A stretch of 64,000 nucleotides of DNA from Myxococcota bacterium (GTDB taxonomy: Bacteria; Myxococcota_A; UBA9160; UBA6930): the NCBI GenBank assembly GCA_036560185.1, contig DATBRS010000247.1, positions 6,049 through 70,048 of the forward strand, written 5' to 3'. The notes beneath the pieces are model-generated. The model made no database searches, was not told the origin of the DNA, and was given only the letters and a program-made list of their open reading frames with translations. How positions within the stretch are numbered: the stretch's first letter is position 1; every line of letters starts with the position of its first letter. Position numbers and translations under genes: made by a program. This document shows, one piece after another, positions 1-64,000 of the stretch.

Positions 1-314
1 GGCTTCCAGTGCGCGCGCATCTCCGTCGAGTCGGGCTCGAATACCGCATCGGCCACGTCGAGGCCGACCACGTGATGGATCGACGCTCCGAAGCTCACGC
101 GCAGCGCCTTGCCGGCCGTCGCGCGCTGCACGAGGCGCGCGGGCGTCGACATGCGATAGCCGCTCGGCAGCGTACGATCGTCGAGCTTGAGCACGAAGTT
201 GCTGCCGCGGCCATCGTGCGGCGTGACCGCACAGGTGATGTGGAAGCGACCGTGGCGATCCGTCGTCGCGATGAGCCCGCGCGCCGTCACGACCCGCACG
301 CCCGGCAGACCGCG
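1..314 (-). other. In-frame continuation of the surface-protein reading frame downstream of a TAG codon (partial, runs off the window edge)
   Basis: I translated the minus strand by hand in the same frame as 315..4688. It gives RGLPGVRVVTARGLIATTDRHGRFHITCAVTPHDGRGSNFVLKLDDRTLPSGYRMSTPARLVQRATAGKALRVSFGASIHHVVGLDVADAVFEPDSTEMRAHWK with no stop down to position 3. This looks like the SdrD-B/carboxypeptidase-regulatory-like module found near the C-terminus of DUF11/OmpA-type surface proteins. Confidence 0.5.
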
Positions 315-3300
315 CTAGCCGCGGGCTTGGACACCGTCGCGATCGGCGTCGTCGAACACCTTCCCTAACACGTCGGTGCAGTCGAAGGTGGGATCTGGAA
401 CGACGCGTACGCGCGCGGTCGCCTCGGGCGAGAGCACGAGGCCGGTCAGGCCGCTGAGCGCCTGCGCGCGATTCACGAACTCGCCCTCGCTGACCCCCGC
501 ACCGACCGCGAGCAGCAGCGCGAGCGTGCGCTGCGTTGCGCTGCCGATGCCGACGTTCGCCCAGAGCAGCTCGCGACCGTTGCGCGTCGGCTCGCTGGGC
601 ACGCCGTCGAGGCGCGCCGAGCCCTCGACATACTGGAAGCCGGCGGGGAAGCGGTCTGCGAGGCTCAGGTCCGGGATCGGCGCCCCCAGCTGGTTCGCGA
701 CCACGATCTCGTAGGGCACCAGCTGGCCGCGGCTGACGTTCACGGAGGGCGTCGACTTGGTGAGGGTCACGGCGCCAGTCAGAACCGGATCGAGCGGGAG
801 ATGGTTGTTGAAGATCTGGCTCGAGCCGGGAGCGTTGGTGTCGTCGAGCACGAGGTGCACCGAATAATTCGTGCCGGCGCTGCGCGCAGGCACGGACTGC
901 GGCGGCGCGAGCTCCGACGGCTGAGACTCGCAGTGCTGCGCCGTCGCCAGCACCGCGTCAGCTGGCGAGCCCGGGCACATCGGCACCGAGAGCGGCGCCG
1001 CCGGCGTCGAGATCGGCGGAATGATCAGGGAGTAGCCGGCGCTGAAGCCGCCCGACGCGGCGACGGCGATCACGTAGCTGCCGCCGCTCGGGCACGCCGT
1101 GTCGGAGAAGTTCAAGTCGAACTTGTAGAAGCCTTCGCCCAGCGTGACTTGGCCCTGCTGCGCGGCGTCGTCGAAGCACGCGGCCGGCAGTGGCGCACCC
1201 GCGCCGGCGTTCATGAGCGTGAGCGTCGCGCCTGCGATCGGGGCGCGGAGCAGCGCGTCGTAGGCGACGCCATTCGGCGTGATCGGAAGGTTCAGGCCCT
1301 GCAGGTTCGCCCCTGACATCACGACGATGTCGGAGATCTGCTGCGGGCCGTTCGTGTAGACGGAGTCGGCCGTGCCGAGCGACGCCGTCGCCGCGCCCGC
1401 CCCGGGCGCGCGGAAGCGCAACATGTACCGGTCGGCGGTCGCGGCGTTCGGAGCGACGCCCGCGATCCGGTACGTGCCGCTCGCGTCGGTGAGGACGCTC
1501 TGCACGGGCAGTCCGTTGCGCGTGAGCTCGACGCTCCAGCCTTGGAGCGGGCGCTCGCTCGCGTCCTGCACTGCGTCAAAGTTCGCGTCGTGCCACGCGG
1601 CGCCGGCGAGGACGCCGACGCCCGGCATCCCGCCAACGTCGATGCTGACGCTCGCGCTCGCCGTTTGCGTCGTGTTCCAAGTGACGACGCCGACGTTCGT
1701 GACGCGCGTACCCATCGCGAGGCCCGCGCCGAGCGTCGCGCGGAAGCGCAGCACGACCGACGCGCCCGGCGCGAGCGGTCCGTACGAAGTGGAGTAGTCG
1801 GCCGTGAGGACCGAACCAGCGAAGCTGACGCCAGTCAGCGCTCCGTTCAGCGTCGCGGAACCCGCGAGATACGCGAGGCTGCCCGGCGTGGCTCCGGCGA
1901 GATCGTCGGTGATGACGACGCCGTAGGCCGGCACGGCCGCGATGTTCCGGACCTGCACGAGGTATTCGAGCTGCGAGCCGGCGAGCGCAGGCCCGCCTCC
2001 CACCACCGCGACCCACTTCGCGATCGTGAGCTGCTGTCCGGCGCCCACGACGACCACGGTCGGCTCGGGGCCCGTCGCCGGATTGCCGTCACCATCGGTC
2101 GGGAGCCCCGGCAGCTCGTTCGTCGTGACGAGCGCCTGATTGGTGATCAGCGTGCCCGCCTGCACGCCGGCGTTTACTTGAAGGTCGAACTCGAGCAGCG
2201 CGCTCTGCCCCGGGCTGATCGTGCCCTGCCCCGCGCCAGGCAGCGGCGGCGTGAGATCCGCCGAGCTGATCGGGATGCCCGACACGAGCGGCGCGACGCC
2301 TCCGTCGGGCCGGCCCACGGCAAGCCCGTTCAAGGTGGTCGAGTCCGCGACATAGGTCGTGCTCGCTGGCACCTGGTCGGTCAGCACCGCGCCCGTCGCG
2401 GGCACGGCGCCCGTGTTCTGCACTTCGATCGTGTAGTGCAGGACGTCTCCCGGATCGACGATGCCCGGCGTGCCGGCGTCGACTTTCAGCGCGGCGCGCT
2501 TGGGAGCGAAAAGGAGCGGCACGCTGCCGACCACATCGCGCGTTGGGTCGTCGGGAATTGCGGTACGCGGGTCGTCCGAGGGCGCGTCGGACACGCCGCC
2601 TTGGAGCGCGCTCACGAACGCCTGATTGGAGATGATCGTGCCATTCACCGCGGCGGCATCGACTACGACGTCGAAGCTCAGCGTCGCGACGTTCGCCGTG
2701 GACGCCGACGCGTCAGCGGGCATTGCGCCTGGGGTCGGATCCTGAGGCGAGTGGAGCGGGATGCCCTGACTGAGGGGCGCGGCGCCGCCCGCTGCGTCCG
2801 GCACGGCGGCGCCGTTCAGCGTGGTGCTGCCGGGCACGTACTGCGCGCTCGCTGGAATCGCATCGCGCAGCGCTGCGTCGATCGCGTCGGCGCTGCCGAC
2901 GTTCTTCACGGTGATCGTGTACCGGAGCGTCTCGCCCGCGAGCAGCGGGGCTCCGTTCAGGTCGGCGGAGATCTTCTCCACGCGGAAGCGCGGCGCGGAC
3001 TGGATCAGCACTCGCGTTGGGTCTTCGTCGCCCGCGACGAAGGGATCAGCGGCGCCGTTCACGTTCGGGTCGTCGCTGCTCGCGAAGGGCGCGCCGCCCG
3101 ACTCGAGCTGCGACTGGTTGGTCGCGTAGCGTCCGTTGACGATGACCGGAGCCAGTACGACCTCGAACTCGACGACCGCGACCGCTCCCGGGGCCAAGCT
3201 CAGGTTGCGAACGTCGACCACGCCCGTGCCCGCGGCACCGCCCGTCGGCATCGTGTTGCTGGCGTCGGCACCGGCCGGCAGCGTCACGACCGTCAGCGTG

Positions 3301-4688
3301 CCCGGCGCGAACACGGGCGGAGCGTTCAGGCGGTCGAGCTCGTCCCGGAGCACGAGATCGTCGAGCGGCGCCGCGCCAGTGTTCTGGATTCGCAGCTGGT
3401 AGCGCAGCCGGTCGCCCGGAGCGGCCTGCGTTGCGGGGCTCATCCCCGTCGTGACGTTGCGGACCGTCTTCTCGAAGAGATAGCTCTGCAAGTCCACGGT
3501 GATGGCGTGGGCGTCCTCGTGGTCGAGCACGCCGGGCGTGCCGTTGGTCAGCGTTCGCGTGTAGGCGACACGGGCGGGGTTGCTGATCTCGTCGTCGAAC
3601 CACTCGGTCGCTCCGGCGACGTTGGTCAGCACCGCGCCATCCTGACTGTTCGCGTCGAGCCGGGACTGATAAGTGACGATCAAGCGCTCGTCCGTGTCGA
3701 TCGCGCCCGCGGGCGTGAGCATCGCGAGGCTGAGCTCGCAGCTCGGCGCGCCGGCCCAGGAGAGCGTGAAGTCGCTGCCCGCGACCAGCGGGCCCTTGCC
3801 GGGGACGGGCGTGACGCCGTCGGCCGCGAAGACTCGCGCGCTCAGCACCTGCGGCGGGGTATCGCACATGCCGCCCGTCGGGCCGCTCGGCAACACATCC
3901 CGGAGGGTCGTATTCCAGGCGTCATTGGGTCCGCTGTTCCGGACGTCGATGCTGAAGAGGCCCGACTGTCCGACGGTGAGCGTCGCTGGGCCCGACTTCG
4001 TGACCTCCAGAACCGGCGGCACCAACGTGAACTGCCCGTCCAGGTTCGCGGTGTTGACCAGGCCTCCCTCGAGCGTGATGAACTCGGTCACCGGATTTCC
4101 GGCGGCGTCGAGGAAGCTCATCGACAACGTGTAGGTCTTCCCGCCGACGGTGAACGTCGTGGGAGCGGGTGAGTCGACGAACGTCACCCGGTCGGTGCAG
4201 CCTTGACCGGGCGGCGTCGGATAGGGACAGGGCGTCTGGTTGTTAGGGGTCTCTTCGTGCGTGAACGTGAAGGTGAAGGTCAGCGGACCGGTCTGAACGC
4301 CGTTCACCAGGAAGTCGAGCACGATGTCGAGCTGGACCGATGTCAGAGACGGAGGGGAAACCGGGAAGTTCCGGTGCGCGAAGGTCGCGACCGGGAACGT
4401 CTGGGGGTTCACGATCGAGATCGTGACGTCGTAGCCGCTCTGCGGACCGGAGGTCGTACCCCAGTTGATGCTCGAGGTCGGGGCCCCGTTCGTGATGACG
4501 GGATCGCCGGGTTGACTCCCGGGGGTGTCGTCGGTCGGGCTGTGCCAGTTTGCGGCCGCGGACGTGAACGTGATCTGAGCTTGGGCCGCCGCGCGCGACG
4601 CGGGCAGAAGCGACGCGGCTAGGCCGATCAGCAACGCGCCGAGCGCGTTGCGCACCGCAGTGCGTCTGTTCCGGGGCCCTCGGTCCAT
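315..4688 (-). CDS. Large secreted DUF11-repeat surface/adhesin-like protein (1457 aa as called; frame interrupted by TAG at 315-317)
   Basis: The ORF is 315..4742. The best start is ATG at 4688, with a GAGGAAG Shine-Dalgarno (SD) just upstream, giving the signal peptide MDRGPRNRRTAVRNALGALLIGLAASLLPASRAAAQA. It contains repeated DUF11-type modules (YVPGSTTLNGAAVPDAAGGAAPLSQGIPL / YVADSTTLNGLAVGRPDGGVAPLVSGIPI / YLAGSATLNGAL; LTKSTPSVNVSRGQLVPYEIVVAN). Composition is Thr/Gly/Ala/Val-rich, typical of beta-sandwich surface proteins. Confidence 0.8.
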   Translation of the reverse strand: MDRGPRNRRTAVRNALGALLIGLAASLLPASRAAAQAQITFTSAAANWHSPTDDTPGSQPGDPVITNGAPTSSINWGTTSGPQSGYDVTISIVNPQTFPVATFAHRNFPVSPPSLTSVQLDIVLDFLVNGVQTGPLTFTFTFTHEETPNNQTPCPYPTPPGQGCTDRVTFVDSPAPTTFTVGGKTYTLSMSFLDAAGNPVTEFITLEGGLVNTANLDGQFTLVPPVLEVTKSGPATLTVGQSGLFSIDVRNSGPNDAWNTTLRDVLPSGPTGGMCDTPPQVLSARVFAADGVTPVPGKGPLVAGSDFTLSWAGAPSCELSLAMLTPAGAIDTDERLIVTYQSRLDANSQDGAVLTNVAGATEWFDDEISNPARVAYTRTLTNGTPGVLDHEDAHAITVDLQSYLFEKTVRNVTTGMSPATQAAPGDRLRYQLRIQNTGAAPLDDLVLRDELDRLNAPPVFAPGTLTVVTLPAGADASNTMPTGGAAGTGVVDVRNLSLAPGAVAVVEFEVVLAPVIVNGRYATNQSQLESGGAPFASSDDPNVNGAADPFVAGDEDPTRVLIQSAPRFRVEKISADLNGAPLLAGETLRYTITVKNVGSADAIDAALRDAIPASAQYVPGSTTLNGAAVPDAAGGAAPLSQGIPLHSPQDPTPGAMPADASASTANVATLSFDVVVDAAAVNGTIISNQAFVSALQGGVSDAPSDDPRTAIPDDPTRDVVGSVPLLFAPKRAALKVDAGTPGIVDPGDVLHYTIEVQNTGAVPATGAVLTDQVPASTTYVADSTTLNGLAVGRPDGGVAPLVSGIPISSADLTPPLPGAGQGTISPGQSALLEFDLQVNAGVQAGTLITNQALVTTNELPGLPTDGDGNPATGPEPTVVVVGAGQQLTIAKWVAVVGGGPALAGSQLEYLVQVRNIAAVPAYGVVITDDLAGATPGSLAYLAGSATLNGALTGVSFAGSVLTADYSTSYGPLAPGASVVLRFRATLGAGLAMGTRVTNVGVVTWNTTQTASASVSIDVGGMPGVGVLAGAAWHDANFDAVQDASERPLQGWSVELTRNGLPVQSVLTDASGTYRIAGVAPNAATADRYMLRFRAPGAGAATASLGTADSVYTNGPQQISDIVVMSGANLQGLNLPITPNGVAYDALLRAPIAGATLTLMNAGAGAPLPAACFDDAAQQGQVTLGEGFYKFDLNFSDTACPSGGSYVIAVAASGGFSAGYSLIIPPISTPAAPLSVPMCPGSPADAVLATAQHCESQPSELAPPQSVPARSAGTNYSVHLVLDDTNAPGSSQIFNNHLPLDPVLTGAVTLTKSTPSVNVSRGQLVPYEIVVANQLGAPIPDLSLADRFPAGFQYVEGSARLDGVPSEPTRNGRELLWANVGIGSATQRTLALLLAVGAGVSEGEFVNRAQALSGLTGLVLSPEATARVRVVPDPTFDCTDVLGKVFDDADRDGVQARG

Positions 4689-4922
4689 TCTTCCTCGTGT
4701 CCACCGACTTGGGCGAACGCATGGCCAGAAAGGAAGAGGCAACCGACGGTTCGGTCCGATTCTGGCGGTCCCGCTGTCCTGGAGCGCGCTGGCTCGTTAG
4801 ACCGGAGACTTTGCGTCGCCACCTTTCGGTGGGTTTGCCTTTGTCTGAATCGCGTTGAGCTCTGGGCTCAATGTCTCAGACGTTTGTTCGTGTCGTTCTC
4901 CTCGTTCGAGTTCACCCTCCGC

Positions 4923-6314
4923 TCAGGTCGCCGGCAGGAATTCGATCGGATAGAGAATCGTGACGGCCGCGATTCCTTCCTTCGCGCCGAAGTCGAAGGC
5001 GCGCACGCGCTCGACGACCTGCGCGGCGAGCCGAGGGGCGTCCATGTCGGTCGCCTGCAGCGCACATCGCGAGACGCTGCCGTCGGGCTCGATCGTCATG
5101 CGCAGCACGATCTGGCCTTGCAGCGTCGGGTCGCTGCGCAGCTCGCGGTTGTAGAGCCGGTAGAGCTCCGCCTTGTGACGGTCGAAGACGATCTGGATCT
5201 CTTCGTCGGTGCGACCGAGCGGCGGGCCGCCTCGGCCCGTAGCGTTCTCGCCCGCTGCCCCACCTCCGCCGCCGCTGCCCGCGATCGCGCTCGTCACGCG
5301 TGCGACCTGGACGCCCTGCATGCCACGGCCGCCCGCGCTACCGCCGCGGCTCAGCGACGCGAGGTTGATTCCGCCACTCGAGCCAGGTGCGCTCGTGGTG
5401 ATCATCGAGCGCGTCGGTGGGCCGCTCGGAGAATCGCCGCTGCTGCTGATGCGCGCCGAGAGCCCGAAGCGCGCATCGGAGCGCAGCGCAGCGACGCCGC
5501 TCAGTCGCTCGCGGAATGCCAGCAGGCCCTTCGGTCCGGACTGCGAGCCCTCTGTGGTCCCCTTCCCGGGGTCCGGCTCCGGACGTCGCTCGGGCGGTGG
5601 CTGCTTGGACTCCGCCTTCGCGAGCGCCTGTGGCAGTCGCTGCGGCTCGGGCTCCGCGACGCGCGGCTCGCTGGGCAAAGGCCGAGGCGTCTCGATCAAG
5701 CGGGTCAGTCGCCTCGGCTGCTCGCGCTCCAGCGGGAGCTCCGGCAACGGGAGATCCACCCCGTGCGCCACGAGCGCGAACGCGACGCTCGCTGCGAGCG
5801 CGGCAGCGAGGCTGCGACGGAAGCGCGAGTCCTCCTCAGCGCCGCGGCTCCAGGGCAGCAGCGTCGAGCGAGCCGGAACTTCGCTGATCTCTCGCTCCAC
5901 GATCCACTCGTGCTCGCGCTCCTGCGCGAGCCGCTCGAGCTCGAGGACGTCACCTGACAGGAGCGCCATGCCCTCGTCCTGGAGCAGCACTTGCTCGAGC
6001 AGCTCCTGACGCTTCTCCTCGATCTCGGCGAAGTACTTTTCGAACGCATCAGCGCGCGCGCGCGCGCCGCGCAGCTGCTCTTCATCGCCCGCGACGCGAT
6101 CGCCCCAGAACAGGCGCGCAGCGCCCTGCGCGCTGAGCTCCTCGAGCGCATCGCAGGCGCGGCCCAACAACTGGTGTTGCTTGCGCTCGGTGCACAGGCT
6201 CGCCAGCTCGTCGTCCGCCGCGCGCAGATCGCGCACGAGTCCGTCCAGCTTCGACCGCGCTCGGTCGAGCTGCTCGCGGAGCGCTCGTTCGTCCTGAGGA
6301 GCGATGGGGTCCAC
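4923..6314 (-). CDS. AgmX/PglI C-terminal-domain (TonB-C-like) protein with coiled-coil N-terminus and Pro/Gly-rich spacer
   Basis: 463-aa ORF. It has an N-terminal coiled coil, one hydrophobic segment (LAAALAASVAFALVAHGV), a Pro/Glu-rich linker and a Gly/Ser-rich stretch. The C-terminal ~90 aa (EEIQIVFDRHKAELYRLYNRELRSDPTLQGQIVLRMTIEPDGSV...AVTILYPIEF) resemble the AgmX/PglI TonB-C-like tail. It is the last gene of the ExbB/ExbD operon. Confidence 0.7.
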   Translation of the reverse strand: MDPIAPQDERALREQLDRARSKLDGLVRDLRAADDELASLCTERKQHQLLGRACDALEELSAQGAARLFWGDRVAGDEEQLRGARARADAFEKYFAEIEEKRQELLEQVLLQDEGMALLSGDVLELERLAQEREHEWIVEREISEVPARSTLLPWSRGAEEDSRFRRSLAAALAASVAFALVAHGVDLPLPELPLEREQPRRLTRLIETPRPLPSEPRVAEPEPQRLPQALAKAESKQPPPERRPEPDPGKGTTEGSQSGPKGLLAFRERLSGVAALRSDARFGLSARISSSGDSPSGPPTRSMITTSAPGSSGGINLASLSRGGSAGGRGMQGVQVARVTSAIAGSGGGGGAAGENATGRGGPPLGRTDEEIQIVFDRHKAELYRLYNRELRSDPTLQGQIVLRMTIEPDGSVSRCALQATDMDAPRLAAQVVERVRAFDFGAKEGIAAVTILYPIEFLPAT

Positions 6315-6321
6315 GCGCCAC

Positions 6322-6822
6322 CTAGATCTGGGAGGACTCTTTCTCGATCACCGCCAGCGAGATGTGCCCATAGCCTTCGCGGGTGCAGGTCGACATCACC
6401 CGCTTCACGACCTCGTACGGAAGGGATTTGTCCGCGATCAGCGTGATCTCGCGGTCGGCCAGCGCCTCGGGCGTCGTCTCCGATTCGAGGAGTGGTCGGG
6501 TCAGCACTGCGCTGAGCGGCTCGATCAACGGATCTTTCGCCGCGCGAATCTCACTCACGCTCGCAACCCGCTCGCCCTGCACGAACAGCTCGTCCCGGGT
6601 GAGCATCACCACGACCGACTGCTTCGCCTCCTCGGGCGCGACCGACTGGGGCACCTGGACACCCTTGCCGTTCTGCACCACCTCGACGTCTGCGGAGTAC
6701 ACGAGCAGGAACGCGACCATTACCGACATGATGTCGATCATGGGGATCAGATTGAGCTCGACTTCCTCGGAGCGTCGCAGGTGGTGCTGCGCCATCCGGT
6801 GGACCCGATTCGACTGGCTCAT
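6322..6822 (-). CDS. ExbD/TolR-family biopolymer transport protein
   Basis: Contains the ExbD signature NLIPMIDIMSVMVAFLL. Internal ATG at 6822 (MSQSNRVH...) is preceded by an AGGGA SD. The longer ORF start at 6876 would overlap the upstream gene. Confidence 0.8.
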   Translation of the reverse strand: MSQSNRVHRMAQHHLRRSEEVELNLIPMIDIMSVMVAFLLVYSADVEVVQNGKGVQVPQSVAPEEAKQSVVVMLTRDELFVQGERVASVSEIRAAKDPLIEPLSAVLTRPLLESETTPEALADREITLIADKSLPYEVVKRVMSTCTREGYGHISLAVIEKESSQI

Positions 6823-6853
6823 GGGTTCCCTCGCCTTCGGCACGCCGGTGCGC

Positions 6854-7381
6854 TCAGGGCGCGTCGCCGACCGCAATCTCCGTGAACAGCGCGATGCGCT
6901 CCGGCTTCAAGCGCACGGCCGTCCGCGTCTCGTCGCGAGCGACTTCCGCGCCCGTGCGCTCCACCGGCAGCTCCGCGCTGCGAACCGCGTCCATCACTTG
7001 GATCAAGTCGTCATAGGCCGTGTCCGGTTCGAGCAGCACCGACGCGTACATCGCATCCGGGTGGTCGCTCTTCAGGGACAAGGCGAGCTCGGAGAGCGTC
7101 GCGAGGTCGTGCGCTCCGTTCCGCTTCGGAATCGCGGCGATCAGCTGGGCGCCGTTCGCCAGCTCGATGCCCTCTCTCCGAACGATCACCTCGAGGCGGA
7201 ACTCGGGCTCCGAGAACCCGCCGCTCGCGGAGCTCGGCAGGTCGAGCTCGAGGATCGCGATGCGCGAGAACACGGCGGTCATCAACAAGAACGTCACCAG
7301 CACGGTGAAGATGTCGATCATCGGGACGAGCAAGAGCTCGACCGGCTTGCGCGGGCGACGACGCGAGAAGCGACGGGCCAC
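6854..7381 (-). CDS. ExbD/TolR-family biopolymer transport protein (second copy)
   Basis: Contains LLLVPMIDIFTVLVTFLLMTAVF, the ExbD TM helix motif. I chose the GTG at 7379-7381 (VARRFSRRRPRKP...), 5 nt after the ExbB stop. The 328-aa ORF in the track extends into the exbB-like gene and is not credible. Confidence 0.7.
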   Translation of the reverse strand: MARRFSRRRPRKPVELLLVPMIDIFTVLVTFLLMTAVFSRIAILELDLPSSASGGFSEPEFRLEVIVRREGIELANGAQLIAAIPKRNGAHDLATLSELALSLKSDHPDAMYASVLLEPDTAYDDLIQVMDAVRSAELPVERTGAEVARDETRTAVRLKPERIALFTEIAVGDAP

Positions 7382-7386
7382 GGGCC

Positions 7387-8067
7387 CTACCCCTGCGCAG
7401 CTTGAGCGAACGCGCGCCGGCTCCGCGCCTGCTCGGCCTGCCGATCCGTGAGCACGTTCAGGAACTTGACGAAGGCCATCTCGAGGCTGGCGATCAGCTC
7501 CGACGTCTTCGTCTGCAGGAAGGCGTGGGCCAGCACGATCGGCACGGCAGTCATTAGGCCGAACGCCGTGCAGTTCATGGCCTCGGAGATGCTCGCCGAC
7601 AGCAGGTTCGCCTTGTCCGCCGGGTTCACCGTCGCCACGGCGCCGAATGCGTGGATCAGGCCGCTCACGGTGCCCAGCAGGCCGAGCAGCGTCGCGAGGT
7701 TCGCGAAGGTCGCGAGGTAGTGCGTGCGCCGCTCGAGGCGCGGCGTGATCTCGATCATGCTCTCGTCCATCGCGATCTCGATGTCCTCGCGACGACGCAC
7801 GGCGCCCTCGCGCGCGAGGCCCATGCTGAGCAGCTGGCACATCGCCGAGTCGCTGCGCCCGGCGATCTCGCGCGCCTTCTCGAAGTCACCGACGGCCAGC
7901 GCTGGCTGGAGGTCTCGCCACACGCTCTGATTCGCGAGCTTGGCTCGCGTGAGCGTCACGTATCGCTCGATGGCGATCGCGGTGCCCACCGCGGCGACCA
8001 TCAGGATCGGATACATGAAGGCGCCGCCCGCCTCGAAGAACCTCACCACGACGTATACGAGCTCCAT
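7387..8067 (-). CDS. MotA/TolQ/ExbB proton-channel family protein
   Basis: 226 aa with three predicted TM segments. It carries the signature YLATFANLATLLGLLGTVSGLIHAF and the C-terminal TM NCTAFGLMTAVPIVLAHAFL. Confidence 0.85.
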   Translation of the reverse strand: MELVYVVVRFFEAGGAFMYPILMVAAVGTAIAIERYVTLTRAKLANQSVWRDLQPALAVGDFEKAREIAGRSDSAMCQLLSMGLAREGAVRRREDIEIAMDESMIEITPRLERRTHYLATFANLATLLGLLGTVSGLIHAFGAVATVNPADKANLLSASISEAMNCTAFGLMTAVPIVLAHAFLQTKTSELIASLEMAFVKFLNVLTDRQAEQARSRRAFAQAAQG

Positions 8068-8106
8068 TGCGGAGTCCTCCCTGAAAGCTCGCGTCCGCTG
8101 CGCGCG

Positions 8107-8415
8107 CTATGGAGCGCTGCGCTCGCTTCCGCCGTCCGACGCCGCGCGGATCCGGTAGTAGGCCAGTTCCCGCAGGAACACGTCCCGATCGACGGGTTGC
8201 AATCCGTCATCGAGCGATCGCGGGACGGAGAGCGTGTCGCCGAGCACGGAACTCTTCCAAGGTACGATCACCAACGCCTTCGGTGCGTCGTCGTTGCCGA
8301 GAACCGACATGCCCGACATCTCCTTCTCCGACGGTGCGGGCTTGTCCTCGGCCGTTGCCGCGGAGGCCGCGAGCATCAGGGCGGTGATCCAGAACACGAA
8401 TACTCTGGGCATCAT
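8107..8415 (-). CDS. Small secreted protein of unknown function (102 aa)
   Basis: Signal peptide MMPRVFVFWITALMLAASAATAED. The start directly abuts the stop of the upstream TPR gene (GGAAGGGAG TGA ATG). Its position inside the operon supports it being real. Confidence 0.55.
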   Translation of the reverse strand: MMPRVFVFWITALMLAASAATAEDKPAPSEKEMSGMSVLGNDDAPKALVIVPWKSSVLGDTLSVPRSLDDGLQPVDRDVFLRELAYYRIRAASDGGSERSAP

Positions 8416-9060
8416 TCACTCCCTTCCTTCACGCGCGCGCAGGGCCGCGAGCCACTTCGTGGCCTCGGCGTCGTGAGGCGCGAGCTCCGCGTAACGCTCG
8501 TAGTTCTCGAGCGCGCAGCTGCGATCGGCGAGATAGAGGTCGCAGAGAATCGCGAGATTGCGCCGCGCGAAGTGGAAGGTCGGGTAGCGCGCGAGCGCGA
8601 GCTCGTAGCTCCTGCGCGCGTCCGCGAAGCGCCCCGTCTTGCGCTGGATGATGCCGAGCTCGTTCAGCGCGACGGGATGCTGCGGGCTCGCCTCGAGAGC
8701 GCGCGTGAGGCTCGCCTCCGCCCGCGAGAGATCGCCGGTGCGCTCGTAGGCGATCGCGAGGTCGACGTGCGGCGCCGCCGCCTTGGGCGCCGCCTCGGTC
8801 ACGCGCTCGAGCAGCGGGATCGCCTCGCTCCAGCGCTCGGCGCCGAGCAGCTCCACGGCGCGCTCGAACTCACCGCGCACGCCGCCCTTGACGCGCAGCG
8901 ACTGCGCGACGACGAACCCGTTCGGGTCGTGCGCCGCCGCGCCCGCCCTTCCGCTCGACGGCTTCGCGACGCCGGAATCTGCGGCGAGCAGTGCGGCGGC
9001 GAGCGCGAGCGCCGCGCGCGCGAGCCGACGGCGGCGACGCCACTCAGAGTGTCGGCGCAT
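8416..9060 (-). CDS. Secreted tetratricopeptide-repeat protein (~214 aa)
   Basis: TPR-like helical repeats ([81 protein letters not shown]). ATG at 9060 has a GGAGG SD and gives the signal peptide [30 protein letters not shown]. The ORF-track start at 9138 would overlap the upstream gene by 95 nt. Confidence 0.7.
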
Positions 9061-12000
9061 CGGTCGCCTCCGTGGGAAGGAACTCCTCCAGGTCCGGGAG
9101 GAGCTCGTCCGCTGCGTTGGCAGGCGGCGCTGGCTCACCGCCCTCTCCGGGCGAGGGCACGACGCCGGCCTCCGCGGGCTTCGCGGGCACCGCGGCCTGC
9201 GCGACGCCGTCCGCCGGCGCGTCCGCTGCAGGCGAGCGATACGCGTAACTGTCCATCGACGCGAGGAAGCCGCTGCTGTGCTCGCTCCTCGCGTAGCGCC
9301 CGGGCACGAGCGCCGCGAGCTGCGCGAGACTCTTCTCGATCCACGCGTTCCACACGCCCACGCGAATCAGCTCGACGTTCTTCTCGTGCACACCGATCGC
9401 CTTCTCCTCGAACGCGAACGCCTCCTGCTCGATGCCCGCTTGGTACTCGCTGCGCTCGCTCGCGCTCAGGTCGGCGGGACGCTCGGAGGTGGTCAGGGCG
9501 CGCGCGAACTCGGCGTAGGCCTCGGCCGTGTGGAACGTGGCCGCCGCCGTGACGTCGGCCACCTCGTAGTCGACGAGCGCGGCAAGGGCGGAGAGCGCCG
9601 AGTTCAGCCGCCGCTGCTTCTCGGCGAGGCTCTGCTCGAGCGGCTGTACCAGCTGCACCTCAGCGAACGCGCGCAGGAGATCCTCGGCGAGCACGAGGGC
9701 CGAGCGCCCAGCGAGCGTGCGCACGCGCGTCGTGCGCGCCGCGCCGCTCGCGGCTGCGTCGAGTGCGACGATGGCCCGCAGCTGCTCGCGGCGCGCGCTC
9801 GAGTCGCCCGCCGTTTCGTACAAGGCTGCGACCTTCTCGCGCGTCTCCACGGCGGCTTCGACCGGATCCGGGAACTCTCCCGCATACGCGAGATACGCCG
9901 CGATCGCGCGCTCGGGCTGCTTCGCGCTCTCATACAGCTCGCCCACGAGAAGCAGCGCCTCGGCGCGCAGCCCGGGCGCCTCGGCCTCGGCCGCGACGCG
10001 CTCGTACTCCGCTGCCGCGCGCGGCAGGTCGCCCTGCTCTCGACGAACGCGCGCGAGCTGTTTCGTCGCTTCGTGCGCGAGTGCGTGCGTGGCATGCGCC
10101 TCGCGGAAGCTCTCGAGCACCGCGGCCGCGCCGGCCCAGTCCTTCAACGTGATGAGCGCGGCAGCCGCGTCGTACTCCGCGGCGGGCCGGATCGAGGAGC
10201 TCGGCACGGCGCCGGCGACCCGCAGGAAGTGACCTGCGGCGGCGCGCGCATCGCCCGCGGCGTTCGCCTGCTCACCCTGCTTGTAGATGGCGGCGGCGAG
10301 ATTGTCAGCGAAGCCCGAGCGCGACGCGTCCTCCGCGGGTGTTAGGGAGAGGACCTGGCCATATGCCTGCTCGGCCTGCACGTAGTCCGCGAGCTCGAGC
10401 GAGGCGTGAGCCACTGCGATCCAGGCCGAACGGCGAATCGGCGCTTCCGCGGTCGGATAGCCGTCGATCAGCCGGCGGCCGTTCGCGATCGCGGGCGCGA
10501 GCTCCTTCATCGCGTACAGGTCGTCGACGGCCGCGCCGAGCACAGCTGCCGCCTGCTCGTGCTGCGGGAACGCGTCCACGAAGCGCAGCGTGCTCCGGAC
10601 CGCTTCGCGCCGTGCCGCTTCCTGCTCGGGCCCGGTCGCGAGCTTCTGGCTCTCGCGATAGGCGTAGATGGCCGCGTAGCCTGCCGCCGCGGACCGCTCG
10701 TGCGCCGGGTACTGGTAGGCGATCTGCTCGTACGCGAGAGCCGCCTCGCCGAAATCTCGGTGCTCGAGCAACAGATCCGCCAGCCGATGATGGATCGCCG
10801 GCGACTCCGGCTCTCTCGGGAACGACGCGAGGTAGGCGCGATACCAGCGCGCCGCCTCGGCGAAGTTCGCGGGCTTCTCCGCCGCGAGGCCCTCCGTCTG
10901 GAAGAGCGCGTGATGGTGGCTCGCCAGGTCCGCGAGGTTGCGTTTCAGATACGCGACCACTTCGGGCGCGGCAGCGAGATCGAAATGGCGCCAGTACGGG
11001 GAGTCGAGTCCGTACGTCGCCGCGAACTCCTTCTTCGCCTCGAGCACGAGCTTCGGGAAGCCGCCGGCCTCGAAGATCTCGATCACGCGCGTGCTGAAGC
11101 GAGGCGACGACGCGTGCAGCGGGTGCAACGCGATGAACGCCCGGTACGACTTGGCGGCATCGTCGTAGCGGAGCTTCTCGAGGTAGAACTCACCGAGCTG
11201 CGCGTAGATGCGATCCTCGTAGCTGCGCTCGCCCTTCGCCGCGAAATACGCGGAGACCGAGTCGGGACCGCCGAGGTTCGAGAAGGCGAGGCTGATCACG
11301 CGGAACGTGTCCGCGACGCGGCGCTCCGAGTCCTCGTCGTGCGACTGATCGAAGTCGTATCCCGACCCGACTTTGTGATCGAGCAGGCGGACGTACTCGT
11401 CGAGCGCCTCGTCGAGCAGGTCCTGCTTGTAGAACGTCCAGCCGAGCTTGTAGAGCGCAGGCTCGTAGTACTCGGAGCCCGCGGATTTGCGCGTGATCGC
11501 CGCGTAGGCGTTCTCCGCGTCGCGCCAGCGCCGGCGCGTGAAGAAGTACTCGGCGCGCCGGAACTGCACCTCGTCCACGTGGCGCGATGCCGGATACTTC
11601 GCGACGAGCTCCTCGACGACGCCAATCGCCTCGTCGACCCGGCCCAGCTCATCGAGGGCACGCGCCTTCTGGTAGAGCACCTGATCGTTGTGCCGGTAGC
11701 TCGGATACTCGGCGAGGATGCGGTCGTAGAGCGCGACCGCTTCGAGTGGATCCATTGCCGGCGCGGCGCCTGCCGGCAGCTCGAGGGTGGCGTCGCCGCG
11801 GCGCGTGGCGATCGCCTGCTCCCCTGCGACGCGCTGCTCGAACAACTCGTCGGACTCACCCGCACGCGAGCTCGGCCCCGTCCCTGCCTCCACGCGCGCA
11901 TCGGCCAGGACCGTCGCCGCGGGCGCGGGCGCGGGCAGCGCCGGCCGCGCGGCGTCACCGAGCGGGCCGTACTCCTTCTCGAGCTCCAGGTCCGCGAGGC

Positions 12001-12214
12001 GCCGCATCGCTTCGGGCGTGAGCTCGGAGACCGGAGCCTCGTCGAGAAACTGCCGGTAGCCCTGCATCGCCTGGCCCAAGCTGTCGTTCGGCTCCACCTG
12101 CGAGAGATCCGGCTCCATGTGGTGCAGCGCGCCGAGCGTGTGCTGCGTCGGCTCGCTCGCGCACGCGGCGGCGAGCACGGAGGCGAAGAGCGCAGCGGCG
12201 GGAGGGCGACGCAC
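9044..12214 (-). CDS. Large TPR-repeat lipoprotein (1056 aa), GltD/AgmU-like in size and architecture
   Basis: Lipoprotein-type N-terminus [21 protein letters not shown]-like helical repeats run throughout (e.g. [56 protein letters not shown]). The start lies 2 nt after the upstream stop. Confidence 0.75.
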
Positions 12215-12216
12215 TC

Positions 12217-14088
12217 TCAGTGCGCTTGCGCCTTGGCGGCGCGGTCGTAGCTGTCGGCGAACGCGAAGCGAGCCTGGCTGAGCGACGTCGCGATGCGCTC
12301 GCGCCGCGATTCGAGCTCGGCGATCGCGACGCGCTCCAGCACTTCACCCTGCCGAGTCATCAGGGAGCTGAGCCGTTCGAGCGCAGCGCTCGCGCGGCTG
12401 CGGAGTCCGGCGATCGTCTCGTCGTAGCCGACGTAGCTGTGCGTCGCGGCCTGGCGCGTCCGCACGAACGCCTCGTGCCGAGCCTGGAGGCGCGCGACAT
12501 CGCCCTCCAGCGCGGCGAGGTGCGCGTGGGCCTGCGTCAGCCGTTCCTGATAGTTCGTCTCGAGCGCGAAGCTCAGCAGGCCTCTCAGGCGGGCCACCCG
12601 CCGTCGCAGCGTTTCGTTCTGCGGGTCGCTCGCTTCGCCGAGGCGTTCCTCCGCGCTCTCGATCCACGCACCCAGCTCCTGCTCGTCCGTGGTCGCGAGA
12701 TGTTCTGGCCGCGGCGTGGTGAGCAGGTCGTTCAAGCGCTCGCGCAGCCGCTCGCGCTGCTCGAGTCGCAGCCGCATCCGCGCGTCCAGCCGACGGAACT
12801 CCGCATCGATCTCGGGCAGGAGTGGCGCGTAGTGCGCCCGGCGCAGCCGGATCGCGTCCTCGAAGGCGTCCAGACTGGCGAGCCAGCGCCCGAGCCGCCT
12901 TCGCATGTCCTCCAGGTCGAGGTAGTTCTGGAGCGCGGTCTGGAAGTCGTGCGACGCCATCAGCGTCGCGAGGTAGAAGGTCTCCGGCGCGTCAGGCAGG
13001 CTGCGCAAGCGGATCACCCACTCTTCGTCCTGGCGGATCTCCTCGCGCACGAGCGCCTCGAGGAACGCGCCCTTGCGCACGCTGGCGATCGAAGCGTCGA
13101 CGCGCTGGAGCTGCGTGCCGAGCGTCGCGACCGCGTCGCCGTAGAGAAGCGCCGCGCGGCCGTGGACGTCGAGGTGACTGTACGCGTACGGGAGTGCGAG
13201 CAGCGCCTCCTGGACCGCTGCGTCGGTCGCGTCGCGCTTCGCGAGCAGGCTCCAGGGTACGACGGCGCGCGCGAAGTTCTGCGCCGCTGCATCGGCCCAG
13301 CCAGCGCGCAAGAGCGCCTGATTCGAGAATGGCCCGTCGAGGCGCACGCGGTCCAGCGACTGCTGTGCGGGACCGAAATGCGACGCCTCGAACAGCAGCG
13401 TGCCGAGCACGAGATTCGACTTGTCGCGAATCGCACGCGCCGGCTCGTCGAGCGCCTCGACCTGGCCCGCTCGGTCGAGCTGCCGAAGCGCATCCTCGGT
13501 GCGTTCCTCCTGGAGCAGCGCGATACCGAGGTTGTAGGCGGAGAACGGCCCGAGCGTCTCGGAGCCTCGCAGCTGCTCGAGCAACGCGACCGCCTGCTCC
13601 GGCCGGCCGAGGGCGAGCTGCGCGTTCGCGCGCAGGAACTCGACGTCGTCGCGGATCGCTTCGGGCACCTCGCCGTGGATGCGCGCCAGAGCATCGAGCG
13701 CGTCCTGCGGCTGTCCCTTCTGGAAGTCGAGGCGCGCGAGCCGGAAGGCCGCGTCGTTGCGCACTGGATCCGGAACGTCGGCCTCGAGCACCGCCGTGAT
13801 GGCGCGTCCGGCGCGCTGATGCATGCGGTACCGCAGCTCGAAATCGCCGACGTCGAACTCGGCGGTCGCGATGAAGGGCGCGAGCGAGTCGAGCCCTGGC
13901 TCGTCCACGCGGAAGTGCTGCGCCACTTCGCTGTCGAGGCGCTCGAGTGCCTCGAACCAGTGCTCCTGGTAGGCGTGATAGAGCGCCTCGCCGAAATAGA
14001 GATCATGCGAGTCGCCGGCGCGCGCCGCGCCGGCGTAGAGGAGAGCCGCGGCTGCGAGCGCGGCGCGCGTCGCAAGCACGGTGGGCAC
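12217..14088 (-). CDS. Secreted TPR / coiled-coil protein (623 aa)
   Basis: Signal peptide MPTVLATRAALAAAALLYAGAARAGD. The N-terminal half is TPR-like and the C-terminal half is a long Arg/Glu/Leu-rich coiled coil. There is a 3-nt gap to the upstream gene. Confidence 0.7.
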   Translation of the reverse strand: MPTVLATRAALAAAALLYAGAARAGDSHDLYFGEALYHAYQEHWFEALERLDSEVAQHFRVDEPGLDSLAPFIATAEFDVGDFELRYRMHQRAGRAITAVLEADVPDPVRNDAAFRLARLDFQKGQPQDALDALARIHGEVPEAIRDDVEFLRANAQLALGRPEQAVALLEQLRGSETLGPFSAYNLGIALLQEERTEDALRQLDRAGQVEALDEPARAIRDKSNLVLGTLLFEASHFGPAQQSLDRVRLDGPFSNQALLRAGWADAAAQNFARAVVPWSLLAKRDATDAAVQEALLALPYAYSHLDVHGRAALLYGDAVATLGTQLQRVDASIASVRKGAFLEALVREEIRQDEEWVIRLRSLPDAPETFYLATLMASHDFQTALQNYLDLEDMRRRLGRWLASLDAFEDAIRLRRAHYAPLLPEIDAEFRRLDARMRLRLEQRERLRERLNDLLTTPRPEHLATTDEQELGAWIESAEERLGEASDPQNETLRRRVARLRGLLSFALETNYQERLTQAHAHLAALEGDVARLQARHEAFVRTRQAATHSYVGYDETIAGLRSRASAALERLSSLMTRQGEVLERVAIAELESRRERIATSLSQARFAFADSYDRAAKAQAH

Positions 14089-14091
14089 GAC

Positions 14092-14643
14092 TCAGCCGCC
14101 TCCGAGCTGAATGCTGGCTTCGCCCGAAGCGCCGCCGAGCGAGACCTCGAGCAACTTGGGCGGCGCGCCCTTGCTGAAGCCGAAGCTTTGGCTGCCGGAG
14201 AAGTCCGCGCCGCTCGCCGTCACCCCAGCGAAGGAGACTTCGATCTGGTGCTCGCCCGTCGCCACGTTGCCCGTGTAGATGCGCTGCACGCCGCCCTTCT
14301 GAAGAGCCTCCAGCTCCTTGAAGCTGTAGACGTGCCGCGCGACCGGCTCGCCGTCGATCTGGATCTGCACCGAATCGAGCCGGAAGGGCTCGCGCGATGC
14401 GAGCGAGACGAACACGGCGACCTGTGTGTTCGACGGATAGAGCAGGCGCTCCTCGAGCCGGTCGAGCTCCGTCGCGATCGACAGAACCTCGGACTTCACC
14501 TCCTGCACCTGCTCGTCGAGGCCGCGCATCTCGCGTTTGGCGTCGTCGCCTGCGAGAACCGCGGGCGCGGCGAAGAGACTGACTAGGGTGGCGAGCGCGG
14601 CGCCCGTGCGGGCGCGGCGGCTCGCGCCGACGATTGCGGCCAC
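14092..14643 (-). CDS. Secreted protein of unknown function (183 aa), first gene of the operon
   Basis: GTG at 14641-14643 is preceded by a GGAGGG SD 7 nt upstream. It gives the signal peptide VAAIVGASRRARTGAALATLVSLFAAPAVLAGDD, then a short coiled coil and a beta-rich domain (FRLDSVQIQIDGEPVARHVYSFKELEALQKGGVQRIYTGNVATGEHQIEVSF). The N-terminal 82 aa of the track ORF look non-coding. Confidence 0.6.
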   Translation of the reverse strand: MAAIVGASRRARTGAALATLVSLFAAPAVLAGDDAKREMRGLDEQVQEVKSEVLSIATELDRLEERLLYPSNTQVAVFVSLASREPFRLDSVQIQIDGEPVARHVYSFKELEALQKGGVQRIYTGNVATGEHQIEVSFAGVTASGADFSGSQSFGFSKGAPPKLLEVSLGGASGEASIQLGGG

Positions 14644-15209
14644 GGAGCAGCCCTCCGGAATCGGTGTCGAGACTGATCGGCAGTGGTGCCAGGGGCCGCG
14701 TGACCCAGCGCACGGCGCTATCGGGTACGCCCGGTGACGGTGCGCACGCGTGCCGATCTCGAGGGAAGTCGAGGCCCCGCGCGGCTCGCCCCGCCGCTCT
14801 CGATCCTGCGACGCGACTCCGAGCGGTCGCGTGATCCAAACGCAAGGCACACCCGCGACGCGCTTCTTGGCAGTGAGCGCGCCGTTCACGACGGTGCCGA
14901 ACTGGTCGCAGTCAGGGCATTCGAGCTGCGCCGCGTCGAGCGCCCTAGTTCGCTCCCTCTACCGATGTCCAATCGCCTGCCTACGACTGGAATTCCTGAG
15001 GACCTCCGCGCGGTGATGCCCAAAGCTTCGCTGACGCCCTTGTTCAGTCCGCGAAGGCGACAACGCCAAGGTCGCGTTCTTCCGCCCGGTCGAGAGCGAG
15101 GCGGCGGCCCGATGGGCCCTAGCCCGGTCGTCGCGTCCATGATTGTTAGGCGGAGCTCGCTGGACGCCGACGATTCCCTTACGATTCCGCTAGGTTGGCG
15201 CGGGCTGCG

Positions 15210-15285
15210 TGGCGCCCCGGGTAGGACTCGAACCTACGACCACCTGCTTAGAAGGCAGGCGCTCTATCCCCTGAGCTACCGGGGC
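15210..15285 (-). tRNA. tRNA-Arg(TCT): tRNA-Arg (anticodon UCU)
   Basis: The reverse complement folds as a cloverleaf: GCCCCGG-TA-GCTC-AGGGGATA-GAGC-G-CCTGC-CTTCTAA-GCAGG-TGGTC-GTAGG-TTCGAGT-CCTAC-CCGGGGC-G-CCA. The acceptor stem is perfectly paired, the T-loop is TTCGAGT, and CCA is encoded. Confidence 0.95.
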
Positions 15286-15450
15286 GACGTGCCTATCTAT
15301 AGCTGGCGCGCCAAAGCCGAGGGGGCTCGCGCCGCGCGCGCGCTCGGCAGCCCCTTTCCGCCCTTGCGCCCGCCGCCTCTGCTGCCACCGCGCTGCCACC
15401 GCGTCGGTCGCGCCGCGCGGGGCTCGGGGCTAGCTTGCTTCGCCTTCCGC

Positions 15451-15528
15451 GGTGGGTGTAGCTCAGCTGGTTAGAGCGCCAGATTGTGACTCTGGAGGTC
15501 GCGGGTTCGATCCCCGTCACTCACCCCA
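15451..15528 (+). tRNA. tRNA-His(GTG): tRNA-His (anticodon GUG) with encoded G-1
   Basis: G(-1)-GTGGGTG-TA-GCTC-AGCTGGTTA-GAGC-G-CCAGA-TTGTGAC-TCTGG-AGGTC-GCGGG-TTCGATC-CCCGT-CACTCAC-C-CCA. The extra 5' G is typical of tRNA-His. Confidence 0.95.
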
Positions 15529-15574
15529 CGGTTTTCTCGCGCTTGCGCGCGCCCCCAACAACCAGGAGTTCCCA

Positions 15575-15943
15575 ATGATCGGTTACGTCACGCTCGGCAC
15601 GAACGATCTCGCTCGCGCGTCGAAGTTCTACGACGATCTGCTCGGTCTCGTGGGCGCAAAGCGCCTGATGGACTTCGGCACCTTCGTCATGTGGGGCACG
15701 TCGATGGACGCCGCGGGCCTCGCGATCACGCAGCCGTACGACAAGAACAAGGCGACCATCGGAAACGGCGTGATGGCCGCGATCCGCGTCGACAGCAAGG
15801 CGACGGTGGACGCGATCTACAAGAAGGCGCTCGAGCTCGGCGGCAAGGACGAGGGCCCGGCCGGTCCGCGCGGCGACGGCTTCTACGCCGGCTACTTCCG
15901 CGATCTCGACGGCAACAAGCTGAACGCATTCTTCATGGGCTGA
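15575..15943 (+). CDS. VOC (glyoxalase/bleomycin-resistance/dioxygenase) family protein
   Basis: ATG at 15575 with an AGGAG SD. The sequence MIGYVTLGTNDLARASKFYDDLLG...GFYAGYFRDLDGNKLNAFFM is a typical VOC-fold pattern. The upstream part of the track ORF overlaps tRNA-His. Confidence 0.8.
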   Translation: MIGYVTLGTNDLARASKFYDDLLGLVGAKRLMDFGTFVMWGTSMDAAGLAITQPYDKNKATIGNGVMAAIRVDSKATVDAIYKKALELGGKDEGPAGPRGDGFYAGYFRDLDGNKLNAFFMG

Positions 15944-15982
15944 GGCCCGCGCGGCGCGCCGCGTCGCGAAGCTCCGAGGCCG

Positions 15983-16579
15983 TCACTCGCTGCTGCGGGT
16001 GGCGGCCTCTTTCTTTTCCAACACTGCGCGGCCGCGCGGCGAGATGCGGTAGCCGACCTCGAGGCTCTGCGTGAGCCCGAGCTCCTTCAGCTTTCGCACG
16101 CGCAGCTTGAAATCGGGGCGCGGCATGCCGACACGCGCCGCGAGCACGCTCGATACGACGCCCGGCTGCTCCGCGATCGCGCGCAGCACGCGCGCCGTCC
16201 ACGCGCCGACGCGGCTCGCCGCGTCGAGGCGCGCGAGCCGCGTCGCGATCGCATCGTGCTCGGGGCGCGCGAGCTTCGCCTGCGCGCGCAGCGCGGCGCG
16301 CGGATCCGCGCCGCCCCAGCGCACGCGAACGCGATACAGCTCGCCTTCGCCGGCGTAGTGCGCGAGCTCGGCGCGCAGCTCCGCCAGCGATGCGTGCCCC
16401 GCCGCGCGCGCGTCGCGCTGGGTGATGCGGCCGGCTCGAGCCACCGCGACGATCTCGACGACGCCGCGCGCGTCGCGGCTGCGACTGCCCGGCCTCGCGC
16501 GCGGCGCTCTCCAGCGGCGAAACAGCAGCGTGATGCGGCCGGCGCGGATGGCGTCGAGGGTCTCGCCTCTCAGCAGCAC
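15983..16579 (-). CDS. Hypothetical protein, ASCH-like N-terminal domain plus winged-helix-like C-terminus
   Basis: 198-aa ORF. The N-terminus (LRGETLDAIRAGRITLLFRRW...) looks ASCH-like. The C-terminus (VLAARVGMPRPDFKLRVRKLKELGLTQSLEVGYRISPRG) looks like a wHTH. The assignment is tentative. Confidence 0.45.
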   Translation of the reverse strand: MLLRGETLDAIRAGRITLLFRRWRAPRARPGSRSRDARGVVEIVAVARAGRITQRDARAAGHASLAELRAELAHYAGEGELYRVRVRWGGADPRAALRAQAKLARPEHDAIATRLARLDAASRVGAWTARVLRAIAEQPGVVSSVLAARVGMPRPDFKLRVRKLKELGLTQSLEVGYRISPRGRAVLEKKEAATRSSE

Positions 16580-16607
16580 GCGCGCACGCAGCAGCCCCGC
16601 AGCGCCA

Positions 16608-18626
16608 TCACGGCGTCACGATCGGGAAGTTTCCGTCCGCCGGATCCATCAGGCCGAAAAACGAGAGCAGCTCGGTGCGGCTGCCGTCCACGTCGAGCGC
16701 GTCCGAGAGGATCAGCTCCTTCAGGCCCGCTTGGCCCGTCACGAGGCGCAGGAACAACTCGCGCGTGAGCTTCACGCTGGCGGCGGCGCTCGGGTCGGCG
16801 GCGCGCTGCCAATGATGGAGCACGCCGTTCTCGACGTTCAGCACGTGCGTCTCGCCGACGTCGGTGAACACGAAGTTCAGCGTCAGCGGATCGCGTTCGG
16901 CCGCTTTCGGACCGTTCATGCGCGTCGCCATCGCGGTGAAGAACAGATCGAGCGGGATGCGGCCGAGGATCGCGGCGGCGGAGCTCGCGGCGATCGGCTG
17001 CGGCGTGATGCCGTGTCGCAGCTCGTTGGCGCCGCTCAGGTAGACGGAGCGCCACACGCCGCTCTCGGCCTGATAACCGAGCTGGTCGTAGGCGCTGGCG
17101 AGCAGCTCTCTCGCCTCGGCGTCGTCCTCGCTCGCGAACACGAGGTGGTCGAGCAGTGTCGCGGCCCAGCGGTAGTCGCCCTCGGCGATCGCGGTGCGCG
17201 CCTTCTGCTTCAGCGCGGTCGCGCCGCCGATGGCGTCGACGTACTTCTTGCCGAGCGCCTGCGGCGGCAACGGGTCGAGGTTCGCCGGGTTTCCGTCGTA
17301 CCAACCGAAGTAGAACTGATAGACGGCCTTGGCGTTGTGGCGCAGCGTTCCGTAATAGCCGCGGTTCGCGAAGTTCCGCGCGAGCTGCGGCGGAAGCGCG
17401 AGCTGCTCGGCGATCTCGCGCGGCGTCGCGCCCTGGTTCGCGAGCCGCAGCGTCTGATCGTGGATGAAGCGGTACGTGTCGCGCTGGCCCTTCAGGAACG
17501 CGACCGAGCGCTCGTTCCCGAACACGGGCCAGTTGTGGCTGGTGAACACGAGCTCGACGTCGGCGAAGCGCTGCACCGCGTCGTCGATGTAGCCGCTCCA
17601 CTTGAGCGCGTCGCGCACCTTCGTGCCGCGCAGCGTGTAGAGGTTGTGCATCGTGCGGTTCACGATCTCGGCGCCGCAATACGCGCGCGACGCGGGCAGG
17701 TAGAAGGCGAGCTCGGCGGGCGCCTCGGATTCGGGCGTGTACTGGAACACGAACTCGACGCCGTCGATCGTCATCGGCTGCGGCGTGCGATCCACCTCGT
17801 CGGTCGGCGTGGCGAAGCTGGAGGTGCCGGTGATCGGCTGCTTGCCGAGGCCGGAGTCGACGTAGCCGCGCTCGCCGTACGGCAGCCCGATGCCGAACTG
17901 ATAGGTGGCGCGCCGGCCCATCGCGGTGCCGGCGAGCACGTTCTCGCTGGTCACCTCCTCGACGAAGCGGCGCGGCGCGATCACGCGCACGCCGTCGGCG
18001 CCGCTCGCCGGCAGCACGCTCGCGACGCCCGCGAAGTGGTCGACGTGGCTGTGCGTGAAGATCACGGCGACGACCGGATCGTCGCCCAGATGCTTGCGCG
18101 CGAGCGCCACGGCCGCCGCGGCGGACTCCACGCTCGTCAGCGGGTCCACCACGATCCAGCCCGTCTTGCCGCGGATCCACGACATGTTCGAGACGTCGTA
18201 GCCGCGCACCTGATAAATCCCGTCGGTCACTTGGAAGAGCCCGTTCGAGCCGTTCAGCCGCGCCTGCCGCCACAGGCTCGGGTTCACGCTCGCCGGCGCG
18301 TCGCCCGCGACGAACGCGTACTGCTGCTGATTGCGCGTGCGCCCCGTCGCGGATTCGATCGCCAGCGCGGGATCGCTCTCGATCAGGCCGCGCTTCGCTT
18401 CCTCGAAATCGACGGCGTCGTCGAGCGCGAGGCCCGCGACGGAGTCGGCGTTCGCTCGCCGGGTCGGCCCGCTCGGCTGGGTGAAGCCGAGCGCGTCGGG
18501 CTCGCTCGAGGCTTCCCCAGCCTGGGGCGCGCTCGAGTTGTCAGGCGCGGCCGCAGGCTCCCCGCAGCTCAGCGCCGTGAACGCGCTGACGGTGCACATG
18601 ACCCGCAGAATCGTTCGCTCGCGCAT
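16608..18626 (-). CDS. Alkyl/aryl-sulfatase, metallo-beta-lactamase fold (SdsA1-type), lipoprotein
   Basis: ATG at 18626 with an AGGAGG SD. Lipobox MRERTILRVMCTVSAFTALSC. MBL motif FTHSHVDHFAG. The dimerisation and SCP2-like C-terminal regions (ANLDPLPP...YRWAATLLDHLVF...LTLNFVFTD) are typical of the SdsA1 family. Confidence 0.8.
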   Translation of the reverse strand: MRERTILRVMCTVSAFTALSCGEPAAAPDNSSAPQAGEASSEPDALGFTQPSGPTRRANADSVAGLALDDAVDFEEAKRGLIESDPALAIESATGRTRNQQQYAFVAGDAPASVNPSLWRQARLNGSNGLFQVTDGIYQVRGYDVSNMSWIRGKTGWIVVDPLTSVESAAAAVALARKHLGDDPVVAVIFTHSHVDHFAGVASVLPASGADGVRVIAPRRFVEEVTSENVLAGTAMGRRATYQFGIGLPYGERGYVDSGLGKQPITGTSSFATPTDEVDRTPQPMTIDGVEFVFQYTPESEAPAELAFYLPASRAYCGAEIVNRTMHNLYTLRGTKVRDALKWSGYIDDAVQRFADVELVFTSHNWPVFGNERSVAFLKGQRDTYRFIHDQTLRLANQGATPREIAEQLALPPQLARNFANRGYYGTLRHNAKAVYQFYFGWYDGNPANLDPLPPQALGKKYVDAIGGATALKQKARTAIAEGDYRWAATLLDHLVFASEDDAEARELLASAYDQLGYQAESGVWRSVYLSGANELRHGITPQPIAASSAAAILGRIPLDLFFTAMATRMNGPKAAERDPLTLNFVFTDVGETHVLNVENGVLHHWQRAADPSAAASVKLTRELFLRLVTGQAGLKELILSDALDVDGSRTELLSFFGLMDPADGNFPIVTP

Positions 18627-18698
18627 GCGGCCTCCTGCGTTTCCCGCCGGCATCCTCGCACACGCGGCTATCGTGCCGCGCCGAATCGAGGAGCCCGC

Positions 18699-19472
18699 AT
18701 GTCGATGACGCTCGAGTCCCTCTTCTCCCTGCGCGGCAAAGTCGCGCTCGTGACCGGCGGCTCGCGCGGCATCGGCGAGATGATCGCGGCCGGCCTCGTC
18801 GGCGCGGGCGCGAAGGTCTACATCGCCGCACGCAAACGCGCCGAGTGCGACGAGGCGCTCGCGCGCCTCGGCGCGAACACCCACGCGATCGTCGCGGATC
18901 TCGGCACGCAAGCCGGCTCACGCGCGCTCGCGACGGAGCTCGCGGCCCGCGAGCCGAAGCTGCACGTGCTCGTCAACAACGCGGGCGCGAACTGGGGCGC
19001 GCCGCTGCGCGAGTTCCCGGAGTCGGGCTGGGACAAGGTGATGGATCTCAACCTGAAGGCGGTGTTCGATCTCACGCGCTTCCTCATCCCGCAGCTCGAG
19101 GCCGCGGCGGCGCCCGGCGATCCGGCGCGCGTCATCAACGTGGGCTCGATCGACGGCATCCAGGTGCCGCTGCTCGAGACTTACGCCTACTCCGCGAGCA
19201 AGGCCGCCGTGCACCACATGAGCGCGGTGCTCGCGAAGAAGCTCGCGCCGGCCATTACGGTGAACGCGATCGCACCGGGCCCGTTCGAGAGCAAGATGAT
19301 GCACGAGACGCTCGAGAAGTTCGGCGAGGGCATCAAGAAGAGCTGCCCGATGAAGCGCATCGGCGAGCCCGAGGACATGGCCGGCGTGGCGGTCTACCTC
19401 GCGTCGCGCGCGGGCGCCTACCTCACCGGCGCCGTGATTCCCGTCGACGGCGGCATCTCGACCACGCGCTGA
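18699..19472 (+). CDS. SDR-family oxidoreductase (RhlG/FabG-like)
   Basis: ATG at 18699 with a GAGGAG SD. It has the TGGSRGIG cofactor motif, NNAG, and the YSASK catalytic motif. The 1016-aa track ORF is an artefact upstream of this start. Confidence 0.85.
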   Translation: MSMTLESLFSLRGKVALVTGGSRGIGEMIAAGLVGAGAKVYIAARKRAECDEALARLGANTHAIVADLGTQAGSRALATELAAREPKLHVLVNNAGANWGAPLREFPESGWDKVMDLNLKAVFDLTRFLIPQLEAAAAPGDPARVINVGSIDGIQVPLLETYAYSASKAAVHHMSAVLAKKLAPAITVNAIAPGPFESKMMHETLEKFGEGIKKSCPMKRIGEPEDMAGVAVYLASRAGAYLTGAVIPVDGGISTTR

Positions 19473-19529
19473 TGCGTCCGGCGCGGCGCTCGGCGCCCTA
19501 CTGCGCTATCGCGCGCACGAGGAGACGAC

Positions 19530-20000
19530 GTGACTGAACGACCTGCCCAATCGACCGAGGCGGAGCTGCGCCGCGCGAAGCCGTTCATCAAGGCGATGAG
19601 CGCCGCGAACGTCTGGCTGTTTCGCCTGACGGGCGGGCGCATCGGCGCGAAGTTCCCCAACCACGGCTCGCCGGTCGGCTTGCTCACGACGCAGGGGCGC
19701 AAGTCCGGCGCGAAGCGCATCGCGCCGCTGATCTACCTGGCCGACGGCCCGCGCATCGTGCTGGTCGCCTCGCAGGGCGGGCTGCCGAAGCACCCGGTGT
19801 GGTTCCTCAACCTCGAGGCGAGCGGCGACGTCTCCTTCGAGACGCGCGAGACGGGCGTGCGCGCCTACCGCGCGCGGCGAGCGAGCGCGCAGGAGAAGAC
19901 CGCGCTCTGGCCGCGCCTGTGCGAGGTCTACCCCGACTACGCGAGTTATCAGGCGCGCACCGACCGCGACATCCCGGTGGTGGTGCTCGAGCCGCGCTGA
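19530..20000 (+). CDS. Deazaflavin (F420)-dependent nitroreductase-family protein (DUF385/Ddn-like)
   Basis: GTG start with a GGAG SD. The pattern RLTGGRIGAKF...LLTTQGRKSGAKRIAPLIYLADGPRIVLVASQGGLPKHPVWFLNL...YQARTDRDIPVVVLEP is characteristic of the family. Confidence 0.75.
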   Translation: MTERPAQSTEAELRRAKPFIKAMSAANVWLFRLTGGRIGAKFPNHGSPVGLLTTQGRKSGAKRIAPLIYLADGPRIVLVASQGGLPKHPVWFLNLEASGDVSFETRETGVRAYRARRASAQEKTALWPRLCEVYPDYASYQARTDRDIPVVVLEPR

Positions 20001-20008
20001 GCGCCGGC

Positions 20009-21550
20009 TCACTCCGCTCTCGGCGCGAGCTCCGGCTGCGGGTCCAGCGGCACGAGCCGCCGGCCGCGAATGCCCGGGTGATCGGGCGGGATCCGCGCGG
20101 CGCGAAACACCGCGTACGGCTGGTTCTCCGGCACCGGCTGCGGGCGCGTGCCGTCCGCCAGCAGCACGCTTCCGGAGTACGGATTCAGGAACTCCCACGC
20201 GATCTCGCCGCTCGGCGTCACCTCGAACAGCCGCCCCTGCGGCCCCGAGCAGATCAGCGTGTTCCCATTCTTCGTGCGCTGCGCGCCGGAGATGAACTCG
20301 GCGTAGAAGCTCGCGCGCGGCTCCCCGACGTAGCGCCAAGCCGCGGCGCGCGGCGCATACGGCTTCCCGTCCGCGAGCGCGTAGAGCCCGCTCGCGAGCA
20401 GCGGCGGCGCGATCTCCTCGACCGACGACCACTTCCCGCTCTGCCCGCCCGCATCGTTGTTGAAGATCATCAGGTGGCCGGCTCCGCGCAGGCCCTCCGG
20501 AATCCAGTGCGCGTCGTGCTGAGCGCCGAGGACTCTTTCCGCGGCGGCTCCGCGCCCGTAGGCGCTCGGGTTTCCCCAGCGATAGAGGATCTCGCCGCCG
20601 CGCCCGCGCTGCCCTCCGCGGCTCGCCGCTGCCTCGGCGCGGGTCGTGCCGTGATCGAGGATCCACAGCTCGCCGAGGTTCGGGACGCTGAGCGCGATCT
20701 GATCGAGCCCTGCGTGGTAGTCGATCGCGTTGATGTGGAGGAAGTCGGACTCGAGATCCTCGGCCTTGGCGTCGTCGGGCACGTAGCCGAGCGCCTTCAG
20801 CTGCGCGAGCTCCTGCTCCGTGACGGTCGGCTTCGGAGCGTCGGCGTTGATGTCGAGCTTGCCGGGATTCGCGCTCGGCTCGCCGTAGGTGTCCCCGGTC
20901 GCATCGAGGCCCTGCACGAGGTGATCCCACACGTGCCACTCCCAGACGATCGTGCCGCCGCGCGGGGGCTCGGGCTTCACCTCGAGCACGAAGTCCGGCC
21001 AGAGCCCCTGCTTCGGGATGCGATCGGCGCGGCGGCCCGCGCGCGCCGCCTGCGTGGGCGTCTTCGCTTCCCAGGCGAGCGCGAGCACGTTGCCGTTCGG
21101 CAGCGGCTCGATGTCGTGATGCAGCACCGCTCGCTCGCTCGCGAAGTTCCAGGCCCAGAGCTCCTCGCCGTCCCACGCGAGGCGCTCGATCCAGCCGCCG
21201 ACCCCGCCCGTGCGGAAGTGCTCGAAGTCGAGGTCGCGCCCGAGGCGCAGCAGCGAGCCGTCCGCTTGCAGGATCTGGTCGCCGCCCGGCGAGGTGACTG
21301 CTTTCCAGAGGTGGACGACGCGCCCCTCGTTGTCGATTAGGTAGGTCACGTTCGAGAGCAAGGGGCTGAACAGCACGTAGCCGGGCGAGGCTCGAGCGCT
21401 CGTTTTCACGAGGCCGCGCGCCGACGCCTCGGCCGCGGGCGGCGCGGCCGCCTGCGCGGGCTGGGTCGCCTCGGGCGGACGCGCCTCGCCGCACGCGAGC
21501 CCGAACGCCAAGCAGCCCACGAGCCACGCGATCGTCACGCGAGCCTTCAT
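20009..21550 (-). CDS. Arylsulfotransferase (ASST)-like beta-propeller lipoprotein
   Basis: ATG at 21550 with a GGGGAGAGG SD. Lipobox MKARVTIAWLVGCLAFGLAC. Motifs such as LHHDIEPLPNGNVLALAWE and HINAIDYHAGLDQIALSVPNLGELWILDHGTT resemble the arylsulfotransferase family. The family call is tentative. Confidence 0.55.
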   Translation of the reverse strand: MKARVTIAWLVGCLAFGLACGEARPPEATQPAQAAAPPAAEASARGLVKTSARASPGYVLFSPLLSNVTYLIDNEGRVVHLWKAVTSPGGDQILQADGSLLRLGRDLDFEHFRTGGVGGWIERLAWDGEELWAWNFASERAVLHHDIEPLPNGNVLALAWEAKTPTQAARAGRRADRIPKQGLWPDFVLEVKPEPPRGGTIVWEWHVWDHLVQGLDATGDTYGEPSANPGKLDINADAPKPTVTEQELAQLKALGYVPDDAKAEDLESDFLHINAIDYHAGLDQIALSVPNLGELWILDHGTTRAEAAASRGGQRGRGGEILYRWGNPSAYGRGAAAERVLGAQHDAHWIPEGLRGAGHLMIFNNDAGGQSGKWSSVEEIAPPLLASGLYALADGKPYAPRAAAWRYVGEPRASFYAEFISGAQRTKNGNTLICSGPQGRLFEVTPSGEIAWEFLNPYSGSVLLADGTRPQPVPENQPYAVFRAARIPPDHPGIRGRRLVPLDPQPELAPRAE

Positions 21551-21592
21551 CGCCTCTCCCCGAGCGCTTAGTATGCGCGCTGGGGAGGATGC

Positions 21593-23374
21593 ATGCGCCC
21601 GCATCGCTCGACACTCGCGCTCGGCGCCACGCCGCTCGCGGCCGCCCTAATCGCTTGCGCCACCGCGACGGCGCCGCCTCCACCCCCCGCGGATTTGGTG
21701 CTGCGCGGCGGGCAGATCTTCAGCGCGGGCGCGAGCGATTCGCTCGCCGAAGCGCTCGCGGTGCGCGGCGGCCGCGTCGTCTTCGTCGGCGACGACACCG
21801 AGGCCGCGCGCTACATCGGCCTGGCGACGCGTGTCGTCGAGCTGGCGGGAAAGTTCGTCATGCCCGGCATCGTGGACGGGCACGTACACCCGTTGAAGGG
21901 CGGGCAGATCCTCTCCTCGTGCTCGCTCAAGTACGAGGCGCTGACGCGCACCCAGCTGCGCGACCGCGTGGCCGCCTGCCTCGCGGCGGAGCCGAACGCT
22001 GGGCCCGACGACTGGCTCGAGGTGTGGACCTGGCAGGCGCAGGCGATCGTGCCGGCCGGCGCGCGCATCACGAAGAAGACCCTCGATCGGCTCGACACCC
22101 GCCGGCCGATCCTCGTGCGCGGCGCCGACGGGCACAACGCGCTCGCGAACTCGCGCGCGCTCGCCATCGCCGGCATCAGCGCGGACACGCTCGATCCTCC
22201 CGGCGGCAAGCTGCTGCGCGATCCGGACGGCGCGCCGAACGGCTACCTGGTCGATGGCGGCATCGCGCTGGTCGCCTCCGCGCTGCCGCCCCTGACAGTC
22301 GAGACGCTCCAGCGTCACCTGACCGCCGCGCACGCCCACATGCTCGAGATCGGCGTCACGTCCTACCTCGCAGCCGCGGTGACCACGGATCAGCTCGCGG
22401 CCTGGATGCCGACGCCGCCTGGCCCGCGCGCGCACCTCGCGATTCTGGTGGACCCGACGATCGAGCGTGAGCCGAATCCGGTCGCCGCGCGCGTGCGCGC
22501 GCTGCGCGACGGCATGCGGCAGCCGAGCCTGCACATCGACACGATCAAGTTCTTCCTCGACGGCGTGATGGAGTACCCGGCGCAGACGGCGGCGCTGCTG
22601 TCGCCCTACCTCGGCGGCGACGACGGCGAGCTGTACGCGGATCCCGGCGTGCTCGCGCGCCTCGCGACGCGGCTCGAGGCGGACGGCTGGCAGCTGCACT
22701 TCCATGCGATCGGCGACCGCGCGGTGCGCACGGCGCTCGACGCGATCGCGGCCGCGCGCGCCGCGAACGGCCCGCGCGATGCGCGCCACACGCTGACGCA
22801 CCTCGAGCTCGTCGACCCTGCCGACGTAGAGCGCTTCGCTGCGCTGGGCGCGGTCGCCAACTTCTCTCCGCAGTGGGCGCAGCGCGACGCCTACACGATC
22901 GACACGCTCGAGCCCTACCTCGGCGGCGAGCGGCACGCGCGGCTCTACCCCGTGCGCGATCTGCTGAAGGCGGACGCGCGGGTTTCGTTCGGCAGCGACT
23001 GGCCCGTCGACTCGGACGATCGCCTCGACGCGATCGAGACGGCGGTGACGCGCGAGCGCGCGCAGCTCGAGCCGGGCGCCCTGCCCGGCGTGCTCGGGAA
23101 ATCGCAGCGCCTGAGCGTGGCCGAAGCGCTGCGCGCCTACACCGCGGGCGCGGCCTATCAGCTGCGCCGCGAGGCCGAGCTCGGCTCGCTCACGCCTGGC
23201 CTGCTCGCCGACTTCATCGTGCTCGACGGGAATCCGTTCGAGATCCCGCACCACGAGATCTCGGAGCTGCGCGTGCTCGAAACCTGGATGGACGGCACGC
23301 GGGTGTACGCGCGCGACCCCGCGCTCGCGGCGGGCGCGTCTCCGCCGCCGGTCGGCGCCGGCCCGCGGCCCTGA
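21593..23374 (+). CDS. Amidohydrolase-family (Amidohydro_3/YtcJ-like) metal-dependent hydrolase, lipoprotein
   Basis: 593 aa. The N-terminus MRPHRSTLALGATPLAAALIAC has a lipobox. It contains PGIVDGHVHP metal-binding, HFHAIGDRAV, and a C-terminal GSDWPV motif. Confidence 0.8.
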   Translation: MRPHRSTLALGATPLAAALIACATATAPPPPPADLVLRGGQIFSAGASDSLAEALAVRGGRVVFVGDDTEAARYIGLATRVVELAGKFVMPGIVDGHVHPLKGGQILSSCSLKYEALTRTQLRDRVAACLAAEPNAGPDDWLEVWTWQAQAIVPAGARITKKTLDRLDTRRPILVRGADGHNALANSRALAIAGISADTLDPPGGKLLRDPDGAPNGYLVDGGIALVASALPPLTVETLQRHLTAAHAHMLEIGVTSYLAAAVTTDQLAAWMPTPPGPRAHLAILVDPTIEREPNPVAARVRALRDGMRQPSLHIDTIKFFLDGVMEYPAQTAALLSPYLGGDDGELYADPGVLARLATRLEADGWQLHFHAIGDRAVRTALDAIAAARAANGPRDARHTLTHLELVDPADVERFAALGAVANFSPQWAQRDAYTIDTLEPYLGGERHARLYPVRDLLKADARVSFGSDWPVDSDDRLDAIETAVTRERAQLEPGALPGVLGKSQRLSVAEALRAYTAGAAYQLRREAELGSLTPGLLADFIVLDGNPFEIPHHEISELRVLETWMDGTRVYARDPALAAGASPPPVGAGPRP

Positions 23375-23491
23375 AGCCGCGGCTTCGTTCGGCTTTCGCT
23401 TCGCGCCGCGGCCCGTAGCTTTCGGCGCATCGCGCCAATGCTCAAGCTGAACGCGCGGCGACCGAAGGCGCATGCATCGAGGGACTCGAGC

Positions 23492-24667
23492 ATGGCGACC
23501 TCGCACTCTGCGGCGACCGATCTCAAGCGCTTCGACGTGCAGCCCGAGCGCGGCTTCCTGCCGGAGCACGACCCGGAGCGCGCGCTGCCCGCGCCGCTCG
23601 CGCTCTGGCAAGAGCTCGCGAGCGAGCTGCCGAAGCGGCTCGCCGCGCGGCGCGTGCGCAGCGCCGTGCGCGCGCTGCCGCGCTTCGAGCTCGCGGCGTT
23701 GCGCTCGCCCGCCGAGGAGCGCGCGGCGATGCGCGCGCTCTCGTTCCTCGGCCACGCGTACGTGTGGGAAGGCGCGTCGCCCGAGGCCACGCTCCCCCAA
23801 CAACTCGCCGCGCCGTGGAGCGCGCTCGCGAGCAAGCTCGGGCGGCCGCCGATTCTCTCGTACGGCTCCTACGCCCTCGACAACTGGCGCCGCTTCGATG
23901 CGCGCGGCCCACTGACGGTCGACAACCTCGCCATCCTGCAGAACTTCCTGGGCGGCCAGGACGAGGATTGGTTCATCCTGATCCACGTCGAGATCGAGGC
24001 GCTCGCCGCGCGCGCGCTGAACGCGGCGCTGCCCGCGCTCGCCGCCGCGCGCGCGGGCGACGCCTCGGCGCTCACGGCGCGGCTCGAGGAAGTCGCCGGC
24101 GCGCTCGAAGCCATGCTCGCCACGCTGCGCCGCATGCCGGAACGCTGCGACCCGTTCATCTACTTCCGGCGCGTGCGGCCCTTCATCCACGGCTGGAAGA
24201 ACCACCCCGCGCTGCCGGACGGCGTCCGCTACGAGGGCGCCGCCGAGCTGCCCGGCCCGCAGCGGCTGCGCGGCGAGACAGGCGCGCAGAGCACGATCGT
24301 GCCCGTGCTGGATGCCCTGCTGGGTGTCGCACACGCGCCGGATCCGCTGCGCGAGTACCTCGACGAGATGCGCGCCTACATGCCGCCCGGGCACCGCGGC
24401 TTCCTCGCGCACGTCGAGGCCGGGGGCAGCGTGCGCGGCGCGGTGCGCGAGCTACGCGGCAGCCATCCGGAGCTCGCGGAAATGTACGATGCATGCCTGC
24501 GCTGGCTCGAGGCGTTTCGCTCGCTGCATCTCGAGTACGCCGCGAGCTACATCCACACGCAGGGCGGCGGCGCCGCGAACCCGAGCGACGTCGGCACCGG
24601 CGGCACGCCGTTCATGCGGTATCTCGCCAAGCATCGCGACGAGACGGCGAAGCACCGCGTGAGCTGA
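23492..24667 (+). CDS. Indoleamine 2,3-dioxygenase (IDO)-like heme dioxygenase
   Basis: The sequences LSFLGHAYVWE, PPILSYGSYALDNWR, RGETGAQSTIVPVLDALLG and GTGGTPFMRYLAKHRDET parallel conserved IDO blocks (GGSAGQSS; GTGGT...L). I chose the ATG at 23492 (GAGGGA upstream) over 23438. Confidence 0.65.
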   Translation: MATSHSAATDLKRFDVQPERGFLPEHDPERALPAPLALWQELASELPKRLAARRVRSAVRALPRFELAALRSPAEERAAMRALSFLGHAYVWEGASPEATLPQQLAAPWSALASKLGRPPILSYGSYALDNWRRFDARGPLTVDNLAILQNFLGGQDEDWFILIHVEIEALAARALNAALPALAAARAGDASALTARLEEVAGALEAMLATLRRMPERCDPFIYFRRVRPFIHGWKNHPALPDGVRYEGAAELPGPQRLRGETGAQSTIVPVLDALLGVAHAPDPLREYLDEMRAYMPPGHRGFLAHVEAGGSVRGAVRELRGSHPELAEMYDACLRWLEAFRSLHLEYAASYIHTQGGGAANPSDVGTGGTPFMRYLAKHRDETAKHRVS

Positions 24668-25242
24668 TGCGCAGTCGCCGCTTCGCGCACAGGCGAGCCA
24701 CAGCGCTCCGCAGCGGCGCCCTCGCGCTGCTCGTGGCGGCGCTAGTGCCCTCGCCGGCGCGAGCCGGCGACGGCTTCGAGACCTTCGGCGACGTGATGCG
24801 CGTGGCGCTGCCCGCCGCCGCGCTCGGAATCTCGGCGGTGAAGCGCGACGGGGACGGCGCCCTGCAGCTCGCCGCCAGCGCCGTGCCGACCTTCGCGCTC
24901 ACCTACGGGCTGAAGGCCGTCGTGCACGAGGAGCGCCCGGATCACTCGGGCGACGATTCCTTCCCGTCGGGCCACGCGTCGTCCGCGTTCCTAGGCGCGT
25001 CCTATCTGCACTACCGCTACGGCTGGAAGTATGGCCTGCCGGCCTACACGCTCGCTGCGCTCGTGGGCGCGAGCCGCGTCGAGGCGGACAAGCACTTCGT
25101 GCACGACGTGCTCGCGAGCGCCGCGATCGCGAACCTCTCGGCGTACTTCCTGACCGACCCCGCGAACGACCGCGTGTTCCTCTTCCCGTATTGCGACACG
25201 CGCAAGCGATCGTTCGGGATCGTGGCGTCACTGCGCTTCTAG
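24667..25242 (+). CDS. PAP2-family (type 2 phosphatidic-acid-phosphatase-like) phosphatase, secreted/outer-membrane-like
   Basis: The ATG overlaps the IDO stop (TGATG). Signal peptide ...ALALLVAALVPSPARAGD. All three PAP2 motifs are present: KAVVHEERP, PSGH and SRVEADKHFVHD. The protein ends in ...ASLRF, an aromatic terminus. Confidence 0.8.
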   Translation: MRSRRFAHRRATALRSGALALLVAALVPSPARAGDGFETFGDVMRVALPAAALGISAVKRDGDGALQLAASAVPTFALTYGLKAVVHEERPDHSGDDSFPSGHASSAFLGASYLHYRYGWKYGLPAYTLAALVGASRVEADKHFVHDVLASAAIANLSAYFLTDPANDRVFLFPYCDTRKRSFGIVASLRF

Positions 25243-25317
25243 CCGCGCGCGCGGCCGAGATCCGGCGCCGCGCCCGGCTGCCGCGGTAGGATGCGCGCCT
25301 TTGCCGGAGGCGCTCGC

Positions 25318-26493
25318 ATGGATCTTCGTTTCACGCCGGAGCAGGAGAAATTTCGCGCCGAGGTGCGCGCGTGGCTCGCCGCGAATCTCGCGCGGCCCTG
25401 GAGCGCGGAGGTGCGCGATCCGAAGCACGACGCGAACTCGCTCGTCGAGCTGCGCCGCGCCTGGCAGAAGAAGCTGCACGCCGCGGGCTACCTCGGCATG
25501 GGCTGGGCACCGGAATGGGGCGGCCGCGGCGCGACACCCGTCGAGGAGGCGATCTTCACTGAAGAGCTCTACCGCGCCGACGCGCCGCAGATCCCGAATT
25601 TCTTGGGGATCTCGCTGCTCGGCCCGGCGCTGATCCACCACGGCAGCGAGGAGCAGCGCCGCCGCTTCATCCCGAAGATGCTCGACGGCTCCGAGATCTG
25701 GTGCCAAGGCTTCAGCGAGCCGGGCTCGGGCTCCGACCTCGCGTCGCTGCGCACGCGCGCCGAGCCCGACGGCGAGCACTTCCGCATCTACGGCCAGAAG
25801 GTGTGGACCACCTTCGGCCCGTGGGCGGACTGGATCTTCGTGCTCGCGCGCACCGACCTCGACGATCGTTACGGCGGCATCTCGTTCTTCCTGATGCCGA
25901 TCGCGCAGAAGGGCGTCGAGATGCGCGGCATTCGCCAGATCACCGGCGAATCGGAGTTCGGCGAGGTGTTCTTCGATGGCGGCCTCGCGCGCCGCGAGCA
26001 CATCGTCGGCAAGATCGGTGAGGGCTGGAAGGTGGCGATGACGCTGCTCGGCTACGAGCGCGGCGGCTCGACGCTCGCCTACCCCGCCGAGTACGACCGC
26101 TACCTCGGCGGCCTCGCCGCGGGCCTGCGCGAGAACGGGCTGCTGGACCGCGCCGACGCGCGCGAGAAGCTCGGCCGGCTCGTGGTCGAGAACGAGGTGA
26201 TGCGCGGCAACGGCATGCGCAACCTCGCGAACATCGCCTCGGGCAACAAACCCGGGCCGGAGTCGTCGATCGAGAAGATCTTCTGGAGCGAGTACGCGAA
26301 GCGGCTGACGGACACGGCGCTCGACTTGTTGGGGCCGCAGGCGCAGCTCCAAGACACGAGCGCGAGCGCGCGCGCCGACGTGAACTGGGCCTACGAGTTC
26401 CTGTGGAGCCGCGCGGGCACGATCTACTCGGGCTCGAGCGAGATCCAGCGCAACATCATCGCGAAGCGCGTGCTCAGAATGCCGACTCGTTGA
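25318..26493 (+). CDS. Acyl-CoA dehydrogenase family protein
   Basis: ATG at 25318 with a GGAGG SD. It contains WCQGFSEPGSGSDLASL and YSGSSEIQRNIIAKRVL, which are typical of ACADs. Confidence 0.85.
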   Translation: MDLRFTPEQEKFRAEVRAWLAANLARPWSAEVRDPKHDANSLVELRRAWQKKLHAAGYLGMGWAPEWGGRGATPVEEAIFTEELYRADAPQIPNFLGISLLGPALIHHGSEEQRRRFIPKMLDGSEIWCQGFSEPGSGSDLASLRTRAEPDGEHFRIYGQKVWTTFGPWADWIFVLARTDLDDRYGGISFFLMPIAQKGVEMRGIRQITGESEFGEVFFDGGLARREHIVGKIGEGWKVAMTLLGYERGGSTLAYPAEYDRYLGGLAAGLRENGLLDRADAREKLGRLVVENEVMRGNGMRNLANIASGNKPGPESSIEKIFWSEYAKRLTDTALDLLGPQAQLQDTSASARADVNWAYEFLWSRAGTIYSGSSEIQRNIIAKRVLRMPTR

Positions 26494-26572
26494 ACTTCGC
26501 TCGGCTGCGCCTCGCTGCGCGCGGCCTGCGGCCGCTTGCGGCCGCGCTCACGGACACGGGAGAAGACTGAAG

Positions 26573-27649
26573 ATGCAATTCGCACTCGACGAAGATCGCG
26601 CGCTGCTCGCGCGCTCGACGCGCGAGCTCCTCGTGAAGGAGGCGCCGCTCGCGACGAACCGCCAAGTCATGGAGAGTGAGCCGGCGGGCTACTCGAAGGC
26701 GCTCTTCCGGCAGCTCGGCGAGCTCGGCTACCCGAGCCTGCTGCTCTCGGAAGAGCAAGGCGGCCTCGGCGCCATCGCATTCGCGGCGGTGCTGCACGAG
26801 ATGGGGCGCGTCGCGCTGCCCGGGCCGTTCCTCGACCTCGCGCTCGCGATCCACGTGCTCGCGGGCAGCGCGAGCGACGCCGCGAAGCCGTGGCTCGCGC
26901 GCGCGTCGGCGGGCGATGCGCTGGTCGTGCTCGCGCGCGGCGAATCGCTGACGAGCGGCGACGCGGGCGCGCCGAGCGCGACGTTCGCGGGCGGCAGCGT
27001 GAAGGGCGTGAAGCGCTTCGTCCCGTTCGGGCTGCAGGCGGACGCGCTGATCGTCGAGACCAGCGGCGGCCTCGTGCTCGTGCCGAAGCCGGCGGCGGGC
27101 TGGAACGGCAAGCCGCTGCCGACGATCGACCACGCGCAGCGCTTCGCGGAGATCGCGCTCGATGCGCCCGGCAGCGTGCTGTGCAGCGGCCCCGCCGCGC
27201 GCACGGCGATCGACGCGATCGATCGGCTCGGCAGCCTCGGCGCGGCGGCGCTGCTGCTCGGGCTGATGGAGCGCGCGCTCGAGATCACGGTGGCGTACAC
27301 CATGGAGCGACAGGCATTCGGCGCGCCGATCGCGGGCTTCCAGGCGCTGCAGCACCGCGCCGCGGACATGCTGTTGCAGACGGAGAGCGCGCGGGCCTCC
27401 GTGTACCGCGCCGCGTTCGCTGCGGAACACCAGCCGGAGCAGGCGGCGTACCTGATCGCGGTCGCGAAGGCGTGGGCGGGCCCCGCCGCGCGGCTCGTGT
27501 GCGGCGAGGCGATCCAAATGCATGGCGGCGTCGGCTTCACCTGGGAGTACGACCCGCACGTCTATCTGAAGCGCGTGAAGACGCTCGAGCAGTTCTACGG
27601 CTCGACCCGCGCGCAGCTCGAGCAGGCGCTGCGGGCCAAGGGCTGGTGA
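26573..27649 (+). CDS. Acyl-CoA dehydrogenase family protein (second, shorter subunit-like paralog)
   Basis: 358 aa. The C-terminal ACAD domain includes RQAFGAPIAGFQALQHRAADM...GEAIQMHGGVGFTWEYDPHVYLKR. It lies directly downstream of another ACAD gene. Confidence 0.8.
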   Translation: MQFALDEDRALLARSTRELLVKEAPLATNRQVMESEPAGYSKALFRQLGELGYPSLLLSEEQGGLGAIAFAAVLHEMGRVALPGPFLDLALAIHVLAGSASDAAKPWLARASAGDALVVLARGESLTSGDAGAPSATFAGGSVKGVKRFVPFGLQADALIVETSGGLVLVPKPAAGWNGKPLPTIDHAQRFAEIALDAPGSVLCSGPAARTAIDAIDRLGSLGAAALLLGLMERALEITVAYTMERQAFGAPIAGFQALQHRAADMLLQTESARASVYRAAFAAEHQPEQAAYLIAVAKAWAGPAARLVCGEAIQMHGGVGFTWEYDPHVYLKRVKTLEQFYGSTRAQLEQALRAKGW

Positions 27650-27651
27650 GC

Positions 27652-28428
27652 GTGCGCCTGGCCGATCGGATCGCGGTCGTCACCGGCGCCGGCTCCGGCA
27701 TCGGCCGCGCGATCGCGCAGCTCTTCGCGCGCGAGGGTGCGACGATCGCGGCGCTGGACGTGCGCGAGGCCGCCGCGCGCGAGACGGTCGCGCTGCTCGG
27801 CGCCGGCAAGCACGGCGCGTTCGTGTGCGACGTCGCGGACGGCGCCGGCGTCGTCGCCGCCTTCGACGCGATCGATGCCGCGTACGGGCGCATCGACGTG
27901 GTGGTGAACAACGCGGGCATCGACCACACGCCCGGCGACGGCATGGACAAGCTGATCGAGAACCGCGGCCTGGTGACGCCGTTCATGAGCGACGCCGCGT
28001 TCCAGCGCATGCTCGCGGTCAACGTGTTCGGCGTGTTCGTGTGCACGCGCGAGGGCGTGAAGCGCATGCTGCGCGACAAGCGCGGCGGCGCGATCGTGAA
28101 CATGTCGAGCATCGCGGGCCTGAGCGCCCAGGGCACCGCGCACTACGCCGCCTCGAAGGCCGCCGTGTTGGGCCTCACGCGCGCGACGGCGCGCGAGCTC
28201 GGGCCGCACGGCATCCGCGTCAACGCGATCTGCCCCGGCGTGATCGACACGCCGATGGCCGCGGGCGTGCCCGAGGCCGCGCTGAAGCCGCTGCTCGGCG
28301 CGACGCCGCTGCGCCGCATCGGCAAGGCCGAGGACATCGCGAACGCGGCGCTCTACCTCGCGAGCGAAGAGGCGAGCTTCGTGACGGGCCAGTGGCTGTC
28401 GCCGAACGGCGGCTTGGTGATGTGTTGA
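27652..28428 (+). CDS. SDR-family oxidoreductase (FabG-like 3-oxoacyl reductase)
   Basis: GTG at 27652, 2 nt after the upstream stop. It has TGAGSGIG, NNAG, and YAASKAAVLGLTR (YxxxK). Confidence 0.85.
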   Translation: MRLADRIAVVTGAGSGIGRAIAQLFAREGATIAALDVREAAARETVALLGAGKHGAFVCDVADGAGVVAAFDAIDAAYGRIDVVVNNAGIDHTPGDGMDKLIENRGLVTPFMSDAAFQRMLAVNVFGVFVCTREGVKRMLRDKRGGAIVNMSSIAGLSAQGTAHYAASKAAVLGLTRATARELGPHGIRVNAICPGVIDTPMAAGVPEAALKPLLGATPLRRIGKAEDIANAALYLASEEASFVTGQWLSPNGGLVMC

Positions 28429-28465
28429 AGCGGCGAGGCCGCGCGCGCTCCGCCCGGGCGCCGCG

Positions 28466-28924
28466 ATGACCGACGCGCTGCCGCCCACGCGCCTCGCCTC
28501 GCTCGCCGATCTCGACGCGCTCGCGCCGCTGATGGACGCGTACCGTCAGTTCTACGAGCAGCCTGCCGACCTCCCGCGCGCGCGTGCCTTTCTCGGCGAG
28601 CGCATGGCGCGCGGTGAGTGCGTGGTCTACGCGGCGCTCGGCGCGGGCGGCGAGCCGATCGGCTTCACCCTGCTCTACCCGACCTTCACGTCGGTGGGCA
28701 CCGGGCGGATCTTCATCCTGAACGACTTGTTCGTGGCGCCTGCCGCGCGCGGCACCCGTGCCGGCGTCGCGCTGCTCGAAGCCGCGAAGGCGCACGCGCG
28801 CGCGGCCGGCGCGCTGCGCCTCTCACTGCGCACGGCGCACGACAACACGCGCGCGCAGGGCGTGTACGAGCGCAACGGCTGGCAGCGTGATCAGCGCTTC
28901 CGCCAGTACGACTTCACGCTCTGA
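28466..28924 (+). CDS. GNAT-family N-acetyltransferase
   Basis: 152 aa. Its acetyl-CoA-binding block LFVAPAARGTRAGVALLEAAKAHARAAG is typical of the family. Confidence 0.8.
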   Translation: MTDALPPTRLASLADLDALAPLMDAYRQFYEQPADLPRARAFLGERMARGECVVYAALGAGGEPIGFTLLYPTFTSVGTGRIFILNDLFVAPAARGTRAGVALLEAAKAHARAAGALRLSLRTAHDNTRAQGVYERNGWQRDQRFRQYDFTL

Positions 28925-28930
28925 GGCGGC

Positions 28931-29728
28931 TCACGACGCGTGCGCGGCGCGCCAGTGGCTCTCGCCGAACGCAGGCAGCGGCGCGCGCTGCGCGGTCGGC
29001 GGCTTGAGCGCGAGCGTGACACCGCGCCGCTCGGGCGCGGAGTTCGCGCGCGCGAGTCGCACGTGCGAAGCGTTCGGCGCGGGCGTCGCGCGCAGCAGCG
29101 CGCGCAGCCACGCCCAGACGCGCGCGCCACTCGGCTGCGCGCGCAGCTCCTCGAAGCGGATGCGGCGCGCGCGATCGGGCCGCAGCACGAGCGCGGCGGC
29201 GAGCGATTCGAGCGCGAGCGCGGTCTCGCCGGCGCGCTTCTCGCAGTGCGCGAGATCGAGGCGCGCGTCGAAGTCGCTCGGATCGAGCGCGATGGCGCGC
29301 CGCAAGAGGTCGGCGGCGACGCAGACGTCGGCGCGCAGCTTGTACTGCGCGCGGCCCGTCAGCAGCGCGAGCTTGGCGTCGACGATGCGGCCGCGCGCGC
29401 GCTCGAGCTCCGCGATCGAGAGCCACACCACGGCGGTGCGGGGCATCGTCGCCGCCGCGTCCCGATACACGCCGATGGCCTTGTCCGCGAAGCCCGCGCG
29501 CGCGAACTCGTCGGCCGCCCCGCGATAGGCCTGCCACGCGCGGTCGGGCTCGGCCACCTGCGCGAAGAGCGGCGCGATGCGCCGTAGCAGCTCCGGGTTC
29601 CGCGGCTCGGCGGCGAGCACGCGCTCGAAGCACGCGATCGCCTCGTGGAAGCGCCCGCGCCTGCGCGCGCGCGCCGCGGCGTCGAGCAAACGCGCCCGGT
29701 CGTAGGAGTCGTCGCGAATTGCGCCCAT
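28931..29728 (-). CDS. TPR-like hypothetical protein
   Basis: ATG at 29728 with a GGGGAGGA SD. It has helical repeats (RGRFHEAIACFERVLAAEPRNPELL...; ADLLRRAIALDPSDFDARLDLAHC). The upstream 52 aa of the track ORF are unlikely to be coding. Confidence 0.5.
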   Translation of the reverse strand: MGAIRDDSYDRARLLDAAARARRRGRFHEAIACFERVLAAEPRNPELLRRIAPLFAQVAEPDRAWQAYRGAADEFARAGFADKAIGVYRDAAATMPRTAVVWLSIAELERARGRIVDAKLALLTGRAQYKLRADVCVAADLLRRAIALDPSDFDARLDLAHCEKRAGETALALESLAAALVLRPDRARRIRFEELRAQPSGARVWAWLRALLRATPAPNASHVRLARANSAPERRGVTLALKPPTAQRAPLPAFGESHWRAAHAS

Positions 29729-29915
29729 GAGAATCCTCCCCGAGATCTGCCTCTCTGGTTCGGCAGCTCGCGCGGCGCGCCGCGTGACGCGGTTCACCGC
29801 GGGGGTAGTGACGCCCGTCGCCGACGGGCTGCCGCTCGGCGGACCGCTCTCCCGAATCCCGCGGCTCCGGGCCGCGAACGGCAACTCCTGCGCAACTTCG
29901 GCGGGGCGGACGGCG

Positions 29916-30437
29916 TTAGCGCTTCCCGAGGCCGGCGAGCATCTCGTACAGCACGTCGCTGCGATCGCGCTTGCCCGTCAGGTGCGCCTCCGCGATCGGG
30001 AACCGCCCGGGCTCGTCGTCCACGCGCGACCATTCCGTCACGCACGCGCGGCGCGCGATCTTCCACGCGCCCGCGCGCTTCTCGAAGCGATCGACGTAGC
30101 GCACGCCGACCATCAGGTTGAGGCTCGGCCGCGCCTCGCGGCTGCGATGAAACGCGATCGCGTAGGTCTCGGCGACCGCGGCGTCGCCCTCGACTTCGAT
30201 CAGCACATTGCCCGCGAAGTGCATCGTCGACTCGAAGCGCGCGAGCAGCTTCGTCACCCAGGCGACGAACTCGTCGCGCGTCCCTGAGAACCCGCCGTGC
30301 GAGTCGTGAGCGTCGGCGTGATAGCAGGAGCGCACCAGCTCGAGATCGAGGCGATCGATGCCGCGGAAGTAGCGGAGCAGGACGGAGTGGATCTCGTCGC
30401 GGGCGAGCAAGCTGGTGAGGTCGGCGGGCGCGGACAT
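29916..30437 (-). CDS. NTF2-superfamily (SnoaL_4-like) protein
   Basis: 173 aa. The N-terminal block DEIHSVLLRYFRGIDRLDLELVRSCYHADAHDSHG, with WKIARR later in the chain, is typical of SnoaL-like/NTF2 family proteins. Confidence 0.7.
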   Translation of the reverse strand: MSAPADLTSLLARDEIHSVLLRYFRGIDRLDLELVRSCYHADAHDSHGGFSGTRDEFVAWVTKLLARFESTMHFAGNVLIEVEGDAAVAETYAIAFHRSREARPSLNLMVGVRYVDRFEKRAGAWKIARRACVTEWSRVDDEPGRFPIAEAHLTGKRDRSDVLYEMLAGLGKR

Positions 30438-30521
30438 GCGCGCACGCTATCGCCGCTCTCGGAGCGGCGCGCGGCGGACAGCACGGCTCCGGGCCGTGGT
30501 AGGGTGGGCGAGGAGGCACCG

Positions 30522-30938
30522 ATGAAAGCCCTGAGAGTCGTCGCGATCTTGATCGTGGTCTACGTCGGCATCGTCGTCGCGTTCGAGTCCCTGATCGGGT
30601 ACTTGCAGCCGAGCAACGAGGCGACGCTAGTCATCACCACGCGGGGCCCCGACGGCGCGGCCCACGACCGCGTGGTCTCGCGCCTCGACAGCGACGGCCA
30701 CATCTACGTCGCCGCCAACCATTGGCCGCGGGCGTGGTATCGGCGCGCGCTCGCGAATCCGAACGTGCAAGCGACGGTGGATGGCGAGAAGCGCGACTTC
30801 GTCGCCGTGCCCGTCACGGGCGCGGAGCACGAGCGAGTCGAGAGCGAGAACCGGCACGGCCTCGTCTTCCGCATCCTGACTGGGTTCCCGCCGCGCTACT
30901 TCGTGCGGCTGGATCCGCGCGAGCCCGCGCCGAGCTGA
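30522..30938 (+). CDS. DUF385/nitroreductase-family (deazaflavin-dependent-like) protein with N-terminal TM helix
   Basis: ATG at 30522 with an AGGAGG SD. TM helix MKALRVVAILIVVYVGIVVAF. The sequence then reads LVITTRGPDGAAHDRVVSRLDSDGHIYVAANHWPRAWYRRALANPNV. Confidence 0.6.
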   Translation: MKALRVVAILIVVYVGIVVAFESLIGYLQPSNEATLVITTRGPDGAAHDRVVSRLDSDGHIYVAANHWPRAWYRRALANPNVQATVDGEKRDFVAVPVTGAEHERVESENRHGLVFRILTGFPPRYFVRLDPREPAPS

Positions 30939-30951
30939 GCGGCGGCGCCAC

Positions 30952-32637
30952 TCAGTGCGCCATCGAGCCCGCTGCGAGCGCGTCGGGGCTCGCCTCGGGC
31001 GCTGGCCCGCTCGCCGCCGCCGCGCCGCCTCCGAGATTGCGCAGATCGAAGGCCTTGCTGCGGAAGATCCACACGAACGGCAGCAGCGCGCCGATCACGA
31101 GGATCACGAAGTAGTAGGAGTCGCGGAACGCGAGCACGGTGGCTTCGCGTTCGATCACGCCGTGCAGCAGCTGATAGGCGCCGTTCAGCGCCTCGGCGGG
31201 ATCGAGACCGCGCGCGGCCAATCCGGCGCGCATCATCTCGAGCCGCTGCCAGGTCGCGGGCGAGAGCGACGTGACGTGCTCGGTCAGGTAGGCGGCGTGC
31301 ACGTCGGCGCGGTGGTCGAGCAGCGTCGCGAGCACCGCGATGCCGAGCGAGCCGCCGGTCTGGCGGGACAAGTTGTAGAGCGCGGCGCCCTGCAGCACGT
31401 CCTTCGGGTGCAAGTAGCGCATCGCGGCGAGCGAGAGCGGGGCGAATAACAAGCCGAGCCCGATGCCGCGACCCATCTGCGGCCAGATCAGGTCCCAGCC
31501 GTGAGACTGCAGGTTCCATTGGCTCATGCCGTAGAGCGCAGGCAGGAACACGAGCATGCCCGCGAAAATCAGCGGGAACGGTCCGGTACGCATCACGGCG
31601 CGGCCCGCGAACGGCATGATCAGCGCCGTCGTCACGGTCGAGGGCAGCACCCAGATGCCGCTCTTCCACGACGACCAGTGCAGCATGCCCTGCGTGAAGA
31701 TCGGGAACAGGAAGATCGAGCCGTAGAGCCCGACGCCGAACGCCGCGCCATATACGCAGCCGACCAGCAGCGGCTTGTTACGGAGCACGCGCAGGTCGAC
31801 GACCGGATGCGGCGTGCGCAGCTCGTGCCAGACGAAGCCCACGCCGGAGAGGATCGCGAGCACCGCGGTCGCGCGGATCGTCGCGCTCGCGAACCAGTCG
31901 AGGTGATTGCCGCGCTCGATCGTGTACTGGAGCGTCGCGATCGCGACGATCAACAGCGCGATGCCTGGCCAGTCGACGCCCTCGGCTCGGCGCGCGTGCC
32001 GGTAGGTGGGCAGGTAGTTGTAGATCAGGAACGCCGCGAGCAGTCCGAGCGGCAGGTTGACGTAGAAGATCCACGGCCACGAGAAGTTGTCGGTGAGCCA
32101 GCCGCCCAGCGTCGGGCCGAGGCTCGGGCCGAGCGTCGCGCCGACGCCGAAGATCGCCTGCCCGGTGCCCTGCCGCTCCGGCGGGAAGATCTCGACCATC
32201 AGTGCCTGGCCCGAGGAGAGCAGCGCGCCACCGCCGAGGCCCTGCAGGATGCGGAACAGCACGAGCTCCCAGAGCGAAGTCGAGAGGCCGCACAGCGCGG
32301 AGGCGGCGGTGAACAGCAGGATCGAGAACGTGAGGTAGCGGCGGCGTCCGAAGCGGCTCGCGAGCCAGCTCGTCATCGGGATGATGGTGACGTTGGCGAT
32401 GATGTACGAGGTGACGATCCAGCTCGCCTCGTCCACGGTCGCGCCGAGGTTCGACATCATGTCGGGCAGCGCGACGTTCACGATGCTCGTGTCGATCAGC
32501 TCGAGCAGCACCGCGAGCATCACGCCGAAGATCAGCGCGAGCGCGGCGAAGTTCAGCTCGCCGGCGTGCGCCGCCGCGAGCGCCGCGTCACCGCGCGAGC
32601 GCGCGCTCTCGCGAGAGTCCGTCCCGCCCGCCGACAC
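30952..32637 (-). CDS. MFS transporter, DHA2 (EmrB/QacA, 14-TMS) drug-efflux family
   Basis: 561 aa with many TM segments. The N-terminal block is LELIDTSIVNVALPDMMSNLGATVDEASWIVTSYIIANVTIIPMTSWLASRFGRRR. It sits downstream of a HlyD/EmrA-like gene. Confidence 0.85.
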   Translation of the reverse strand: MSAGGTDSRESARSRGDAALAAAHAGELNFAALALIFGVMLAVLLELIDTSIVNVALPDMMSNLGATVDEASWIVTSYIIANVTIIPMTSWLASRFGRRRYLTFSILLFTAASALCGLSTSLWELVLFRILQGLGGGALLSSGQALMVEIFPPERQGTGQAIFGVGATLGPSLGPTLGGWLTDNFSWPWIFYVNLPLGLLAAFLIYNYLPTYRHARRAEGVDWPGIALLIVAIATLQYTIERGNHLDWFASATIRATAVLAILSGVGFVWHELRTPHPVVDLRVLRNKPLLVGCVYGAAFGVGLYGSIFLFPIFTQGMLHWSSWKSGIWVLPSTVTTALIMPFAGRAVMRTGPFPLIFAGMLVFLPALYGMSQWNLQSHGWDLIWPQMGRGIGLGLLFAPLSLAAMRYLHPKDVLQGAALYNLSRQTGGSLGIAVLATLLDHRADVHAAYLTEHVTSLSPATWQRLEMMRAGLAARGLDPAEALNGAYQLLHGVIEREATVLAFRDSYYFVILVIGALLPFVWIFRSKAFDLRNLGGGAAAASGPAPEASPDALAAGSMAH

Positions 32638-32640
32638 GAG

Positions 32641-33696
32641 CTATTGGGGGCGCACGCGCGCGACGACGGAGAGCCCGACGGGCAGCGCGGTGGGATCCTC
32701 GTTCGCGGCGACGTCGCCGCTCACGCTGTCGAGTGCGACGCGCACCGGCACGCGCTGCACCACCTTCGTGAAGTTGCCCGTCGCGTTGTCGGGCGGGAGC
32801 AGCGCGTATTTCGCGCCCGTGGCGGGCGAAATCGATTCGATGTGCCCGCGCCAGGCGCGGTCCGGATAGGCATCCACGCTGATCTCCACGGGGTCGCCCG
32901 GCTTCATCGCGCCGATCTGCGTCTCCTTGAAGTTCGCGGTGACCCAGTTGCCGTGGGTCGCGACGATCGTGAGCAGCGGCTGGCCCGGCTGCACAGTCGC
33001 GCCCGCCTCGACGCTCTTCTTGCCGACGCGCCCGGCGATCGGCGCCGCGATCGCGGTGTAGCCGAGCGCGAGCTCGGCCTCGCGCAGCGCGGCCTCGGCC
33101 TGCTTCACGGGCGCCTCGCTGCCGAGCATCGCGCGCTCCGCGGCCTCGCGGCGCCGCGCGGCGTTCAGCTCGGCTGCGGCGGCGTCGCGCGCGCTCTGCG
33201 CGGAGTCGAGCGTGGTCTTGCTGCCCGCACCTTGCGCGAACAGCCCGCGCGCGCGCGTGAGCTCCTGCTCGGCGTGCGAGAGCCGCGCCTGGGCGGCGAT
33301 CACCTGCGCGGCCGCCGCTTCCGCCGACGCGCTCGTCTGCGCGATCGAGTTGTGTGCGACCTCGAGGTTCGCGCGCGCGTGCGCGACCCGCGCCTCGTAG
33401 TCGGCGGAGTCGATGCGCACGAGCGGAGCGCCGGCGCTCACCTCTTGGTTCTCTTCGACGAGCACGTCGAGCACCTGCCCGCTGACGCGCGGCGAGACGT
33501 ACACGACGTGGCCCTCGACGAACGCGTCGTCGGTCGACACGGTGCCCCAGATGCCACGCAGCAGATGCGTGCCGTACGCGAGCGCGCCGGCCAGCACCGC
33601 GAGCATCGCCACGATGCGCGCCGCGCGCGCGAGGTTCCAGCGCACCGCGCTCTCGCTCGCTACCGCGTCCGTTCGTCGCAGGGTCGCCTCGGCCAT
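32641..33696 (-). CDS. HlyD/EmrA-family membrane-fusion (periplasmic adaptor) protein
   Basis: 351 aa. It has an N-terminal TM, the DDAFVEGHVVYVSPRVSGQV motif, a long coiled coil, and the C-terminal NFTKVVQRVPVRV motif typical of EmrA. Confidence 0.85.
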   Translation of the reverse strand: MAEATLRRTDAVASESAVRWNLARAARIVAMLAVLAGALAYGTHLLRGIWGTVSTDDAFVEGHVVYVSPRVSGQVLDVLVEENQEVSAGAPLVRIDSADYEARVAHARANLEVAHNSIAQTSASAEAAAAQVIAAQARLSHAEQELTRARGLFAQGAGSKTTLDSAQSARDAAAAELNAARRREAAERAMLGSEAPVKQAEAALREAELALGYTAIAAPIAGRVGKKSVEAGATVQPGQPLLTIVATHGNWVTANFKETQIGAMKPGDPVEISVDAYPDRAWRGHIESISPATGAKYALLPPDNATGNFTKVVQRVPVRVALDSVSGDVAANEDPTALPVGLSVVARVRPQ

Positions 33697-34385
33697 TACT
33701 TGAACCTCCGCGGTGCGCGCCGCCGCTTCGCGGTCGCGCCCGTTCTCTCGCGCTCGTCGCGGCGCATGCCGCGCAGGAAGATCGACACGAACGCCTCCGC
33801 CACCTCGGCGTTGCTCTTCGCGTACTCCGCGCGTTCGCCGAACACTTCGCGCACGATCAGGTAGTCGAACACCATGCCGATGAAGGCGCGCGCCGCGAGC
33901 ACCGGGTCGACGTCGCGGAACGCGCCCGCGCGTGCGCGCTGCTCGATGTAGCCGGTGAGGAAGTCGCGCAGCCGCCGCACGCGCTTCTCCTGATACGGGC
34001 GCGCGAGCTGGTGGCCCTCGAGCGCGGAGAACAGCAGCAGGCGCAGGTAGGTGGGATCGCGCTCGACCGTCTCGAGCAGCGCGCGAGCGAGGCCGCCGAA
34101 CACCGCGATGTCATCACCCGCGCGGGCCGCCTCTTCGTACGGCGCGACGAGATCTTCCGCGGCGAGGCGCTCGTCGAGGATCGCGGTGTAGATCGCTTCC
34201 TTGCTGGGGAAGTAGCGATAGAGCGCGGCTTCGGTGATGCCGATCTCGCGCGCGATGTCGCGCGTGGTCGCGCCGACGTAGCCGTGCGTCGAGAACACGC
34301 GCGCGGCGATCGCGAGGATGTCCGCGCGCCGCACCTCGGCGGGCATGCGCGCGGGCCGGATCGGCGGCTTGCGACGGGGCGCCAT
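33696..34385 (-). CDS. TetR/AcrR-family transcriptional regulator
   Basis: HTH block ILAIAARVFSTHGYVGATTRDIAREIGITEAALYRYFPSKEAI. I chose the ATG at 34385 over the TTG at 34403. The stop overlaps the emrA-like start. Confidence 0.85.
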   Translation of the reverse strand: MAPRRKPPIRPARMPAEVRRADILAIAARVFSTHGYVGATTRDIAREIGITEAALYRYFPSKEAIYTAILDERLAAEDLVAPYEEAARAGDDIAVFGGLARALLETVERDPTYLRLLLFSALEGHQLARPYQEKRVRRLRDFLTGYIEQRARAGAFRDVDPVLAARAFIGMVFDYLIVREVFGERAEYAKSNAEVAEAFVSIFLRGMRRDERERTGATAKRRRAPRRFK

Positions 34386-34394
34386 GAGGGCCCA

Positions 34395-34412
34395 AGTTAG
34401 CAAGCGTTAACT
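34395..34412. promoter_or_regulatory. AT-rich imperfect palindrome, candidate TetR operator
   Basis: AGTTAGCAAGCGTTAACT has outer arms AGTTA/TAACT and is followed by TAACTAA. It is the only AT-rich patch in the 188-bp divergent region between the tetR-like gene and the MFS gene. Confidence 0.3.
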
Positions 34413-34573
34413 AACTAAGCGACGGGCGCCGGCACCAGGAGCTACCCGCCGGTCGCAGCGCGCTGTGCGACGCGGCGCGCTTTCGGGCAATGCCCCGCGC
34501 CGCCGGCATAGACTCCCATCCCTTAGAGGCCGAGCTCGCTCCCTGCGGGGCGCGCGATCGCAGGAGCCGCCCG

Positions 34574-35857
34574 ATGAGCGCGACCGCCGCCGCCGAATCC
34601 GACGCGCGCCTCCCGCAGCGCACGATCCTCACCGCGCTGTGCTTCGCCGCGGTCTTCATTTGTTACGTCGACCGCGTGAACATCTCGCTCGCGATCACCG
34701 CGATGGCGCGCGAGTTCGCCTGGGACAAGACGACGAGCGGCTTCGTCATGTCCTCGTTCTTCCTCGGCTACCTGCTCACGCAGGTGCCCGGCGGCTGGCT
34801 CGCCGGCCGCTTCGGCGGCAAGCACGTGCTCGCGGGCGGCGTGCTGCTCTGGTCGCTGTTCACCGCGCTCACGCCGCCCGCCGCGTTCGTGAGCTTCGCG
34901 GGCCTCGTCGCCGCGCGCGTCCTCATGGGCATGGGCGAGGGCGTCACGTTCCCGTCGATCTACGCGCTCTTCTCGCGCTGGGTCCCCGCGCGGCGCCGAT
35001 CGCGCGCGGTCGGCCTCGTGTTCAGCGCGATCCCGCTCGGCACCGTGTTCGCGCAGCTGACGACGCCCGCGCTCGTCAGCAGCTACGGCTGGCCGTGGGC
35101 GTTCTACGCGTTCGCAGGCTTCGGCCTCGTGTGGTGGGCTGCGTGGCAGCCGCTCACCGCCTCGGGCCCCGAGCTGCACGCGCGCACGACCGAAGCCGAG
35201 CTGCGCGAGCTGCGCGCGGATGCGGGCGTGGCGACGAACGCCGCAGCTCCGCCCCTGCGCGCGCTGCTCGGCAGCAGCGCGGTGTGGGCGATCGTGATCG
35301 GCCACTTCTGCAGCAACTGGGGGACGTACGTGATGCTCTCCTGGGCGCCGACGTATTTCCTCGAGCGCTTCGGCGTGGACTTCCACGCGGTCGGCCTCTA
35401 CGTGATGCTGCCGTCGCTCGTCTCGTTCGCGTGCCTGAACCTCGCGGGGCAGGTCGGCGACACGCTGATCGCCCGTGGCCTCGCCGTCCGCACGGTTCGC
35501 AAGCTGATGCAGAGCATCGGCTTCGGCGGCGTCGCTGCGGCGCTGCTCGCGCTGACGCAGGTGCAGAGCGCGGAGGTGGCGGTCGCCGTGATGTGCGTCG
35601 GCAACCTGCTCGGCGCCGCCGTCGCCGCGGGCTTCGGCAGCAACCACCTCGACATCGCGCCGCGCCACGCCGGCGCGGTGATGGGTCTCTCGAACACCGC
35701 GGGCACGCTGCCCGGCGTCATCGGCGTCACGCTCAGCGGCTGGCTCGTCGACGTCACCGGCTCGTGGTCGATCGTGTTCGTGGTCGCCGCCGGCGTGAAG
35801 CTGTTCGGGCTGGCGTTCTTCCTGACCTTCGCCAAGGGCGAGAAGCTGTTCGACTAG
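34574..35857 (+). CDS. MFS transporter (anion:cation symporter/ACS-like family)
   Basis: ATG at 34574 with an AGGAG SD. It contains CFAAVFICYVDRVNISLAI...GFVMSSFFLGYLLTQVPGGWLAGRFGGK and 12 predicted TM segments. Confidence 0.8.
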   Translation: MSATAAAESDARLPQRTILTALCFAAVFICYVDRVNISLAITAMAREFAWDKTTSGFVMSSFFLGYLLTQVPGGWLAGRFGGKHVLAGGVLLWSLFTALTPPAAFVSFAGLVAARVLMGMGEGVTFPSIYALFSRWVPARRRSRAVGLVFSAIPLGTVFAQLTTPALVSSYGWPWAFYAFAGFGLVWWAAWQPLTASGPELHARTTEAELRELRADAGVATNAAAPPLRALLGSSAVWAIVIGHFCSNWGTYVMLSWAPTYFLERFGVDFHAVGLYVMLPSLVSFACLNLAGQVGDTLIARGLAVRTVRKLMQSIGFGGVAAALLALTQVQSAEVAVAVMCVGNLLGAAVAAGFGSNHLDIAPRHAGAVMGLSNTAGTLPGVIGVTLSGWLVDVTGSWSIVFVVAAGVKLFGLAFFLTFAKGEKLFD

Positions 35858-35924
35858 GCGGCACCGACGTCGAGGTGCGGCGCGGGCGCGCGCCGGTTTA
35901 CGCTCGCGCCACACGAGGTTCGGC

Positions 35925-37154
35925 ATGCGCGCCGCGGACATCACCACCGCCGACCTGATGGATCTCGACCGCATCGTCGCGCGCGGAATGCCGCACGAGG
36001 AGCTGCGCGCGCTGCGCCGCGAGGCGCCGGTGAAGTGGTTCGCGTTCGAGGGGTCGCGCCCGGGGTTCTGGGCGATCACGAAGCGCTCCGACATCGTCGC
36101 GCTCTCGAAGCAGCCCGAGAAGTTCCTGATCGGGCCGCGCACCGCGGTGTTCGCGGAGAGCCCGCCCTCGAGCGAGCGCTCGATCGAGGCGCGCCACCTG
36201 TTGACGATGGATCCGCCCGAGCACGCCGAGTACCGCAAGCTCGCGAGCGCCTGGTTCACGCCGCGCGCGATCGAGACGCGGCGGCCGGAGATCACGAAGC
36301 TCGCGTGCGAGCTGCTCGACCGGCTCGCGCCCGCCGGCGAGTTCGACTTCGTGGCGGACTTCGCCGCGCCGCTCACGCTCTCGGTGCTCGCCGACATGTT
36401 AGGGGTTCCGCGTGAGGACTGGCCGCGCCTGTTCGACTGGACGAACCGCCTGATCGGCTCCGCAGACCCCGAGTTCCAGCACGGCCAGAGCAAGCTCTCC
36501 GACGAGCAGGCGACGCGCGAAACCTTCGCCTACTTCCGCGAGCTCGCCGCCGAGCGCGCGGCGCGCCCGACGCGCGACCTCACGAGCGTGCTGGTGAACG
36601 CGCGCATCGCGGGCGAGCCGCTGCCCGCGCTCGACCTGCTCTCGTACTACCAGCTGCTCGTGGTCGCTGGCAACGAGACGACGCGCAATGCGGCGAGCGG
36701 CGGGCTGATGGCGCTGATCGAGAACCCGCGCGAGCTGGGCAAGCTGCGCGCGAATCCGCAGCTCGTGAACCTCGCGGTCGAAGAGGTGGTGCGCTGGACC
36801 TCGCCGGTGGTCCAGTTCTGCCGCACCGGGGTCGAGGACTTCGAGCTGCGCGGCCAGAAGATCCGCGCGGGCGAATCGATGTGCCTCTTCTACGGCTCGG
36901 CCAATCGCGACGAGGAAGCCTTCGATCGGCCCGACGAGTTCCACGTCGACCGCAGCCCGAACCCGCACCTCGGCTTCGGGATCGGCGAGCACTTCTGCCT
37001 GGGCGCGAGCCTCGCGCGGCTCGAGCTGCGCGTGATCTTCGCCGAGGTCGCGCGCCGCTTCGCAAAGCTCGAGATCGTGAGCGAGCCGCCGCGCATGCGC
37101 TCGAGCCTGATCAGCGGCGTGAAGCGGCTGCGCGTGGCCTACCGGCTCGTCTGA
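35925..37154 (+). CDS. Cytochrome P450
   Basis: 409 aa. It has the I-helix AGNETT, the EEVVRW (ExxR) motif, and the heme-thiolate loop FGIGEHFCLGASLA. Confidence 0.9.
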   Translation: MRAADITTADLMDLDRIVARGMPHEELRALRREAPVKWFAFEGSRPGFWAITKRSDIVALSKQPEKFLIGPRTAVFAESPPSSERSIEARHLLTMDPPEHAEYRKLASAWFTPRAIETRRPEITKLACELLDRLAPAGEFDFVADFAAPLTLSVLADMLGVPREDWPRLFDWTNRLIGSADPEFQHGQSKLSDEQATRETFAYFRELAAERAARPTRDLTSVLVNARIAGEPLPALDLLSYYQLLVVAGNETTRNAASGGLMALIENPRELGKLRANPQLVNLAVEEVVRWTSPVVQFCRTGVEDFELRGQKIRAGESMCLFYGSANRDEEAFDRPDEFHVDRSPNPHLGFGIGEHFCLGASLARLELRVIFAEVARRFAKLEIVSEPPRMRSSLISGVKRLRVAYRLV

Positions 37155-37247
37155 CGCGGCGGCCCGCCGGAAGCAGCCGCTTCCCTCCCAGGGAATGGGC
37201 GCGCTTCCGTGCTGCGTCATGCTTCGCGCGCAGCGTGGGGGCCTCGC

Positions 37248-38054
37248 ATGGCAAGCGATCTCACTCTCTCTCCCTTCGGCCGGGTACTTCGCCGCTGGCG
37301 CGGCGTGCGCGGCATGAGCCAGCTAGATCTCGCGACCGCGGCGGCGACCTCGACGCGCCACCTGTCGTTTCTCGAGACGGGCCGCGCGCAGCCCAGCCGC
37401 GAGATGGTGCTGCGCCTCGCGCGCGCGCTCGACGTGCCGCTGCGCGAGCGCAACGCGCTGCTCGGCGCCGCGGGCTTCGCCGCGCTCTACCGCGAGAGCG
37501 CGCTCGAGGCGCCGGCGCTGAGCGCGCTCGTGCGCATGATCGATTTCACGCTCGCTCGCTTCGAGCCCTTCCCCGCGTTCTTGATCGACCGCTGCTTTCG
37601 CGTGCGGCGCGCGAACGCTGCGGCGGCGCGGGCGCTCGGCGGCTTCGCCGGCGCCGCCCCGGTGTGGCGCGAGCAGCCGCCGAACTTGTTACGGCTCACG
37701 CTGCATCCCGACGGGCTGCAGCCTCACATCGTGAACTTTCGCGAGGTCGCGGGCATGATGCTGGCACGGCTCGAGCGCGCCGTGGCGACCTCCGGCGGCG
37801 ACGCGGAGCTCTCGGCGCTCGAGCGCGAGCTGCGTGCGCTGCCGGGCTCGCCCGATGCGAGCGCGCTTCCCGTCACGATCGACCCCGTGATGCCGCTGCA
37901 TCTGAAGCGCGGCGCGCTCGAAGTCCGGCTGTTCACGATGCTCTCGCAGCTGGGCGCGGCGCAAGATGTCACGGCCGACGAGCTGCACATCGAGACGCTG
38001 ATGCCGGCGGACGCGGCGAGCGAGGCGGCGCTGCGCGAGCTCGCGCCGAGCTGA
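37248..38054 (+). CDS. XRE-family HTH regulator with MmyB-like ligand-binding domain
   Basis: The HTH RGVRGMSQLDLATAAATSTRHLSFLETGRAQPSREMVLRLARAL is followed by LDVPLRERNALLGAAGFA and a C-terminal domain of MmyB type. Confidence 0.75.
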   Translation: MASDLTLSPFGRVLRRWRGVRGMSQLDLATAAATSTRHLSFLETGRAQPSREMVLRLARALDVPLRERNALLGAAGFAALYRESALEAPALSALVRMIDFTLARFEPFPAFLIDRCFRVRRANAAAARALGGFAGAAPVWREQPPNLLRLTLHPDGLQPHIVNFREVAGMMLARLERAVATSGGDAELSALERELRALPGSPDASALPVTIDPVMPLHLKRGALEVRLFTMLSQLGAAQDVTADELHIETLMPADAASEAALRELAPS

Positions 38055-38065
38055 GCGCGGAGCCG

Positions 38066-38095
38066 CCCCGGAGATCGGCGAGCGATCTCCCGGGG
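38066..38095. terminator. GC-rich hairpin between convergent genes (candidate bidirectional terminator)
   Basis: CCCCGGAGATCG-gcgag-CGATCTCC(C)GGGG forms a 12-bp stem with one bulge. It lies between the stop of the MmyB-like gene (38054) and the stop of the minus-strand gene (38104). There is no U-tract. Confidence 0.4.
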
Positions 38096-38103
38096 AGCTC
38101 TCG

Positions 38104-38433
38104 CTAGGCCGCTCGGGCCGAAGCGACGCGCGGCGCCGAGCGCAGAGCGCGCGCCTCGCGATGGATCAGATACAGCAGCGGCCCGGCGACGCCGAGCGCC
38201 AGCGTGATCGCGACGTAGGGCGCAAAGGGCGTGCGCGTCGCGCGCGAATCGCCGCGCATCCAGAGCAAGACGAGGCAGAGCGAGATCGTCAGGTCGACGC
38301 CCGCGAGCACGGTCGAGGTGCTGCGCAGCATCTCGACGTAGAAGCCGAGCAGGCCTGCGGTCGCGAGCACGTACGCGGTGAGGGCGAGGAACGGCAGCAG
38401 CACGGCGCTGTACACGAGTTGGCGAGTGGACAT
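38104..38433 (-). CDS. Small integral membrane protein (109 aa, DUF2834-like)
   Basis: ATG at 38433 with an AGGAGAA SD. It has three hydrophobic segments (VYSAVLLPFLALTAYVLATAGLLGF; LAGVDLTISLCLVLLWM; YVAITLALGVAGPLLYLI). Confidence 0.55.
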   Translation of the reverse strand: MSTRQLVYSAVLLPFLALTAYVLATAGLLGFYVEMLRSTSTVLAGVDLTISLCLVLLWMRGDSRATRTPFAPYVAITLALGVAGPLLYLIHREARALRSAPRVASARAA

Positions 38434-38590
38434 CGGGTTCTCCTGGGGGCTGCGGGAACTGAAGCGCCAGGTCGATGGGGCCGCGATTCCCCGAGAGGGA
38501 ACGAACGCCACACGGCTCCGAGAGCGCTGCTGCCCGCCCTGCGCCCGGCCCCTCCCCGCGGCGCATGCGTTCCGTATCTTGCGCGGACCC

Positions 38591-39655
38591 ATGGCCGCCC
38601 TCCTGCGAACGCCAGCGCCCCCCGCCGCTTCGAGCGCGGCCGCAGCGAGCCCGCCCGACTCGCTCGAGCGCGAGCTGGCGGCGACGCACCGCCCGCGGCC
38701 GGCGATTTATTGGGTGGACTTCCTCGCCTGCGTCGCGATCGGCTGGCCGGCTTTCGCGCTCGCGGTGGCGAGCTGGGGCAGCGGCGCCGCGTGGCTCGCA
38801 CTCGGCGTGGCGGTGTTCGCGCTCTACCGCGCCGCGCTCTTCATTCACGAGCTCACGCACCTCGCGAGCGGCGCGGTGCCCGGCTTCCTCGCGGCCTGGG
38901 ACGCGCTCGCGGGCTTCCCGCTGCTGGTTCCGAGCCTCATGTACGTGGGCTCGCACGGGGAGCACCACAAGGCGCACATCTTCGGCACCGCCGCGGATCC
39001 CGAGTACGCGCCGATCGCGCACTGGAGCCGGCCGCGGCTGCTCGTCGCGACACTGGGCATGCTGCTCATCCCCGCGGCGCTCGTGCTGCGCTGGGGCCTG
39101 CTCGTGCCGCTGGGAGCACTCGTGCCGGCGGTGCGGCGCTTCGCGATCACGCATCTCTCGACTCTCGCGATCAACGCGAGCTACGAACGCAAGCCGCCGA
39201 AGGGCGTGCTCAAGAAGCGCTGGCTCCGGGAAGAGCTCGGGTGCATGGCGGTGGTGTGGGCAGCGGGCGTGGCGCTCGCGCTCGGCGCGCTGCCCGTTCG
39301 CGCGCTCGCGCTCTGGTACGGGCTCGTCTCCGCGATCCTCATGATCAACCACCTGCGTACGCTCGGCGCGCACCGCTACGCGAACGAAGGCGCGGCGATG
39401 ACGCTCGACGAGCAGGTCGCGGACTCGGTGAACCTGTGGGGCCCCGCCTGGCTGCGTCCGCTCACCGCGCTGCTCGCGCCGGTAGGCCTGCGCTTCCACG
39501 CGCTGCATCACTTCTTCCCGACGCTGCCGTATCACGCGCTCGGCGCCGTGCATCGCCGGCTCGTGCGCGAGCTGCCCGCGGGCGCGGTCTACCGCACGAC
39601 CTCGCAGCCCGCGCTCACGAGCGCCCTGGTCGCGCTCGCGAACAAGCTGAAGTAG
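38591..39655 (+). CDS. Membrane fatty-acid desaturase/hydroxylase family protein (three His boxes)
   Basis: ATG at 38591. The His boxes are HELTH, HGEHH and HALHH, with TM segments between them. The HELxH...HxxHH layout recalls lipid and sphingolipid desaturases/hydroxylases. Confidence 0.75.
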   Translation: MAALLRTPAPPAASSAAAASPPDSLERELAATHRPRPAIYWVDFLACVAIGWPAFALAVASWGSGAAWLALGVAVFALYRAALFIHELTHLASGAVPGFLAAWDALAGFPLLVPSLMYVGSHGEHHKAHIFGTAADPEYAPIAHWSRPRLLVATLGMLLIPAALVLRWGLLVPLGALVPAVRRFAITHLSTLAINASYERKPPKGVLKKRWLREELGCMAVVWAAGVALALGALPVRALALWYGLVSAILMINHLRTLGAHRYANEGAAMTLDEQVADSVNLWGPAWLRPLTALLAPVGLRFHALHHFFPTLPYHALGAVHRRLVRELPAGAVYRTTSQPALTSALVALANKLK

Positions 39656-39667
39656 CGGGCGTCGCCT

Positions 39668-40633
39668 TCAGCGCAGCGCGCCGGAGCGAAGCAGGCGGAA
39701 GATCACGGGCCACGCGTAGAGGAGCGGGCGGCGACGTTGCCGTTCGCTGAGCTCGATCTTCGCTCCGCTGTGGCGCTCGACCTTCCAGACCGCGTAGGGC
39801 AGCCAACCCTGAAACGTGAACGCGGTCTTCAGCAGGCCAGCGATCGCGAGCGCCTTCGCGAGCGGACGTCGCGCGCGCCACGCCCGGCGGGCGCGCACGC
39901 GCTCGGCGAGCGGCTGCGCGACGCGCACGCTGGCCTCGTCGGCGTCCAGCAGCTCGATCTCGCCGCGCTCGGCGAGCGCGGCGAGCGCCGCGCGCAGCAC
40001 GGCGGCGTAGCGCGCGGGGTCGGCCGCCGCGATCGCGTCGATCGAGGCGGGGCGCTCGCTGCGCAGCTCGGCGCGATACGTCTCGCGGAACGCGTCGGCC
40101 CAGAGCGTGCGCACCGCGAGCGTTCGTTCGGGCGCATCGCCCGGAGCCCACGCGAGCATGCGCGACGCCATCGTGAGCGCCGCGGAAGCAGCGGCGGCGA
40201 CGATCGCGGTGCGCGCCTCTTCGTCGCGCGCCCACACCAGGCGCGCGGGCTGACAGAAGCGCGACCAGATGCGGCAGTCGACGCTCGCCGGCGTCGCCCG
40301 CCGCGCGAAATCCGCGAGCGAGATCAGCGCGTACTTCGCGCGCAGATTCTCCGCGCGCAGCTCGAGGTAGTGAACGTTCGGCGGCAACGCGGCGCCGAGC
40401 GCCGCGAGCGCGGAAGCGCCGTACGCGCCGCGGTAGCCGTCGACGATCACGTAGAAGTCGAGCACGCCTTCGCTGACGCCGCGGCGCAGGCACGAGCCGT
40501 AGAACAGCAGCGCGACGACGGCGGCGCCGTGGCGCGCGTGCAGCTCGCTCGCGAGGCGCTGCGCGCCGGGCAGCACCGGGCCCGCGAGCTCGGCCCGGAA
40601 GAGCGCCTCGAGAGCGTCGCGCGCGCTCGCCAA
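39668..40633 (-). CDS. Hypothetical protein, possible Tam41/Mmp37-like nucleotidyltransferase (phosphatidate-cytidylyltransferase-like fold)
   Basis: 321 aa. An NTase-type hG[GS]...D pattern (LLFYGSCLRRGVSEGVLDFYVIVD) is followed by HYLEL...LRAKYALISLADFARR and RIWSRFCQPARLV. As I recall, these parallel conserved Tam41 blocks. This rests on motif reading only. Confidence 0.35.
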   Translation of the reverse strand: MASARDALEALFRAELAGPVLPGAQRLASELHARHGAAVVALLFYGSCLRRGVSEGVLDFYVIVDGYRGAYGASALAALGAALPPNVHYLELRAENLRAKYALISLADFARRATPASVDCRIWSRFCQPARLVWARDEEARTAIVAAAASAALTMASRMLAWAPGDAPERTLAVRTLWADAFRETYRAELRSERPASIDAIAAADPARYAAVLRAALAALAERGEIELLDADEASVRVAQPLAERVRARRAWRARRPLAKALAIAGLLKTAFTFQGWLPYAVWKVERHSGAKIELSERQRRRPLLYAWPVIFRLLRSGALR

Positions 40634-40637
40634 ACGA

Positions 40638-41594
40638 TTAGGCGCGCGCGAAGCGCACGCTCTCCTCGGCGGTGATGGTGTAGGCGGCGTCGGCTTCGAT
40701 CGGGAACAGCTCGCCGTCCACGGTCACCTCGCAGCCGGCGCGCAGCGAGGCGCACGAGACTCGCGCGCTCGTGTAGCCGTGCTCCGGCGTCGCGAAGGCG
40801 GGGGCGCGGCCGCGCAGGATCTGCGGAATCGTGCGCGCCAGGCGCTCCGCGTTGCCTCGCACGAGCGTCGTGCGGATCGGCCCCTCGCCCGCTCCCCAAC
40901 AAGGCCGGAAGCCGAAGATCAGCCGCTCGAGCGTGGTGAACAGCGTGACCAGGCGCCGTTCATCGGGCAGCGGCTTGCCGTCGAACGCGAGCCCGATCTC
41001 GTCGGGATGCATCAGCGCGCCACGCGCGCCCGTGAGGATGTTGGCGACCAGCGTGCACGTGACGAGCGCGACGCCGATCGTCTCCTGCAGCCGCCCTTTC
41101 GGCAGATGGCGCGTGGTGAGCGACACGGCGCGCCCGAGCATGCCCGCCGCGGCGAACATGCCGCAGCGCACCTCACCGCTTCGCTGGCGCGCGACGCGCA
41201 ATACCGCGCGCGATGCGATGCGCGCCTCCAGCTTGCCCGCGCGCGCGTCCGCGACGATCTCGCGCAAGCCCTGCGCGCCGTCGCGCACGGCGCCGAGATC
41301 GGCCGCGGTCATGTTGGTTCGGCCGCCGCGAATCGGCGCGATCACCGGCAGCCAGCTCGGCCGGCCGGTCGCGAGCAGCGCGGTGAGGGCGCATTCGAGC
41401 GTGCCGTCGCCGCCGTTGACGATCAGTAGCTCGACGTCCGCGCGGCGCATCCGCTCGATCGCCTCGGGCACCGCGGCCGCCGAGGGCGTCGCGAAGTGCA
41501 TCACGTCGGGGGCACCCTCGACCTCGCGCAGGATGCGCTCGCCGAGGCGCTTGTTGCGGCCGGCGCGCAGGTTGTTGAGGAGGCCGATGCGCAA
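40638..41594 (-). CDS. Diacylglycerol-kinase catalytic-domain (DAGK_cat/LCB5/YegS-type) lipid kinase
   Basis: 318 aa. It has the signature LLIVNGGDGTLECAL and the pattern IAPIRGGRTNMTAADLG. TTG start. Confidence 0.75.
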   Translation of the reverse strand: MRIGLLNNLRAGRNKRLGERILREVEGAPDVMHFATPSAAAVPEAIERMRRADVELLIVNGGDGTLECALTALLATGRPSWLPVIAPIRGGRTNMTAADLGAVRDGAQGLREIVADARAGKLEARIASRAVLRVARQRSGEVRCGMFAAAGMLGRAVSLTTRHLPKGRLQETIGVALVTCTLVANILTGARGALMHPDEIGLAFDGKPLPDERRLVTLFTTLERLIFGFRPCWGAGEGPIRTTLVRGNAERLARTIPQILRGRAPAFATPEHGYTSARVSCASLRAGCEVTVDGELFPIEADAAYTITAEESVRFARA

Positions 41595-41633
41595 CTCGCG
41601 TTCTCGCTCGCGTGCGGGGCTCGTTCGTGCGCC

Positions 41634-42581
41634 CTACTGGTAGAACGTGTAGCTCGCGATCGCCGTACCCTCGCGCCGCGCCGCCCGCGCGCCCTCGCGC
41701 ACGTCGATCGCGAACGGTGACGCCATCCACGCCGACCGCAAGCGCAGCCCGAGCACGAAGCGGATGGGCGCCGGCAGGTCGGCGAGCGGGTCGTAGCTGG
41801 CGAGCGGCGCGCCCGCGCTCAGCACGCCGGGCGCGAGCGGGCCCGCCAGCGCGAGCCGCGCGGCCGGAGCGTCGAGCTTCTCGTTCGGAACCTGCGTCGC
41901 ACTCTCTTGCGCGAGCAGCTTGCCGTGCGCGTCGAACGCGACGACCCAGCGCTCGGCGCGCTTTCCGTTCGCGACCTCGAGCACGTAGATCGGCGCGGCG
42001 CCGAGGGTGAAGGCCTCGAGGCGGCGCTGCGCGAGCTTGGACTCCGGCCCTTCGATCTTGCGCCGCGAGAGCGCGACGCGGCCCTTGCCGGCGAGCGGTG
42101 CCGCCATGCCGCGCTTCCAGAACGACGCATTCAGCGGAGCGCCGGCGGCCCATAATTCCTGCGTCCACTTTCCGCCGGCGAGCGTGTGGGTGGCGAGCGG
42201 CGCCGCCGCGAGCGGGAAATCGAGCGTCAGCTGCAGACTCTTCTTCTCGACGCGCAGCTGCGCGCGCGGCTGCGTGCGATCGAACACGAACTTGCCGAGG
42301 TCGATGCGCTTGCCGTCGGGGCTCGGCGTCCATGCGCCGCCGAGCTTCGCGCGCGAGAAGGGCGTGAGCGCGCCGTCCGGCGCGAGCCAGTTGCCGATCG
42401 CCGCTGCGTTGCGCTCGCCGGGCCCGATGTCGGTGAGCGTGAACTCGACGAACACTTGCTCGCCAGAATCGAGCCGCGCGGCGAGCAGCCACCATTCGGT
42501 CGGCGCCGCGTGCGCGGCGGCAGCCGCCGCAAGCCCGAGCCCACACGACCAGCGCAGCACGGCAGCGAGCATGCGGAACAC
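41634..42581 (-). CDS. Secreted protein of unknown function (possible AttH/CrtC-type lipocalin-like fold)
   Basis: Signal peptide MFRMLAAVLRWSCGLGLAAAAAAHA. The mature N-terminus APTEWWLLAARLDSGEQVFVEFTL recalls the EWWY motif of AttH-like lipocalin domains, which is weak evidence. It lies inside the lipid operon. Confidence 0.4.
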   Translation of the reverse strand: MFRMLAAVLRWSCGLGLAAAAAAHAAPTEWWLLAARLDSGEQVFVEFTLTDIGPGERNAAAIGNWLAPDGALTPFSRAKLGGAWTPSPDGKRIDLGKFVFDRTQPRAQLRVEKKSLQLTLDFPLAAAPLATHTLAGGKWTQELWAAGAPLNASFWKRGMAAPLAGKGRVALSRRKIEGPESKLAQRRLEAFTLGAAPIYVLEVANGKRAERWVVAFDAHGKLLAQESATQVPNEKLDAPAARLALAGPLAPGVLSAGAPLASYDPLADLPAPIRFVLGLRLRSAWMASPFAIDVREGARAARREGTAIASYTFYQ

Positions 42582-42587
42582 TCCCGG

Positions 42588-43754
42588 TCAGCGCTGCGAG
42601 GCCATCTGCGCGAGCGCGATCTCTTCCTCCCACGGGCGCAGCGTGCGGCCGGCCGCGCGCAGCGCGAGCGCGTGCGCGAGCCGCGCGACGTGGAACGCGA
42701 TCGAGAGGCCCGTCCACCAGGCCACCGCTTCGAAGCCGAGCGCCGGCGAGCCGGCGAGCGTGCAGAGCGTCAGCAGCACGAGGTTGGGATTGCGGCGCGC
42801 CGTAATCAGTCGAAAGAAGGAATCGAGCGGCCGCCACGAGTGCGTCTCGAATCCGCACGCGAGCATGAAGACGCCCTCGAGCAGACGGCCGGCGACGTAG
42901 CCGCCGATCACGACGAGCGCGGCCGGGGATTGGAGGCCCACGCCGATGCCGAGCGCCCACGCGGCCCACCAGACGGGTGGATGCGCGAGGTCGAGCCCGT
43001 GATCGAGCCAGTGCCCGATCGGCGACGAGCTCTGCGTGACGCGCGCGAGCTTGCCGTCGACCGTGTCGAGGAAGGTCATGCACCACGCGGCGCCGAGGCC
43101 GAGGCCGAACTCGCCGTGCGCGAACGCGAACGTCGCGTAGAGCACGAGCGCCCAGCTCATCAGCGTGACGACGTTCGGCGTGATGCCGAAGCGCGCGCAC
43201 GCTCTCACGACGCGGAACGCGAGCGGGGGCCACGCGTACTTCGTGATGAAATCCGTGACGCCCTTGTAGGACGCGTCGAACAGTGCCCGCTCGATCTCCG
43301 CCGCGTTCCCCGGCGTCGCGATGCGCAGCAGCGGAGGCGCGAGCTTGCGCAGCTCCGGCGTGTAGGCGGGCGCGAGCTGTTCGGCGCTGCGCACGGCGAC
43401 CCCGCCGAGCGGCGCACCGCCCGCGAGCCATGCCGCGGCTTCCGCGGCGCGCTCGCCCGCGACCACCGCGGCGGCCGGCCCCGCGCTCTCCGCGACCAGC
43501 GCGACGGGGTCGCCCGTGAGCAGCTGCTTCGCGATGCGCTCGTCGAGCACCGCGTCGCCGCGCACGAGCAGCACGAGCTCCCCGTCGCGAGCGGCTCCCG
43601 CACTCGCGCCGCCGGCGCTGACCTCGCCTGCGCCCGCGCGCGAGAAGGTCTGCGCGAGGCGCGCGTCGCTGCGCTGCGCGAACAGGACGGGGAGGGGCGC
43701 GCCGGAGGGCGCGAGCACGAACACGCGGCGCGCAGCGGCCTCGGCGCCGCTCAT
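42588..43754 (-). CDS. Fusion of a degenerate nucleotidyltransferase-like domain to a CDP-alcohol phosphotransferase (copy 1)
   Basis: ATG at 43754 (GAGGAG upstream). The C-terminal half carries the family motif DTVDGKLARVTQSSSPIGHWLDHGLD (D-G-x2-A-R...G-x3-D-x3-D) within multiple TM helices. The N-terminal ~190 aa are alpha/beta-like (VFVLAPSG...LVLLVRGDAVLDERI). It is a paralog of 45633..46931. Confidence 0.75.
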   Translation of the reverse strand: MSGAEAAARRVFVLAPSGAPLPVLFAQRSDARLAQTFSRAGAGEVSAGGASAGAARDGELVLLVRGDAVLDERIAKQLLTGDPVALVAESAGPAAAVVAGERAAEAAAWLAGGAPLGGVAVRSAEQLAPAYTPELRKLAPPLLRIATPGNAAEIERALFDASYKGVTDFITKYAWPPLAFRVVRACARFGITPNVVTLMSWALVLYATFAFAHGEFGLGLGAAWCMTFLDTVDGKLARVTQSSSPIGHWLDHGLDLAHPPVWWAAWALGIGVGLQSPAALVVIGGYVAGRLLEGVFMLACGFETHSWRPLDSFFRLITARRNPNLVLLTLCTLAGSPALGFEAVAWWTGLSIAFHVARLAHALALRAAGRTLRPWEEEIALAQMASQR

Positions 43755-43781
43755 TCGCTCCTCATCCGCGCGCAGCGTTGC

Positions 43782-44759
43782 GTGCCCATTCGCATCCTCG
43801 AGTCGGGCTCCCAGCGACCGGCGCGTATCATAGGCCGGTACGCTCTGGAGGTCGCCGCGCTGTTCCGGCTCGCCCACGTTTCCGATCTGCACGCTACGCG
43901 CGTGCGCTTCTCCGGCCTCGCTGAGCTGAACGCGAAGCGCGCGCTCGGCTGGCTCTCCTGGCAGGTGCGGCGGCGCCGCAAGTACCGGCCCGAGATCGCG
44001 GCGCGCGTGATCGACGATTTGGTCGCGAGCGCCCCCGATCACGTCGCGGTGACCGGCGATCTCACGCACATGGGCCTCGACGCGGAAGTCGCGGAAGCCG
44101 CGGCGTGGCTCGCGCGGCTCGGCCCGCCCGAGCGCGTGACGCTCGTCCCCGGAAATCACGACGCGTATGGCGCGCGGCTCGATCACGCCTGCATGGACGC
44201 ATGGCGCCCCTATTTAAATTCAGACCAGGGCGCGCGGGGCGCGACGCGAGCGGCGGCGCCCTTCCCCAGCCTGCGCGTTCGCGGTCCGGTGGCGCTCGTG
44301 GGCCTCAGCTCCGCCGTGCCCACGCCGGTGCACCTCGCGACCGGGCGCGTCGGCGAGGCGCAGCTCGCCGCGTTGCCCGACCTGCTGCGCGACCTCGCTG
44401 CGCGCAAGCTCTGCCGCGTCGTGCTCGTCCACCACCCGCCGACGCGCGCGCACGTCTCGTGGCGGCGGCGCCTCGAAGACGGCCCCGCGCTGTGCCGGAT
44501 CCTCGCGCGCGCCGGCGCCGAGCTGGTGCTGCACGGGCACACCCATCGCGCCGCGCGCGACGCGATCGCGAGCGCGCATGGGCCGATCCCGGTGCTCGGC
44601 GTGCCCGCGACGTCCTCCGCCGTGCGCGCTCGGCCGGGCGCTTATCAGGTGTTCTCGATCGCAGAGCGCGGCGCAGGCGGCTACGCGATCTCGCGCGAGC
44701 TGCGCGAGATCAGCGGCGTATCAGGCCCGCTGCGCTCGCTCGGCAGCGAATCGCTCTAG
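43782..44759 (+). CDS. Calcineurin-like metallophosphoesterase
   Basis: Motifs are HVSDLH, VTGDLTH, PGNHD, LVHHPP and VLHGHTH. The start is uncertain. GTG at 43782 is the first canonical start, but a CTG at 43860 sits 8 nt after a GGAGG and would give the typical N-terminus (M)FRLAHVSDLH. Confidence 0.75.
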   Translation: MPIRILESGSQRPARIIGRYALEVAALFRLAHVSDLHATRVRFSGLAELNAKRALGWLSWQVRRRRKYRPEIAARVIDDLVASAPDHVAVTGDLTHMGLDAEVAEAAAWLARLGPPERVTLVPGNHDAYGARLDHACMDAWRPYLNSDQGARGATRAAAPFPSLRVRGPVALVGLSSAVPTPVHLATGRVGEAQLAALPDLLRDLAARKLCRVVLVHHPPTRAHVSWRRRLEDGPALCRILARAGAELVLHGHTHRAARDAIASAHGPIPVLGVPATSSAVRARPGAYQVFSIAERGAGGYAISRELREISGVSGPLRSLGSESL

Positions 44760-44761
44760 GG

Positions 44762-45568
44762 CTAGGCCCCGCGTTTCAGCAGCCGCTCGACGAGCGCGAA
44801 ATCCTCGAGCTTGTCGACGTCGATGCCCGCGCGGCCGTCCGCGAGCCGCACGGCGCCGATGCGCGCGCCGCTGGCTCGCGAGATCGCCTCGAGCGCGGCC
44901 TCGAGGGGCAGGCGCCCGGCCATGAAGCGCGCGAGCGTGACCGCGCCGAACACCGCGGCGAGGCGCCAGGGCTCCTTGCGGAAGCCCTCGGCTCTGCGCC
45001 AGAACGCGGCGACGCGCGCGGCGCCGGGCGTGCGCGCCAGGAACAAGTTCGCGCCGGTGAAGCGCTCGCGGCCGAGCCGCAGCCAGGTTCGCTTGTTATG
45101 GGGAGCGACTGCGAGCACCGCCAGGTCGGGCACGAGCGCCACGCACAGGTCGTTCCCGCTCGCGAGCGCGTCGTCGAGGAATGCGCTGACCGTGGCGGCC
45201 GCGAGCAGCGGATGATCGGCGGTCGTCACCAGCACGAGCGCACTCGCGCTGCGCTCGACGAAATCGCGCACGCTGTCCGCGGGCGACGAGCCGCTCGCGT
45301 GCAGCGCGAGCTCGCCGGAGGCGAACGCGGGGCCGAACTCAGGATGGCGCCGCAGCGCCTCGGGGTCGTCGATGCTGATCGTGATCTGCCCGACCGCCGG
45401 CACGGCGCGCAGCGCCTCCAGCACGTACGAGAGCAGCGGCCGCCCATGCATCGGCGCCAGCGCCTTGTGCGTGACCCCCGCCGCGCGCGCGATCGGCTCC
45501 TCGCCGCCGCGCCGGCCGGCGAGCACGAGCGCAGCCACCGTCTCCGTTCGCTTCGGCTTCGTGAGCAC
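44762..45568 (-). CDS. MobA-like (NTP_transf_3) nucleotidyltransferase family protein
   Basis: 268 aa. The N-terminus AALVLAGRRGGEEPIARAAGVTHKALAPMHGRPLLSYVLEAL and the later LVTTADHPLL are typical of this fold. Confidence 0.65.
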   Translation of the reverse strand: MLTKPKRTETVAALVLAGRRGGEEPIARAAGVTHKALAPMHGRPLLSYVLEALRAVPAVGQITISIDDPEALRRHPEFGPAFASGELALHASGSSPADSVRDFVERSASALVLVTTADHPLLAAATVSAFLDDALASGNDLCVALVPDLAVLAVAPHNKRTWLRLGRERFTGANLFLARTPGAARVAAFWRRAEGFRKEPWRLAAVFGAVTLARFMAGRLPLEAALEAISRASGARIGAVRLADGRAGIDVDKLEDFALVERLLKRGA

Positions 45569-45632
45569 GCGCCGCGATTAGAGCACATCTGCCGGAGCCG
45601 GACGGCGCGCGGGCGCGCGCAGCGCCCACGAT

Positions 45633-46931
45633 ATGCTGCCGCGCGCTGCAGGGAGTGGCCGCGTGTCAGCGATTCGTTTCGCGATCTGGATCGACGCGAC
45701 TCCTCCCGAGAGCGCGCTGCGCGTCTTCGGCATGTCGCTCGTCGAGCGGCTGCTCGCCGCCGTCGCACAGCTCGCGGGTGCGAAGAACGCGCGCTTCGCG
45801 CTCGCGAGCGTCGTGGTGGAGCACGCGCCGGCGGCCGCGCCGCGGCTGCGTGCCGATCTCGCGGCGCGCCTCGGCGCGACGCTCGCCGAGGCGCGCGGCA
45901 CGCTTTCCGAGCGCATCGCGCGCGCCGCCGCGCGCGACGCGAACGCCGTGCTGCTCGCGCTGCCAGGCGACGCCATCGTCGACACGCGCGTGCTCGCCGA
46001 GTTGCTGCGCGAAGCGGATAGCGCGATCGCTCTCGCGGACGAGGGTGCACGACGCACGGCGCTGGTGCGCCTCGCGGCGAGCGCGGTGCCGGCGCCGGCG
46101 AGCGCGAACGATCTGCGCGGCCTCGCCGAGGCGCAGCGCGCCGCGGGCACAGCGCGCGTGCTCCCGCTCTCGGCGATTGCGGAGCACATCGCCGACCTGC
46201 GGCGCGATCAGCCGGCCTATGCGTTTCGGCTCGCCGCGAGCGAGGTCGCGTCCACCGAGCGCTGGCTGTTCTGGTCGAACTACAAGGGCTCGACCGACTT
46301 CCTGACGCGCTTCGTCTTCCCACCTTTCGTGTGGGCAGCGGTGCGCCCGCTCGCGCGCCTCGGCGTCCACCCGAATTGGGTGACGGGGCTGGCGGTGCTG
46401 CTGTGCTTCGGTGCGATCCCGCTCTGGGCGCATGGACATTGGGCGCTCGGCTTCGCGGCCGCCTACGGGATGGCGGTGCTCGATTCCGTCGACGGCAAGC
46501 TCGCGCGCCTCACCTTCACCGCCTCGACGCTCGGGAACGTGATGGACCACGGAACCGACATCCTGCATCCGCCGTTCTGGTACGCGGCGTGGGCGTGGGG
46601 TCTGGCCGGTGGACCTCACGGCCCGGTCTACGAGCTCACGCTCTGGATGTTCGGGCTGTACACGCTCGACCGGCTGGTCGCGCCGATCTTCCGCGCGATG
46701 ACGCAGAAGTCGATCCACGGCTACGCGCCGATCGACGTCGCGATGCGCACGTTCATCTCGCGGCGCAACGTCAACCTGCCGGTCTTCACCGTCGCGCTGC
46801 CGCTCGGGCTCGGCGCCGAGGCGATCGTGCTCGTGGTGGCGTGGCAGGCCGCGTGCTTCGTGTTCCACGCGGTGCGCTGCGCGCAGGTGGCGATCAGCCT
46901 CGAGCGCAGCGCGAGCCGGGCGACGCGGTGA
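45633..46931 (+). CDS. Fusion of a degenerate nucleotidyltransferase-like domain to a CDP-alcohol phosphotransferase (copy 2; IPCT/DIPPS-like architecture)
   Basis: Motif LDSVDGKLARLTFTASTLGNVMDHGTDILHPP within TM helices. The N-terminal domain resembles an NTase (ALPGDAIVDTRVLAELL), but the Gly-rich loop reads AIWIDATPPES. The junction ERWLFWSNYKGSTDFLTRFVFPPF matches copy 1 (ERALFDASYKGVTDFITKYAWPPL). An alternative GTG start at 45663 has a better GGGAG SD. Confidence 0.75.
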   Translation: MLPRAAGSGRVSAIRFAIWIDATPPESALRVFGMSLVERLLAAVAQLAGAKNARFALASVVVEHAPAAAPRLRADLAARLGATLAEARGTLSERIARAAARDANAVLLALPGDAIVDTRVLAELLREADSAIALADEGARRTALVRLAASAVPAPASANDLRGLAEAQRAAGTARVLPLSAIAEHIADLRRDQPAYAFRLAASEVASTERWLFWSNYKGSTDFLTRFVFPPFVWAAVRPLARLGVHPNWVTGLAVLLCFGAIPLWAHGHWALGFAAAYGMAVLDSVDGKLARLTFTASTLGNVMDHGTDILHPPFWYAAWAWGLAGGPHGPVYELTLWMFGLYTLDRLVAPIFRAMTQKSIHGYAPIDVAMRTFISRRNVNLPVFTVALPLGLGAEAIVLVVAWQAACFVFHAVRCAQVAISLERSASRATR

Positions 46932-47075
46932 ACGCGCGGCAGCCGCTCGGCGCCGCCGCCGGCGCGCTCGTCTCGCTCGCGATCGCGTGAGGCGCGCTCG
47001 TGACGGCGCGCGGCGGCGCGCCGATCCGCGCGCGGAGGCGGCTACTCTGCGCGCGCGAATCCGCCCGAGGCCGCC

Positions 47076-48239
47076 GTGCGCGTCTGCTTCCTGTTCAACC
47101 ACTACGCCACGCACCAGCTGATGCACGCCGCGCCGTTCGCGTTCGAGCTCTCGCGCCGGCACGCGAAGGCGGAGGTGGTCGTCGCCTGCACGAGCGAGGA
47201 GCAGCTGCACGCGGCGCGGCGCATCGCGGAGCTCTATCCCGGCCAGCGCGCGGAGTTCGTGCGGCTGCGCATGTCGCTGCTCGACCGCGTCGCGGCGGCA
47301 GCGCTCGCAGGCTTCACCTTCCTCGCCAAGAAGCGAATGCTCGCCAGCAACCTCGACTTCTTCCGCGGCTTCGACGCCGTCGTCGCGCCCGAGCGCACGA
47401 TGCTGAAGCTGCGCACGAAGCACGGCCTGGCGCACGTGAAGCTGATCAACGCGCGGCACGGTCAGGGCGATCGCGAGGGCAGCTTCGACGCGCGCACGCG
47501 CGAGCTCGATCTCACCCTCGTGGGCGGCCGGAAGTACATCGAGCGCTTCGCCGAACACGAGATCCTGCGCGAGGGCCACACCGCGATCGTCGGCTACCCG
47601 AAGTTCGAGGTGTGCGACGCGCTGCCGGCGCCGCCGCGCTTCTTCGAAAACGACCGGCCGGTAGTCGTCTACAACCCGCACTTCGACGCGACGGAATCGT
47701 CCTGGCAGACCCAGGGCCGCGCGGTGCTCGCTTGGTTCGCAGCGCAGGCCGAGTACAACCTGATCTTCGCGCCGCACGTCGTGCTGTTCGCGCGCGCCTG
47801 GCGCCATCGCGCGCGCGTCCCGCGGCGAATTCGCGAGGCGCGCAACATCTTCGTGGACACCGGCAGCGAGGCGAGCGTCGACATGACCTACACGCGCGCC
47901 GCGGACATCTATCTCGGCGACGCGAGCAGCCAGGTCTACGAGTTCATCGCGAAGCCGCGGCCCTGCGTGTTCATCGACGCCCAGCGCGCGCGCGCGGCCG
48001 CGCCCGCGAAGTACGCGCACTGGCGCTTCGGGCCCGTGATCGAACGCGCCGATCAGCTGGGCGAAGCGCTCGCGCGTGCGCGGCGCGACTTCCCCGCGTA
48101 CCTCGCCGCGCAGCGCGATGCGTTCGCCTACACCTTCTCCACCGACGCAGCGCGCACCCCGGGACAGCGCGGCGCCGACGCGATCTACGAGTTCCTCGAG
48201 AAGGGCCGCATCGTGTCGGAGTGCTACCGCGCGGGCTGA
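47076..48239 (+). CDS. GT-B-fold transferase, TagB/TagF (CDP-glycerol glycerophosphotransferase)-like
   Basis: 387 aa. VVYNPHFD... and AADIYLGDASSQVYEFIAKPRPCVFID parallel the YAPT.../LITDYSSvxFDF blocks of the Glyphos_transf family. This is a tentative assignment. Confidence 0.4.
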   Translation: MRVCFLFNHYATHQLMHAAPFAFELSRRHAKAEVVVACTSEEQLHAARRIAELYPGQRAEFVRLRMSLLDRVAAAALAGFTFLAKKRMLASNLDFFRGFDAVVAPERTMLKLRTKHGLAHVKLINARHGQGDREGSFDARTRELDLTLVGGRKYIERFAEHEILREGHTAIVGYPKFEVCDALPAPPRFFENDRPVVVYNPHFDATESSWQTQGRAVLAWFAAQAEYNLIFAPHVVLFARAWRHRARVPRRIREARNIFVDTGSEASVDMTYTRAADIYLGDASSQVYEFIAKPRPCVFIDAQRARAAAPAKYAHWRFGPVIERADQLGEALARARRDFPAYLAAQRDAFAYTFSTDAARTPGQRGADAIYEFLEKGRIVSECYRAG

Positions 48240-49012
48240 CGCGCCGGCGCATCTTCGATCGGCGCGGCGCGGCTCTTGCGGCGGCTCTCGAAGAGCCGAT
48301 GCGCCCACTCGGCATCGCCCGCGACCAGGCGATTCGCCTCCGCGATGGCGCGCCGCAGGATCAGCATGCGACGGCGCCACAGCATGCGCGGCACGCTGCG
48401 CGTTGCAGTTGTGCGCGAGAAGCGCTCGTGCCGCAGCGCGCTGAGGCCCGAGGGCGGCAGCCCGAGGTAGGCCTCGACGCGCGCGAGCGAGCGCGCCGGC
48501 TCGGCGATCAGCTCGGAAGATTCGAGCACGAGCTTGTCGCCGTCATGCGCGCGCCAGCCCTCGGCGAAGCGGCGGAGCTCGTCGCTGAGCCCCGTCGCCC
48601 GGCCGCGCTGCTGCCAGCCGCGCTCCGAGAAGCAGAACGCGAACTCGTAGCTCTTGGTGGGCCACGCTCCGGTCTCCTCGCCGCGCCGGTAGGCGGAGAC
48701 GATCTCCTCGGCGTCTCGTAACAAGATCACCTTCGGCACGCGCTGCAGCACCGCTTGGTTCCGCGGCGTCGGCGGGAAGTGGAACTTCGCGAGCCGATCG
48801 CGCGCGGCCAGCACGCCCGCGACGCGCTCGTCGAGCTCGACGAAATCGCGGCGGTGGAACTGCGCGGCGTGCCAGTAGCCCGGCGCGATCGGGCGCCGGA
48901 GCAACACCTCGTCGCGGATGCGGCGCGTATCGACGGACAGGGCATGCGTTGCGGCCAACGTCTCGACGAGCGCGCTGCTCGCGCTCTTCGGGATGGCGAC
49001 GATCAGGCTCAC
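48224..49012 (-). CDS. Sulfotransferase-family protein (PAPS-dependent type)
   Basis: It has a 5'-PSB-like motif IVAIPKSASSAL, a 3'-PB-like motif KVILLRDAEEIVSAYRR, and a C-terminal block LESSELIAEPARSLARVEAYLGLP. The ATG overlaps the upstream NTase stop by 4 nt. Confidence 0.55.
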   Translation of the reverse strand: MSLIVAIPKSASSALVETLAATHALSVDTRRIRDEVLLRRPIAPGYWHAAQFHRRDFVELDERVAGVLAARDRLAKFHFPPTPRNQAVLQRVPKVILLRDAEEIVSAYRRGEETGAWPTKSYEFAFCFSERGWQQRGRATGLSDELRRFAEGWRAHDGDKLVLESSELIAEPARSLARVEAYLGLPPSGLSALRHERFSRTTATRSVPRMLWRRRMLILRRAIAEANRLVAGDAEWAHRLFESRRKSRAAPIEDAPARQPAR

Positions 49013-49779
49013 GCGCCGGGCTCCACCGAGCGCGGCGACTCGCGCGCTCGCGCGCGCGCCGCGAGCCCTTTGCGCACCGCCTCGAGGTCATCGAGCGAAT
49101 CGATCTCTCCCCACCACAGGCCTTCCATCGAGCACGCGCGCACGAGCCCGTGGCGCGCGAGCTCGCCGATCGCGGTGGTGTAGTAGGCGCGCTGCTGGCC
49201 GTAGCGGCGCACGAGCTGCTCGAAGCTCTCGCGGATCGCGACCGCTCCCGAGCCGCGCAGCAGCGTCATGCCGATCGCCTCGCCTTGGCTCTCCGGCGGT
49301 TCGAGATCCTTGCCGATCGCCCTCACCAGCCCGCGCTCCAGGCACACCTTCATGTCGTCGTCGTCGTAGCTCGGCTTCACGTTGACCACGATCGTGACGG
49401 GGCTCGGCGGCGCGGCGAAGAGCCGCTCGACGACCGCGCCCTCGAACAGCGTGTCGCCGTTCAGGAGCACGCACTCGCCGTCGAAATCGCGGCTCGCGAG
49501 CCAGGCCGTGATCAGGTTGTCGGCCTGATCGAAGAACGGGTTGTATCGGACCCGCAGTGCGAGGCCGGGCACCGGCGCAGCGGCCGCGAAGCGCTCGACC
49601 TTCTCGATGCCGTAGCCCGCCATCACCACGGCTTCGCGCACACCGTGGGCCGCGAGCTCGCGCAGCTGCACCTCGAGCACCGAGCGGTCGCCGTCGACGG
49701 GCACGAGGCACTTCGGCAGATCCCGCGTCACGGGGAACAGGCGCCGGCCTTGCCCCGCGCTCAGGATGATGGCTCGCAC
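49009..49779 (-). CDS. NTP_transferase-family nucleotidyltransferase (LicC / phospho-alcohol cytidylyltransferase-like)
   Basis: GTG at 49779 with a GGAGAG SD. It has the Gly-rich loop RAIILSAGQGRRLFPVTRDLPKCLVPV, LLNGDTLF, and WGEIDSLDDLE at the C-terminus. Confidence 0.75.
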   Translation of the reverse strand: MRAIILSAGQGRRLFPVTRDLPKCLVPVDGDRSVLEVQLRELAAHGVREAVVMAGYGIEKVERFAAAAPVPGLALRVRYNPFFDQADNLITAWLASRDFDGECVLLNGDTLFEGAVVERLFAAPPSPVTIVVNVKPSYDDDDMKVCLERGLVRAIGKDLEPPESQGEAIGMTLLRGSGAVAIRESFEQLVRRYGQQRAYYTTAIGELARHGLVRACSMEGLWWGEIDSLDDLEAVRKGLAARARARESPRSVEPGA

Positions 49780-49877
49780 CGTGGTGGCTCTCCGTTCCGC
49801 GCGTTCCCGCTGCGCCGAGGCTGGCGCGCATTGTCGTCTACCGGACCGATTCAACAAGGTGGGTAAGCTGCGCGCGC

Positions 49878-52136
49878 GTGGCGGCTGGAAGCGAATCGAA
49901 AGGCGAGGCGGCGCGAGCCGCGAGAGCGCTCACCAGCGGGCATCGGCCGCTGGGCTGGACGCTGTTCGGCTATATCGCCCGCGAAGCGGTGCTGCCCAGC
50001 CTGCTCGCGCTCGGCGGCCTCTCGCTCGCGGCGCTCACGAAGAGCCTGCTCGGCCTCTCCGATCTGCTCGTGAACCGCGGCCTCAGCGGCGCCGACACGG
50101 CGGCGTTCGTCGGTTTCGAGATCGTGGTGCTCGCCGCGCGCATCCTGCCGTTCGCGGTGCTGCTCGGCGCGCTGATCGCGCTCGGGCGCCTCGCCGCAGA
50201 CAAGGAGCTGCTCGCGCTCGAGAGCTGCGGCATCTCGCCGGGCCGCCTGATCGGGCCGGTGTTGGCGGTCGGCTGCCTCGGCACGTTGGGCGGGCTCGCG
50301 CTCTCGCTGCAGCTCGTGCCGGCGACGCTCGCCGCGCGCGAGCAGCTGCTGATCCGCAGCACGCTCGAGCAGCCGGGATCGGTGCTGCACCCTGGCGTGG
50401 TCCAGAAGTTCAAGGAGCGGCGCCTCTCGGCGCTCGACGCGTCGAGCCGCGGCGACGACCTGCGCGGCGTGATGCTCCACGCCGAGGATCTCGACGAGAC
50501 CTTCTTCTCGGAGACCGCGACGCTGCGCGTGCCGCAGCCGGGCACGATCGTCGTGACGATGCGCGACGGCATGATCGTCACGAACGCCGGCAAGCGCGCG
50601 CAGCTCGTGCGCTTCAAGCTGTTCCGCATCGAGCTCGAGGGCAAGGAATCGGTCGGCAAGCCACAGGGCGACGAAGGCCGCTTCGCCAGCACGCCCACGC
50701 GCGAGCTCTGGTCGGCCGTGCCGCAGAACGCGGAGGACGAGCGCGCGATTCGCAGCGAGCTCGCGCGGCGTTTCTCGATGCCGTTCGCCGCGCTCGCGCT
50801 GACCTGGCTCGCGGTGCCGCTCGCGCTGACCCTCGGCAGCGGCACGCGCGGCGGCGGCGGCGTGGTCGGCCTCGGCGTGACGGTCGTGTACTACGGCCTG
50901 CTGCAGGCGTCGAACGGCTTGCTCGAGTTCCCCGACGTGCCGGTCGCGCTGGCTGCGTGGTTTCCCAACCTCGCGGCGGCGATCGGCGGCGGCGTGCTGA
51001 TGATTCGCCGCTTCGTGCTGCTGCGCGAGCAGCAGCCGCGAGCGCGCGCCGCCGACGCGCGCGACGTGAAGTCGCAGCGCGCGCGGGGCGGCCGGCGCTG
51101 GGCGCTCACACGCTACGTCGCGCGCCGCTATCTCGGGAGCGCGCTGCTCGGCATCGGCGTGCTGCTGCTCGCGTATCTGCTCGTCGACGTGCTGGAGAAG
51201 CTCGAGCAGTTCGCCGAGCACGGCGCCGCGTTCTCCGAGGTGCTGCGCTTCTACGCCGCGCGGCTGCCGCTGCTCGTCTCGCGCGTATTGCCGATGGGCC
51301 TGCTCGTCGCCGCCGCAATGATCGTCAGCGCGATGTCGAGCGAGGGCGAGCTCGTCGGCATGGAGGCCTGCGGCATCCGCGCCGGGCGCGGGCTGGTGCC
51401 CGTGATCGTGCTCGCCGCCCTCGCGATGCCGCCGTATTTCGCGCTGCTCGACCGCGTGCTGCCGACGACCAATGCGCTCGCCGACCGCCTGAAGGAACGC
51501 GAGATCAAGGACCGGGCGCCGGACGGCTGGGAAGAAGTCTGGTCGCACACGGCGCGGATGGCGCTGCACGTCGGCGCGCTGAACGCCGCAGCGGGCATGG
51601 CGCGCGACCTCACGCTCTACGAGCTCGGCCCGACCGGCCTGCCGGAGCGGCGGCTCGACGCGCGCGTCGCGAGCGCGCTCGGCCACGGCGAGTGGCGGCT
51701 GACCGACGCGAAGCTGACGCTGATCTCGCGCGCGGGTCTGATCGAGGCGCCGGCCGGCGAGACGCGCGCCATCCCCGAGATCGAGTCGTCGCTCAGCGAC
51801 CCGATGCACCTCGACATCGCCGACTTGGAGAAGCACATCCGCGAGGCGAAGCAGGGCGGCTACAGCTCGATGGCGTACGAGGTCGACTTGCAGTCCCGCT
51901 TGTCGCAGCCGCTCCAGTGCCTGCTGCTGCCGTGGCTCGGCCTGCTGATCGCGCTCGGTGTGCGCAAGCCGGCCCCGAGTCTGCTCTGGGCGATCGCGAT
52001 CGGCGTCGGCTTCATCCTCGTGACGGGAGTGAGCGTTGCCCTCGGCTACGGCGGCACGATTCCGCCGATCGCGGCGGGCTGGCTGCCCTCGGGGGCCGTC
52101 GGGCTGGCGGCATTTGTGCTGCAGCTTCGCCGCTGA
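49878..52136 (+). CDS. LptF/LptG (YjgP/YjgQ) permease family, both halves fused in one 752-aa polypeptide
   Basis: The first half reads FGYIAREAVLPSLLALGGLSLAALT...ILPFAVLLGALIALGRLAADKELLALESCGISPGRL. The second half restarts at about aa 400 with LTRYVARRYLGSALLGIGVLLLAYLLVD...VLPMGLLVAAAMIVSAMSSEGELVGMEACGIRAGR. There is no stop between them. Confidence 0.8.
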   Translation: MAAGSESKGEAARAARALTSGHRPLGWTLFGYIAREAVLPSLLALGGLSLAALTKSLLGLSDLLVNRGLSGADTAAFVGFEIVVLAARILPFAVLLGALIALGRLAADKELLALESCGISPGRLIGPVLAVGCLGTLGGLALSLQLVPATLAAREQLLIRSTLEQPGSVLHPGVVQKFKERRLSALDASSRGDDLRGVMLHAEDLDETFFSETATLRVPQPGTIVVTMRDGMIVTNAGKRAQLVRFKLFRIELEGKESVGKPQGDEGRFASTPTRELWSAVPQNAEDERAIRSELARRFSMPFAALALTWLAVPLALTLGSGTRGGGGVVGLGVTVVYYGLLQASNGLLEFPDVPVALAAWFPNLAAAIGGGVLMIRRFVLLREQQPRARAADARDVKSQRARGGRRWALTRYVARRYLGSALLGIGVLLLAYLLVDVLEKLEQFAEHGAAFSEVLRFYAARLPLLVSRVLPMGLLVAAAMIVSAMSSEGELVGMEACGIRAGRGLVPVIVLAALAMPPYFALLDRVLPTTNALADRLKEREIKDRAPDGWEEVWSHTARMALHVGALNAAAGMARDLTLYELGPTGLPERRLDARVASALGHGEWRLTDAKLTLISRAGLIEAPAGETRAIPEIESSLSDPMHLDIADLEKHIREAKQGGYSSMAYEVDLQSRLSQPLQCLLLPWLGLLIALGVRKPAPSLLWAIAIGVGFILVTGVSVALGYGGTIPPIAAGWLPSGAVGLAAFVLQLRR

Positions 52137-52214
52137 CACGCGGGCAAACCTGGGGTTACTCTGGCCGGGCGCGCCGCGGCCCCTCTCCGCGACGGCCCTC
52201 GCCGGGAGACGTGA

Positions 52215-53021
52215 ATGTTCGGCCGCCGTTCGGACGGAACGCTCGTCCGCAATCTGCCGAAGCTGCGGCGGTTCATGCCGTTCGTGTCACCGCGACGCAA
52301 CGAGTCGGCGTTCTACTACTCCCACGAGATCGAAGTCGACGCCGCCCTGCGCTTCCTCGAGGAGCAGAACAAGACGCGGCCCCCGGGCAGGCAAATCACG
52401 CTGTTCCACCTGTACTTGCGAGCGGTGGCGCTCGGCCTGCGCGACAACGAGGAGGTGAACCGCTTCACCGCGGGCGGCCGTCTGTACCAGCGAAACGGAG
52501 TCTTCCTGACCTTCAGCGCCCTGCGCGAGCTGCAGAAGGGCTCCCATCTGATCACCGTGAAGCGCGCCTTCCCGGCGGGCGAGACGCTTCCCGGAATGGT
52601 AGACCGCGTGCTCGACTCGCTGGTGAGCCGGCGCAGCGGGACCAAGACCCAAGCCGACAAGGAGGTCGACCTCGCGCTCTACCTGCCAACGCCGCTGATT
52701 CGCGGCGTGATGAAGCTTCTCCGCTGGGCGGATTCGCTCGGCGTTTTGCCCAAGTCGATGATCGACGACGACCCGCTGTTCACCTCGTTGTTCGTGGCGA
52801 ACCTCGGATCGCTGGGCATGGAGTCCGGTTACCACCACCTGTGGGAATACGGCACATGCTCGGGCTTCTGCGTCATGGGACGCATCCGAACGCGGCCGGA
52901 CGGCAGCCGCTACGTCGTTTGTAATTACACCTGGGACGAAAGGGTTGCCGACGGCCTCGCCACGAGCTTCGCGCTCGGCGGCTGGAAGGAGCGCGTCGAG
53001 AACCCGGAGAAACTCATCTGA
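52215..53021 (+). CDS. 2-oxoacid-dehydrogenase E2 catalytic-domain-like (CAT-fold) acyltransferase-like protein; no lipoyl domain, canonical His replaced
   Basis: ATG at 52215 with a GGGAGAC SD. The C-terminal block NYTWDERVADGLATSFALGGWKERVENPEKLI matches the E2 signature sfDHRviDGaxaaxFlxxlkxxlExPxxLl, except that DHR reads DER. The stop overlaps the spt N-terminal coding region. Confidence 0.6.
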   Translation: MFGRRSDGTLVRNLPKLRRFMPFVSPRRNESAFYYSHEIEVDAALRFLEEQNKTRPPGRQITLFHLYLRAVALGLRDNEEVNRFTAGGRLYQRNGVFLTFSALRELQKGSHLITVKRAFPAGETLPGMVDRVLDSLVSRRSGTKTQADKEVDLALYLPTPLIRGVMKLLRWADSLGVLPKSMIDDDPLFTSLFVANLGSLGMESGYHHLWEYGTCSGFCVMGRIRTRPDGSRYVVCNYTWDERVADGLATSFALGGWKERVENPEKLI

Positions 53022-53056
53022 CGGATCTATTCGACAAAGTCGCCAGTTACGACCGA

Positions 53057-54205
53057 GTGAGAACCCTGCGAGACCATGCGATCTACCCGTACTACCGGGT
53101 CGTCTCGTCGGGCCAAGACCCGGTCGTCCTCATGAACGGACGCCCAGTCGTGATGCTGGGCTCGAACAACTACCTCGGGCTATCGAGCCATCCCGAGGTG
53201 AAGGCCGCCGCCGCCGCGGCGCTCGACAAATACGGGACCGGCTGCGCCGGGTCGCGGCTGCTGAACGGCACCCTCGACATCCACGTGGAGCTCGAGGATC
53301 GCCTCGCGCGCTTCATGCGGCGCGAGGCCGTGATCACGTTCGCGACCGGCTATCAGGCGAACGTCGGCGCGCTCTCGACGCTGCTCGGGCGGCACGACGA
53401 GGTGTTCCTCGACAACCTCGATCACGCCTCCCTGCTCGACGGCATCCGGCTCGGCTTCGCGAAGGACCGCAAGTTCCGGCACAACGACATCGCGGACCTC
53501 GAGAAGAAGCTGAGCGCGGCGCCGAAGGACTCGGGCAAGCTGATCGTCGTCGACGGCGTCTACTCGATGGAAGGAGACCTCGGCGACCTGCCCGGAGTGT
53601 GCGCCGCGGCCAAGAAGTACGGCGCGCGCGTGATGGTCGACGAGGCCCACGGCATCGGCGTGATGGGCACGAACGGCCGCGGCGCGTGCGAGCACTTCGG
53701 CGTCGAGTCCTCCGTCGACCTCGTGATGGGGACCTTCTCGAAGTCGCTGGCGTCCGTCGGCGGGTTCATCGCGGGGAGCCGCTTGGTGGTCGACTACATC
53801 AAGCACACCGCGCGCTCGGCGATCTTCTCCGCCGCGCCCGCTCCGCCGGTGATCGGCGCGGTGATCAAGGCGCTCGACATCCTCGAGCGCGAGCCGGAGC
53901 GGCGCAAAGCGCTCTGGGAGAACACCGACTACATGAACCGCGCGCTGACGTCGCTGGGCTTCGACATCGGCAAGCCTCAGTCGCCGGTGATCCCGATCAT
54001 GATCGGGCCCGACGAGATCGCGTACGAGATGGCGGTGCGGCTGCAGGACGAGGGCGTGTTCGCGAACCCCGTCGTGTCGCCGGCGGTGCCCCAAGGCAAC
54101 GCGATGATCCGCACCTCGTACATGGCGACGCACACGCGCGAGCACCTCGACACCGCGCTCGATGCGCTCGCCAGCGTCGGCCGTCAGCTCGGCGTGATTC
54201 GCTAG
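53057..54205 (+). CDS. spt: Serine palmitoyltransferase-like alpha-oxoamine synthase (PLP-dependent)
   Basis: It contains GTGCAGSRLLNGT (an SPT-type loop), RKFRHND, VDGVYSMEGD, VDEAHGIG, and the PLP-lysine block GTFSKSLASVGGF. Overall it is collinear with Sphingomonas SPT as I recall it. The conserved N-terminal segment TDLFDKVASYDR lies upstream of the first canonical start, so the true start may be CTG at 53018. Confidence 0.8.
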   Translation: MRTLRDHAIYPYYRVVSSGQDPVVLMNGRPVVMLGSNNYLGLSSHPEVKAAAAAALDKYGTGCAGSRLLNGTLDIHVELEDRLARFMRREAVITFATGYQANVGALSTLLGRHDEVFLDNLDHASLLDGIRLGFAKDRKFRHNDIADLEKKLSAAPKDSGKLIVVDGVYSMEGDLGDLPGVCAAAKKYGARVMVDEAHGIGVMGTNGRGACEHFGVESSVDLVMGTFSKSLASVGGFIAGSRLVVDYIKHTARSAIFSAAPAPPVIGAVIKALDILEREPERRKALWENTDYMNRALTSLGFDIGKPQSPVIPIMIGPDEIAYEMAVRLQDEGVFANPVVSPAVPQGNAMIRTSYMATHTREHLDTALDALASVGRQLGVIR

Positions 54206-54243
54206 GCGCGACCGCGGCGTGCGCCGGTCAGCCCGCATCCCGC

Positions 54244-54274
54244 GGAAGCAAAGGGGTCAGACCCCTTTGCTTCC
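54244..54274 (+). other. Perfect 13-bp stem-loop between the spt-like gene and the SDR gene
   Basis: GGAAGCAAAGGGG-tcaga-CCCCTTTGCTTCC lies in the 78-nt spacer. There is no flanking U-tract on either strand. Confidence 0.6.
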
Positions 54275-54283
54275 GGGCGCGCC

Positions 54284-55084
54284 GTGAGCGCGCGCGCCGT
54301 CCTCGTCACGGGCGCGTCGTCAGGCATCGGCGCCGCGGCGGCGGCGTTGCTCGCCGCGCGCGGCTTCCGCGTCTACGGCGCGAGCCGGAGCGCGCGCAGC
54401 GAGCGCGACGGCATGCGCTGGCTCGCGCTCGACGTGCGCGAGCCCGCCTCGGTAGAGCGCGCCGTCGCTCAGATCGTCGAGCGCGAGGGCGCGCTGTACG
54501 GCGCGGTCTGCAACGCCGGCATCGGCATCTTCGGCAGCGTCGAAGAGACGCCGATGGAGCGCGCCCGCGCGCAGTTCGAGACGAACGTCTTCGGCGTGCT
54601 GCACACGCTGCGCGCGGTGCTGCCGCCGATGCGCACGGCGCGCGCCGGCCGCATCGCGATCGTCGGCTCGCTCGCCGGCCGCGCGCCGATTCCGTTTCAG
54701 GCGCACTACTCCGCAACCAAGGGCGCCGTCGACGCGCTCGCTCTCTCGCTGCACAACGAGGTGCATGCGTTCGGCATCCACGTCGCGCTGATCGAGCCGG
54801 GCGACATCAACACGGGCTTCAACGACGCCACCGATTGGGGCGGCACCGCCGCGGCGAGCGCCTACGGCGCGGCAATCGTGAACGCGGAGCGCGTGATCCG
54901 CGAGTCGCTGCCGAGAGCGCCCGGGCCCGAAGTCGTGGCGCGCGCGATCGCGCACGCGCTCGAGGCTCGGCGGCCGCGCGTGCGCTACCCGGTCGGGCCC
55001 GATTCGAAGCTCGTGCCGCTCGGCAAGCGTCTGCTTCCCGAGCGCGCGGTGCTCGCGTTGATCCGCGACCACTTCGAGATGTGA
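54284..55084 (+). CDS. Classical SDR oxidoreductase (candidate 3-keto-sphingoid reductase by context)
   Basis: GTG start. It has TGASSGIG, NAG, and YSATKGAVDAL (YxxxK). It lies immediately downstream of the spt-like gene. Confidence 0.8.
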   Translation: MSARAVLVTGASSGIGAAAAALLAARGFRVYGASRSARSERDGMRWLALDVREPASVERAVAQIVEREGALYGAVCNAGIGIFGSVEETPMERARAQFETNVFGVLHTLRAVLPPMRTARAGRIAIVGSLAGRAPIPFQAHYSATKGAVDALALSLHNEVHAFGIHVALIEPGDINTGFNDATDWGGTAAASAYGAAIVNAERVIRESLPRAPGPEVVARAIAHALEARRPRVRYPVGPDSKLVPLGKRLLPERAVLALIRDHFEM

Positions 55085-55101
55085 GGCGCGCGGGACGCGC
55101 C
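55085..55101. terminator. Short GC hairpin between convergent genes
   Basis: GGCGCG-cggga-CGCGCC lies between the SDR stop (55084) and the PhyH stop (55104). This is weak evidence. Confidence 0.25.
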
Positions 55102-55103
55102 GA

Positions 55104-56393
55104 TCACGCCTCGCGGCGCAGGATCTTCTGCTTCTGCTGCTCGGTGAAGCGCAGCAGCCGCGCCATGTACTCGAGGCGCGCGTAATCCCGTCCCACGTGA
55201 TGGATCGTGTCGAAGGGATCGTCCTCGCCGAGCATCTCGCCGAGGCGCGGCGAGTTCCGGTGCAGCAGCTGCGGATCGACGCGCTTCGGCTCGAGGCTGC
55301 GCAGGATCCCGCGGTTGAAGTGCCAGTGCAGCGTCACGCGATCGCCGGGCTCGCTGCGATCGCCCTGCCAGTGCCAGAGGCCGTGCGTGAAGAACACGAC
55401 CGAGCCTTTGGGCATCTCGATCGGAACGCCGGGCGGATGCGCCTCGCCGGGCCGTGGCGAGCGCCGCAGGCGATGGCTGCCGGGAATCACCCAAGTCGGG
55501 CCGGACTCGACGCGCCAATCCTCGAGGGCCCACACGCCGACTCCCGTCAGCGCGAACTCCGGATGCGGCTCGGGCACGAGCGCGTAGTCGGTGTGGATCG
55601 GGATCGCGGTCTTGCCGGGGCCCTTGCGAATCGCGCTGAGCGAGCCGATCACGGCGCCGCGGCCGAGCGAGGCGTCGATCAGCGTGAGCAGCAGCGGGTG
55701 CTGCGCGAGCCGCTCGAACTCGCGGCCGTGGTAGAGCATCCACTGCAGCTGCGTTCCCGTTCCCCCTAATTGCTGGCTGCGATCGCTGCCGTGGGTGAGC
55801 AGCGCGCGCAGCGTCGCCGCCCGCAGCTCGTCCGCGAACTCGGGCGAGATCGCGCGCTCGAGCACCGCGTAGCCCTGCTCCTCCATGTCGCGAATCTTCT
55901 GCGCCACGCCCTGGCGCGCGGCGCGGTGCGCCAGATCGGGGTTCTCGACGGTGCGCCGCGCCATGTGGTCGTGCAGCATCGCGACCAGCTCGGCCGCTTG
56001 CGGGTCCGCGAATTGGCCGCGCGCGCGAACCGCGCCGGCGCCGAAGATCGCCGCGATCTCGCGCATCAGTGCGTCCATTGCGCCCGGCGCGAACACTCCC
56101 ACGAACTGCGCGGCCGTGAGCGCGGCCTGATAGTCGCCTTCGACCACGACGTCCGCGCGCTCGTCGAAGCCGCGCCGCAGCTCGATCTTCTCGCCGTCGT
56201 AGCGCGCGCTCCACGCGGCGACGTCGCCCGCCAGCTTCAAGTGCGGCGGCGCGTCGGTGAAGCGCTCGCTCAGCGAGAACGCGCGGCCCGCGAGCCGCTC
56301 CCTACGCGCCGCGACCTCGCGCACCAAGAACTCGCGCGCCTCCTCGAGCCAGGCGTCGGAGAGGAACTCGCAGTGATGCGGGAGCGTGATCAC
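55104..56393 (-). CDS. Phytanoyl-CoA dioxygenase (PhyH)-family Fe(II)/2-oxoglutarate oxygenase with an N-terminal SCP2-like domain
   Basis: GTG at 56393 with an AGGAAGGG SD. The C-terminal part reads IPIHTDY...WVIPGSHRL...GSVVFFTHGLWHWQG (the HxD...H facial triad pattern). The N-terminal ~150 aa (ADVVVEGDYQAALTAAQF...) look SCP2-like, tentatively. Confidence 0.7.
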   Translation of the reverse strand: MITLPHHCEFLSDAWLEEAREFLVREVAARRERLAGRAFSLSERFTDAPPHLKLAGDVAAWSARYDGEKIELRRGFDERADVVVEGDYQAALTAAQFVGVFAPGAMDALMREIAAIFGAGAVRARGQFADPQAAELVAMLHDHMARRTVENPDLAHRAARQGVAQKIRDMEEQGYAVLERAISPEFADELRAATLRALLTHGSDRSQQLGGTGTQLQWMLYHGREFERLAQHPLLLTLIDASLGRGAVIGSLSAIRKGPGKTAIPIHTDYALVPEPHPEFALTGVGVWALEDWRVESGPTWVIPGSHRLRRSPRPGEAHPPGVPIEMPKGSVVFFTHGLWHWQGDRSEPGDRVTLHWHFNRGILRSLEPKRVDPQLLHRNSPRLGEMLGEDDPFDTIHHVGRDYARLEYMARLLRFTEQQKQKILRREA

Positions 56394-56419
56394 TTGTGCC
56401 GCCCTTCCTGCCGCCCATG

Positions 56420-58801
56420 CTACTCGGCGTCCCACGCATAGCGGAGCTGAACGCCCCACGTGCGCGGCGGGGCGTACGTCGAGATCGTGCTGCCGCTGGT
56501 CGCGTTCGGGGCGTGGTTCGTCACGTAGTCCACGTCGCCGATGTTCTCGACGAAGGCCTGAAACGTCACGCCCGCGAGCCGGTCCTCGGGCAGGTTCCAG
56601 ATCAGGCGCAGATTCCCGATGTTGTACGGCGCTTGGCGCCCGAAGTCGTTGTTGAACACGGTGTGGAACTGCTCGGACGTGTACGCGTACTCGCCGCGGA
56701 ACGTGACGTCGCCCGCGCTCCCGGTCCCGAGCGTGTACTGACCCGCGAGCGTGAACTTCCACTCCGGCGCCCGCAGCAGCGCGTTGCCCCTGAGATCCTG
56801 CGGACCCAGCCCAGGGAAGATCGGGTCGACGTCCGCGTATTCCGTGAAGCGCGCATGGAGGATCGAAAGCGACGACTCGATGCGCAGCGGCTCGAGCGGG
56901 ACCCAGAGCGCCTCGACCTCGACTCCGTAGGTCTCGGCGGTCGCCGCGTTCGAGACGATCGCCGCGTTGTTCACGAATTTGCGAACCTGCAGATCCGTGT
57001 AGTCATTGAAGAACGTCGACACGTTGACCTGAAGCGTGTTCTCGAAGAGCTGGGTCTTCACGCCCGCCTCGTACGCGTTCACGTACTCGGGGTCGTAGGT
57101 GTTGTCACAGCTCCCCACGTTGTAGCCGCCCGCTTTGAAGCCGCGGGTGTACGTGGCGTACAGCAGCGTGCTCTCCGCGACGTCCATGTCGACCCCGAGC
57201 TTTCCGGTCGGCGAGCTCCACTCCTCCGTCGAGCGCTGGTCGCGGCAGCCGGCCGGAACGGGCGAGAGGTTGAGCACTTGAGAGTGCACGTCGACCTTCT
57301 GGTCCTTCGTCCAGCGGAAGCCGCCTGTCAGGCGGACGGCCTCCGTCACATGGAACGTCTGCTGGGTGAAGAGCGCCCACGAGGTCAAGTCCTGATCGAG
57401 GCTGAACTCGAGGAACGGCACCGGGCTCGGCGTCCCGTCGAGCTTCACGCCGGTGACCGGATTCGCGAAGGGCAGCAGTGCGAGGCTGCCGGGCGGCAGC
57501 GGGGGGCCGCCTCCGAAGATTCCGAAGATCGCCTCATAGGTCGCCTGCAGCGCAGGCAGCGTGTACCGGTACTCCTCGAAGATGTGCGAGTCGTAGTAGA
57601 AGAAGCCGAAGATCCAATCGAGTCGCTCGTCGAACGCGCTACCGCTGACGTCGATCTCCTGCGACCACTCCTCGTTCGACTGCTCGTAGTCGCCCACGAG
57701 CAACTGGATCGGGATGCCGTCGTTGTTGAATGGGTCGAGATCCTGGTCGAGGTCGAGGTAGGACGAGATCCACTTGACGGCAATGTCGTCCGTCGCGTTC
57801 CAGCTCACGGTCGCGTTCACGTCCCAGTTGTCGCGGTAGTAGTTCTGGTCTCCCTCGTAGTTGACCTTGCGCGGATTCCCGGTCGGGAAGCCAGGCGGCG
57901 ACAGTGTCAATCCGAAGACCTGCGTGCAGGTGAGCGTGGGATCGCACACGCCTGGGAAGTTGAGGATGCCGCCCGGATTGCTGCCGCTGATGAACAGCGG
58001 GGCGACGGGCGTGTCCGCGGTCTTGATGAACGGCGCGCCGCCGACCTCGCTGCGTAGCCAGTTGAAGCGGAGCGCGACCTCGAGGTCCTCCGTCGGCGTG
58101 AGGAGCGCCGCGAGCTTCGCTTGCCGATAGCGCGCGTCGTCTTCCTCGTTGCCGGTGTTCGTGTTCTTCGTGTACCCGCCTCGCGAGTCGTACGAGAAGC
58201 CACCGCGCAGCGCGAGGATGCCATCGATCAGCGGCACGTCGCCGAACGCCTCCGCGCGCCAGCGGCTGTAGTCGCCGTAGAGCGTGCTCACGTCCAAGCT
58301 GGGCCTCTCGCCCGGCAGCTTCGTGATCACGTTCAGGCTGCCGCCGGTGGAGTTGCGCCCGTACAAGGTGCCCTGCGGCCCGCGCAGCACCTCGACCCGC
58401 TCGGCGTCGAAGAACAGCGCCGAGGAAGAGACCAAGCCACCGCGGTAGACACCGTCCTGGTGCAGCGCGACGCCGGGCTCGGCGTCGATCGTGGAGATGT
58501 CGACGCCGATGCCACGCATCGTGATCTGTGCCATGTCGGCGATCTCGCCGTACACGAGCGCCGGCGCCACGAACTGGATGTCGTTGAAGTCCTCGAGGCC
58601 CTGTTCCTCGATCGCCTCGCTCGTGATCGCGGTGACGGCGATTGGCGTGTCCTGCAGGTTCGTCTCGCGCTTCTCCGCCGTGATCGTAATCTCTTCGATC
58701 CCGCCGCGATCCGGCGGCGGCGCAGGCGCGGCCTCCTGCGCGGCGCTGGCCCCCGCCAGCGCGACGGCCGCGGAGAGAGAAAAGGGAAGGAACTGGCGCA
58801 T
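56420..58801 (-). CDS. TonB-dependent outer-membrane receptor
   Basis: ATG at 58801 gives the signal peptide MRQFLPFSLSAAVALAGASAAQE. The plug region reads IEEITITAEKRETNLQDTPIAVTAI...VEVLRGPQGTLYGRNSTGG. A long beta-barrel follows. Confidence 0.85.
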   Translation of the reverse strand: MRQFLPFSLSAAVALAGASAAQEAAPAPPPDRGGIEEITITAEKRETNLQDTPIAVTAITSEAIEEQGLEDFNDIQFVAPALVYGEIADMAQITMRGIGVDISTIDAEPGVALHQDGVYRGGLVSSSALFFDAERVEVLRGPQGTLYGRNSTGGSLNVITKLPGERPSLDVSTLYGDYSRWRAEAFGDVPLIDGILALRGGFSYDSRGGYTKNTNTGNEEDDARYRQAKLAALLTPTEDLEVALRFNWLRSEVGGAPFIKTADTPVAPLFISGSNPGGILNFPGVCDPTLTCTQVFGLTLSPPGFPTGNPRKVNYEGDQNYYRDNWDVNATVSWNATDDIAVKWISSYLDLDQDLDPFNNDGIPIQLLVGDYEQSNEEWSQEIDVSGSAFDERLDWIFGFFYYDSHIFEEYRYTLPALQATYEAIFGIFGGGPPLPPGSLALLPFANPVTGVKLDGTPSPVPFLEFSLDQDLTSWALFTQQTFHVTEAVRLTGGFRWTKDQKVDVHSQVLNLSPVPAGCRDQRSTEEWSSPTGKLGVDMDVAESTLLYATYTRGFKAGGYNVGSCDNTYDPEYVNAYEAGVKTQLFENTLQVNVSTFFNDYTDLQVRKFVNNAAIVSNAATAETYGVEVEALWVPLEPLRIESSLSILHARFTEYADVDPIFPGLGPQDLRGNALLRAPEWKFTLAGQYTLGTGSAGDVTFRGEYAYTSEQFHTVFNNDFGRQAPYNIGNLRLIWNLPEDRLAGVTFQAFVENIGDVDYVTNHAPNATSGSTISTYAPPRTWGVQLRYAWDAE

Positions 58802-58962
58802 CGGGAGCTCCCTGGCTGAGCCGGCGAGTCTGTTCCGAGATTGCGCCGGAATCAACCCAAATCGCTGCGCAAGCTGAAGGCACGGGCTGCTCTGTGCGCA
58901 ATGTCGCAATGGAAGTTTGCGAGGGCCGGTATCGTCGCGGCTCGCTTCCGGAGGACGCACGC

Positions 58963-60111
58963 ATGGCCTACGAGATCAAGCGCTTCCCGTATCCGGGCAC
59001 GATCGACGCGGACGGACACATCCTCGAGCCGCCCGATCTGTGGGAGAACTATCTCGAGGCCAAGCACAAGCCGCGCGCACTGCGCATCCGCGTGGACGAC
59101 GAGGGCTACGAGTACCTCGAGATCGCCGGCAAACCGAGCGCGCGCTCGCGGCGCGGTGCGCTGGGGTTGTTAGGGGCGATGGGCGAGGAGGACATGACGC
59201 CGCGGCCGGATCGGCGCTACGCGGAGAACTTCCCGTATGGCGCGGCGGACGCGAAGCAGCGCGTCGACTTGCTCGACCGCGAGAACCTCGAGAAGGCGCT
59301 GCTCTACCCGACGCTCGGGCTGCTCTGGGAGTGCGAGCTCACGGATCCGGAGCTGAGCCTCGCCTACGTGCGCGCGTACAACCGCTGGATCGCGGACCTG
59401 TGCCGCGATTCCGGCGGACGCCTCGTCCCGATCGCGCAGCTCACGCTGCTCGACCCCGAGGGCTCGGCGGCGGAGCTCGAGCGCGCGGTGAAGGACGGCT
59501 GCCGCGGCGCCTGGGTGAATCCCTTCAATCACCTGCGCGTGCCGCACGGGCACGAGCGGCACGACGTGCTGTTCCGCCGCTGCGTCGAGCTCGACGTGCC
59601 GCTCGCGATCCATCCCACCTACACGCCGCTCGAAACGCAAGCGGGAAATTTCGACTGGCCGCCCCCGCGGCGCGGCATCGCCGATCTGATTCGGCTGCGC
59701 GGCCTCGTGCAGGAGGCGCTCTTCTCGTTCTTCGTGCTCGGCACCCTCGACCGCTTCCCGACGCTGCGGCTCGGGGTGCTCGAAGCGGGTTCGGGCTGGC
59801 TCGGCGCGATGCTCGATCGCGTCGAGGCGCTGCAATTCGCGATGGGGCGCGGCATCCCCGGCCGTCGCCCGACGCCGACCGAGTACTTCCGCCGGCAGTG
59901 CTTCATCTCGGGCGATCCCGACGAGACTGCGGCGCCGCTCACCTTCGACCATGTCGGCCCCGACGTGTTCATGTGGGCGACGGACTATCCCCACCCGGAT
60001 CATCCGCACACCTGGGTGCCCGACCTCGAGAATCTCGTCGCGCGGCTCTCGGCGGAGACGCGCGCGAAGGTGCTCGGCGGGAACGTGCGCCGCGTCTACA
60101 AGCTGAGCTGA
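58963..60111 (+). CDS. Amidohydrolase_2 (ACMSD/TIM-barrel metal-dependent hydrolase/decarboxylase) family protein
   Basis: ATG at 58963. It contains IDADGHILEP near the N-terminus, ...AIHPT..., and WATDYPHPD near the C-terminus. Confidence 0.75.
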   Translation: MAYEIKRFPYPGTIDADGHILEPPDLWENYLEAKHKPRALRIRVDDEGYEYLEIAGKPSARSRRGALGLLGAMGEEDMTPRPDRRYAENFPYGAADAKQRVDLLDRENLEKALLYPTLGLLWECELTDPELSLAYVRAYNRWIADLCRDSGGRLVPIAQLTLLDPEGSAAELERAVKDGCRGAWVNPFNHLRVPHGHERHDVLFRRCVELDVPLAIHPTYTPLETQAGNFDWPPPRRGIADLIRLRGLVQEALFSFFVLGTLDRFPTLRLGVLEAGSGWLGAMLDRVEALQFAMGRGIPGRRPTPTEYFRRQCFISGDPDETAAPLTFDHVGPDVFMWATDYPHPDHPHTWVPDLENLVARLSAETRAKVLGGNVRRVYKLS

Positions 60112-60133
60112 GCACGCGAACCGAGCGACTCCG

Positions 60134-61141
60134 ATGCCGCGCCGCCGCTACTGGACCATGCTGCCGCCTTCGCGCTCCGCGGCGAAGTACGCCCAGGCCG
60201 CGCGCGACGCCGAGGCGCGCGGGCTCGAGGGCGTGTTCTCGATCCAGCTCGGCTCGAATCCGTGGGTGCCGCTCGGAGCCGTCGCGGCGACGACGTCGCG
60301 CATTCGGCTCGCCACCGGCATCGCGCTCGCCTTCACGCGCTCGCCGCTCGAGACGGCGCTCGCCGCGCTCGATCTCGATCAGCTCAGCGAGGGCCGCTTC
60401 ACGCTCGGCCTCGGCACCGGCGTCGGCTGGATGCACGACGAGCAGTTCGGCAGCACCTACGCGCGGCCCGTCGCGCGCATGGCGGAGATCGTGCGCATCG
60501 TGAAGCTCGTGATCGGCGGCGATGCGCGGAGAGCTGGACGCTTCGGCGGCGAGTTCTTCCAGCTCGACTTCTCCCGGCTCGCACTCGCGAAGCCGCTGCG
60601 GCCGAATCTGCCGCTGTGGGTCGCGGCGCTGCGCGACCCGCTGGTGCGCGTCGCGGGCGCGCACGCCGACGGATTGATCGGGCATCCCTCGTGGTCGCTG
60701 CCCTGGGCCGAATCGCGCGTGCGCGGCCCCTTCGCCGAGGCACTGCGCGCCTCCGGCCGCGCGCGCGAGGCGGTCGAGGTGAATCTCTGGCAAGTGGTCG
60801 CGCCGAATCCCGACGCGCGCGAATCCGTGCGCGACGCGAAGGCGCACGTCGCGATCTACGCGTCGATCGCGCAGTACGAGAGCTACTTCGCCGCACACGG
60901 CTTCGGCGAGCAGGCCCGCGCGCTCGCGGCGGGCGCGGCCGCCGGCCGGCGCGATCTCGTCGAGCTCGTATCGGACGAGATGGCGCGCAGCTTCGTCGTG
61001 TGCGGCACACCCGGCGAAGTCGCCCAACAACTCGAGCCGCTCCACGAAATCGCCGACTCGCTCTGCCTGCAGCCTCCGCCGGTCGCGGGCGACGCGCGAC
61101 GCGCCTACGAGGCACGCATCGCGGAGACCTTCTACGCATGA
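60134..61141 (+). CDS. Luciferase-like monooxygenase (LLM) class, probably F420-dependent oxidoreductase
   Basis: 335 aa with the pattern RIRLATGIALAFTRSPLETALAALDLDQLSEGRFTLGLGTG. Confidence 0.7.
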   Translation: MPRRRYWTMLPPSRSAAKYAQAARDAEARGLEGVFSIQLGSNPWVPLGAVAATTSRIRLATGIALAFTRSPLETALAALDLDQLSEGRFTLGLGTGVGWMHDEQFGSTYARPVARMAEIVRIVKLVIGGDARRAGRFGGEFFQLDFSRLALAKPLRPNLPLWVAALRDPLVRVAGAHADGLIGHPSWSLPWAESRVRGPFAEALRASGRAREAVEVNLWQVVAPNPDARESVRDAKAHVAIYASIAQYESYFAAHGFGEQARALAAGAAAGRRDLVELVSDEMARSFVVCGTPGEVAQQLEPLHEIADSLCLQPPPVAGDARRAYEARIAETFYA

Positions 61142-61146
61142 TCCGC

Positions 61147-61168
61147 CGCGGTTGATCGAGCAACCGCG
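61147..61168 (+). terminator. Hairpin just after the LLM stop codon
   Basis: CGCGGTTG-atcgag-CAACCGCG is an 8-bp stem starting 6 nt after the stop. There is no clear U-tract. Confidence 0.3.
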
Positions 61169-61351
61169 CTGACGCGGACAGGCGGCGTGTGAGCGACCTC
61201 GATCCGCACCACCCCGACCCGCGCGACGAGCTACGCAAGCCGCGAGCGCCCAACCGTGTGAGGGCTCGATGCGTGCCGCGGCGCGCAGCGAGCCGGAGTC
61301 CCCGGAGGCGAGCGAAGCAACAGGAACTCCGAGCGCGCACCTCCCGCCCGC

Positions 61352-62518
61352 TCAATAACTCCGCGGTAGTCCTAGGACGTGCTCCGCGATGAAATTTCTC
61401 ACCATCTCGTTCGAGATCGGCGCGATGCGCGAGAGCCGACTCTCTCTCCAGTACCTCTCCACGTGAAACTCGCGCGCGTAGCCGAAGCCGCCGAGTGTCT
61501 GCAGCGCGACGTCGCAGGCGCGAAAGCCGGCCTCGCTTGCGCGCAGCTTGGCCATGTTCGCGAGGGGGCCCGCGGGCAGCTTCGCGTCGTAGCTCCAGGC
61601 CGCCTTCTGCCATAACAGATCGGCGGCCTCGAGCTCCGAGAGACAGTCCGCGAGCGGATGCGCGATCGCTTGGTTCTGCCCGATCGGACGATCGAACACG
61701 ATGCGCCCCTTCGCGTAGCGCGTCGCGACCTCGAGCGCGCGACGCCCGATGCCGACGGCCTCCGCCGCGATCACGATGCGCTCGGGGTTGAGGCCGTCGA
61801 GCAGGCAGTAGAAGCCGCGACCGACCTCGCCGACCACGTCGCTCGCCGCGACCGGCAGATCCTCGAGGTAGACCTCGTTCGAGTTGACGGCGTTGCGGCC
61901 GAGCTTCGGGATCGGGCGAATCTCGACGTGCTTCGGGTCGAGATCGGCGAGGAACAGCGTCATGCCGTCGAGCGGGCGCTGGCACTCCTCGCGCGGCGTC
62001 GTGCGCGCCAGCAGCAGGATCTTCTGCGCCTGCTGCGCCTTCGAGTTCCACACCTTCTTCCCGCTGACGACGAAGCCGTCGCCGGCGGGGCGCGCGAAGG
62101 TGCGGATGCGGCTCGTGTCGGTGCCGGCGTCATCCTCCGTCACGCCGAACGAGACGTGCAGCTCGCCCGTCGCGGTGGGCGGGAGCGTGCGCCGCTTCAG
62201 CTCCTCGCTGCCGTGATGGATCACCGGGCCCATGCCGAAGATCGAGAGATGCAGCGCCGACGCCGCGTTCTGCGCCCCCGCACTGTTCGCGACGGCATTC
62301 AGCAGTACGCCCGCGTGCAGCGTGCCGAGGCCCGCGCCGCCGTACGCCTCCGGCACGAGGATGCCGATCCAGCCGTTCTCCGCGAAGGCGCGATAGAACT
62401 CCCACGGAAACTCGTGGGCCTCGTCGCGCGCGCTCCAATAATCGTCGTCGAAGCGCTCGCACAGGCGCCGCGCCTCCGCGCGAATCGTTTCGAGCTCGCT
62501 GCCGAGATGGAAGTCCAT
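61352..62518 (-). CDS. Acyl-CoA dehydrogenase family protein
   Basis: ATG at 62518 (MDFHLGSELETIRAEA...). It contains FGVTEDDAGTDTS, DRPIGQNQAIAHPLAD, and GGFGYAREFHVERYWRESRL. The 703-aa track ORF fuses it to the antisense of the next gene. Confidence 0.85.
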   Translation of the reverse strand: MDFHLGSELETIRAEARRLCERFDDDYWSARDEAHEFPWEFYRAFAENGWIGILVPEAYGGAGLGTLHAGVLLNAVANSAGAQNAASALHLSIFGMGPVIHHGSEELKRRTLPPTATGELHVSFGVTEDDAGTDTSRIRTFARPAGDGFVVSGKKVWNSKAQQAQKILLLARTTPREECQRPLDGMTLFLADLDPKHVEIRPIPKLGRNAVNSNEVYLEDLPVAASDVVGEVGRGFYCLLDGLNPERIVIAAEAVGIGRRALEVATRYAKGRIVFDRPIGQNQAIAHPLADCLSELEAADLLWQKAAWSYDAKLPAGPLANMAKLRASEAGFRACDVALQTLGGFGYAREFHVERYWRESRLSRIAPISNEMVRNFIAEHVLGLPRSY

Positions 62519-62580
62519 CGCCGCACTCCGCCTTCGAGGCGCAGCGTAGACCGAACTGCGCCGCGGCCGCGGGCCCGCGC

Positions 62581-63387
62581 TCAGCGGCGCTGCGTCATCT
62601 CCGCGAGCTCCGCCGGCGGCCCGGCCGACGCGGTCCAGCCGCCGTCCACGATCACGGTCGTGCCGGTCACGAACGACGAGTCGTCGCTCGCGAGCCAGAG
62701 CGCGGCGTGGGCGATGTCGCGCGGCTGGCCAGCGCGGGCGATCGGCTGCACGCGCTTCAGCTGCTCCTCGACCAGCGCGGGGCTGATCGGCTCGGGCAAC
62801 CCCGGATTCGCCCAGAGCAGGGGCGTCAGCACGCCGCCTGGGCAGATCGCGTTCGCGCGGATGCCGTGCGGCGCGTACTCGATCGCCGCGACGCGCGTCA
62901 GCTGCACCACGCCGCCCTTCGCCGCGCCGTACGCGCCCTGATACTTCATGCCGAGGTGCGCCGAGACGGAGGCGGTGTTGACGATCGAGCCGCCGCCGGC
63001 AGCGATCAGGTGGGGAACGGCGTGCTTGATGCCGAGCCACACGGCCTTCAGGTCGACCGCGAGGATGCGGTCGAAGACGTCCTCCGGCGTCTCGTGGATC
63101 AGGCCCTCGGTTCCGCCGATGCCGGCGTTGTTGAACATCACGTCGAGCCGTCCGAAGTGCGCGGCCGCGGCGTCCACGAGCCGCTTCACGTCGGCGCTTC
63201 GGCTCACGTCGACGGCCAGCGCGATCGCGCTCTCGCCCAGTGACTTCGCGACCGCCTGCGCGAGCTCGGCCTGCACGTCGCCGATCGCGACGCGCGCGCC
63301 CTCCGCGACGAACAGGCGCGCCGAGGCCTCGCCCATGCCCGAGGCGCCGCCCGTAATCACCGCGACTTTCCCCGACAAGCGCCCCAT
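62581..63387 (-). CDS. SDR-family oxidoreductase
   Basis: ATG at 63387 (MGRLSGKVAVITGGASGMG). It has NNAG and YGAAKGGVVQLTR (YxxxK). Confidence 0.85.
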   Translation of the reverse strand: MGRLSGKVAVITGGASGMGEASARLFVAEGARVAIGDVQAELAQAVAKSLGESAIALAVDVSRSADVKRLVDAAAAHFGRLDVMFNNAGIGGTEGLIHETPEDVFDRILAVDLKAVWLGIKHAVPHLIAAGGGSIVNTASVSAHLGMKYQGAYGAAKGGVVQLTRVAAIEYAPHGIRANAICPGGVLTPLLWANPGLPEPISPALVEEQLKRVQPIARAGQPRDIAHAALWLASDDSSFVTGTTVIVDGGWTASAGPPAELAEMTQRR

Positions 63388-63517
63388 GCCTGACCTCCGG
63401 GCCGGCGCTCGTGCGCCCGCCGATGGAAAGTTTGCGCATCCGATACGAGTCATTCAAGCGCATCCTTAACTCGATCGCTCCTCATTGGTGTAGATTGCGG
63501 CCGAGGGGAGCACGACC

Positions 63518-63910
63518 ATGACCGAGCAGGAACGCCGCAACCTCGACGCCGCGAAGCGCTGGGAGGAGACCTACAACCACGACGTCGAGAAGATGGTCGA
63601 CGAGGTCTATGCCGCCGACTGCGAAGTCGTCGACGTGCTGCGCGGCGTGACGCTGCGCGGGCGCGAGCAACTGCGTGCACTCGAGCGGCGCATCCTCGAA
63701 ATGGCGCCCGCGCGCCGCATGCGAGTGCTCAAGGCCGTCGCGAGCGGCGACACCGTCGCGCTCGAGTGCGAGGGCGTCTTCCCGACCGGATCGTTCCCAG
63801 CGTGCGTGTTCCTCGTGTTCGACGCGCACGGTCGCGTGCAGCAGGACCACACCTACGCGCCGGATCCGTCGGGCATGACGGCGCAAGTGCACGCGGAAGC
63901 GAAGCGGTGA
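63518..63910 (+). CDS. NTF2-superfamily (SnoaL-like) protein
   Basis: 130 aa. It contains NLDAAKRWEETYNHDVEKMVDEVYAADCEV, typical of SnoaL-like polyketide-cyclase-fold proteins. Confidence 0.6.
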   Translation: MTEQERRNLDAAKRWEETYNHDVEKMVDEVYAADCEVVDVLRGVTLRGREQLRALERRILEMAPARRMRVLKAVASGDTVALECEGVFPTGSFPACVFLVFDAHGRVQQDHTYAPDPSGMTAQVHAEAKR

Positions 63911-63965
63911 CGCGAGCGCGCGGGCGAACGGAGCACCGCGCGTGCTTGAACGCACGCGGTGCCGT

Positions 63966-64000
63966 GTGAGCGAGCGCGTCGCCGTCGTCGGCGCGGGCAT
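63966..64000 (+). CDS. Start of a probable FAD/NAD(P)-binding oxidoreductase (partial, 11 codons)
   Basis: GTG AGC GAG CGC GTC GCC GTC GTC GGC GCG GGC translates to VSERVAVVGAG, a Rossmann GxGxxG beginning. The fragment is truncated by the window edge. Confidence 0.3.
   Translation, partial: MSERVAVVGAG

What the first reader, a model, noticed from the sequence alone, without database searches (positions are those of the whole stretch)
42588..46931. Two paralogous fusions of a degenerate nucleotidyltransferase domain to a CDP-alcohol phosphotransferase (IPCT/DIPPS-like architecture) facing each other
Seen: 42588..43754 (-) and 45633..46931 (+) share the same layout. Each has about 190 aa of soluble alpha/beta domain, a conserved junction (ERALFDASYKGVTDFITKYAWPP versus ERWLFWSNYKGSTDFLTRFVFPP), and a polytopic domain with an intact D-G-x2-A-R...G-x3-D-x3-D motif. 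In both, the position of the NTase Gly-rich loop (G-x-G-T-R-L) is not conserved (VLAPSGAPLPV; AIWIDATPPES). Between them lie a metallophosphoesterase and an intact MobA-like NTase. A LicC-like NTase is 2 kb further on.

Established: fusion of a cytidylyltransferase to a CDP-alcohol phosphotransferase is the hallmark of archaeal and thermophile IPCT/DIPPS, which makes and then consumes CDP-inositol.

Inference: here the fused NTase modules look catalytically dead and may serve as docking or regulatory domains, with stand-alone NTases supplying the CDP-alcohol. Two paralogs imply two headgroups or two acceptors (ceramide versus diacylglycerol).
Basis: partly seen in the sequence, partly recalled or inferred. 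Interest (0 to 1): 0.7.

Follow-up and report, generated by a model that had tools for sequence, protein, structure and literature searches.

The report
Twin sphingolipid head-group transferases, dead cytidylyltransferase domains
Two related membrane enzymes, each carrying a burnt-out nucleotide-activating domain, sit inside a bacterial sphingolipid gene island that matches the Caulobacter ceramide-diphosphoglycerate locus; one is the counterpart of the known but biochemically untested CpgA, and the other is an undescribed second copy.

Summary
42588-43754(-) (A) and 45633-46931(+) (B) are true paralogs (35% identity over 365 aa, E 4e-48). Each has an intact CDP-alcohol phosphotransferase motif behind an N-terminal cytoplasmic domain. 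A high-confidence model of B (pLDDT 93) matches A. fulgidus IPCT-DIPPS and AF2299 best, and its N-domain matches GlmU, RmlA, MurU and IspD. That domain has the nucleotidyltransferase fold but lacks the Gly-rich loop and Lys, and the metal Asp is not conserved.

The genes lie in a ~19 kb sphingolipid island in a Myxococcota MAG. It matches the Caulobacter CPG2 locus nearly gene for gene: lipid kinase (CpgB-like), Tam41-fold protein (CpgC position), metallophosphoesterase, MobA/CofC-like and LicC-like NTases, LptF/G and SPT. A is the positional counterpart of CpgA. B is a separate, old paralog family with no counterpart in the published Caulobacter locus or the Roseomonas cluster. It is conserved with A in Myxococcota, Binatia, Dongiaceae and on an IncP plasmid.

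Most likely both build phosphodiester head groups on ceramide from CDP-activated donors. Which step B performs is unresolved. I rate it a new variant of a known kind, of moderate interest.

The parts
42588..43754 (-). Paralog A: pseudo-NTase N-domain plus CDP-alcohol phosphotransferase, 388 aa. Positional counterpart of Caulobacter CpgA.
   Evidence: A-HMM 571 bits against B-HMM 248. Synteny.
43305..43754 (-). A, N-terminal cytoplasmic NTase-like domain (about residues 1-150). The site of the Gly-rich loop (residues 13-23, 43686-43718) is degenerate. Invariant residues are R65, D71, R73, Y131, L135 and R136.
   Evidence: Weak match of family profile positions 23-50 to residues 14-40 of the AF2299 N-domain.
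43224..43292 (-). A, conserved juxtamembrane junction ERALFDASYKGVTDFITKYAWPP (residues 155-177).
42990..43067 (-). A, catalytic CDP-alcohol phosphotransferase motif D230...D255.
45633..46931 (+). Paralog B: pseudo-NTase N-domain plus CDP-alcohol phosphotransferase, 432 aa. A distinct paralog family with no counterpart in the published Caulobacter locus.
   Evidence: B-HMM 616 bits against A-HMM 245.
45633..46247 (+). B, N-terminal NTase-fold domain (residues 1-205). The degenerate loop AIWIDATPPES lies at 45681-45713. Invariant residues are D21, R39, D117, R119 and R190.
46257..46325 (+). B, conserved junction ERWLFWSNYKGSTDFLTRFVFPP (residues 209-231).
46482..46559 (+). B, catalytic motif D284...D309.
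43782..44759 (+). Metallophosphoesterase, divergent from A (start uncertain). Counterpart of CC_1158.
44762..45568 (-). Intact MobA/CofC-like NTase, divergent from B. Counterpart of CC_1153.
   Evidence: Present near B in 50 of 80 loci.
39668..40633 (-). Tam41-fold (CDP-DAG-synthase-like) protein at the CpgC position.
   Evidence: AF2 pLDDT 92.9. Foldseek top matches are Tam41 structures 6IG4, 6IG2 and 7ECD, E 4e-8. 46% identical in the alignment (tblastn 45% over 196 aa) to the gene after the kinase in Roseomonas. IPR015222 is reported for CC_1161.
40638..41594 (-). DAGK_cat lipid kinase, CpgB-like candidate ceramide kinase.
41634..42581 (-). Conserved protein of unknown family between the kinase and A, with a hydrophobic N-terminus.
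   Evidence: Present in 20 of 80 loci.
47076..48239 (+). TagF-like CDP-glycerol glycerophosphotransferase family protein. Same InterPro family as CC_1167.
   Evidence: Absent from all 80 related loci.
49009..49857 (-). LicC/MurU-like NTase. Candidate counterpart of CpgD (CC_1152), the CTP:phosphoglycerate cytidylyltransferase.
   Evidence: Present in 43 of 80 loci.
49878..52136 (+). Fused LptF-LptG permease, the sphingolipid-locus Lpt paralog.
53057..54205 (+). Serine palmitoyltransferase-like PLP enzyme, with an SDR immediately downstream (54284-55084).
38378..39655 (+). Fatty-acid desaturase or hydroxylase family protein at the edge of the A module.

Best explanation
A and B are paralogous inner-membrane CDP-alcohol phosphotransferases dedicated to building an anionic phospho-head group on ceramide. 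They are not housekeeping phospholipid synthases.

Each is a fossil of an IPCT/DIPPS- or AF2299-type fusion. The N-terminal cytoplasmic domain keeps the nucleotidyltransferase fold. It has lost the Gly-rich loop and Lys that hold the NTP, and the canonical metal-binding Asp is not conserved. It therefore no longer makes the CDP-donor. The C-terminal six-helix domain keeps the full D-G-x2-A-R...G-x3-D-x3-D catalytic motif.

The donors come from stand-alone enzymes in the same island:
- A LicC-like NTase, the counterpart of CpgD, which in Caulobacter makes CDP-glycerate.
- A MobA/CofC-like NTase.
- A Tam41-fold protein that plausibly turns ceramide-1-phosphate (made by the adjacent lipid kinase) into CDP-ceramide.

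A is the counterpart of Caulobacter CpgA. By that genetics it most likely transfers phosphoglycerate from CDP-glycerate onto ceramide-phosphoglycerate, releasing CMP.

B is an old second paralog that is absent from the published Caulobacter locus and from the Roseomonas-type cluster. It is inserted in the lptF-lptG / NTase operon. It most likely catalyses the other phosphodiester-forming step: either CDP-ceramide plus glycerate or phosphoglycerate giving the first unit, or the addition of a further unit.

Shown here: paralogy, folds, motifs, synteny, and the separation of A and B into two families. Inferred: the substrates, the order of steps, and the idea that the pseudo-NTase domain serves as a structural, donor-binding or docking module.
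For: Paralogy and intact catalytic motifs.

Fold of B. The AF2 model has pLDDT 93.1. Its top PDB matches are 4MND IPCT-DIPPS (E 4.7e-11, 454 columns) and AF2299 (TM-score 0.76 on the target). NTase-fold enzymes GlmU, RmlA, MurU and IspD match the N-domain at E about 1e-4. Three of 28 B-family members hit Pfam NTP_transf_3, best E 2e-5.

Degeneracy of the N-domain. 'IWIDAT' (B) or 'vWIL' (A) replaces L-A-G-x-R-G. The segment carrying the conserved Lys is deleted. In the profile alignment to the intact MobA-like family, the catalytic Asp of 'TADHP' aligns to B D113, which varies in the B family.

Context.
- The order FAdes / Tam41-like / kinase / A | MPE ... MobA | B ... LicC / LptFG / SPT recurs in Myxococcota, Binatia and Dongiaceae. 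A was found with B in 42 of 80 loci from the genome scan anchored on B.
- The Roseomonas mucosa plasmid cluster reads LptG-LptF-HIT-MPE | CDP-AP-kinase-Tam41-like ... SPT-ACP. This is collinear with the published CC_1155 to CC_1163 order, and its single CDP-AP scores as A-type (410 against 218 bits).
- Published genetics: CpgA (PF01066, with an N-terminal cytoplasmic domain) is needed for CPG to CPG2, and CpgD makes CDP-glycerate.
- The CpgC-position protein has the Tam41 fold.

Not housekeeping: every NCBIfam equivalog hit is far below its cutoff, for example PIPSynth at 36 bits against 170.
Against: - I could not obtain the Caulobacter CpgA, CpgC or CpgD sequences, so orthology of A rests on collinearity with a Roseomonas proxy plus the literature gene order.
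- In S. wittichii and H. neptunium the best CpgA homolog sits among the NTases and the HIT gene, with no metallophosphoesterase. That is closer to B's neighbourhood, so the mapping of CpgA onto A rather than B could be lineage-dependent.
- Gene linkage points the opposite way to the Caulobacter genetics. A is tightly linked to the kinase and the Tam41-like gene, which are the makers of a CDP-ceramide donor. B is linked to the soluble NTases.
- The head group may not be phosphoglycerate. LicC-like NTases also make CDP-choline, CDP-ethanolamine or CDP-glycerol, and a TagF-like gene is present.
- Several invariant polar residues in the N-domains show the domain is under selection. These are the D-x-R pair (B D117/R119, A D71/R73), the L-R pair (B L189/R190, A L135/R136) and R39 in B. 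A non-canonical catalytic role cannot be excluded from sequence alone.
Confidence: 0.62

Rival explanations
1. Same enzymes and pathway logic, but a different head group. The LicC-like and MobA-like NTases would make CDP-glycerol, CDP-ethanolamine or CDP-choline. A and B would then make ceramide phosphoglycerol or ceramide phosphoethanolamine type lipids, or one of each, rather than phosphoglycerate units.
For: The LicC-like NTase's best solved relatives are MurU and LicC (CTP:phosphocholine cytidylyltransferase). A TagF-like CDP-glycerol glycerophosphotransferase family gene follows B. Ceramide-phospho-glycerol is reported in a Zymomonas mutant. No sequence comparison with CpgD was possible.
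Against: The island reproduces nearly the whole head-group gene set reported for CPG2 (CC_1161, 1160, 1159, 1158, 1153, 1152, 1167 and the lptFG paralogs). The HIT-family gene (CC_1157) was found only in related loci. The TagF-like gene is absent from all 80 related loci, so it is not part of the conserved A/B system.
Confidence: 0.18
2. IPCT/DIPPS-like inositol chemistry. A and B would be inositol-phosphoceramide or inositol-phosphate transferases using CDP-inositol supplied by the stand-alone NTases.
For: The top structural match of B is IPCT-DIPPS 4MND. The weak NCBIfam hits are to archaetidylinositol-phosphate, PIP synthase and IPCT/DIPPS models.
Against: All of those hits are far below cutoff, for example 22.6 bits against 580 for IPCT/DIPPS. 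No inositol-1-phosphate synthase was found among the predicted genes of the window that I scanned. The neighbours match the CPG2 locus instead.
Confidence: 0.05
3. The N-domains are still active, non-canonical cytidylyltransferases, so A and B are truly bifunctional like IPCT/DIPPS.
For: Invariant polar residues persist in both N-domains (D-x-R, L-R). Three B-family members still hit NTP_transf_3.
Against: The Gly-rich loop and the Lys segment are deleted, and the Asp aligned to the catalytic Asp is variable. N-domains are much less conserved than the membrane domains, at 0.36-0.37 against 0.60-0.62 mean pairwise identity. Two or three intact stand-alone NTases are encoded alongside.
Confidence: 0.07
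4. Ordinary housekeeping phospholipid synthases (PgsA, PssA or PIPS) that happen to lie near sphingolipid genes.
For: JGI names many homologs 'phosphatidylglycerophosphate synthase'.
Against: No equivalog cutoff is reached. There is an extra N-domain and a family-specific Arg-rich C-terminal motif (D-x3-R-T-x2-[AS]-R-R-N-x-N). Linkage to sphingolipid genes is conserved across phyla and on plasmids.
Confidence: 0.03

Closest known systems
CpgA (CCNA_01217 / CC_1159) of Caulobacter crescentus, in the ceramide diphosphoglycerate (CPG2) pathway
   Same: It has a PF01066 domain preceded by an N-terminal cytoplasmic domain. It lies in an operon with the ceramide kinase and the Tam41-domain CpgC, next to a metallophosphoesterase, a HIT protein, lptF2/G2 and two NTases. 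A has the same neighbours, and the collinear Roseomonas cluster carries an A-type enzyme.
   Different: CpgA has genetic evidence only and its activity has never been assayed. Its N-domain has not been described as a pseudo-NTase in the papers I read. Caulobacter has one such enzyme whereas this island has two.
AF2299 of Archaeoglobus fulgidus (PDB 4O6M, 4O6N, 4Q7C)
   Same: It is a CDP-alcohol phosphotransferase with an N-terminal 'cytidylyltransferase-like' cytosolic domain and binds a soluble CDP-alcohol, CDP-glycerol. The B model aligns over about 412 columns with TM-score 0.76 on the target. It is the best profile hit for the B family (E 1.9e-8) and second best for the A family (E 1.4e-10). 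The motif (F/L)G(L)T..ER(L/I)...L.RAG is shared with its N-domain, though that match is weak.
   Different: It is archaeal with unknown physiological substrates and no sphingolipid context. Sequence identity is about 14-16%.
IPCT/DIPPS bifunctional enzyme (PDB 4MND)
   Same: It has the same two-domain order and a homologous junction. It is the top Foldseek hit, and the profile matches run across the junction.
   Different: Its NTase domain is catalytically active and makes CDP-inositol. Here the NTP-binding elements are missing, and it is the stand-alone LicC-like NTase that resembles the IPCT domain (NF041135, E 8.6e-12).
PgsA / PIP synthase logic: a CDP-lipid donor made by a CDP-DAG synthase, with the product trimmed by a phosphatase
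   Same: The island encodes a lipid kinase, a Tam41-fold candidate CDP-lipid synthase, CDP-alcohol phosphotransferases and a phosphoesterase.
   Different: The lipid would be ceramide-1-phosphate rather than phosphatidic acid. CDP-ceramide has never been demonstrated and is only suggested in the literature.

Membership tests
CDP-alcohol phosphotransferase superfamily (PF01066) | D-G-x2-A-R...G-x3-D-x3-D motif on TM2-TM3, and a Pfam score above the gathering threshold. | tested here: met
   A scores 39.8 bits and B 34.4 bits against a cutoff of 22. All eight motif residues are invariant in both family alignments.
CDP-alcohol phosphotransferase superfamily (PF01066) | Polytopic, roughly six-helix membrane domain with the fold of the solved members. 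| tested here: met
   The AF2 model of B has pLDDT 93. Foldseek matches to AF2299, PIPS, DIPPS and PgsA1 have probability 1.00. For A this is inferred through hhalign to B.
IPCT/DIPPS bifunctional enzymes | N-terminal domain with the nucleotidyltransferase fold, fused upstream of the transferase. | tested here: met
   4MND is the top hit over 454 columns, and NTase-fold enzymes match the N-domain.
IPCT/DIPPS bifunctional enzymes | Catalytically competent NTase: Gly-rich loop G-x-G-x-R, conserved Lys and a metal-binding Asp. | tested here: not met
   The loop and the Lys segment are absent, and the aligned Asp is variable.
IPCT/DIPPS bifunctional enzymes | Equivalog-level sequence score and inositol-phosphate supply genes. 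| tested here: not met
   NF041135 gives 22.6 bits against a cutoff of 580 for A and no hit for B. No inositol-1-phosphate synthase was found among the predicted genes of the window that I scanned.
AF2299-type CDP-alcohol phosphotransferases with a non-catalytic cytidylyltransferase-like domain | A degenerate or truncated CT-like cytosolic domain packed on the transferase. | tested here: met
   Foldseek TM-score 0.74-0.76 on the target across both domains. The domain is described in the literature. There is a weak N-domain sequence match.
CpgA family (CPG2 pathway) | PF01066 enzyme with an N-terminal cytoplasmic domain. | tested here: met
   compared with the description of CC_1159.
CpgA family (CPG2 pathway) | Gene linkage to cpgB (lipid kinase), cpgC (Tam41-domain protein) and the CC_1158-type phosphoesterase. 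| tested here: met
   Met for A. For B the feature is not met: B is linked instead to the MobA-like NTase, lptFG and the LicC-like NTase.
CpgA family (CPG2 pathway) | Direct sequence orthology to CCNA_01217. | not testable with these tools
   No Caulobacter sequence could be fetched.
CpgA family (CPG2 pathway) | Requirement for the CPG to CPG2 conversion, with use of CDP-glycerate. | not testable with these tools
   Genetic evidence exists in Caulobacter only. No biochemical assay has been published as of the 2026 preprint.
Housekeeping PgsA / PssA / PIP synthase | Equivalog score above the NCBIfam cutoff. | tested here: not met
   For A, PIPSynth gives 36.1 bits against 170 and pssA gives 12.3 against 107. 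For B, PIPSynth gives 30.2 bits against 170 and pssA gives 13.3 against 107.

The most novel reading that the evidence does not exclude
B is the 'missing' enzyme of bacterial phosphosphingolipid synthesis, a CDP-ceramide:(phospho)glycerate phosphotransferase. The Tam41-fold CpgC-like protein would make CDP-ceramide from ceramide-1-phosphate, and B would consume it, exactly as PgsA consumes CDP-diacylglycerol. A (CpgA-type) would then extend the head group from CDP-glycerate. The pseudo-NTase domains would be retained as CDP-donor capture or hand-off modules that dock the soluble NTases. This would establish a CDP-ceramide branch of lipid metabolism and a pseudoenzyme-mediated channeling mechanism.
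Probability: 0.18. Interest if true: 0.8.

Novelty: new variant of a known kind. Interest (0 to 1): 0.55.

Why it matters
The ceramide-diphosphoglycerate pathway lets Caulobacter survive without lipid A. Its chemistry is still open: the activity of CpgA has not been assayed, and the mechanism of CpgC is stated to be unidentified as of 2026.

This locus contributes four things:
1. The CpgA family has the IPCT/DIPPS- and AF2299-type architecture with a dead cytidylyltransferase domain. That gives a structural template and a set of invariant residues to mutate.
2. A second, widely conserved paralog (B) exists. It could be the unidentified condensing enzyme postulated in the literature, or a head-group extender.
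3. The CpgC-position protein has the Tam41 fold, which supports a CDP-ceramide intermediate.
4. Cultured carriers of both paralogs exist (Dongia soli, Dongia sedimenti), as do plasmid-borne versions that could serve as experimental systems.

It also extends this lipid system from Alphaproteobacteria to Myxococcota and Binatia.

Tried and rejected
- **Caulobacter sequences.** CpgA, CpgC and CpgD could not be retrieved. The genome scan returned only the best 80 B-type loci. The CpgD structure is not detectable in the PDB copy.
- **Sequence-only searches of the N-domains.** These gave nothing. There was no Pfam or NCBIfam hit for the window proteins. PDB sequence and profile searches hit only the membrane domain. 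A phmmer search with B's N-domain against 1.84 billion representatives found only 34 proteins (9 at E <= 1e-10), ranging from 121 aa pieces to 456 aa proteins of fusion length.
- **Tam41 by sequence.** A sequence profile of the CpgC-like family did not find Tam41 in the PDB (best E 0.56, to a generic NTase). Only the predicted structure did.
- **Donor type.** I considered using PDB and NCBIfam hit order to decide whether A or B uses a CDP-lipid or a CDP-alcohol donor. The rankings do not discriminate.
- **F420 role for the MobA-like NTase.** I considered that it serves F420 biosynthesis, because F420-type enzymes occur elsewhere in the window. I rejected this because the gene is syntenic with B in 50 of 80 loci.
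- **Reference tree.** I did not build a tree with PgsA, Pis, PssA, CPT or DIPPS because reference sequences could not be imported. HMM cross-scoring was used instead to separate A from B.

Full report

The window is about 71% G+C. The ORFs 42588-43754(-), here called A (388 aa), and 45633-46931(+), here called B (432 aa), are present. They coincide with independent public gene calls at 99% identity: P0121, named 'Myxococcota bacterium', for A, and P0001 for B.

BLASTP of A against B gives 35% identity over 365 residues with E 4e-48. A profile-profile comparison of 28-member alignments of each family gives 100% probability and E 5.9e-75 over 362 columns, starting in the first beta-strand of the N-domains.

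Pfam detects only PF01066 (CDP-alcohol phosphatidyltransferase) in the C-terminal halves, above threshold in both proteins. Every residue of the D-G-x2-A-R...G-x3-D-x3-D motif is invariant in both families, and so is the junction E-R-x-L-F...Y-K-G-x-T-D.

There are three small corrections:
- The two genes are transcribed away from each other (<-A MPE-> <-MobA B->), not towards each other.
- A's soluble domain is about 150 aa, because B carries an extra stretch at about residues 57-100.
- The phosphoesterase cannot start at 43890. The only canonical start upstream of its D-x-H motif is the GTG at 43782.

**2. What are the N-terminal domains?**

Sequence searches see nothing for the window proteins. 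However, 3 of 28 B-family members hit Pfam NTP_transf_3, with best E 2e-5.

An AlphaFold2 model of B built on the family alignment is confident (mean pLDDT 93.1, pTM 0.88). Foldseek against the PDB ranks A. fulgidus IPCT-DIPPS (4MND) first, at E 4.7e-11 over 454 columns. AF2299 follows with TM-score 0.74-0.76 on the target. After the membrane-only CDP-alcohol phosphotransferases come the classical nucleotidyltransferases GlmU, RmlA, MurU and IspD, at E about 1e-4 and probability 1.00.

The domain is degenerate in specific ways:
- Where NTases have L-A-G-x-G/R-x-R and, some 15 residues later, the conserved Lys, the B family has 'IWIDAT' followed after only 8 residues by 'RVFGMSLLER'. The A family has 'vWIL...FGL..ER'.
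- I aligned the intact neighbouring MobA-like family, which carries L-A-G-R-R-G, S-H-K, T-A-D-H-P and D-V-D, to the B profile.
- In that alignment 'RVFGMSLLER' falls on the NTase segment that follows the Lys, and the catalytic Asp of T-A-D-H-P falls on B D113, a position that varies within the B family. This alignment is weak, at probability 34% and E 4e-4.
- The N-domains evolve faster than the membrane domains. Mean pairwise identity is 0.36-0.37 against 0.60-0.62.

The domain is nonetheless constrained. A D-x-R pair (B D117/R119, A D71/R73), an L-R pair (B L189/R190, A L135/R136) and an Arg on the first helix (invariant R39 in B, nearly invariant R32 in A) are conserved in both families.

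Searching B's N-domain alone against 1.84 billion representative proteins finds only 34 hits, 9 of them at E <= 1e-10. The hits range from 121 aa pieces to 456 aa proteins of fusion length, so the domain is rare at the sequence level.

[quoted passage not shown] The A-family profile even aligns its 'FGLT..ERL.RSL.RAG' segment with AF2299 residues 14-40, 'LLGLTLRERIEKTLQRAG'. That match is weak on its own.

**3. What is the context?**

Pfam, NCBIfam and fold analysis of the neighbours give the following gene map:

| Coordinates | Assignment |
|---|---|
| 35925-37154 | P450 |
| 38378-39655 | Fatty-acid desaturase or hydroxylase |
| 39668-40633 | No Pfam match; AF2 model (pLDDT 92.9) best matched by Tam41 CDP-DAG synthases (6IG4, 6IG2, 7ECD; E 4e-8) |
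| 40638-41594 | DAGK-type lipid kinase |
| 41634-42581 | Conserved protein of unknown family |
| 42588-43754 | A |
| about 43782-44759 | Metallophosphoesterase |
| 44762-45568 | MobA/CofC-like NTase |
| 45633-46931 | B |
| 47076-48239 | TagF-like glycerophosphotransferase |
| 48224-49012 | Weak sulfotransferase-like protein |
| 49009-49857 | LicC/MurU-like NTase |
| 49878-52136 | Fused LptF-LptG permease |
| 52215-53021 | CAT-like acyltransferase |
| 53057-54205 | Serine-palmitoyltransferase-like enzyme |
| 54284-55084 | SDR |

The published Caulobacter CPG2 locus reads as follows:

| Gene | Function as published |
|---|---|
| CC_1152 | CpgD, CTP:phosphoglycerate cytidylyltransferase |
| CC_1153 | MobA/CobY/CofC-like NTase |
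| CC_1154 | bCerS |
| CC_1155, CC_1156 | LptG2, LptF2 |
| CC_1157 | HIT protein |
| CC_1158 | Phosphoesterase |
| CC_1159 | CpgA: PF01066, 'an N-terminal cytoplasmic domain' |
| CC_1160 | CpgB, ceramide kinase |
| CC_1161 | CpgC, carrying the Tam41 InterPro domain IPR015222 |
| CC_1162 | Spt |
| CC_1167 | IPR007554 glycerophosphotransferase |

The correspondence with the window is nearly gene for gene.

**4. Evidence from related loci**

A scan of species-representative genomes with B-family motifs found 249 relatives. The best 80 come from Myxococcota, Candidatus Binatia, Dongiaceae/Rhodospirillaceae and other MAGs, and from the cultured strains Dongia soli D78 and D. sedimenti R-7.

tblastn of the window's proteins against these loci shows two recurrent modules:
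- The A module reads [desaturase]-Tam41-like-kinase-[unknown]-A | phosphoesterase. A plus the phosphoesterase occur in 37 of the 80 loci, and the kinase and the Tam41-like gene accompany them in 34-35 loci.
- The B module reads MobA-like NTase next to B (50 of 80 loci), with the LicC-like NTase (43 of 80) and LptFG (26 of 80) nearby.

HMMs built from the two families separate every CDP-alcohol phosphotransferase cleanly, at about 390-640 bits for the protein's own family against 175-270 for the other. Of the 80 loci from the genome scan anchored on B, 42 also contain an A-type gene within 10 kb (its counter also includes the window and two plasmid loci).

In Dongia soli the order is ACP-SPT | Tam41-like-kinase-A (reverse strand) | MPE-HIT-LptF-LptG-B-(391 aa)-MobA-like | LicC-like. 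Apart from the orientation of the A module, this is the Caulobacter order with B inserted after lptG.

A tblastn of A against plasmids found three further cases:
- Roseomonas mucosa megaplasmids carry LptG-LptF-HIT-DUF2141-MPE | CDP-AP-kinase-Tam41-like ... SPT-ACP. This is collinear with CC_1155 to CC_1163, and the single CDP-AP is A-type (410 against 218 bits).
- An IncP plasmid of Diaphorobacter carries both an A-type and a B-type gene.
- An IncP plasmid of Pseudomonas carries A-type only.

I conclude that A is the positional counterpart of CpgA. B is a distinct, old paralog that is absent from the published Caulobacter locus and from the Roseomonas-type cluster.

One caveat applies. In S. 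wittichii and H. neptunium the best CpgA homolog lies among the NTases and the HIT gene with no phosphoesterase. I could not classify those proteins.

**5. How does it most likely work?**

Established by others:
- CpgB phosphorylates ceramide.
- A cpgC deletion keeps ceramide-1-phosphate but lacks CPG.
- Deletions of cpgA, cpgD or CC_1153 keep CPG but lack CPG2.
- CpgD makes CDP-glycerate.
- CpgA is 'presumed' to use it, and no CpgA assay exists.

Shown here:
- The CpgA-type enzyme and its paralog are AF2299- and IPCT/DIPPS-type fusions with a non-canonical NTase domain.
- The CpgC-position protein has the Tam41 fold.

Inferred:
- The kinase plus the Tam41-like protein can supply CDP-ceramide, an idea already raised by Olea-Ozuna et al..
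- The LicC-like and MobA-like NTases supply soluble CDP- or NDP-activated head-group units.
- A and B each form one phosphodiester with release of CMP.
- The phosphoesterase trims a phosphate or an NDP.
- LptFG exports the product.

By the Caulobacter genetics, A should be the CDP-glycerate:CPG transferase. B would then be either the unidentified enzyme that condenses CDP-ceramide with glycerate or phosphoglycerate, or an enzyme that adds a further unit.

Gene linkage argues for the opposite assignment. A sits with the makers of CDP-ceramide, and B sits with the makers of CDP-glycerate. I cannot resolve this.

The Arg-rich motif D-x3-R-T-x2-[AS]-R-R-N-x-N, invariant in both families, fits an anionic substrate, but this is inference only.

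The pseudo-NTase domain could have any of three roles:
- It could be structural, as in AF2299, where it stabilises the transferase.
- It could be a remnant CDP-donor binding site.
- It could be a docking surface for the soluble NTases.

No result here discriminates among these.

**6. Rivals**

- A different head group (phosphoglycerol, phosphoethanolamine or phosphocholine) remains possible, because the LicC-like NTase could not be compared with CpgD.
- Inositol chemistry is unlikely. No inositol-1-phosphate synthase was found among the predicted genes of the window that I scanned, and the equivalog scores are far below cutoff.
- A housekeeping PgsA or PssA role is excluded by scores, architecture and synteny.
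- Residual NTase activity is unlikely given the missing elements, but has not been disproved.

**7. Novelty and verdict**

The pathway and CpgA are known genetically, and the 'CT-like domain plus CDP-AP' architecture is known structurally from AF2299 and DIPPS.

Three points were not described in the papers I could read:
- The identification of the CpgA family as such a pseudo-NTase fusion.
- The existence, distribution and distinct genomic linkage of the B paralog.
- The extension of the locus to Myxococcota, Binatia and IncP plasmids.

I rate it a new variant of a known kind, with interest 0.55. It would rise to about 0.8 if B proves to be a CDP-ceramide-dependent synthase.

Noticed in passing
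window 47076-49012: A TagF-like glycerophosphotransferase (PF04464) and a weak sulfotransferase-like gene sit between B and the LicC-like NTase. Neither has a tblastn match (E < 1e-8) in any of the 80 related loci, including the locus whose B ortholog is 80% identical (L001). They look like a genome-specific insertion that could add a further head-group decoration. Caulobacter CC_1167 carries the same InterPro family.
   Followed up: partly
window 49878-52136: LptF and LptG are fused into one 752 aa ORF (two PF03739 stretches) inside the sphingolipid island. A 2026 preprint states that Myxococci have only a single lptFG, so this Myxococcota MAG appears to have a dedicated sphingolipid-locus copy like Caulobacter lptF2/G2.
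   Followed up: partly
window 39668-40633: A 'hypothetical' protein with no Pfam or NCBIfam hit is predicted with pLDDT 92.9 to have the fold of the Tam41 CDP-DAG synthases (Foldseek E 4e-8). It occupies the CpgC position. This supports a CDP-ceramide intermediate, which has not been demonstrated in the papers I read.
   Followed up: yes
window 52215-53021: A CAT-like acyltransferase (2-oxoacid_dh catalytic domain, E 1.7e-6) lies between LptFG and SPT and is present only in the four closest loci. No GNAT-type bCerS was found among the cluster genes, so this may be an alternative ceramide N-acyltransferase.
   Followed up: no
L082 (Diaphorobacter pDCB2) 3959-16757; L083 (Pseudomonas pPNP1) 10925-22985: The head-group and LptFG module (A-type with or without B-type CDP-AP, kinase, Tam41-like protein, phosphoesterase, both NTases) occurs without an SPT gene in the stretch shown. 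It sits on IncP plasmids from soil and activated-sludge isolates, beside mer genes, IS6100 and a class 1 integron. This could mean horizontal spread, or use of a diacylglycerol rather than a ceramide anchor.
   Followed up: partly
L081 (Roseomonas mucosa plasmid NZ_CP025062.1) 4607-17571: Megaplasmids of the human-skin bacterium Roseomonas mucosa carry a cluster collinear with the Caulobacter CPG2 locus, with a single A-type CDP-AP. The stretch shown has a MobA-like NTase but no LicC/CpgD-like one.
   Followed up: partly
L015 11282-13042: In a Binatia chromosome where no A-type gene lies within 10 kb, B is followed directly by an MsbA-like ABC exporter (ABC_membrane plus ABC_tran), a possible lipid flippase.
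   Followed up: no
window 41634-42581: A 315 aa protein with a hydrophobic N-terminus and no family match is conserved between the kinase and A in 20 of 80 loci. Its function is unknown.
   Followed up: no
window 16608-21604 and 19530-20000, 60134-61141: Elsewhere in the window there are an alkyl sulfatase, an arylsulfotransferase-like gene, an F420H2-dependent quinone reductase and a luciferase-like monooxygenase. I saw no link between these and the finding.
   Followed up: no

Follow-up and report, generated by a model that had tools for sequence, protein, structure and literature searches.

A fused LptF-LptG permease gene next to ceramide-type lipid genes in a Myxococcota bacterium

The fused lptF-lptG gene and its product

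The DNA analysed here, a stretch of 64 kb referred to below as the window, carries a gene for a fused LptF-LptG permease (fused lptFG) at positions 49878..52136 of the plus strand. The reading frame begins with GTG and specifies a single polypeptide of 752 amino acids; the start codon agrees with homologues that open with MAGSESK or MVAGSESK, and GC3 is 0.93 in a window of 71% GC. A preliminary description of this DNA had recognised one uninterrupted reading frame with two complete YjgP/YjgQ-type halves, and both points are confirmed, the two halves by family models, solved structures and a predicted fold. The LptF_LptG model PF03739 matches the protein in two stretches (E=8e-110, 367.6 bits against a cutoff of 27.9). 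In NCBIfam, the LptF-like half (49962..51008, plus strand; residues ~29-377) scores 224.6 bits with the LptF model TIGR04407 over residues 29-375, marginally below the cutoff of 230, and the LptG-like half (51105..52133, plus strand; residues ~410-752) scores 260.4 bits with the LptG model TIGR04408 over residues 410-751, above the cutoff of 240. Despite the TIGR04407 score, the best PDB matches of the N-terminal half are solved LptF chains; LptF chains align with residues 29-370 and LptG chains with residues 410-751, nearly end to end. The halves are joined by a basic linker (51009..51104, plus strand; residues ~378-409) that is predicted to be disordered, is presumably cytoplasmic, and is matched by neither family in the NCBIfam models or the PDB chain alignments.

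An AlphaFold2 model of the protein (pLDDT 79.8) consists of two helical bundles with two beta-sandwich or beta-jellyroll inserts, at residues 176-254 in the LptF-like half and 551-631 in the LptG-like half, that are flanked by long helices; linker residues 385-404 fall below a pLDDT of 50. Foldseek searches with this model returned LptG and LptF chains as top matches, with target TM-scores up to 0.81; across the LptF and LptG chains the scores span 0.63-0.85, or roughly 0.8 for each chain at best agreement of fold. The predicted architecture of each half, a transmembrane (TM) bundle with a beta-jellyroll, is in keeping with that of LptF/LptG subunits, in which six helices carry a jellyroll between TM3 and TM4.

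Family, fold and F-then-G order are those of the LptB2FGC extractors of Escherichia coli, Pseudomonas, Vibrio and Acinetobacter (5X5Y, 6MHU, 6MIT, 6MJP, 8FRL), but those extractors have two proteins where the window has one polypeptide with a basic linker of ~30 residues, and identity to the solved LptF/LptG chains is only 14-22%. Common to the solved proteins and to both window halves is the coupling-helix glutamate that docks LptB. In the LptF half it lies in 'AADKELLALESCG', aligned with the Glu of E. coli LptF 'YTESEITVMHACG', and in the LptG half in 'SSEGELVGMEACG', aligned with E. coli LptG 'AQRSELVVMQASG'; all 14 fused proteins that were aligned with E. coli K-12 LptF and LptG have it in each half. 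In E. coli the glutamates that engage LptB are LptF E84 and LptG E88. By contrast, the position of K34 in E. coli LptG is an invariant Asp throughout the fused family. Cavity residues fail to separate LPS-type from sphingolipid-type exporters, as the invariant positions are identical in members linked to spt and members linked to KdsA.

An assembly or frameshift artefact was considered as the origin of the fusion and is ruled out, because full-length homologues of ~750 amino acids occur on hundreds of independent contigs.

Lipid genes in the window

On the 3′ side, lptFG is separated from the next gene of the same strand by 78 nt, in which a ribosome-binding site (GGGAGA) is present and terminator-like sites are lacking. 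The gap, the common direction and the order of the acyltransferase-like, spt and SDR genes that follow are as first described. The acyltransferase-like protein (52215..53021, plus strand; 268 amino acids) has a faint match to the acyltransferase family PF00198 and no NCBIfam match, and is a candidate ceramide N-acyltransferase. Next lies a gene for a probable serine palmitoyltransferase (Spt) of the Bacteroidota-like type (53057..54205, plus strand), with NF047600 SerpalmtaseCFB as its best NCBIfam model (534.5 bits, cutoff 640). Its best PDB match is the Sphingobacterium SPT 3A2B (4e-129, 434 bits), ahead of KBL (~1e-86, 294 bits), and this ranking clearly favours an SPT over a KBL assignment. 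Homologues of Spt have 393-395 residues, and the true start of spt may therefore lie ~13 codons upstream. The SDR (54284..55084, plus strand; adh_short, 1e-39) is 3-ketodihydrosphingosine (KDS)-reductase-like, with the KdsR model NF049977 as its third-best SDR model (209 bits, cutoff 400). A PhyH-family dioxygenase on the minus strand (55104..56393), a candidate lipid hydroxylase, is 100% identical to the PF05721 gene of locus L086, one of the loci fetched for comparison.

On the 5′ side, lptFG is divergent from a nucleotidyltransferase (NTase) and sulfotransferase pair, also as first described. The NTase (49009..49779, minus strand; PF00483 and PF12804) more likely starts at GTG 49779 than at 49857, which leaves a divergent intergenic region of 98 nt. 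It is a possible cytidylyltransferase of the CpgD/IMPCT type with weak matches to IPCT/DIPPS, MurU, RmlA, LicC and IMPCT; because the PDB matches to MurU, RmlA, LicC and IMPCT are weak, a CpgD-like function is proposed by analogy. The sulfotransferase-like gene (48224..49012, minus strand; PF00685, E=2.4e-4, just under the gathering score) has an orthologue only in L006, at 71% identity. Fused lptFG has a sulfotransferase gene as a flanking neighbour in L004 and 17 clade-B loci as well.

Further upstream are a TagF-like CDP-glycerol glycerophosphotransferase (47076..48239, plus strand; PF04464, 1.8e-6), which is specific to the window and has no orthologue in any fetched locus, and two CDP-alcohol phosphatidyltransferases, B (45633..46931, plus strand; PF01066, 3.7e-8) and A (42588..43874, minus strand; PF01066, 1.4e-9). 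The latter is of the CpgA-like class; its start is approximate, and its orthologue in L001 has 428 amino acids. Between the two lie a MobA-like/CTP_transf_3 cytidylyltransferase (44762..45577, minus strand; PF12804 2.9e-14, PF02348 7e-8) and a metallophosphoesterase (43845..44759, plus strand), assigned from PF00149 matches of its L001 orthologue and of the cluster representative (3e-11). A DAGK_cat lipid kinase (40638..41594, minus strand; PF00781, 1.5e-6) is CpgB/ceramide-kinase-like, with weak lipid-kinase matches in NCBIfam and no match in a PDB search, and lies between two domain-less proteins (39668-40633 and 41634-42581), an arrangement that parallels Caulobacter cpgA-B-C (PMC9393093). 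The edge of the lipid locus is formed by a fatty-acid desaturase family protein (38342..39655, plus strand; PF00487, 2.8e-24) that is kept in L001 and L009.

Within 12 kb of lptFG, then, are Spt, a KDS-reductase-like SDR, a ceramide-kinase-like kinase, CDP-alcohol transferases and cytidylyltransferases, a set that agrees with the sphingolipid-type locus first proposed and that as a whole mirrors Caulobacter cpgA-D (PMC9393093, PMC12275187). Compared with canonical LptFG, the window gene has no lptB or lptC nearby and is followed instead by ceramide genes. The lack of LptB and LptC had been noted at the outset, and it is confirmed by a Walker A/LSGGQ motif scan, which found no ABC-ATPase signature in the whole window, and by Pfam scans, which found no LptB, LptC, LptA or Lpx family among the 42 window ORFs scanned. 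KdsA, MsbA-like, Elm1-like, MMPL and Mla genes are likewise absent from the 64 kb. Because both coupling glutamates are kept and the window has no ABC ATPase, the fused protein would have to use an ATPase encoded elsewhere, as had been supposed. We infer its partnership with LptB, as we do co-transcription with the downstream genes and the identity of its substrate or substrates.

Gene order around fused lptFG in related genomes

A scan of GTDB with one peptide pattern from the LptG half identified fused LptFG relatives in at least 347 species genomes of Binatia and uncultured Myxococcota, and the best 80 of the 347 matches, which were retained, all cover nearly the whole query. In every relative of 64-85% identity with enough flanking sequence, the order LptFG-acyltransferase-Spt-SDR is kept on the same strand, with gaps of 35-110 nt. 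The acyltransferase-like gene follows lptFG directly and precedes spt in all members of the clade to which the window belongs (the window clade), at 76-83% identity. The association of fused LptFG with spt that the preliminary description put forward for checking thus holds at the locus level inside this clade but not elsewhere: spt lies within 10 kb of fused lptFG in none of the 76 loci outside it.

Outside the window clade, fused lptFG is accompanied by KdsA (a KdsA-sized PF00793 protein, 2e-64), an MsbA-like exporter (31 loci), an Elm1-like glycosyltransferase (49 loci), GT2/GT4 glycosyltransferases and the divergent NTase. In Acinetobacter, synthesis of the LOS core depends on an Elm1-like protein (PMC10936431). 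The NTase, whose orthologue cluster is present in 44 loci, is conserved beside fused lptFG more often than any other neighbour and is for that reason not incidental; as a common divergent neighbour it supports the view that the window gene is orthologous to the fused genes in LPS-type contexts. In a sister Myxococcota subclade a single LptFG is accompanied by both modules, arranged as unk321-DAGK-CDPOH-NTP3-MsbA-Elm1-KdsA-NTase-LptFG, and two of the loci of this subclade (L035 and L049) also carry a KDS-reductase-like SDR that is 59-63% identical.

In other Myxococcota the sphingolipid genes have different neighbours. The closest Spt orthologues (67-69% identity) adjoin MlaA and MlaC in three MAGs (L088-L090), and in L088 and L089 an MMPL transporter as well, whereas the spt of the window adjoins fused LptFG. 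No closed Binatia chromosome was matched among the best 120 of 8000 Spt homologue candidates. The Spt-MlaA-MlaC-MMPL arrangement suggests that a different sphingolipid route may exist within the phylum, and it raises the alternative that the adjacency seen in the window has no meaning for transport, with LptFG serving LPS only and the sphingolipid leaving by another route, such as MMPL or Mla. The restriction of spt linkage to one clade fits that alternative, as does the MmpL gene that adjoins spt in M. xanthus (bioRxiv 10.64898/2026.04.12.717747). We nevertheless regard it as unlikely: the same-strand, short-gap order from LptFG to SDR is kept down to 64% LptFG identity, a second subclade likewise has Cpg-type head-group genes linked to fused LptFG, and the window itself has neither an MMPL nor an Mla gene.

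Copy number and the question of a dedicated extractor

To date, the export of sphingolipids to the bacterial outer membrane has been linked to LptF2/LptG2 duplicates in Alpha- and Gammaproteobacteria. LptF2, LptG2 and LptC2 were proposed in 2024 to export sphingolipids in Caulobacter (PMC11324152), and in 2026 sphingolipid transport was shown to depend on them, and they were shown to bind the single, housekeeping LptB (bioRxiv 10.64898/2026.04.12.717747). The statement in the preliminary description that the route of sphingolipids to the outer membrane was unresolved is out of date in light of this work, and Lpt-based sphingolipid export, already published for Caulobacter, is not new as a principle. 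LptF2 (CCNA_01214) and LptG2 (CCNA_01213) of Caulobacter crescentus likewise share their locus with spt and with genes for a ceramide kinase, a CDP-alcohol transferase and a cytidylyltransferase; that locus, like the window, has no dedicated ATPase, and in both the permease is proposed to extract an anionic phosphosphingolipid. In contrast to the window gene, LptF2 and LptG2 are separate polypeptides and demonstrated second copies, and the likeness drawn here between the two systems is one of locus content. The window gene further differs from them in belonging to a lineage-wide family that occurs mostly in LPS-type contexts, and among the best 80 matches no second fused copy came up in the six GTDB genomes of the window clade.

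This precedent (PMC11324152; bioRxiv 10.64898/2026.04.12.717747) makes it conceivable that the window gene is a dedicated sphingolipid extractor, a paralog that shares LptB with a canonical LptF/LptG pair encoded elsewhere in the genome for LPS. Its position inside an Spt/KDS-reductase/Cpg-like locus, with linkage conserved in the clade, would fit such a role, and the window clade sits on a long branch, with ~40% identity to all other fused LptFG. Paralogy does occur in the fused family, since the MAG SP3084 has two fused copies (L057 and L065), of which that in L057 adjoins a DAGK-like kinase. Other evidence is hard to reconcile with a dedicated paralog, which we judge to be quite unlikely. 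In Binatia and other Myxococcota, the genes that the NTase-based orthology connects with the window gene stand in KdsA/MsbA/Elm1 contexts. Each of the six GTDB genomes of the window clade contributes a single locus to the best 80 matches, and in none of them was a second fused copy seen; unfused LptF/G-like ORFs are missing from the 10 kb around every locus. Among 1.8 billion representatives, the nearest named unfused LptG proteins belong to MAGs of Thermodesulfobacteriota and 'Deltaproteobacteria', and none of them could be tied to contigs of the window clade or the fused family.

The fusion itself had been read as a sign of such a paralog, and this part of the original argument has to be given up. 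With fused proteins in so many species genomes, LPS-type contexts outside the window clade, and one copy in each of the ~15 closed Binatia chromosomes among the best 80 of the 347 matches, the fusion is an old, lineage-wide architecture, not a specialisation or hallmark of a dedicated sphingolipid transporter. Additional fused clusters are numerous, some at 23-30% identity. What stands of the dedicated-extractor proposal is the sphingolipid-type locus and the recourse to an ATPase from elsewhere. Most of what the preliminary description had set down as the contrary case (an only copy, a fused form normal for the lineage, and no spt linkage in relatives) is close to what was found, the exception being the spt linkage of the window clade.

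Proposed role of the fused permease

There is, in our assessment, about an even chance that the window gene represents the usual LptFG of its lineage, probably the only one, that a ceramide operon was acquired as its neighbour, and that it exports both sphingolipid and LPS. This reading builds on the architecture, family membership, coupling glutamates and synteny observed here, and on the absence of a second fused copy from the related genomes. The protein would be an ancestral form of the LptF/LptG heterodimer in one chain, whose two halves, joined by the cytoplasmic basic linker, would form the transmembrane cavity and two periplasmic beta-jellyrolls. The coupling helix of each half would dock one subunit of an LptB dimer encoded elsewhere, and ATP-driven closure of the cavity would squeeze a lipid of the outer leaflet onto the LptC/LptA bridge. 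In the window clade the genes for the acyltransferase, Spt and KDS reductase have come to lie immediately downstream of lptFG and appear to share its transcription unit, and a Cpg-like module for the phospho-head-group lies upstream. With ceramide genes on one side and this module on the other, the exporter would be co-expressed with the ceramide genes and would most likely carry an anionic phosphosphingolipid as well as LPS. Somewhat short of an even chance, we think, is the proposition that a single ancestral one-chain LptFG was recruited into a ceramide operon and extracts anionic phosphosphingolipid with, or instead of, LPS.

Several observations sit less comfortably with export of both lipids by an ordinary LptFG. 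The long branch of the window clade and the loss of the adjacent KdsA-Elm1-MsbA genes also fit a change of substrate. The Mla/MMPL neighbourhoods of spt in other Myxococcota, the score of the N-terminal half just under the LptF cutoff, and the two copies of SP3084 are likewise to be counted on this side.

That the window gene is the sole LptFG of an LPS-less lineage, moving only an anionic sphingolipid that replaces LPS in the outer leaflet, we consider very unlikely: it would accord with the absence of KdsA, MsbA-like and Elm1-like genes from the neighbourhood and the window, with the long branch, and with the precedent of Sphingomonas, where Lpt genes are kept without LPS (bioRxiv 10.64898/2026.04.12.717747), but absence from 64 kb says little for a genome of several megabases, and the sister subclade keeps both modules together.

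Sphingomonas wittichii resembles the window in having a single LptFG near sphingolipid genes, as its sole lptFG set adjoins spt in an LPS-less organism, yet its genes are unfused. For the Myxococci, the authors of the Caulobacter study remarked that the one lptFG present may transport both lipids, and they raised the question of how sphingolipids are exported in phyla that have only one lptFG, Myxococcota and Bacteroidota among them (bioRxiv 10.64898/2026.04.12.717747). The conserved, operon-like lptFG-spt locus provides a genomic argument for co-option of a single Lpt permease. If a single LptFG was indeed recruited to extract the sphingolipid, with or instead of LPS, the Lpt machine would have been coupled to sphingolipid export independently outside the proteobacteria and with no duplication of its genes, unlike other Myxococcota, in which spt is Mla/MMPL-linked. 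No description of a natural LptF-LptG fusion was found in the literature searched. The large natural family of covalently fused LptF-LptG proteins documented here may be of use for structural work on single-chain LptFG with fixed stoichiometry and for tracing the evolution of the heterodimer.

The fused LptF-LptG protein

The lptFG gene (49878-52136, forward strand) runs for 752 codons without interruption from a GTG start, with a GC3 of 0.93 in a window of 71% GC, and the start of its product matches homologues opening with MAGSESK; it is a real coding sequence. The family domain PF03739 (LptF_LptG) is matched twice (Pfam, E=8e-110). Among NCBIfam equivalogs, LptF covers residues 29-375 at 224.6 bits, below its cutoff of 230, and LptG covers residues 410-751 at 260.4 bits, above its cutoff of 240; solved LptF and LptG chains align near full length to residues 29-370 and 410-751, respectively. 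An AlphaFold2 model with 24 homologues as input (pLDDT 79.8, pTM 0.73) contains two helical bundles, two beta-sandwich inserts (residues 176-254 and 551-631) and a basic linker of low confidence (residues 385-404). Foldseek ranks LptG and LptF chains from LptB2FG(C) structures highest for this model, with target TM-scores of at most 0.81. Alignment with E. coli K-12 LptF and LptG reveals that the coupling-helix glutamate of the LptB-docking site is kept in both halves. From the fold, the family matches and both glutamates it follows that each half is a complete subunit, and the protein is predicted to need an LptB-type ATPase. Pfam, NCBIfam, PDB chains and the model thus agree with the preliminary description of two complete halves in one uninterrupted 752-aa ORF, an account of the locus that was correct in every checkable point. 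It also noted that LptB and LptC are absent nearby, and indeed the whole window has no ABC-ATPase signature and 0 of 42 scanned ORFs match the LptB, LptC, LptA or Lpx families.

E. coli LptG K34 contacts a lipid A phosphate. The equivalent position, residue 437 (nt about 51186-51188), is an Asp in 24 of 24 aligned fused proteins, whatever the gene context. At the residue level, the family-invariant positions, this Asp included, are the same in spt-linked and KdsA-linked members and do not separate the readings weighed below.

Distribution and gene context of the fusion

The fused protein is 100% identical to an NCBI protein from a Myxococcota MAG. A further 26 clusters (90% identity) lie at 64-85% identity, and in the next tier, at 36-42%, upwards of 90 clusters keep a length of about 750 aa. 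When one genome from each GTDB species was scanned, relatives proved to be encoded in 347 genomes; the best 80 all span essentially the whole query and belong to Candidatus Binatia (with about 15 closed chromosomes among them) and to uncultured Myxococcota or 'Deltaproteobacteria' MAGs. Among 1.8 billion representative proteins, additional fused families appear at 23-30% identity, and unfused LptG-sized proteins first appear at E ~1e-31. Distant fused proteins (library entries P0301-P0387) are 760-900 aa long, and P0301 is from Candidatus Schekmanbacteria. The families at 23-30% identity show that the fusion occurs in further phyla and, with the 347 genomes, that it is an old, widespread architecture not peculiar to this locus, so its reading as a specialisation of a sphingolipid paralog falls. 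The literature searched yielded no description of a natural fused LptF-LptG family, or of a Myxococcota clade in which fused lptFG heads ceramide genes; the present analysis adds both.

Genes were called in all 85 loci, clustered and named by Pfam, and a neighbour-joining tree of the fused proteins gave four groups. Group 1, the window's clade (L001, L002, L005-L010, L086, L087), has acyltransferase-Spt(-SDR) genes directly 3′ of lptFG wherever downstream sequence suffices. Group 2, from Binatia, has the conserved order MsbA-like exporter, Elm1-like glycosyltransferase, histidine phosphatase, 2OG oxygenase, SDR, acyl-CoA dehydrogenase, unknown protein, GT2 or GT4, divergent NTase and LptFG. 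Group 3, a Myxococcota clade, has a sulfotransferase 5′ of LptFG and Elm1-like genes 3′. Group 4, also a Myxococcota clade, has the order MsbA-like, Elm1-like, KdsA (PF00793 at 2e-64, 287 aa), NTase, LptFG, often preceded by the same unk321-DAGK-unk315-CDP-OH-cytidylyltransferase module as in the window; L035 and L049 of this group also carry a KDS-reductase-like SDR (59-63% identical).

Linkage of fused LptFG to spt holds in the window's clade but not in groups 2-4, where Spt lies within 10 kb in 0/76 loci. Elm1-like genes occur in 49 loci and MsbA-like genes in 31, and LOS core assembly in Acinetobacter depends on an Elm1-like protein (PMC10936431). Given the KdsA, MsbA-like and Elm1-like neighbours and the lack of spt in those 76 loci, the usual company of the fused family is LPS-type. 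The NTase (49009-49779, reverse strand), previously treated as merely divergent from lptFG, is indeed divergent but is also the most conserved neighbour, with orthologues at 40-49% identity in 44 Binatia and Myxococcota loci (L003, L004, L011-L056 and others).

Probable ceramide genes downstream of lptFG

Gene calls confirm that three same-strand genes follow lptFG, beginning 78 nt downstream, with successive gaps of 78, 35 and 78 nt. They encode an acyltransferase-like protein of 268 aa, a probable serine palmitoyltransferase (Spt) and, by family match, an SDR resembling 3-ketodihydrosphingosine reductase. For Spt, the top NCBIfam model is the Bacteroidota-type SPT and the top PDB match is Sphingobacterium SPT (4e-129, versus ~1e-86 for KBL). 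A GGGAGA ribosome-binding site lies in the 78-nt gap between lptFG and the acyltransferase-like gene, which lacks any terminator-like site. The Spt start at GTG 53057 is uncertain because it gives 382 aa where homologues have 393-395 aa, and 53018-53057 offers no standard start codon at the homologous position, which is a CTG at 53018.

Candidate routes of sphingolipid export

The preliminary description regarded bacterial sphingolipid export as unresolved, a view overtaken by Lpt homologues that work with the housekeeping ATPase in Caulobacter. LptC2, LptF2 and LptG2 received their names there in 2024 (PMC11324152). A study of April 2026 reported that they can be deleted only without spt or cpgB, form a complex and bind the sole LptB (bioRxiv 10.64898/2026.04.12.717747). 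The same study noted a single lptFG in Myxococci and Bacteroidetes and left open whether one copy carries both lipids, a question on which the window locus bears.

The best-supported reading is that the window gene is this lineage's standard single-chain LptFG and, as the common NTase neighbour suggests, an orthologue of the genes that stand in LPS-type contexts in Binatia and other Myxococcota. Ceramide genes would have been placed beside it, so that exporter and lipid-synthesis genes are probably co-transcribed, and LptFG, with LptB encoded elsewhere, would likely carry an anionic phosphosphingolipid as well as LPS. The whole proposal has about an even chance of being right.

Alternatively, the adjacency may have no meaning, and the sphingolipid would exit through an Mla/MMPL pathway. 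Outside the clade, the Spt orthologues nearest in sequence (67-69% identity, on MAG contigs of 0.2-2.4 Mb) have no lptFG next to them in the three loci examined; MlaA and MlaC adjoin Spt in all three (L088 4983-11182, L089 3971-11182, L090 8156-11188), as does an MMPL transporter in L088 and L089, in agreement with the MmpL-spt adjacency published for M. xanthus (bioRxiv 10.64898/2026.04.12.717747). These neighbours point to a different candidate transport route in the same phylum and, with spt apart from lptFG there, the lptFG-spt linkage is derived in the window's clade. Within that clade it is kept stably across species down to 64% LptFG identity, and we consider a meaningless adjacency unlikely.

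A dedicated sphingolipid paralog, with an undiscovered canonical pair elsewhere in the genome, is slightly less probable still. The dedicated extractor first proposed draws partial support from the linkage kept in the clade, but the fusion is widespread and its usual context LPS-type. Six GTDB genomes of the clade have one fused gene each among the best 80 of 347 matches; a second copy of the group 2-4 type, expected to share about 35-41% identity with the query and to carry the scan peptide pattern, would fall inside the range of those matches. The neighbourhood search, which spanned 10 kb around each fused gene, gave no unfused LptF/G-like ORF; a distant unfused pair may exist elsewhere in the genome. 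The only partial LptF/G matches in these neighbourhoods are fragments of the fused gene itself, the result of frameshift or truncation.

Among the same 80 matches, one genome alone, MAG SP3084 (PBFW01), has two fused genes. L065 has the usual gene context; L057 (7282-10760) is a divergent, long-branch copy directly 3′ of a DAGK-like lipid kinase, with three P-loop kinase-like genes and a gene for a Wzx-like flippase after it, and could be either a genuine dedicated paralog or the result of bin contamination.

Least probable is a Sphingomonas-like loss of LPS that would have left the sole exporter to sphingolipid; we regard it as improbable.

Head-group and tailoring genes

Upstream of lptFG, 98 nt of intergenic DNA precede the NTase, whose start is probably GTG 49779 and whose PDB and NCBIfam matches are weak and non-specific. 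Beyond it lie a sulfotransferase-like gene (48224-49012, reverse strand) scoring just below the Pfam cutoff, a TagF-like CDP-glycerol glycerophosphotransferase found by Pfam scan within 47076-49012, two CDP-alcohol phosphatidyltransferases, a second cytidylyltransferase, a metallophosphoesterase and a DAGK_cat lipid kinase between two domain-less proteins. By analogy, this set mirrors the Caulobacter ceramide-phosphoglycerate pathway, which includes a ceramide kinase of the LCB5/DAGK type (CpgB), a PgsA-like CDP-alcohol transferase (CpgA), a cytidylyltransferase (CpgD) and the domain-less CpgC (PMC9393093, PMC12275187). Caulobacter cpgD (CCNA_01210) is located three genes away from lptG2; the NTase next to lptFG here is a possible functional counterpart.

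Head-group chemistry differs among close relatives, since none of the loci analysed holds an orthologue of the TagF-like gene, and L006 alone shares the sulfotransferase. In L001, CDP-OH transferase B directly adjoins the NTase. Sulfotransferases adjoin fused lptFG in several clades (the window, L004 2617-3558, and the 17 loci with cluster c13, such as L059 and L072), a hint that the envelope may contain a sulfated lipid or glycan; members of the c13 clade often carry an inositol-monophosphatase/PAP-phosphatase-like gene close by.

A fatty-acid desaturase (38342-39655, forward strand) at the edge of the lipid locus and a PhyH-family dioxygenase (55104-56393, reverse strand), absent from the GC3-filtered gene set and recovered via L086, bracket the locus and could plausibly tailor acyl chains or long-chain bases. 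Farther upstream, and unrelated to lptFG, are an alkyl sulfatase (16608-18917, reverse strand), an arylsulfotransferase-like protein (20009-21646, reverse strand) and a full-length indoleamine 2,3-dioxygenase family protein (23375-24667, forward strand; E=7e-97).

Follow-up and report, generated by a model that had tools for sequence, protein, structure and literature searches.

A stand-alone protein encoded directly upstream of a serine palmitoyltransferase (SPT)-like gene in a Myxococcota bacterium may be a ceramide synthase of a new type. The protein, here called E2L (268 amino acids; 52215–53021, plus strand), lies in a 64,000-nucleotide stretch of DNA (the window) and adopts the fold of an E2/CAT acyltransferase in which the canonical active-site residues are replaced. 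We estimate the probability that E2L N-acylates a long-chain base, and would thus be a ceramide synthase unrelated both to the Lag1/TLC enzymes (CerS) and to the bacterial bCerS (YghO/CCNA_01212), at about one half. A wider proposal, for which we would give slightly less than even odds, is that E2L represents a third class of ceramide synthase, of independent evolutionary origin, in which the catalytic His became Glu and the base moved to an HH loop, and which replaces bCerS in both SPT-based and PKS/AONS-based pathways of Myxococcota.

Fold and active-site residues of E2L

The E2L reading frame starts with ATG, has a GC3 of 0.87 and is preceded, 5 nt upstream of the start, by the Shine-Dalgarno-like hexamer GGGAGA. 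Its length is that of a single catalytic domain. PF00198 is the sole Pfam match (28.1 bits, residues 31–84; gathering cut-off 23 bits), and neither Biotin_lipoyl nor E3_binding was matched. An AlphaFold2 model built on a 25-sequence alignment (pLDDT 85.2, pTM 0.86) was compared with the PDB by Foldseek, and all 50 of the 50 listed matches were E2 catalytic cores or their E3-binding-protein relative (E 2.6e-14 to 7e-11, TM 0.6–0.8, identity 10–18%). Chance can be excluded as the source of this assignment, given a Pfam score above threshold, the Foldseek E-values and strict conservation throughout a family of 892 clusters at 90% and 2069 clusters at 50% identity. These results bear out the first-pass annotation, which had described a stand-alone E2/CAT fold without lipoyl or subunit-binding domain. 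A single-sequence PDB search with E2L returned noise only, and a family profile was needed for alignment. In contrast to eukaryotic Lag1/TLC ceramide synthases, which are polytopic proteins of the membrane, E2L has no TLC/Lag1 Pfam match and is predicted to be a globular alpha/beta domain.

E2 cores and CAT enzymes have one fold in common, and a catalytic His is the defining feature of their superfamily. Likeness to E2 cores (PF00198; PDB 3mae, 6zzn and 1c4t, Foldseek E about 1e-14) extends to a colinear C-terminal motif and helix (D-x-R-x-x-D-G ... E-x-P), the N-x-G strand and the P-x-x-N-R/a segment. In place of the E2 DHRxxDG motif, E2L carries DERVADG (D241–G247; 52935–52955, plus strand), and Glu242 (codon 52938–52940) aligns with the catalytic His. 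The family profile "ysyDERveDGlyaaitlaaikerlenPekl" aligns with "tyDHRiiDGreavlflrkikaavenP" of several solved E2 chains, and its motif with "sfDHRVIDG" of E. coli AceF, in agreement with the His-to-Glu replacement claimed earlier. Residue counts were taken from the 150 best family representatives, of which 134–142 were aligned per position. Position 242 is Glu in 115, Asp in 13 and another residue in 6, but never His (n = 134), while D241 is invariant (134/134) and R243 nearly so (133/134).

The second canonical residue is also replaced. In E2, an oxyanion Ser/Thr stabilizes the tetrahedral intermediate. Ala195 (52797–52799, plus strand) occupies its position in the alignment to 6zzn (FVANLG versus VSNFG), a position that is Ala in 98, Thr in 27 and Ser in 14 of the aligned representatives; the window protein thus lacks both His and Ser/Thr. 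A family-specific HHxxExG motif, HHLWEYG in the window (H207–G213; 52833–52853, plus strand), lies about 35 residues N-terminal of DERVADG, on a loop that follows the strand bearing the Ser-equivalent residue and corresponds, in the 6zzn alignment, to the ...GVP-VINHP loop of that E2. H207 and H208 are each conserved in 141/142 representatives, G213 in 139/141, and E211 is Glu in 112, Asp in 14 and Asn in 12; the motif is present in every context-specific relative. Family-wide, H207/H208 are better conserved than E242. The HH motif, rather than the Glu, is on this basis the best-conserved candidate catalytic element, with H207/H208 as a candidate relocated catalytic His. Where Glu or the histidines of YHHLWEYG had been suggested as alternative bases, conservation favors the histidines, Glu242 being the less conserved. 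The loss of the canonical Ser and the ranking of HH above E242 are additions to the earlier description.

E2L therefore differs from E2 enzymes in its Glu for His, in its Ala for Ser/Thr (in the window protein) and in the extra invariant loop motif, as well as in its low identity, its missing lipoyl and E3-binding domains and E1/E3 neighbors, and a context of sphingolipid rather than 2-oxoacid metabolism. The CAT-type HHxxxDG acyltransferases (chloramphenicol acetyltransferase, WS/DGAT, PapA5 and NRPS condensation domains) have the superfamily fold in common with E2L; they use acyl-CoA or acyl-carrier donors for O- or N-acylation of lipophilic acceptors, and a WS/DGAT fusion occurs in one E2L member. 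They differ in that E2L has DERxxDG at the HHxxxDG position, the strand-loop that precedes the C-terminal helix, and its own HH pair some 35 residues earlier, on another loop.

The replacement of both catalytic residues could also mean that E2L is catalytically inactive, its role being to bind lipids or acyl-CoA as a partner of SPT and other sphingolipid enzymes, or to act as their scaffold or regulator. The parallel would be the E3-binding protein (protein X) of eukaryotic pyruvate dehydrogenase, an inactive E2-like core without the catalytic His that is among the listed Foldseek matches (PDB 6h60). E2 cores are oligomeric scaffolds, the diverse fusions of E2L to lipid enzymes could reflect a tethering or oligomerization module, and a conserved 4-nt overlap such as that with spt is often seen for complex subunits. 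However, the E3-binding protein keeps its lipoyl and E3-binding domains and co-assembles with a true E2, whereas E2L stands alone with a strictly conserved replacement motif, no pyruvate dehydrogenase context and no E2 neighbor. Near-invariance of the former active-site residues across 2069 50%-clusters, new HH pair included, is what catalysis or specific ligand binding would typically produce, and such strong constraint appears unlike that of a decayed, relaxed pseudo-enzyme. Many E2L genes, moreover, have no adjoining SPT and lie beside PAP2_3 or ceramidase genes or alone, and with an inactive E2L the clusters would be left with no N-acyltransferase at all. We regard an inactive E2L as improbable, and a non-catalytic SPT partner as less likely than an N-acyltransferase.

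The spt junction and the surrounding locus

The TGA stop of E2L overlaps the CTG start of spt in the tetranucleotide CTGA (53018–53021, plus strand). The spt frame continues uninterrupted across the E2L stop, and its translation includes the conserved N-terminus TDLFDKVASYDR. An NTGA junction (N = C, G or T) is kept in the window and in the six relatives whose junctions were read (L001–L006), with CTG over the stop in the window, L003, L004 and L006, GTG in L001, and TTG in L002 and L005; at L081, an independent gene call puts the SPT start 4 nt inside E2L. The overlap of the stop with the conserved SPT N-terminus, as first proposed, is thus upheld, and the junction is one of translational coupling between E2L and spt.

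The downstream gene (53018–54205, plus strand) encodes an SPT-like alpha-oxoamine synthase of 395 amino acids from CTG, the length at which most homologs are called, or of 382 if the GTG at 53057 is used. Its best NCBIfam match is NF047600 (SPT, CFB type), which outscores the KBL, BioF and HemA models at 534.5 bits, a value below the cut-off of 640 for that model; identity to E. coli BL21 Spt is 38.6%. It is followed by an SDR reductase (54284–55084, plus strand; adh_short, 136 bits), syntenic in L001, L004–L006 and L081, which we describe as KdsR-like (3-ketodihydrosphingosine reductase), although its NF049977 KdsR score of 209 bits is below the cut-off of 400 and its top matches are generic SDR models. 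Directly upstream of E2L lies a fused LptF-LptG permease (49878–52136, plus strand; PF03739 in two stretches, 367 bits), syntenic in L001–L006 and L081. By analogy with LptF2/G2 in the sphingolipid loci of E. coli BL21 and Caulobacter (bioRxiv 10.64898/2026.04.12.717747), it is probably a component of a sphingolipid exporter.

Further lipid genes flank this core. A convergent ORF (55104–56762, minus strand), whose start is uncertain and which is partly conserved in L004–L006, contains a phytanoyl-CoA dioxygenase-type PhyH domain (PF05721, 70.6 bits, residues 293–464) and is a possible lipid hydroxylase. Upstream, Pfam and NCBIfam matches delineate a head-group and modification block (38378–49857) that holds a fatty acid desaturase, a DAGK-like lipid kinase, two each of CDP-alcohol phosphatidyltransferase-like proteins and nucleotidyltransferases, one Glyphos_transf and one sulfotransferase-like protein, and two ORFs that lack annotation; L081 carries a comparable block upstream. 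E2L is the sole acyltransferase-fold gene found between 38 and 57 kb. The gene content (LptFG-E2L-SPT-SDR plus head-group genes) identifies the region as a putative sphingolipid locus. The two unannotated ORFs (39668–40633 and 41634–42581) were considered as hidden bCerS genes and rejected, as neither resembles YghO or any Pfam or NCBIfam family; a PDB search with 39668–40633 gave no match, leaving a by-eye guess of Tam41-like unsupported. A scan of 49.5–55.4 kb returned no promoters and one terminator-like site against 2.0 expected.

The locus resembles those of Caulobacter crescentus and E. coli BL21 (spt, acpR, aasR, cerR, bcerS and lptF2/G2) in combining spt with LptFG, a reductase and head-group genes. 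It differs in lacking an ACP, an acyl-ACP synthetase and bCerS, in having LptF and LptG fused and a KdsR-like SDR as reductase, and in that E2L would fill the acyltransferase slot.

Family distribution and gene neighborhoods

The arrangement LptFG-E2L-SPT-SDR is confined to the clade of the window, where spt synteny covers close genomes only (SPT 80–92% identical). No E2L was found beside the next-closest SPTs (65–68% identity), whose neighbors are MMPL-MlaC-MlaA. Among genome loci of the closest E2L relatives, 74/80 have no SPT within 6 kb. The coupling to spt put forward in the first-pass annotation accordingly holds, as an overlap, for the window and its relatives but does not extend as a linkage beyond one narrow clade. 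Sphingolipid genes were absent within 5 kb of 72/80 window-like genome loci and of 59/80 loci of a second set.

These numbers raise the possibility that the spt linkage is incidental and that E2L is a general myxobacterial protein of lipid or fatty-acid metabolism found in lipid-rich genome regions. The recurrent neighbors in the closest genome loci are a small GNAT, TetR, DnaJ/MerR and a long-chain acyl-CoA ligase, and the surroundings at L082 and L175 are unrelated to sphingolipids. With most members away from sphingolipid genes and some in unrelated contexts, the family may have a broader lipid role. The small GNAT upstream of general-clade E2L genes was rejected as a bCerS analogue: it is a generic GNAT of about 214 amino acids with no NCBIfam match, is unlike the FeeM domain of the fusion P0256 and has no homolog in the window.

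Against an incidental linkage, E2L is directly adjacent, often overlapping or nearly abutting, to several rare sphingolipid-type families, in several distinct architectures across 36–48% identity, which is very unlikely by chance. Subfamilies 36–48% identical to the window protein lie beside sphingolipid genes in at least five arrangements that put divergent E2L next to, or in between, long-chain-base synthases and enzymes that use ceramide. At L172, L088 and L090 the order is epimerase, PKS(KS-AT-ACP-KR-DH)-AONS, FA_hydroxylase, E2L and PAP2_3; at L118, epimerase, PKS-AONS and E2L; at L114, a GT2/GT21-like glycosyltransferase, epimerase, AONS and E2L. AONS precedes E2L at L100 and L103, E2L precedes SPT at L166, and an alkaline ceramidase family gene follows E2L at L173. 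PAP2_3 is directly downstream of E2L in 13/52 metagenome loci with enough downstream sequence, and in P0177 the two are fused (PAP2_3::E2L), the PAP2 part weakly matching a phosphoinositol dihydroceramide synthase model. The other fusion partners (WS/DGAT, AMP-binding plus FeeM, and FA desaturase) are all lipid enzymes. The epimerases are CerR-like, the PKS-AONS long-chain-base synthases recall the PKS/AOS sphingolipid clusters (Pseudomonas SgaAB), and operon spacing around E2L is a few to a few tens of nucleotides, or a 4-nt overlap. One MAG holds both a general-clade copy (L063) and an spt-linked copy (L006), which fits, on sequence grounds, a dedicated paralog for the spt-linked gene. A merely incidental association appears very unlikely in view of these neighborhoods.

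Orthologs with a normal DHR motif in 2-oxoacid dehydrogenase operons had been named beforehand as the outcome that would make the spt linkage accidental, and this outcome did not occur. The relatives show no DHR, and in the loci examined there are no AceE/AceF-type neighbors. AceE and AceF gave no match in the window or in L001–L169, and LpdA-like matches occurred in three loci only; no E1 or lipoyl Pfam families were found beside E2L in the annotated contexts, where heterodimeric E1 types are covered by those Pfam lists only. All family members that carry names are from Myxococcota.

We searched for the known bCerS with a single query, E. coli BL21 YghO, in the window and the E2L loci searched, that is, in neighborhoods only. 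tblastn gave no match at E ≤ 1e-3, and phmmer nothing below E = 0.02, with one marginal match (E = 0.021) at L035. A bCerS homolog is missing even from searched loci with CerR-like epimerases and SPT/AONS. Pfam could not serve as a detector, as YghO itself has no Pfam match. In known producers, bCerS is sometimes not clustered with spt, and metagenomic surveys hold many Spt-like genes without bCerS nearby; replacement of bCerS and CerR by non-homologous proteins in orphan-Spt lineages has been raised as a possibility (PMC11334938). The absence of bCerS near E2L fits a non-orthologous displacement. E2L would share with bCerS (Caulobacter CCNA_01212/CC_1154; E. coli BL21 YghO) the proposed reaction, N-acylation of the SPT product, and shares its genomic company of spt, CerR-like epimerase or reductase and LptF/G paralogs; it differs in showing no detectable sequence similarity to the YghO query and in belonging to another fold family.

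Proposed reaction and its implications

In the operons of the divergent subfamilies, E2L is placed between a long-chain-base synthase and a ceramide-using head-group transferase, the operon slot where N-acylation belongs. Of the two roles considered at the outset, that of an N-acyltransferase acting on the SPT product has gained substantial comparative-genomic support from the gene arrangements and the bCerS-less neighborhoods, and that of an inactive partner has been weakened. Literature searches on an E2-fold ceramide synthase or on myxobacterial ceramide acyltransferases returned nothing relevant.

We propose that E2L is a soluble E2/CAT-fold acyltransferase recruited in Myxococcota to sphingolipid N-acylation, and infer its donor, acceptor, step order, oligomeric state and catalytic residues as follows. 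SPT would condense serine with an acyl-thioester to 3-ketosphinganine, which the KdsR-like SDR would reduce before or after acylation. E2L would acylate the C2 amine with a second chain, taken from acyl-CoA (or acyl-ACP), in a channel between the subunits of a trimer by analogy with E2 and CAT. The general base would come from the near-invariant H207/H208 on the adjacent channel loop instead of the canonical His/Ser, and Glu242 could be their carboxylate partner, forming an inverted His-carboxylate dyad, or the base itself. The head group would then be built by the products of the kinase, cytidylyltransferase, CDP-alcohol transferase and glycerophosphotransferase genes, and the lipid exported by the fused LptFG.

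Another acyl transfer within the sphingolipid pathway is conceivable. E2L might O-acylate a ceramide or its hydroxy-fatty acid, giving products such as acyloxyacyl or 1-O-acyl ceramides, or exchange thioesters from acyl-CoA to a carrier thiol to feed SPT. E2 enzymes natively pass acyl groups from one thiol to another, and the related CAT and WS/DGAT enzymes carry out O-acylation. Hydroxylase genes accompany E2L (FA_hydroxylase at L172, L088 and L090; PhyH in the window), E2L is fused to WS/DGAT and acyl-activating enzymes, and the window SPT, unlike that of the E. coli BL21 locus, has no adjoining ACP or acyl-ACP synthetase. Yet PKS-AONS clusters retain E2L even though the acyl chain arrives on the ACP of the PKS itself, which makes SPT feeding unnecessary there. 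E2L also pairs or fuses most often with the ceramide-acting PAP2_3 enzymes, with no SPT nearby, and the minimal clusters hold no other candidate for the obligatory N-acylation. We consider such other transfers unlikely, and N-acylation of the long-chain base remains our preferred reading.

A single trio, Spt, bCerS and CerR, is the current explanation of bacterial ceramide synthesis. If the proposed function is true, E2L would provide a candidate for the step that is missing in a large and ecologically abundant phylum, and its gene would serve as a marker from which sphingolipid producers and PKS-derived sphingolipid gene clusters could be predicted. It would mark a third independent origin of ceramide synthase, and the conserved Glu with the new HH pair would show an active site rebuilt within a fixed fold.

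Fold and active site of the E2-like protein

E2L is encoded by an ATG-initiated ORF of 268 aa at 52215..53021 (+), with a GC3 of 0.87 in a window of 71% GC and a Shine-Dalgarno-like GGGAGA hexamer 5 nt 5' of its start. Its sole Pfam family is the 2-oxoacid dehydrogenase acyltransferase catalytic domain (PF00198; 28.1 bits over residues 31–84 only, gathering score 23 bits), and the Pfam search found no lipoyl or E3-binding domain. An AlphaFold2 model built from 25 homologs was confident (pLDDT 85.2, pTM 0.86), and all 50 PDB matches that Foldseek listed were E2 catalytic cores or their E3-binding-protein relative (E 2.6e-14 to 7e-11, TM 0.6–0.8, identity 10–18% among those listed). Because model and matches agree, the predicted fold is securely that of an E2 catalytic core, bearing out the first-pass annotation, which had described a stand-alone E2-fold protein without a lipoyl domain. 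E2L is not a true E2: four features that define an E2 were sought and not found.

The E2L-family profile aligns its C-terminus ('ysyDERveDGlyaaitlaaikerlenPekl') with 'tyDHRiiDGreavlflrkikaavenP' of several solved E2 chains and with 'sfDHRVIDG' of E. coli AceF, so that Glu242 occupies the position of the E2 catalytic His, as had been claimed for the DHRxxDG motif. Two points go beyond that claim. FVANLG aligns in the profile with VSNFG of M. tuberculosis E2b (6zzn), which places Ala195 where E2 has the Ser/Thr that stabilizes the tetrahedral intermediate, and H207 and H208, in an HHLWEYG loop ~35 residues upstream of Glu242, are each conserved in 141/142 sequences among the best 150 representatives of the 50%-identity E2L clusters. 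In the same 150 representatives, relatives retain the acidic residue at position 242 (E 115, D 13, other 6, His 0), flanked by D241 (134/134) and R243 (133/134), and position 195 is variable (A98, T27, S14). The site is remodelled and under strong constraint, and does not resemble a decaying one.

H207/H208 lie on the loop after the Ser-equivalent strand, a loop that lines the channel in E2. With the canonical His and Ser gone, H207/H208 would be the base, and Glu242 either their partner or the base itself. E2 and CAT enzymes are trimers with a long channel at the subunit interface, a channel with opposite entrances for a CoA thioester and a long aliphatic acceptor; by analogy, this geometry would suit a sphingoid base. 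E2L is an E2/CAT superfamily member with a rewired active site and, as proposed here, a new pathway role.

The E2L–spt junction and the surrounding lipid locus

An automated ORF call places the start of the α-oxoamine synthase (AONS) gene spt at GTG 53057; the NCBI record of an identical SPT protein (P0274) has 382 aa, the length expected from this codon, and such a start would drop a conserved N-terminal segment of SPT. The spt frame is open across the E2L stop and encodes TDLFDKVASYDR, conserved in relatives. Comparison of the window with six related genome loci (L001–L006) revealed an NTGA with a start-type codon at each E2L stop: CTG in four (window, L003, L004, L006), TTG in two (L002, L005) and GTG in one (L001). 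In a further syntenic locus, L081, an independent gene call has SPT begin 4 nt within E2L, and most database SPT homologs are 395 aa long. On these grounds, spt appears to start at 53018, with a CTG overlapping the E2L stop. The conserved 4-nt start/stop overlap sharpens the earlier observation that the E2L stop overlaps the region encoding the SPT N-terminus, and suggests translational coupling of the two genes. The best model for SPT is the CFB-type SPT NF047600 (534.5 bits, short of its cut-off of 640), with KBL, BioF and HemA scoring lower; the SDR encoded after spt has its specific match in the Bacteroides model for 3-ketodihydrosphingosine reductase (209 bits, under its cut-off of 400).

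Both this coupling and the lost catalytic residues would fit a non-catalytic partner of SPT, one of the two roles first envisaged for E2L. We regard that role as improbable, as it sits badly with the near-invariant site and the many contexts lacking SPT, and would leave the clusters with no acyltransferase whatever.

Directly upstream of E2L–spt lies a fused LptF-LptG permease (752 aa; 49878-52136, +), conserved in L001–L006 and L081. LptF2/G2 paralogs are sphingolipid exporters in Caulobacter, and Myxococci are said to have one lptFG only (bioRxiv 10.64898/2026.04.12.717747, 2026 preprint); the window clade may be exceptional in lptFG number, or its sole LptFG may work from the sphingolipid operon. 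A dense lipid head-group/modification block (38378-49857) encodes an FA desaturase, a DAGK-type lipid kinase, two nucleotidyltransferases, a sulfotransferase-like protein, a CDP-glycerol glycerophosphotransferase-like (Glyphos_transf) protein and two CDP-alcohol phosphatidyltransferase-like proteins, a gene set that points to a complex phospho-, glycerophospho- or sulfo-sphingolipid. N-terminal extensions of 240–330 aa are present on both CDP-alcohol phosphatidyltransferase-like proteins. Two conserved-looking ORFs in the lipid locus, 39668-40633 (-) and 41634-42581 (-) (GC3 0.91–0.92), have no Pfam or NCBIfam match; the former has no PDB match either, and the latter has a signal-peptide-like N-terminus. 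A convergent ORF of uncertain start (55104-56762, -) carries a PhyH-dioxygenase domain in its C-terminal half only, with no match for the N-terminal ~290 aa, and may hydroxylate sphingolipids or fatty acyl chains.

Ceramide synthase search and distant E2L contexts

In composition the window resembles the sphingolipid loci of Caulobacter and E. coli BL21, where spt is accompanied by a reductase, lptF2/lptG2 and head-group genes; by this comparison, the bacterial ceramide synthase bCerS is the one component the window lacks. With E. coli BL21 YghO, a homolog of Caulobacter CC_1154/bCerS (PMC9386255), as single query, tblastn (E<=1e-3) gave no match in the window or the E2L-locus neighbourhoods searched, and phmmer at maximum sensitivity on their six-frame ORFs gave a best E of 0.02. 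The same search found counterparts of BL21 Spt, epimerase (CerR) and LptF2. These neighbourhoods, probed with one YghO query, point to clusters that combine Spt or AONS and a CerR-/KdsR-like reductase with E2L where bCerS would be expected. In known producers, bCerS is not invariably clustered with spt (PMC11334938). YghO itself (L171 14283-15425, -) matches no Pfam-A family at E<=1e-3, so Pfam-based annotation cannot detect bacterial ceramide synthases.

Distant E2L subfamilies also lie beside sphingolipid genes. P0127 (L088), 39% identical to the window E2L, belongs to an operon of four genes with overlapping start/stop codons, encoding a 2084-aa PKS with a terminal AONS domain, an FA_hydroxylase, E2L and a PAP2_3 protein. 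L172 (1368-11907) is the complete version, a CerR-like NAD-dependent epimerase/dehydratase preceding PKS(KS-AT-ACP-KR-DH)-AONS, FA_hydroxylase, E2L and PAP2_3; L090 is of the same type, and L118, like L088, has a partial set. These appear to be compact clusters for PKS-derived sphingolipid-like lipids. Sphinganines are made by PKS/AOS pairs (PMC12134224), and the clusters are analogous to Pseudomonas SgaAB, to which they add acylation and head-group steps.

A metagenome scan seeded with the P0127 subfamily yielded 80 loci. PKS-AONS or stand-alone AONS lies immediately 5' of E2L in L090, L100, L103, L114 and L118, and SPT immediately 3' in L166. PAP2_3 directly follows E2L in 13/52 metagenome loci with >=0.9 kb of downstream sequence, and P0177 is a PAP2_3::E2L fusion with a weak match of its PAP2 part to the model for phosphoinositol dihydroceramide synthase. 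L114 (2079-8235) encodes, in order, a MacB-type permease, a GT2/GT21-like glycosyltransferase, an epimerase, AONS and E2L, and may be a glycosphingolipid locus whose exporter is of the MacB and not the Lpt type. In a Minicystis sp. MAG (L173 10001-11674), E2L is followed 60 nt on by a gene of the alkaline ceramidase family PF05875, to our knowledge rarely noted in bacteria. Ceramide is the substrate for PAP2_3, whose members include sphingomyelin and IPC synthases, for GT21, Pfam's ceramide glucosyltransferase family, and for ceramidase. The context-specific E2Ls share 36–58% identity with one another, and every one of them retains the HHL[YW]E[YH]G and DER motifs. Fusions with AMP-binding and FeeM N-acyl amino acid synthase domains (P0256, 1026 aa; L087 8001-11081), WS/DGAT (P0136, 773 aa) and an FA desaturase (P0247, 586 aa) hint that the family also acts in other acyl-lipid pathways.

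Family reach and proposed function

The E2L family comprises 892 90%-identity clusters (E<=1e-3) and 2069 50%-identity clusters. Members are labelled 'hypothetical' or '2-oxo acid dehydrogenase subunit E2', and all those with an organism name come from Myxococcota or 'Deltaproteobacteria', including Polyangia, Kofleriaceae, Minicystis and Myxococcaceae. The closest relatives gave 80 genome loci, of which only six, all >=76% identical, have LptFG-E2L-SPT(-SDR); the other 74 (identity <=63%) have no SPT within 6 kb and recurrently neighbour a small GNAT, TetR, DnaJ/MerR and a long-chain acyl-CoA ligase. One MAG holds a general-clade E2L (L063) plus an spt-linked one (L006), and in another a general-clade E2L (L012) coexists with an unlinked SPT (L083). 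On these loci alone, one would take the linkage to spt for an accident of a single lineage. An incidental association is nevertheless very improbable, being hard to square with at least five distinct architectures of rare gene families. The next-closest SPTs (65–68% identity) lie in an MMPL-MlaC-MlaA context with no E2L. This gene order ahead of SPT is conserved in L083–L085 (SPT 10001-11185), which come from other Myxococcota, with ~300–500 nt lacking a called gene directly upstream of SPT. It supports an MmpL/Mla-type route for sphingolipid transport, different from that by LptFG in the window clade.

We put at about even odds (roughly 0.5) that E2L N-acylates a long-chain base to form ceramide, the best-supported reading and one that fits its operon position between a long-chain-base synthase and a ceramide-using head-group transferase. 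Neighbourhoods and operon position give comparative-genomic support to the N-acyltransferase role suggested at first pass, of which the catalysis is a prediction. A different acyl transfer, either O-acylation or thioester exchange feeding SPT, is natural chemistry for the E2/CAT fold but accounts less readily for the PKS-AONS and PAP2_3 contexts, and seems unlikely.

Our full-text literature searches found no paper connecting a PF00198-like protein with ceramide or sphingolipid synthesis, and the bacterial literature found names bCerS as the sole ceramide synthase. The N-acyltransferase hypothesis is of high interest because it is specific, speaks to the acknowledged gap of orphan Spt genes and is testable by simple assays. 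If the enzymology holds, E2L would stand as a third class of ceramide synthase, independent of the other two.
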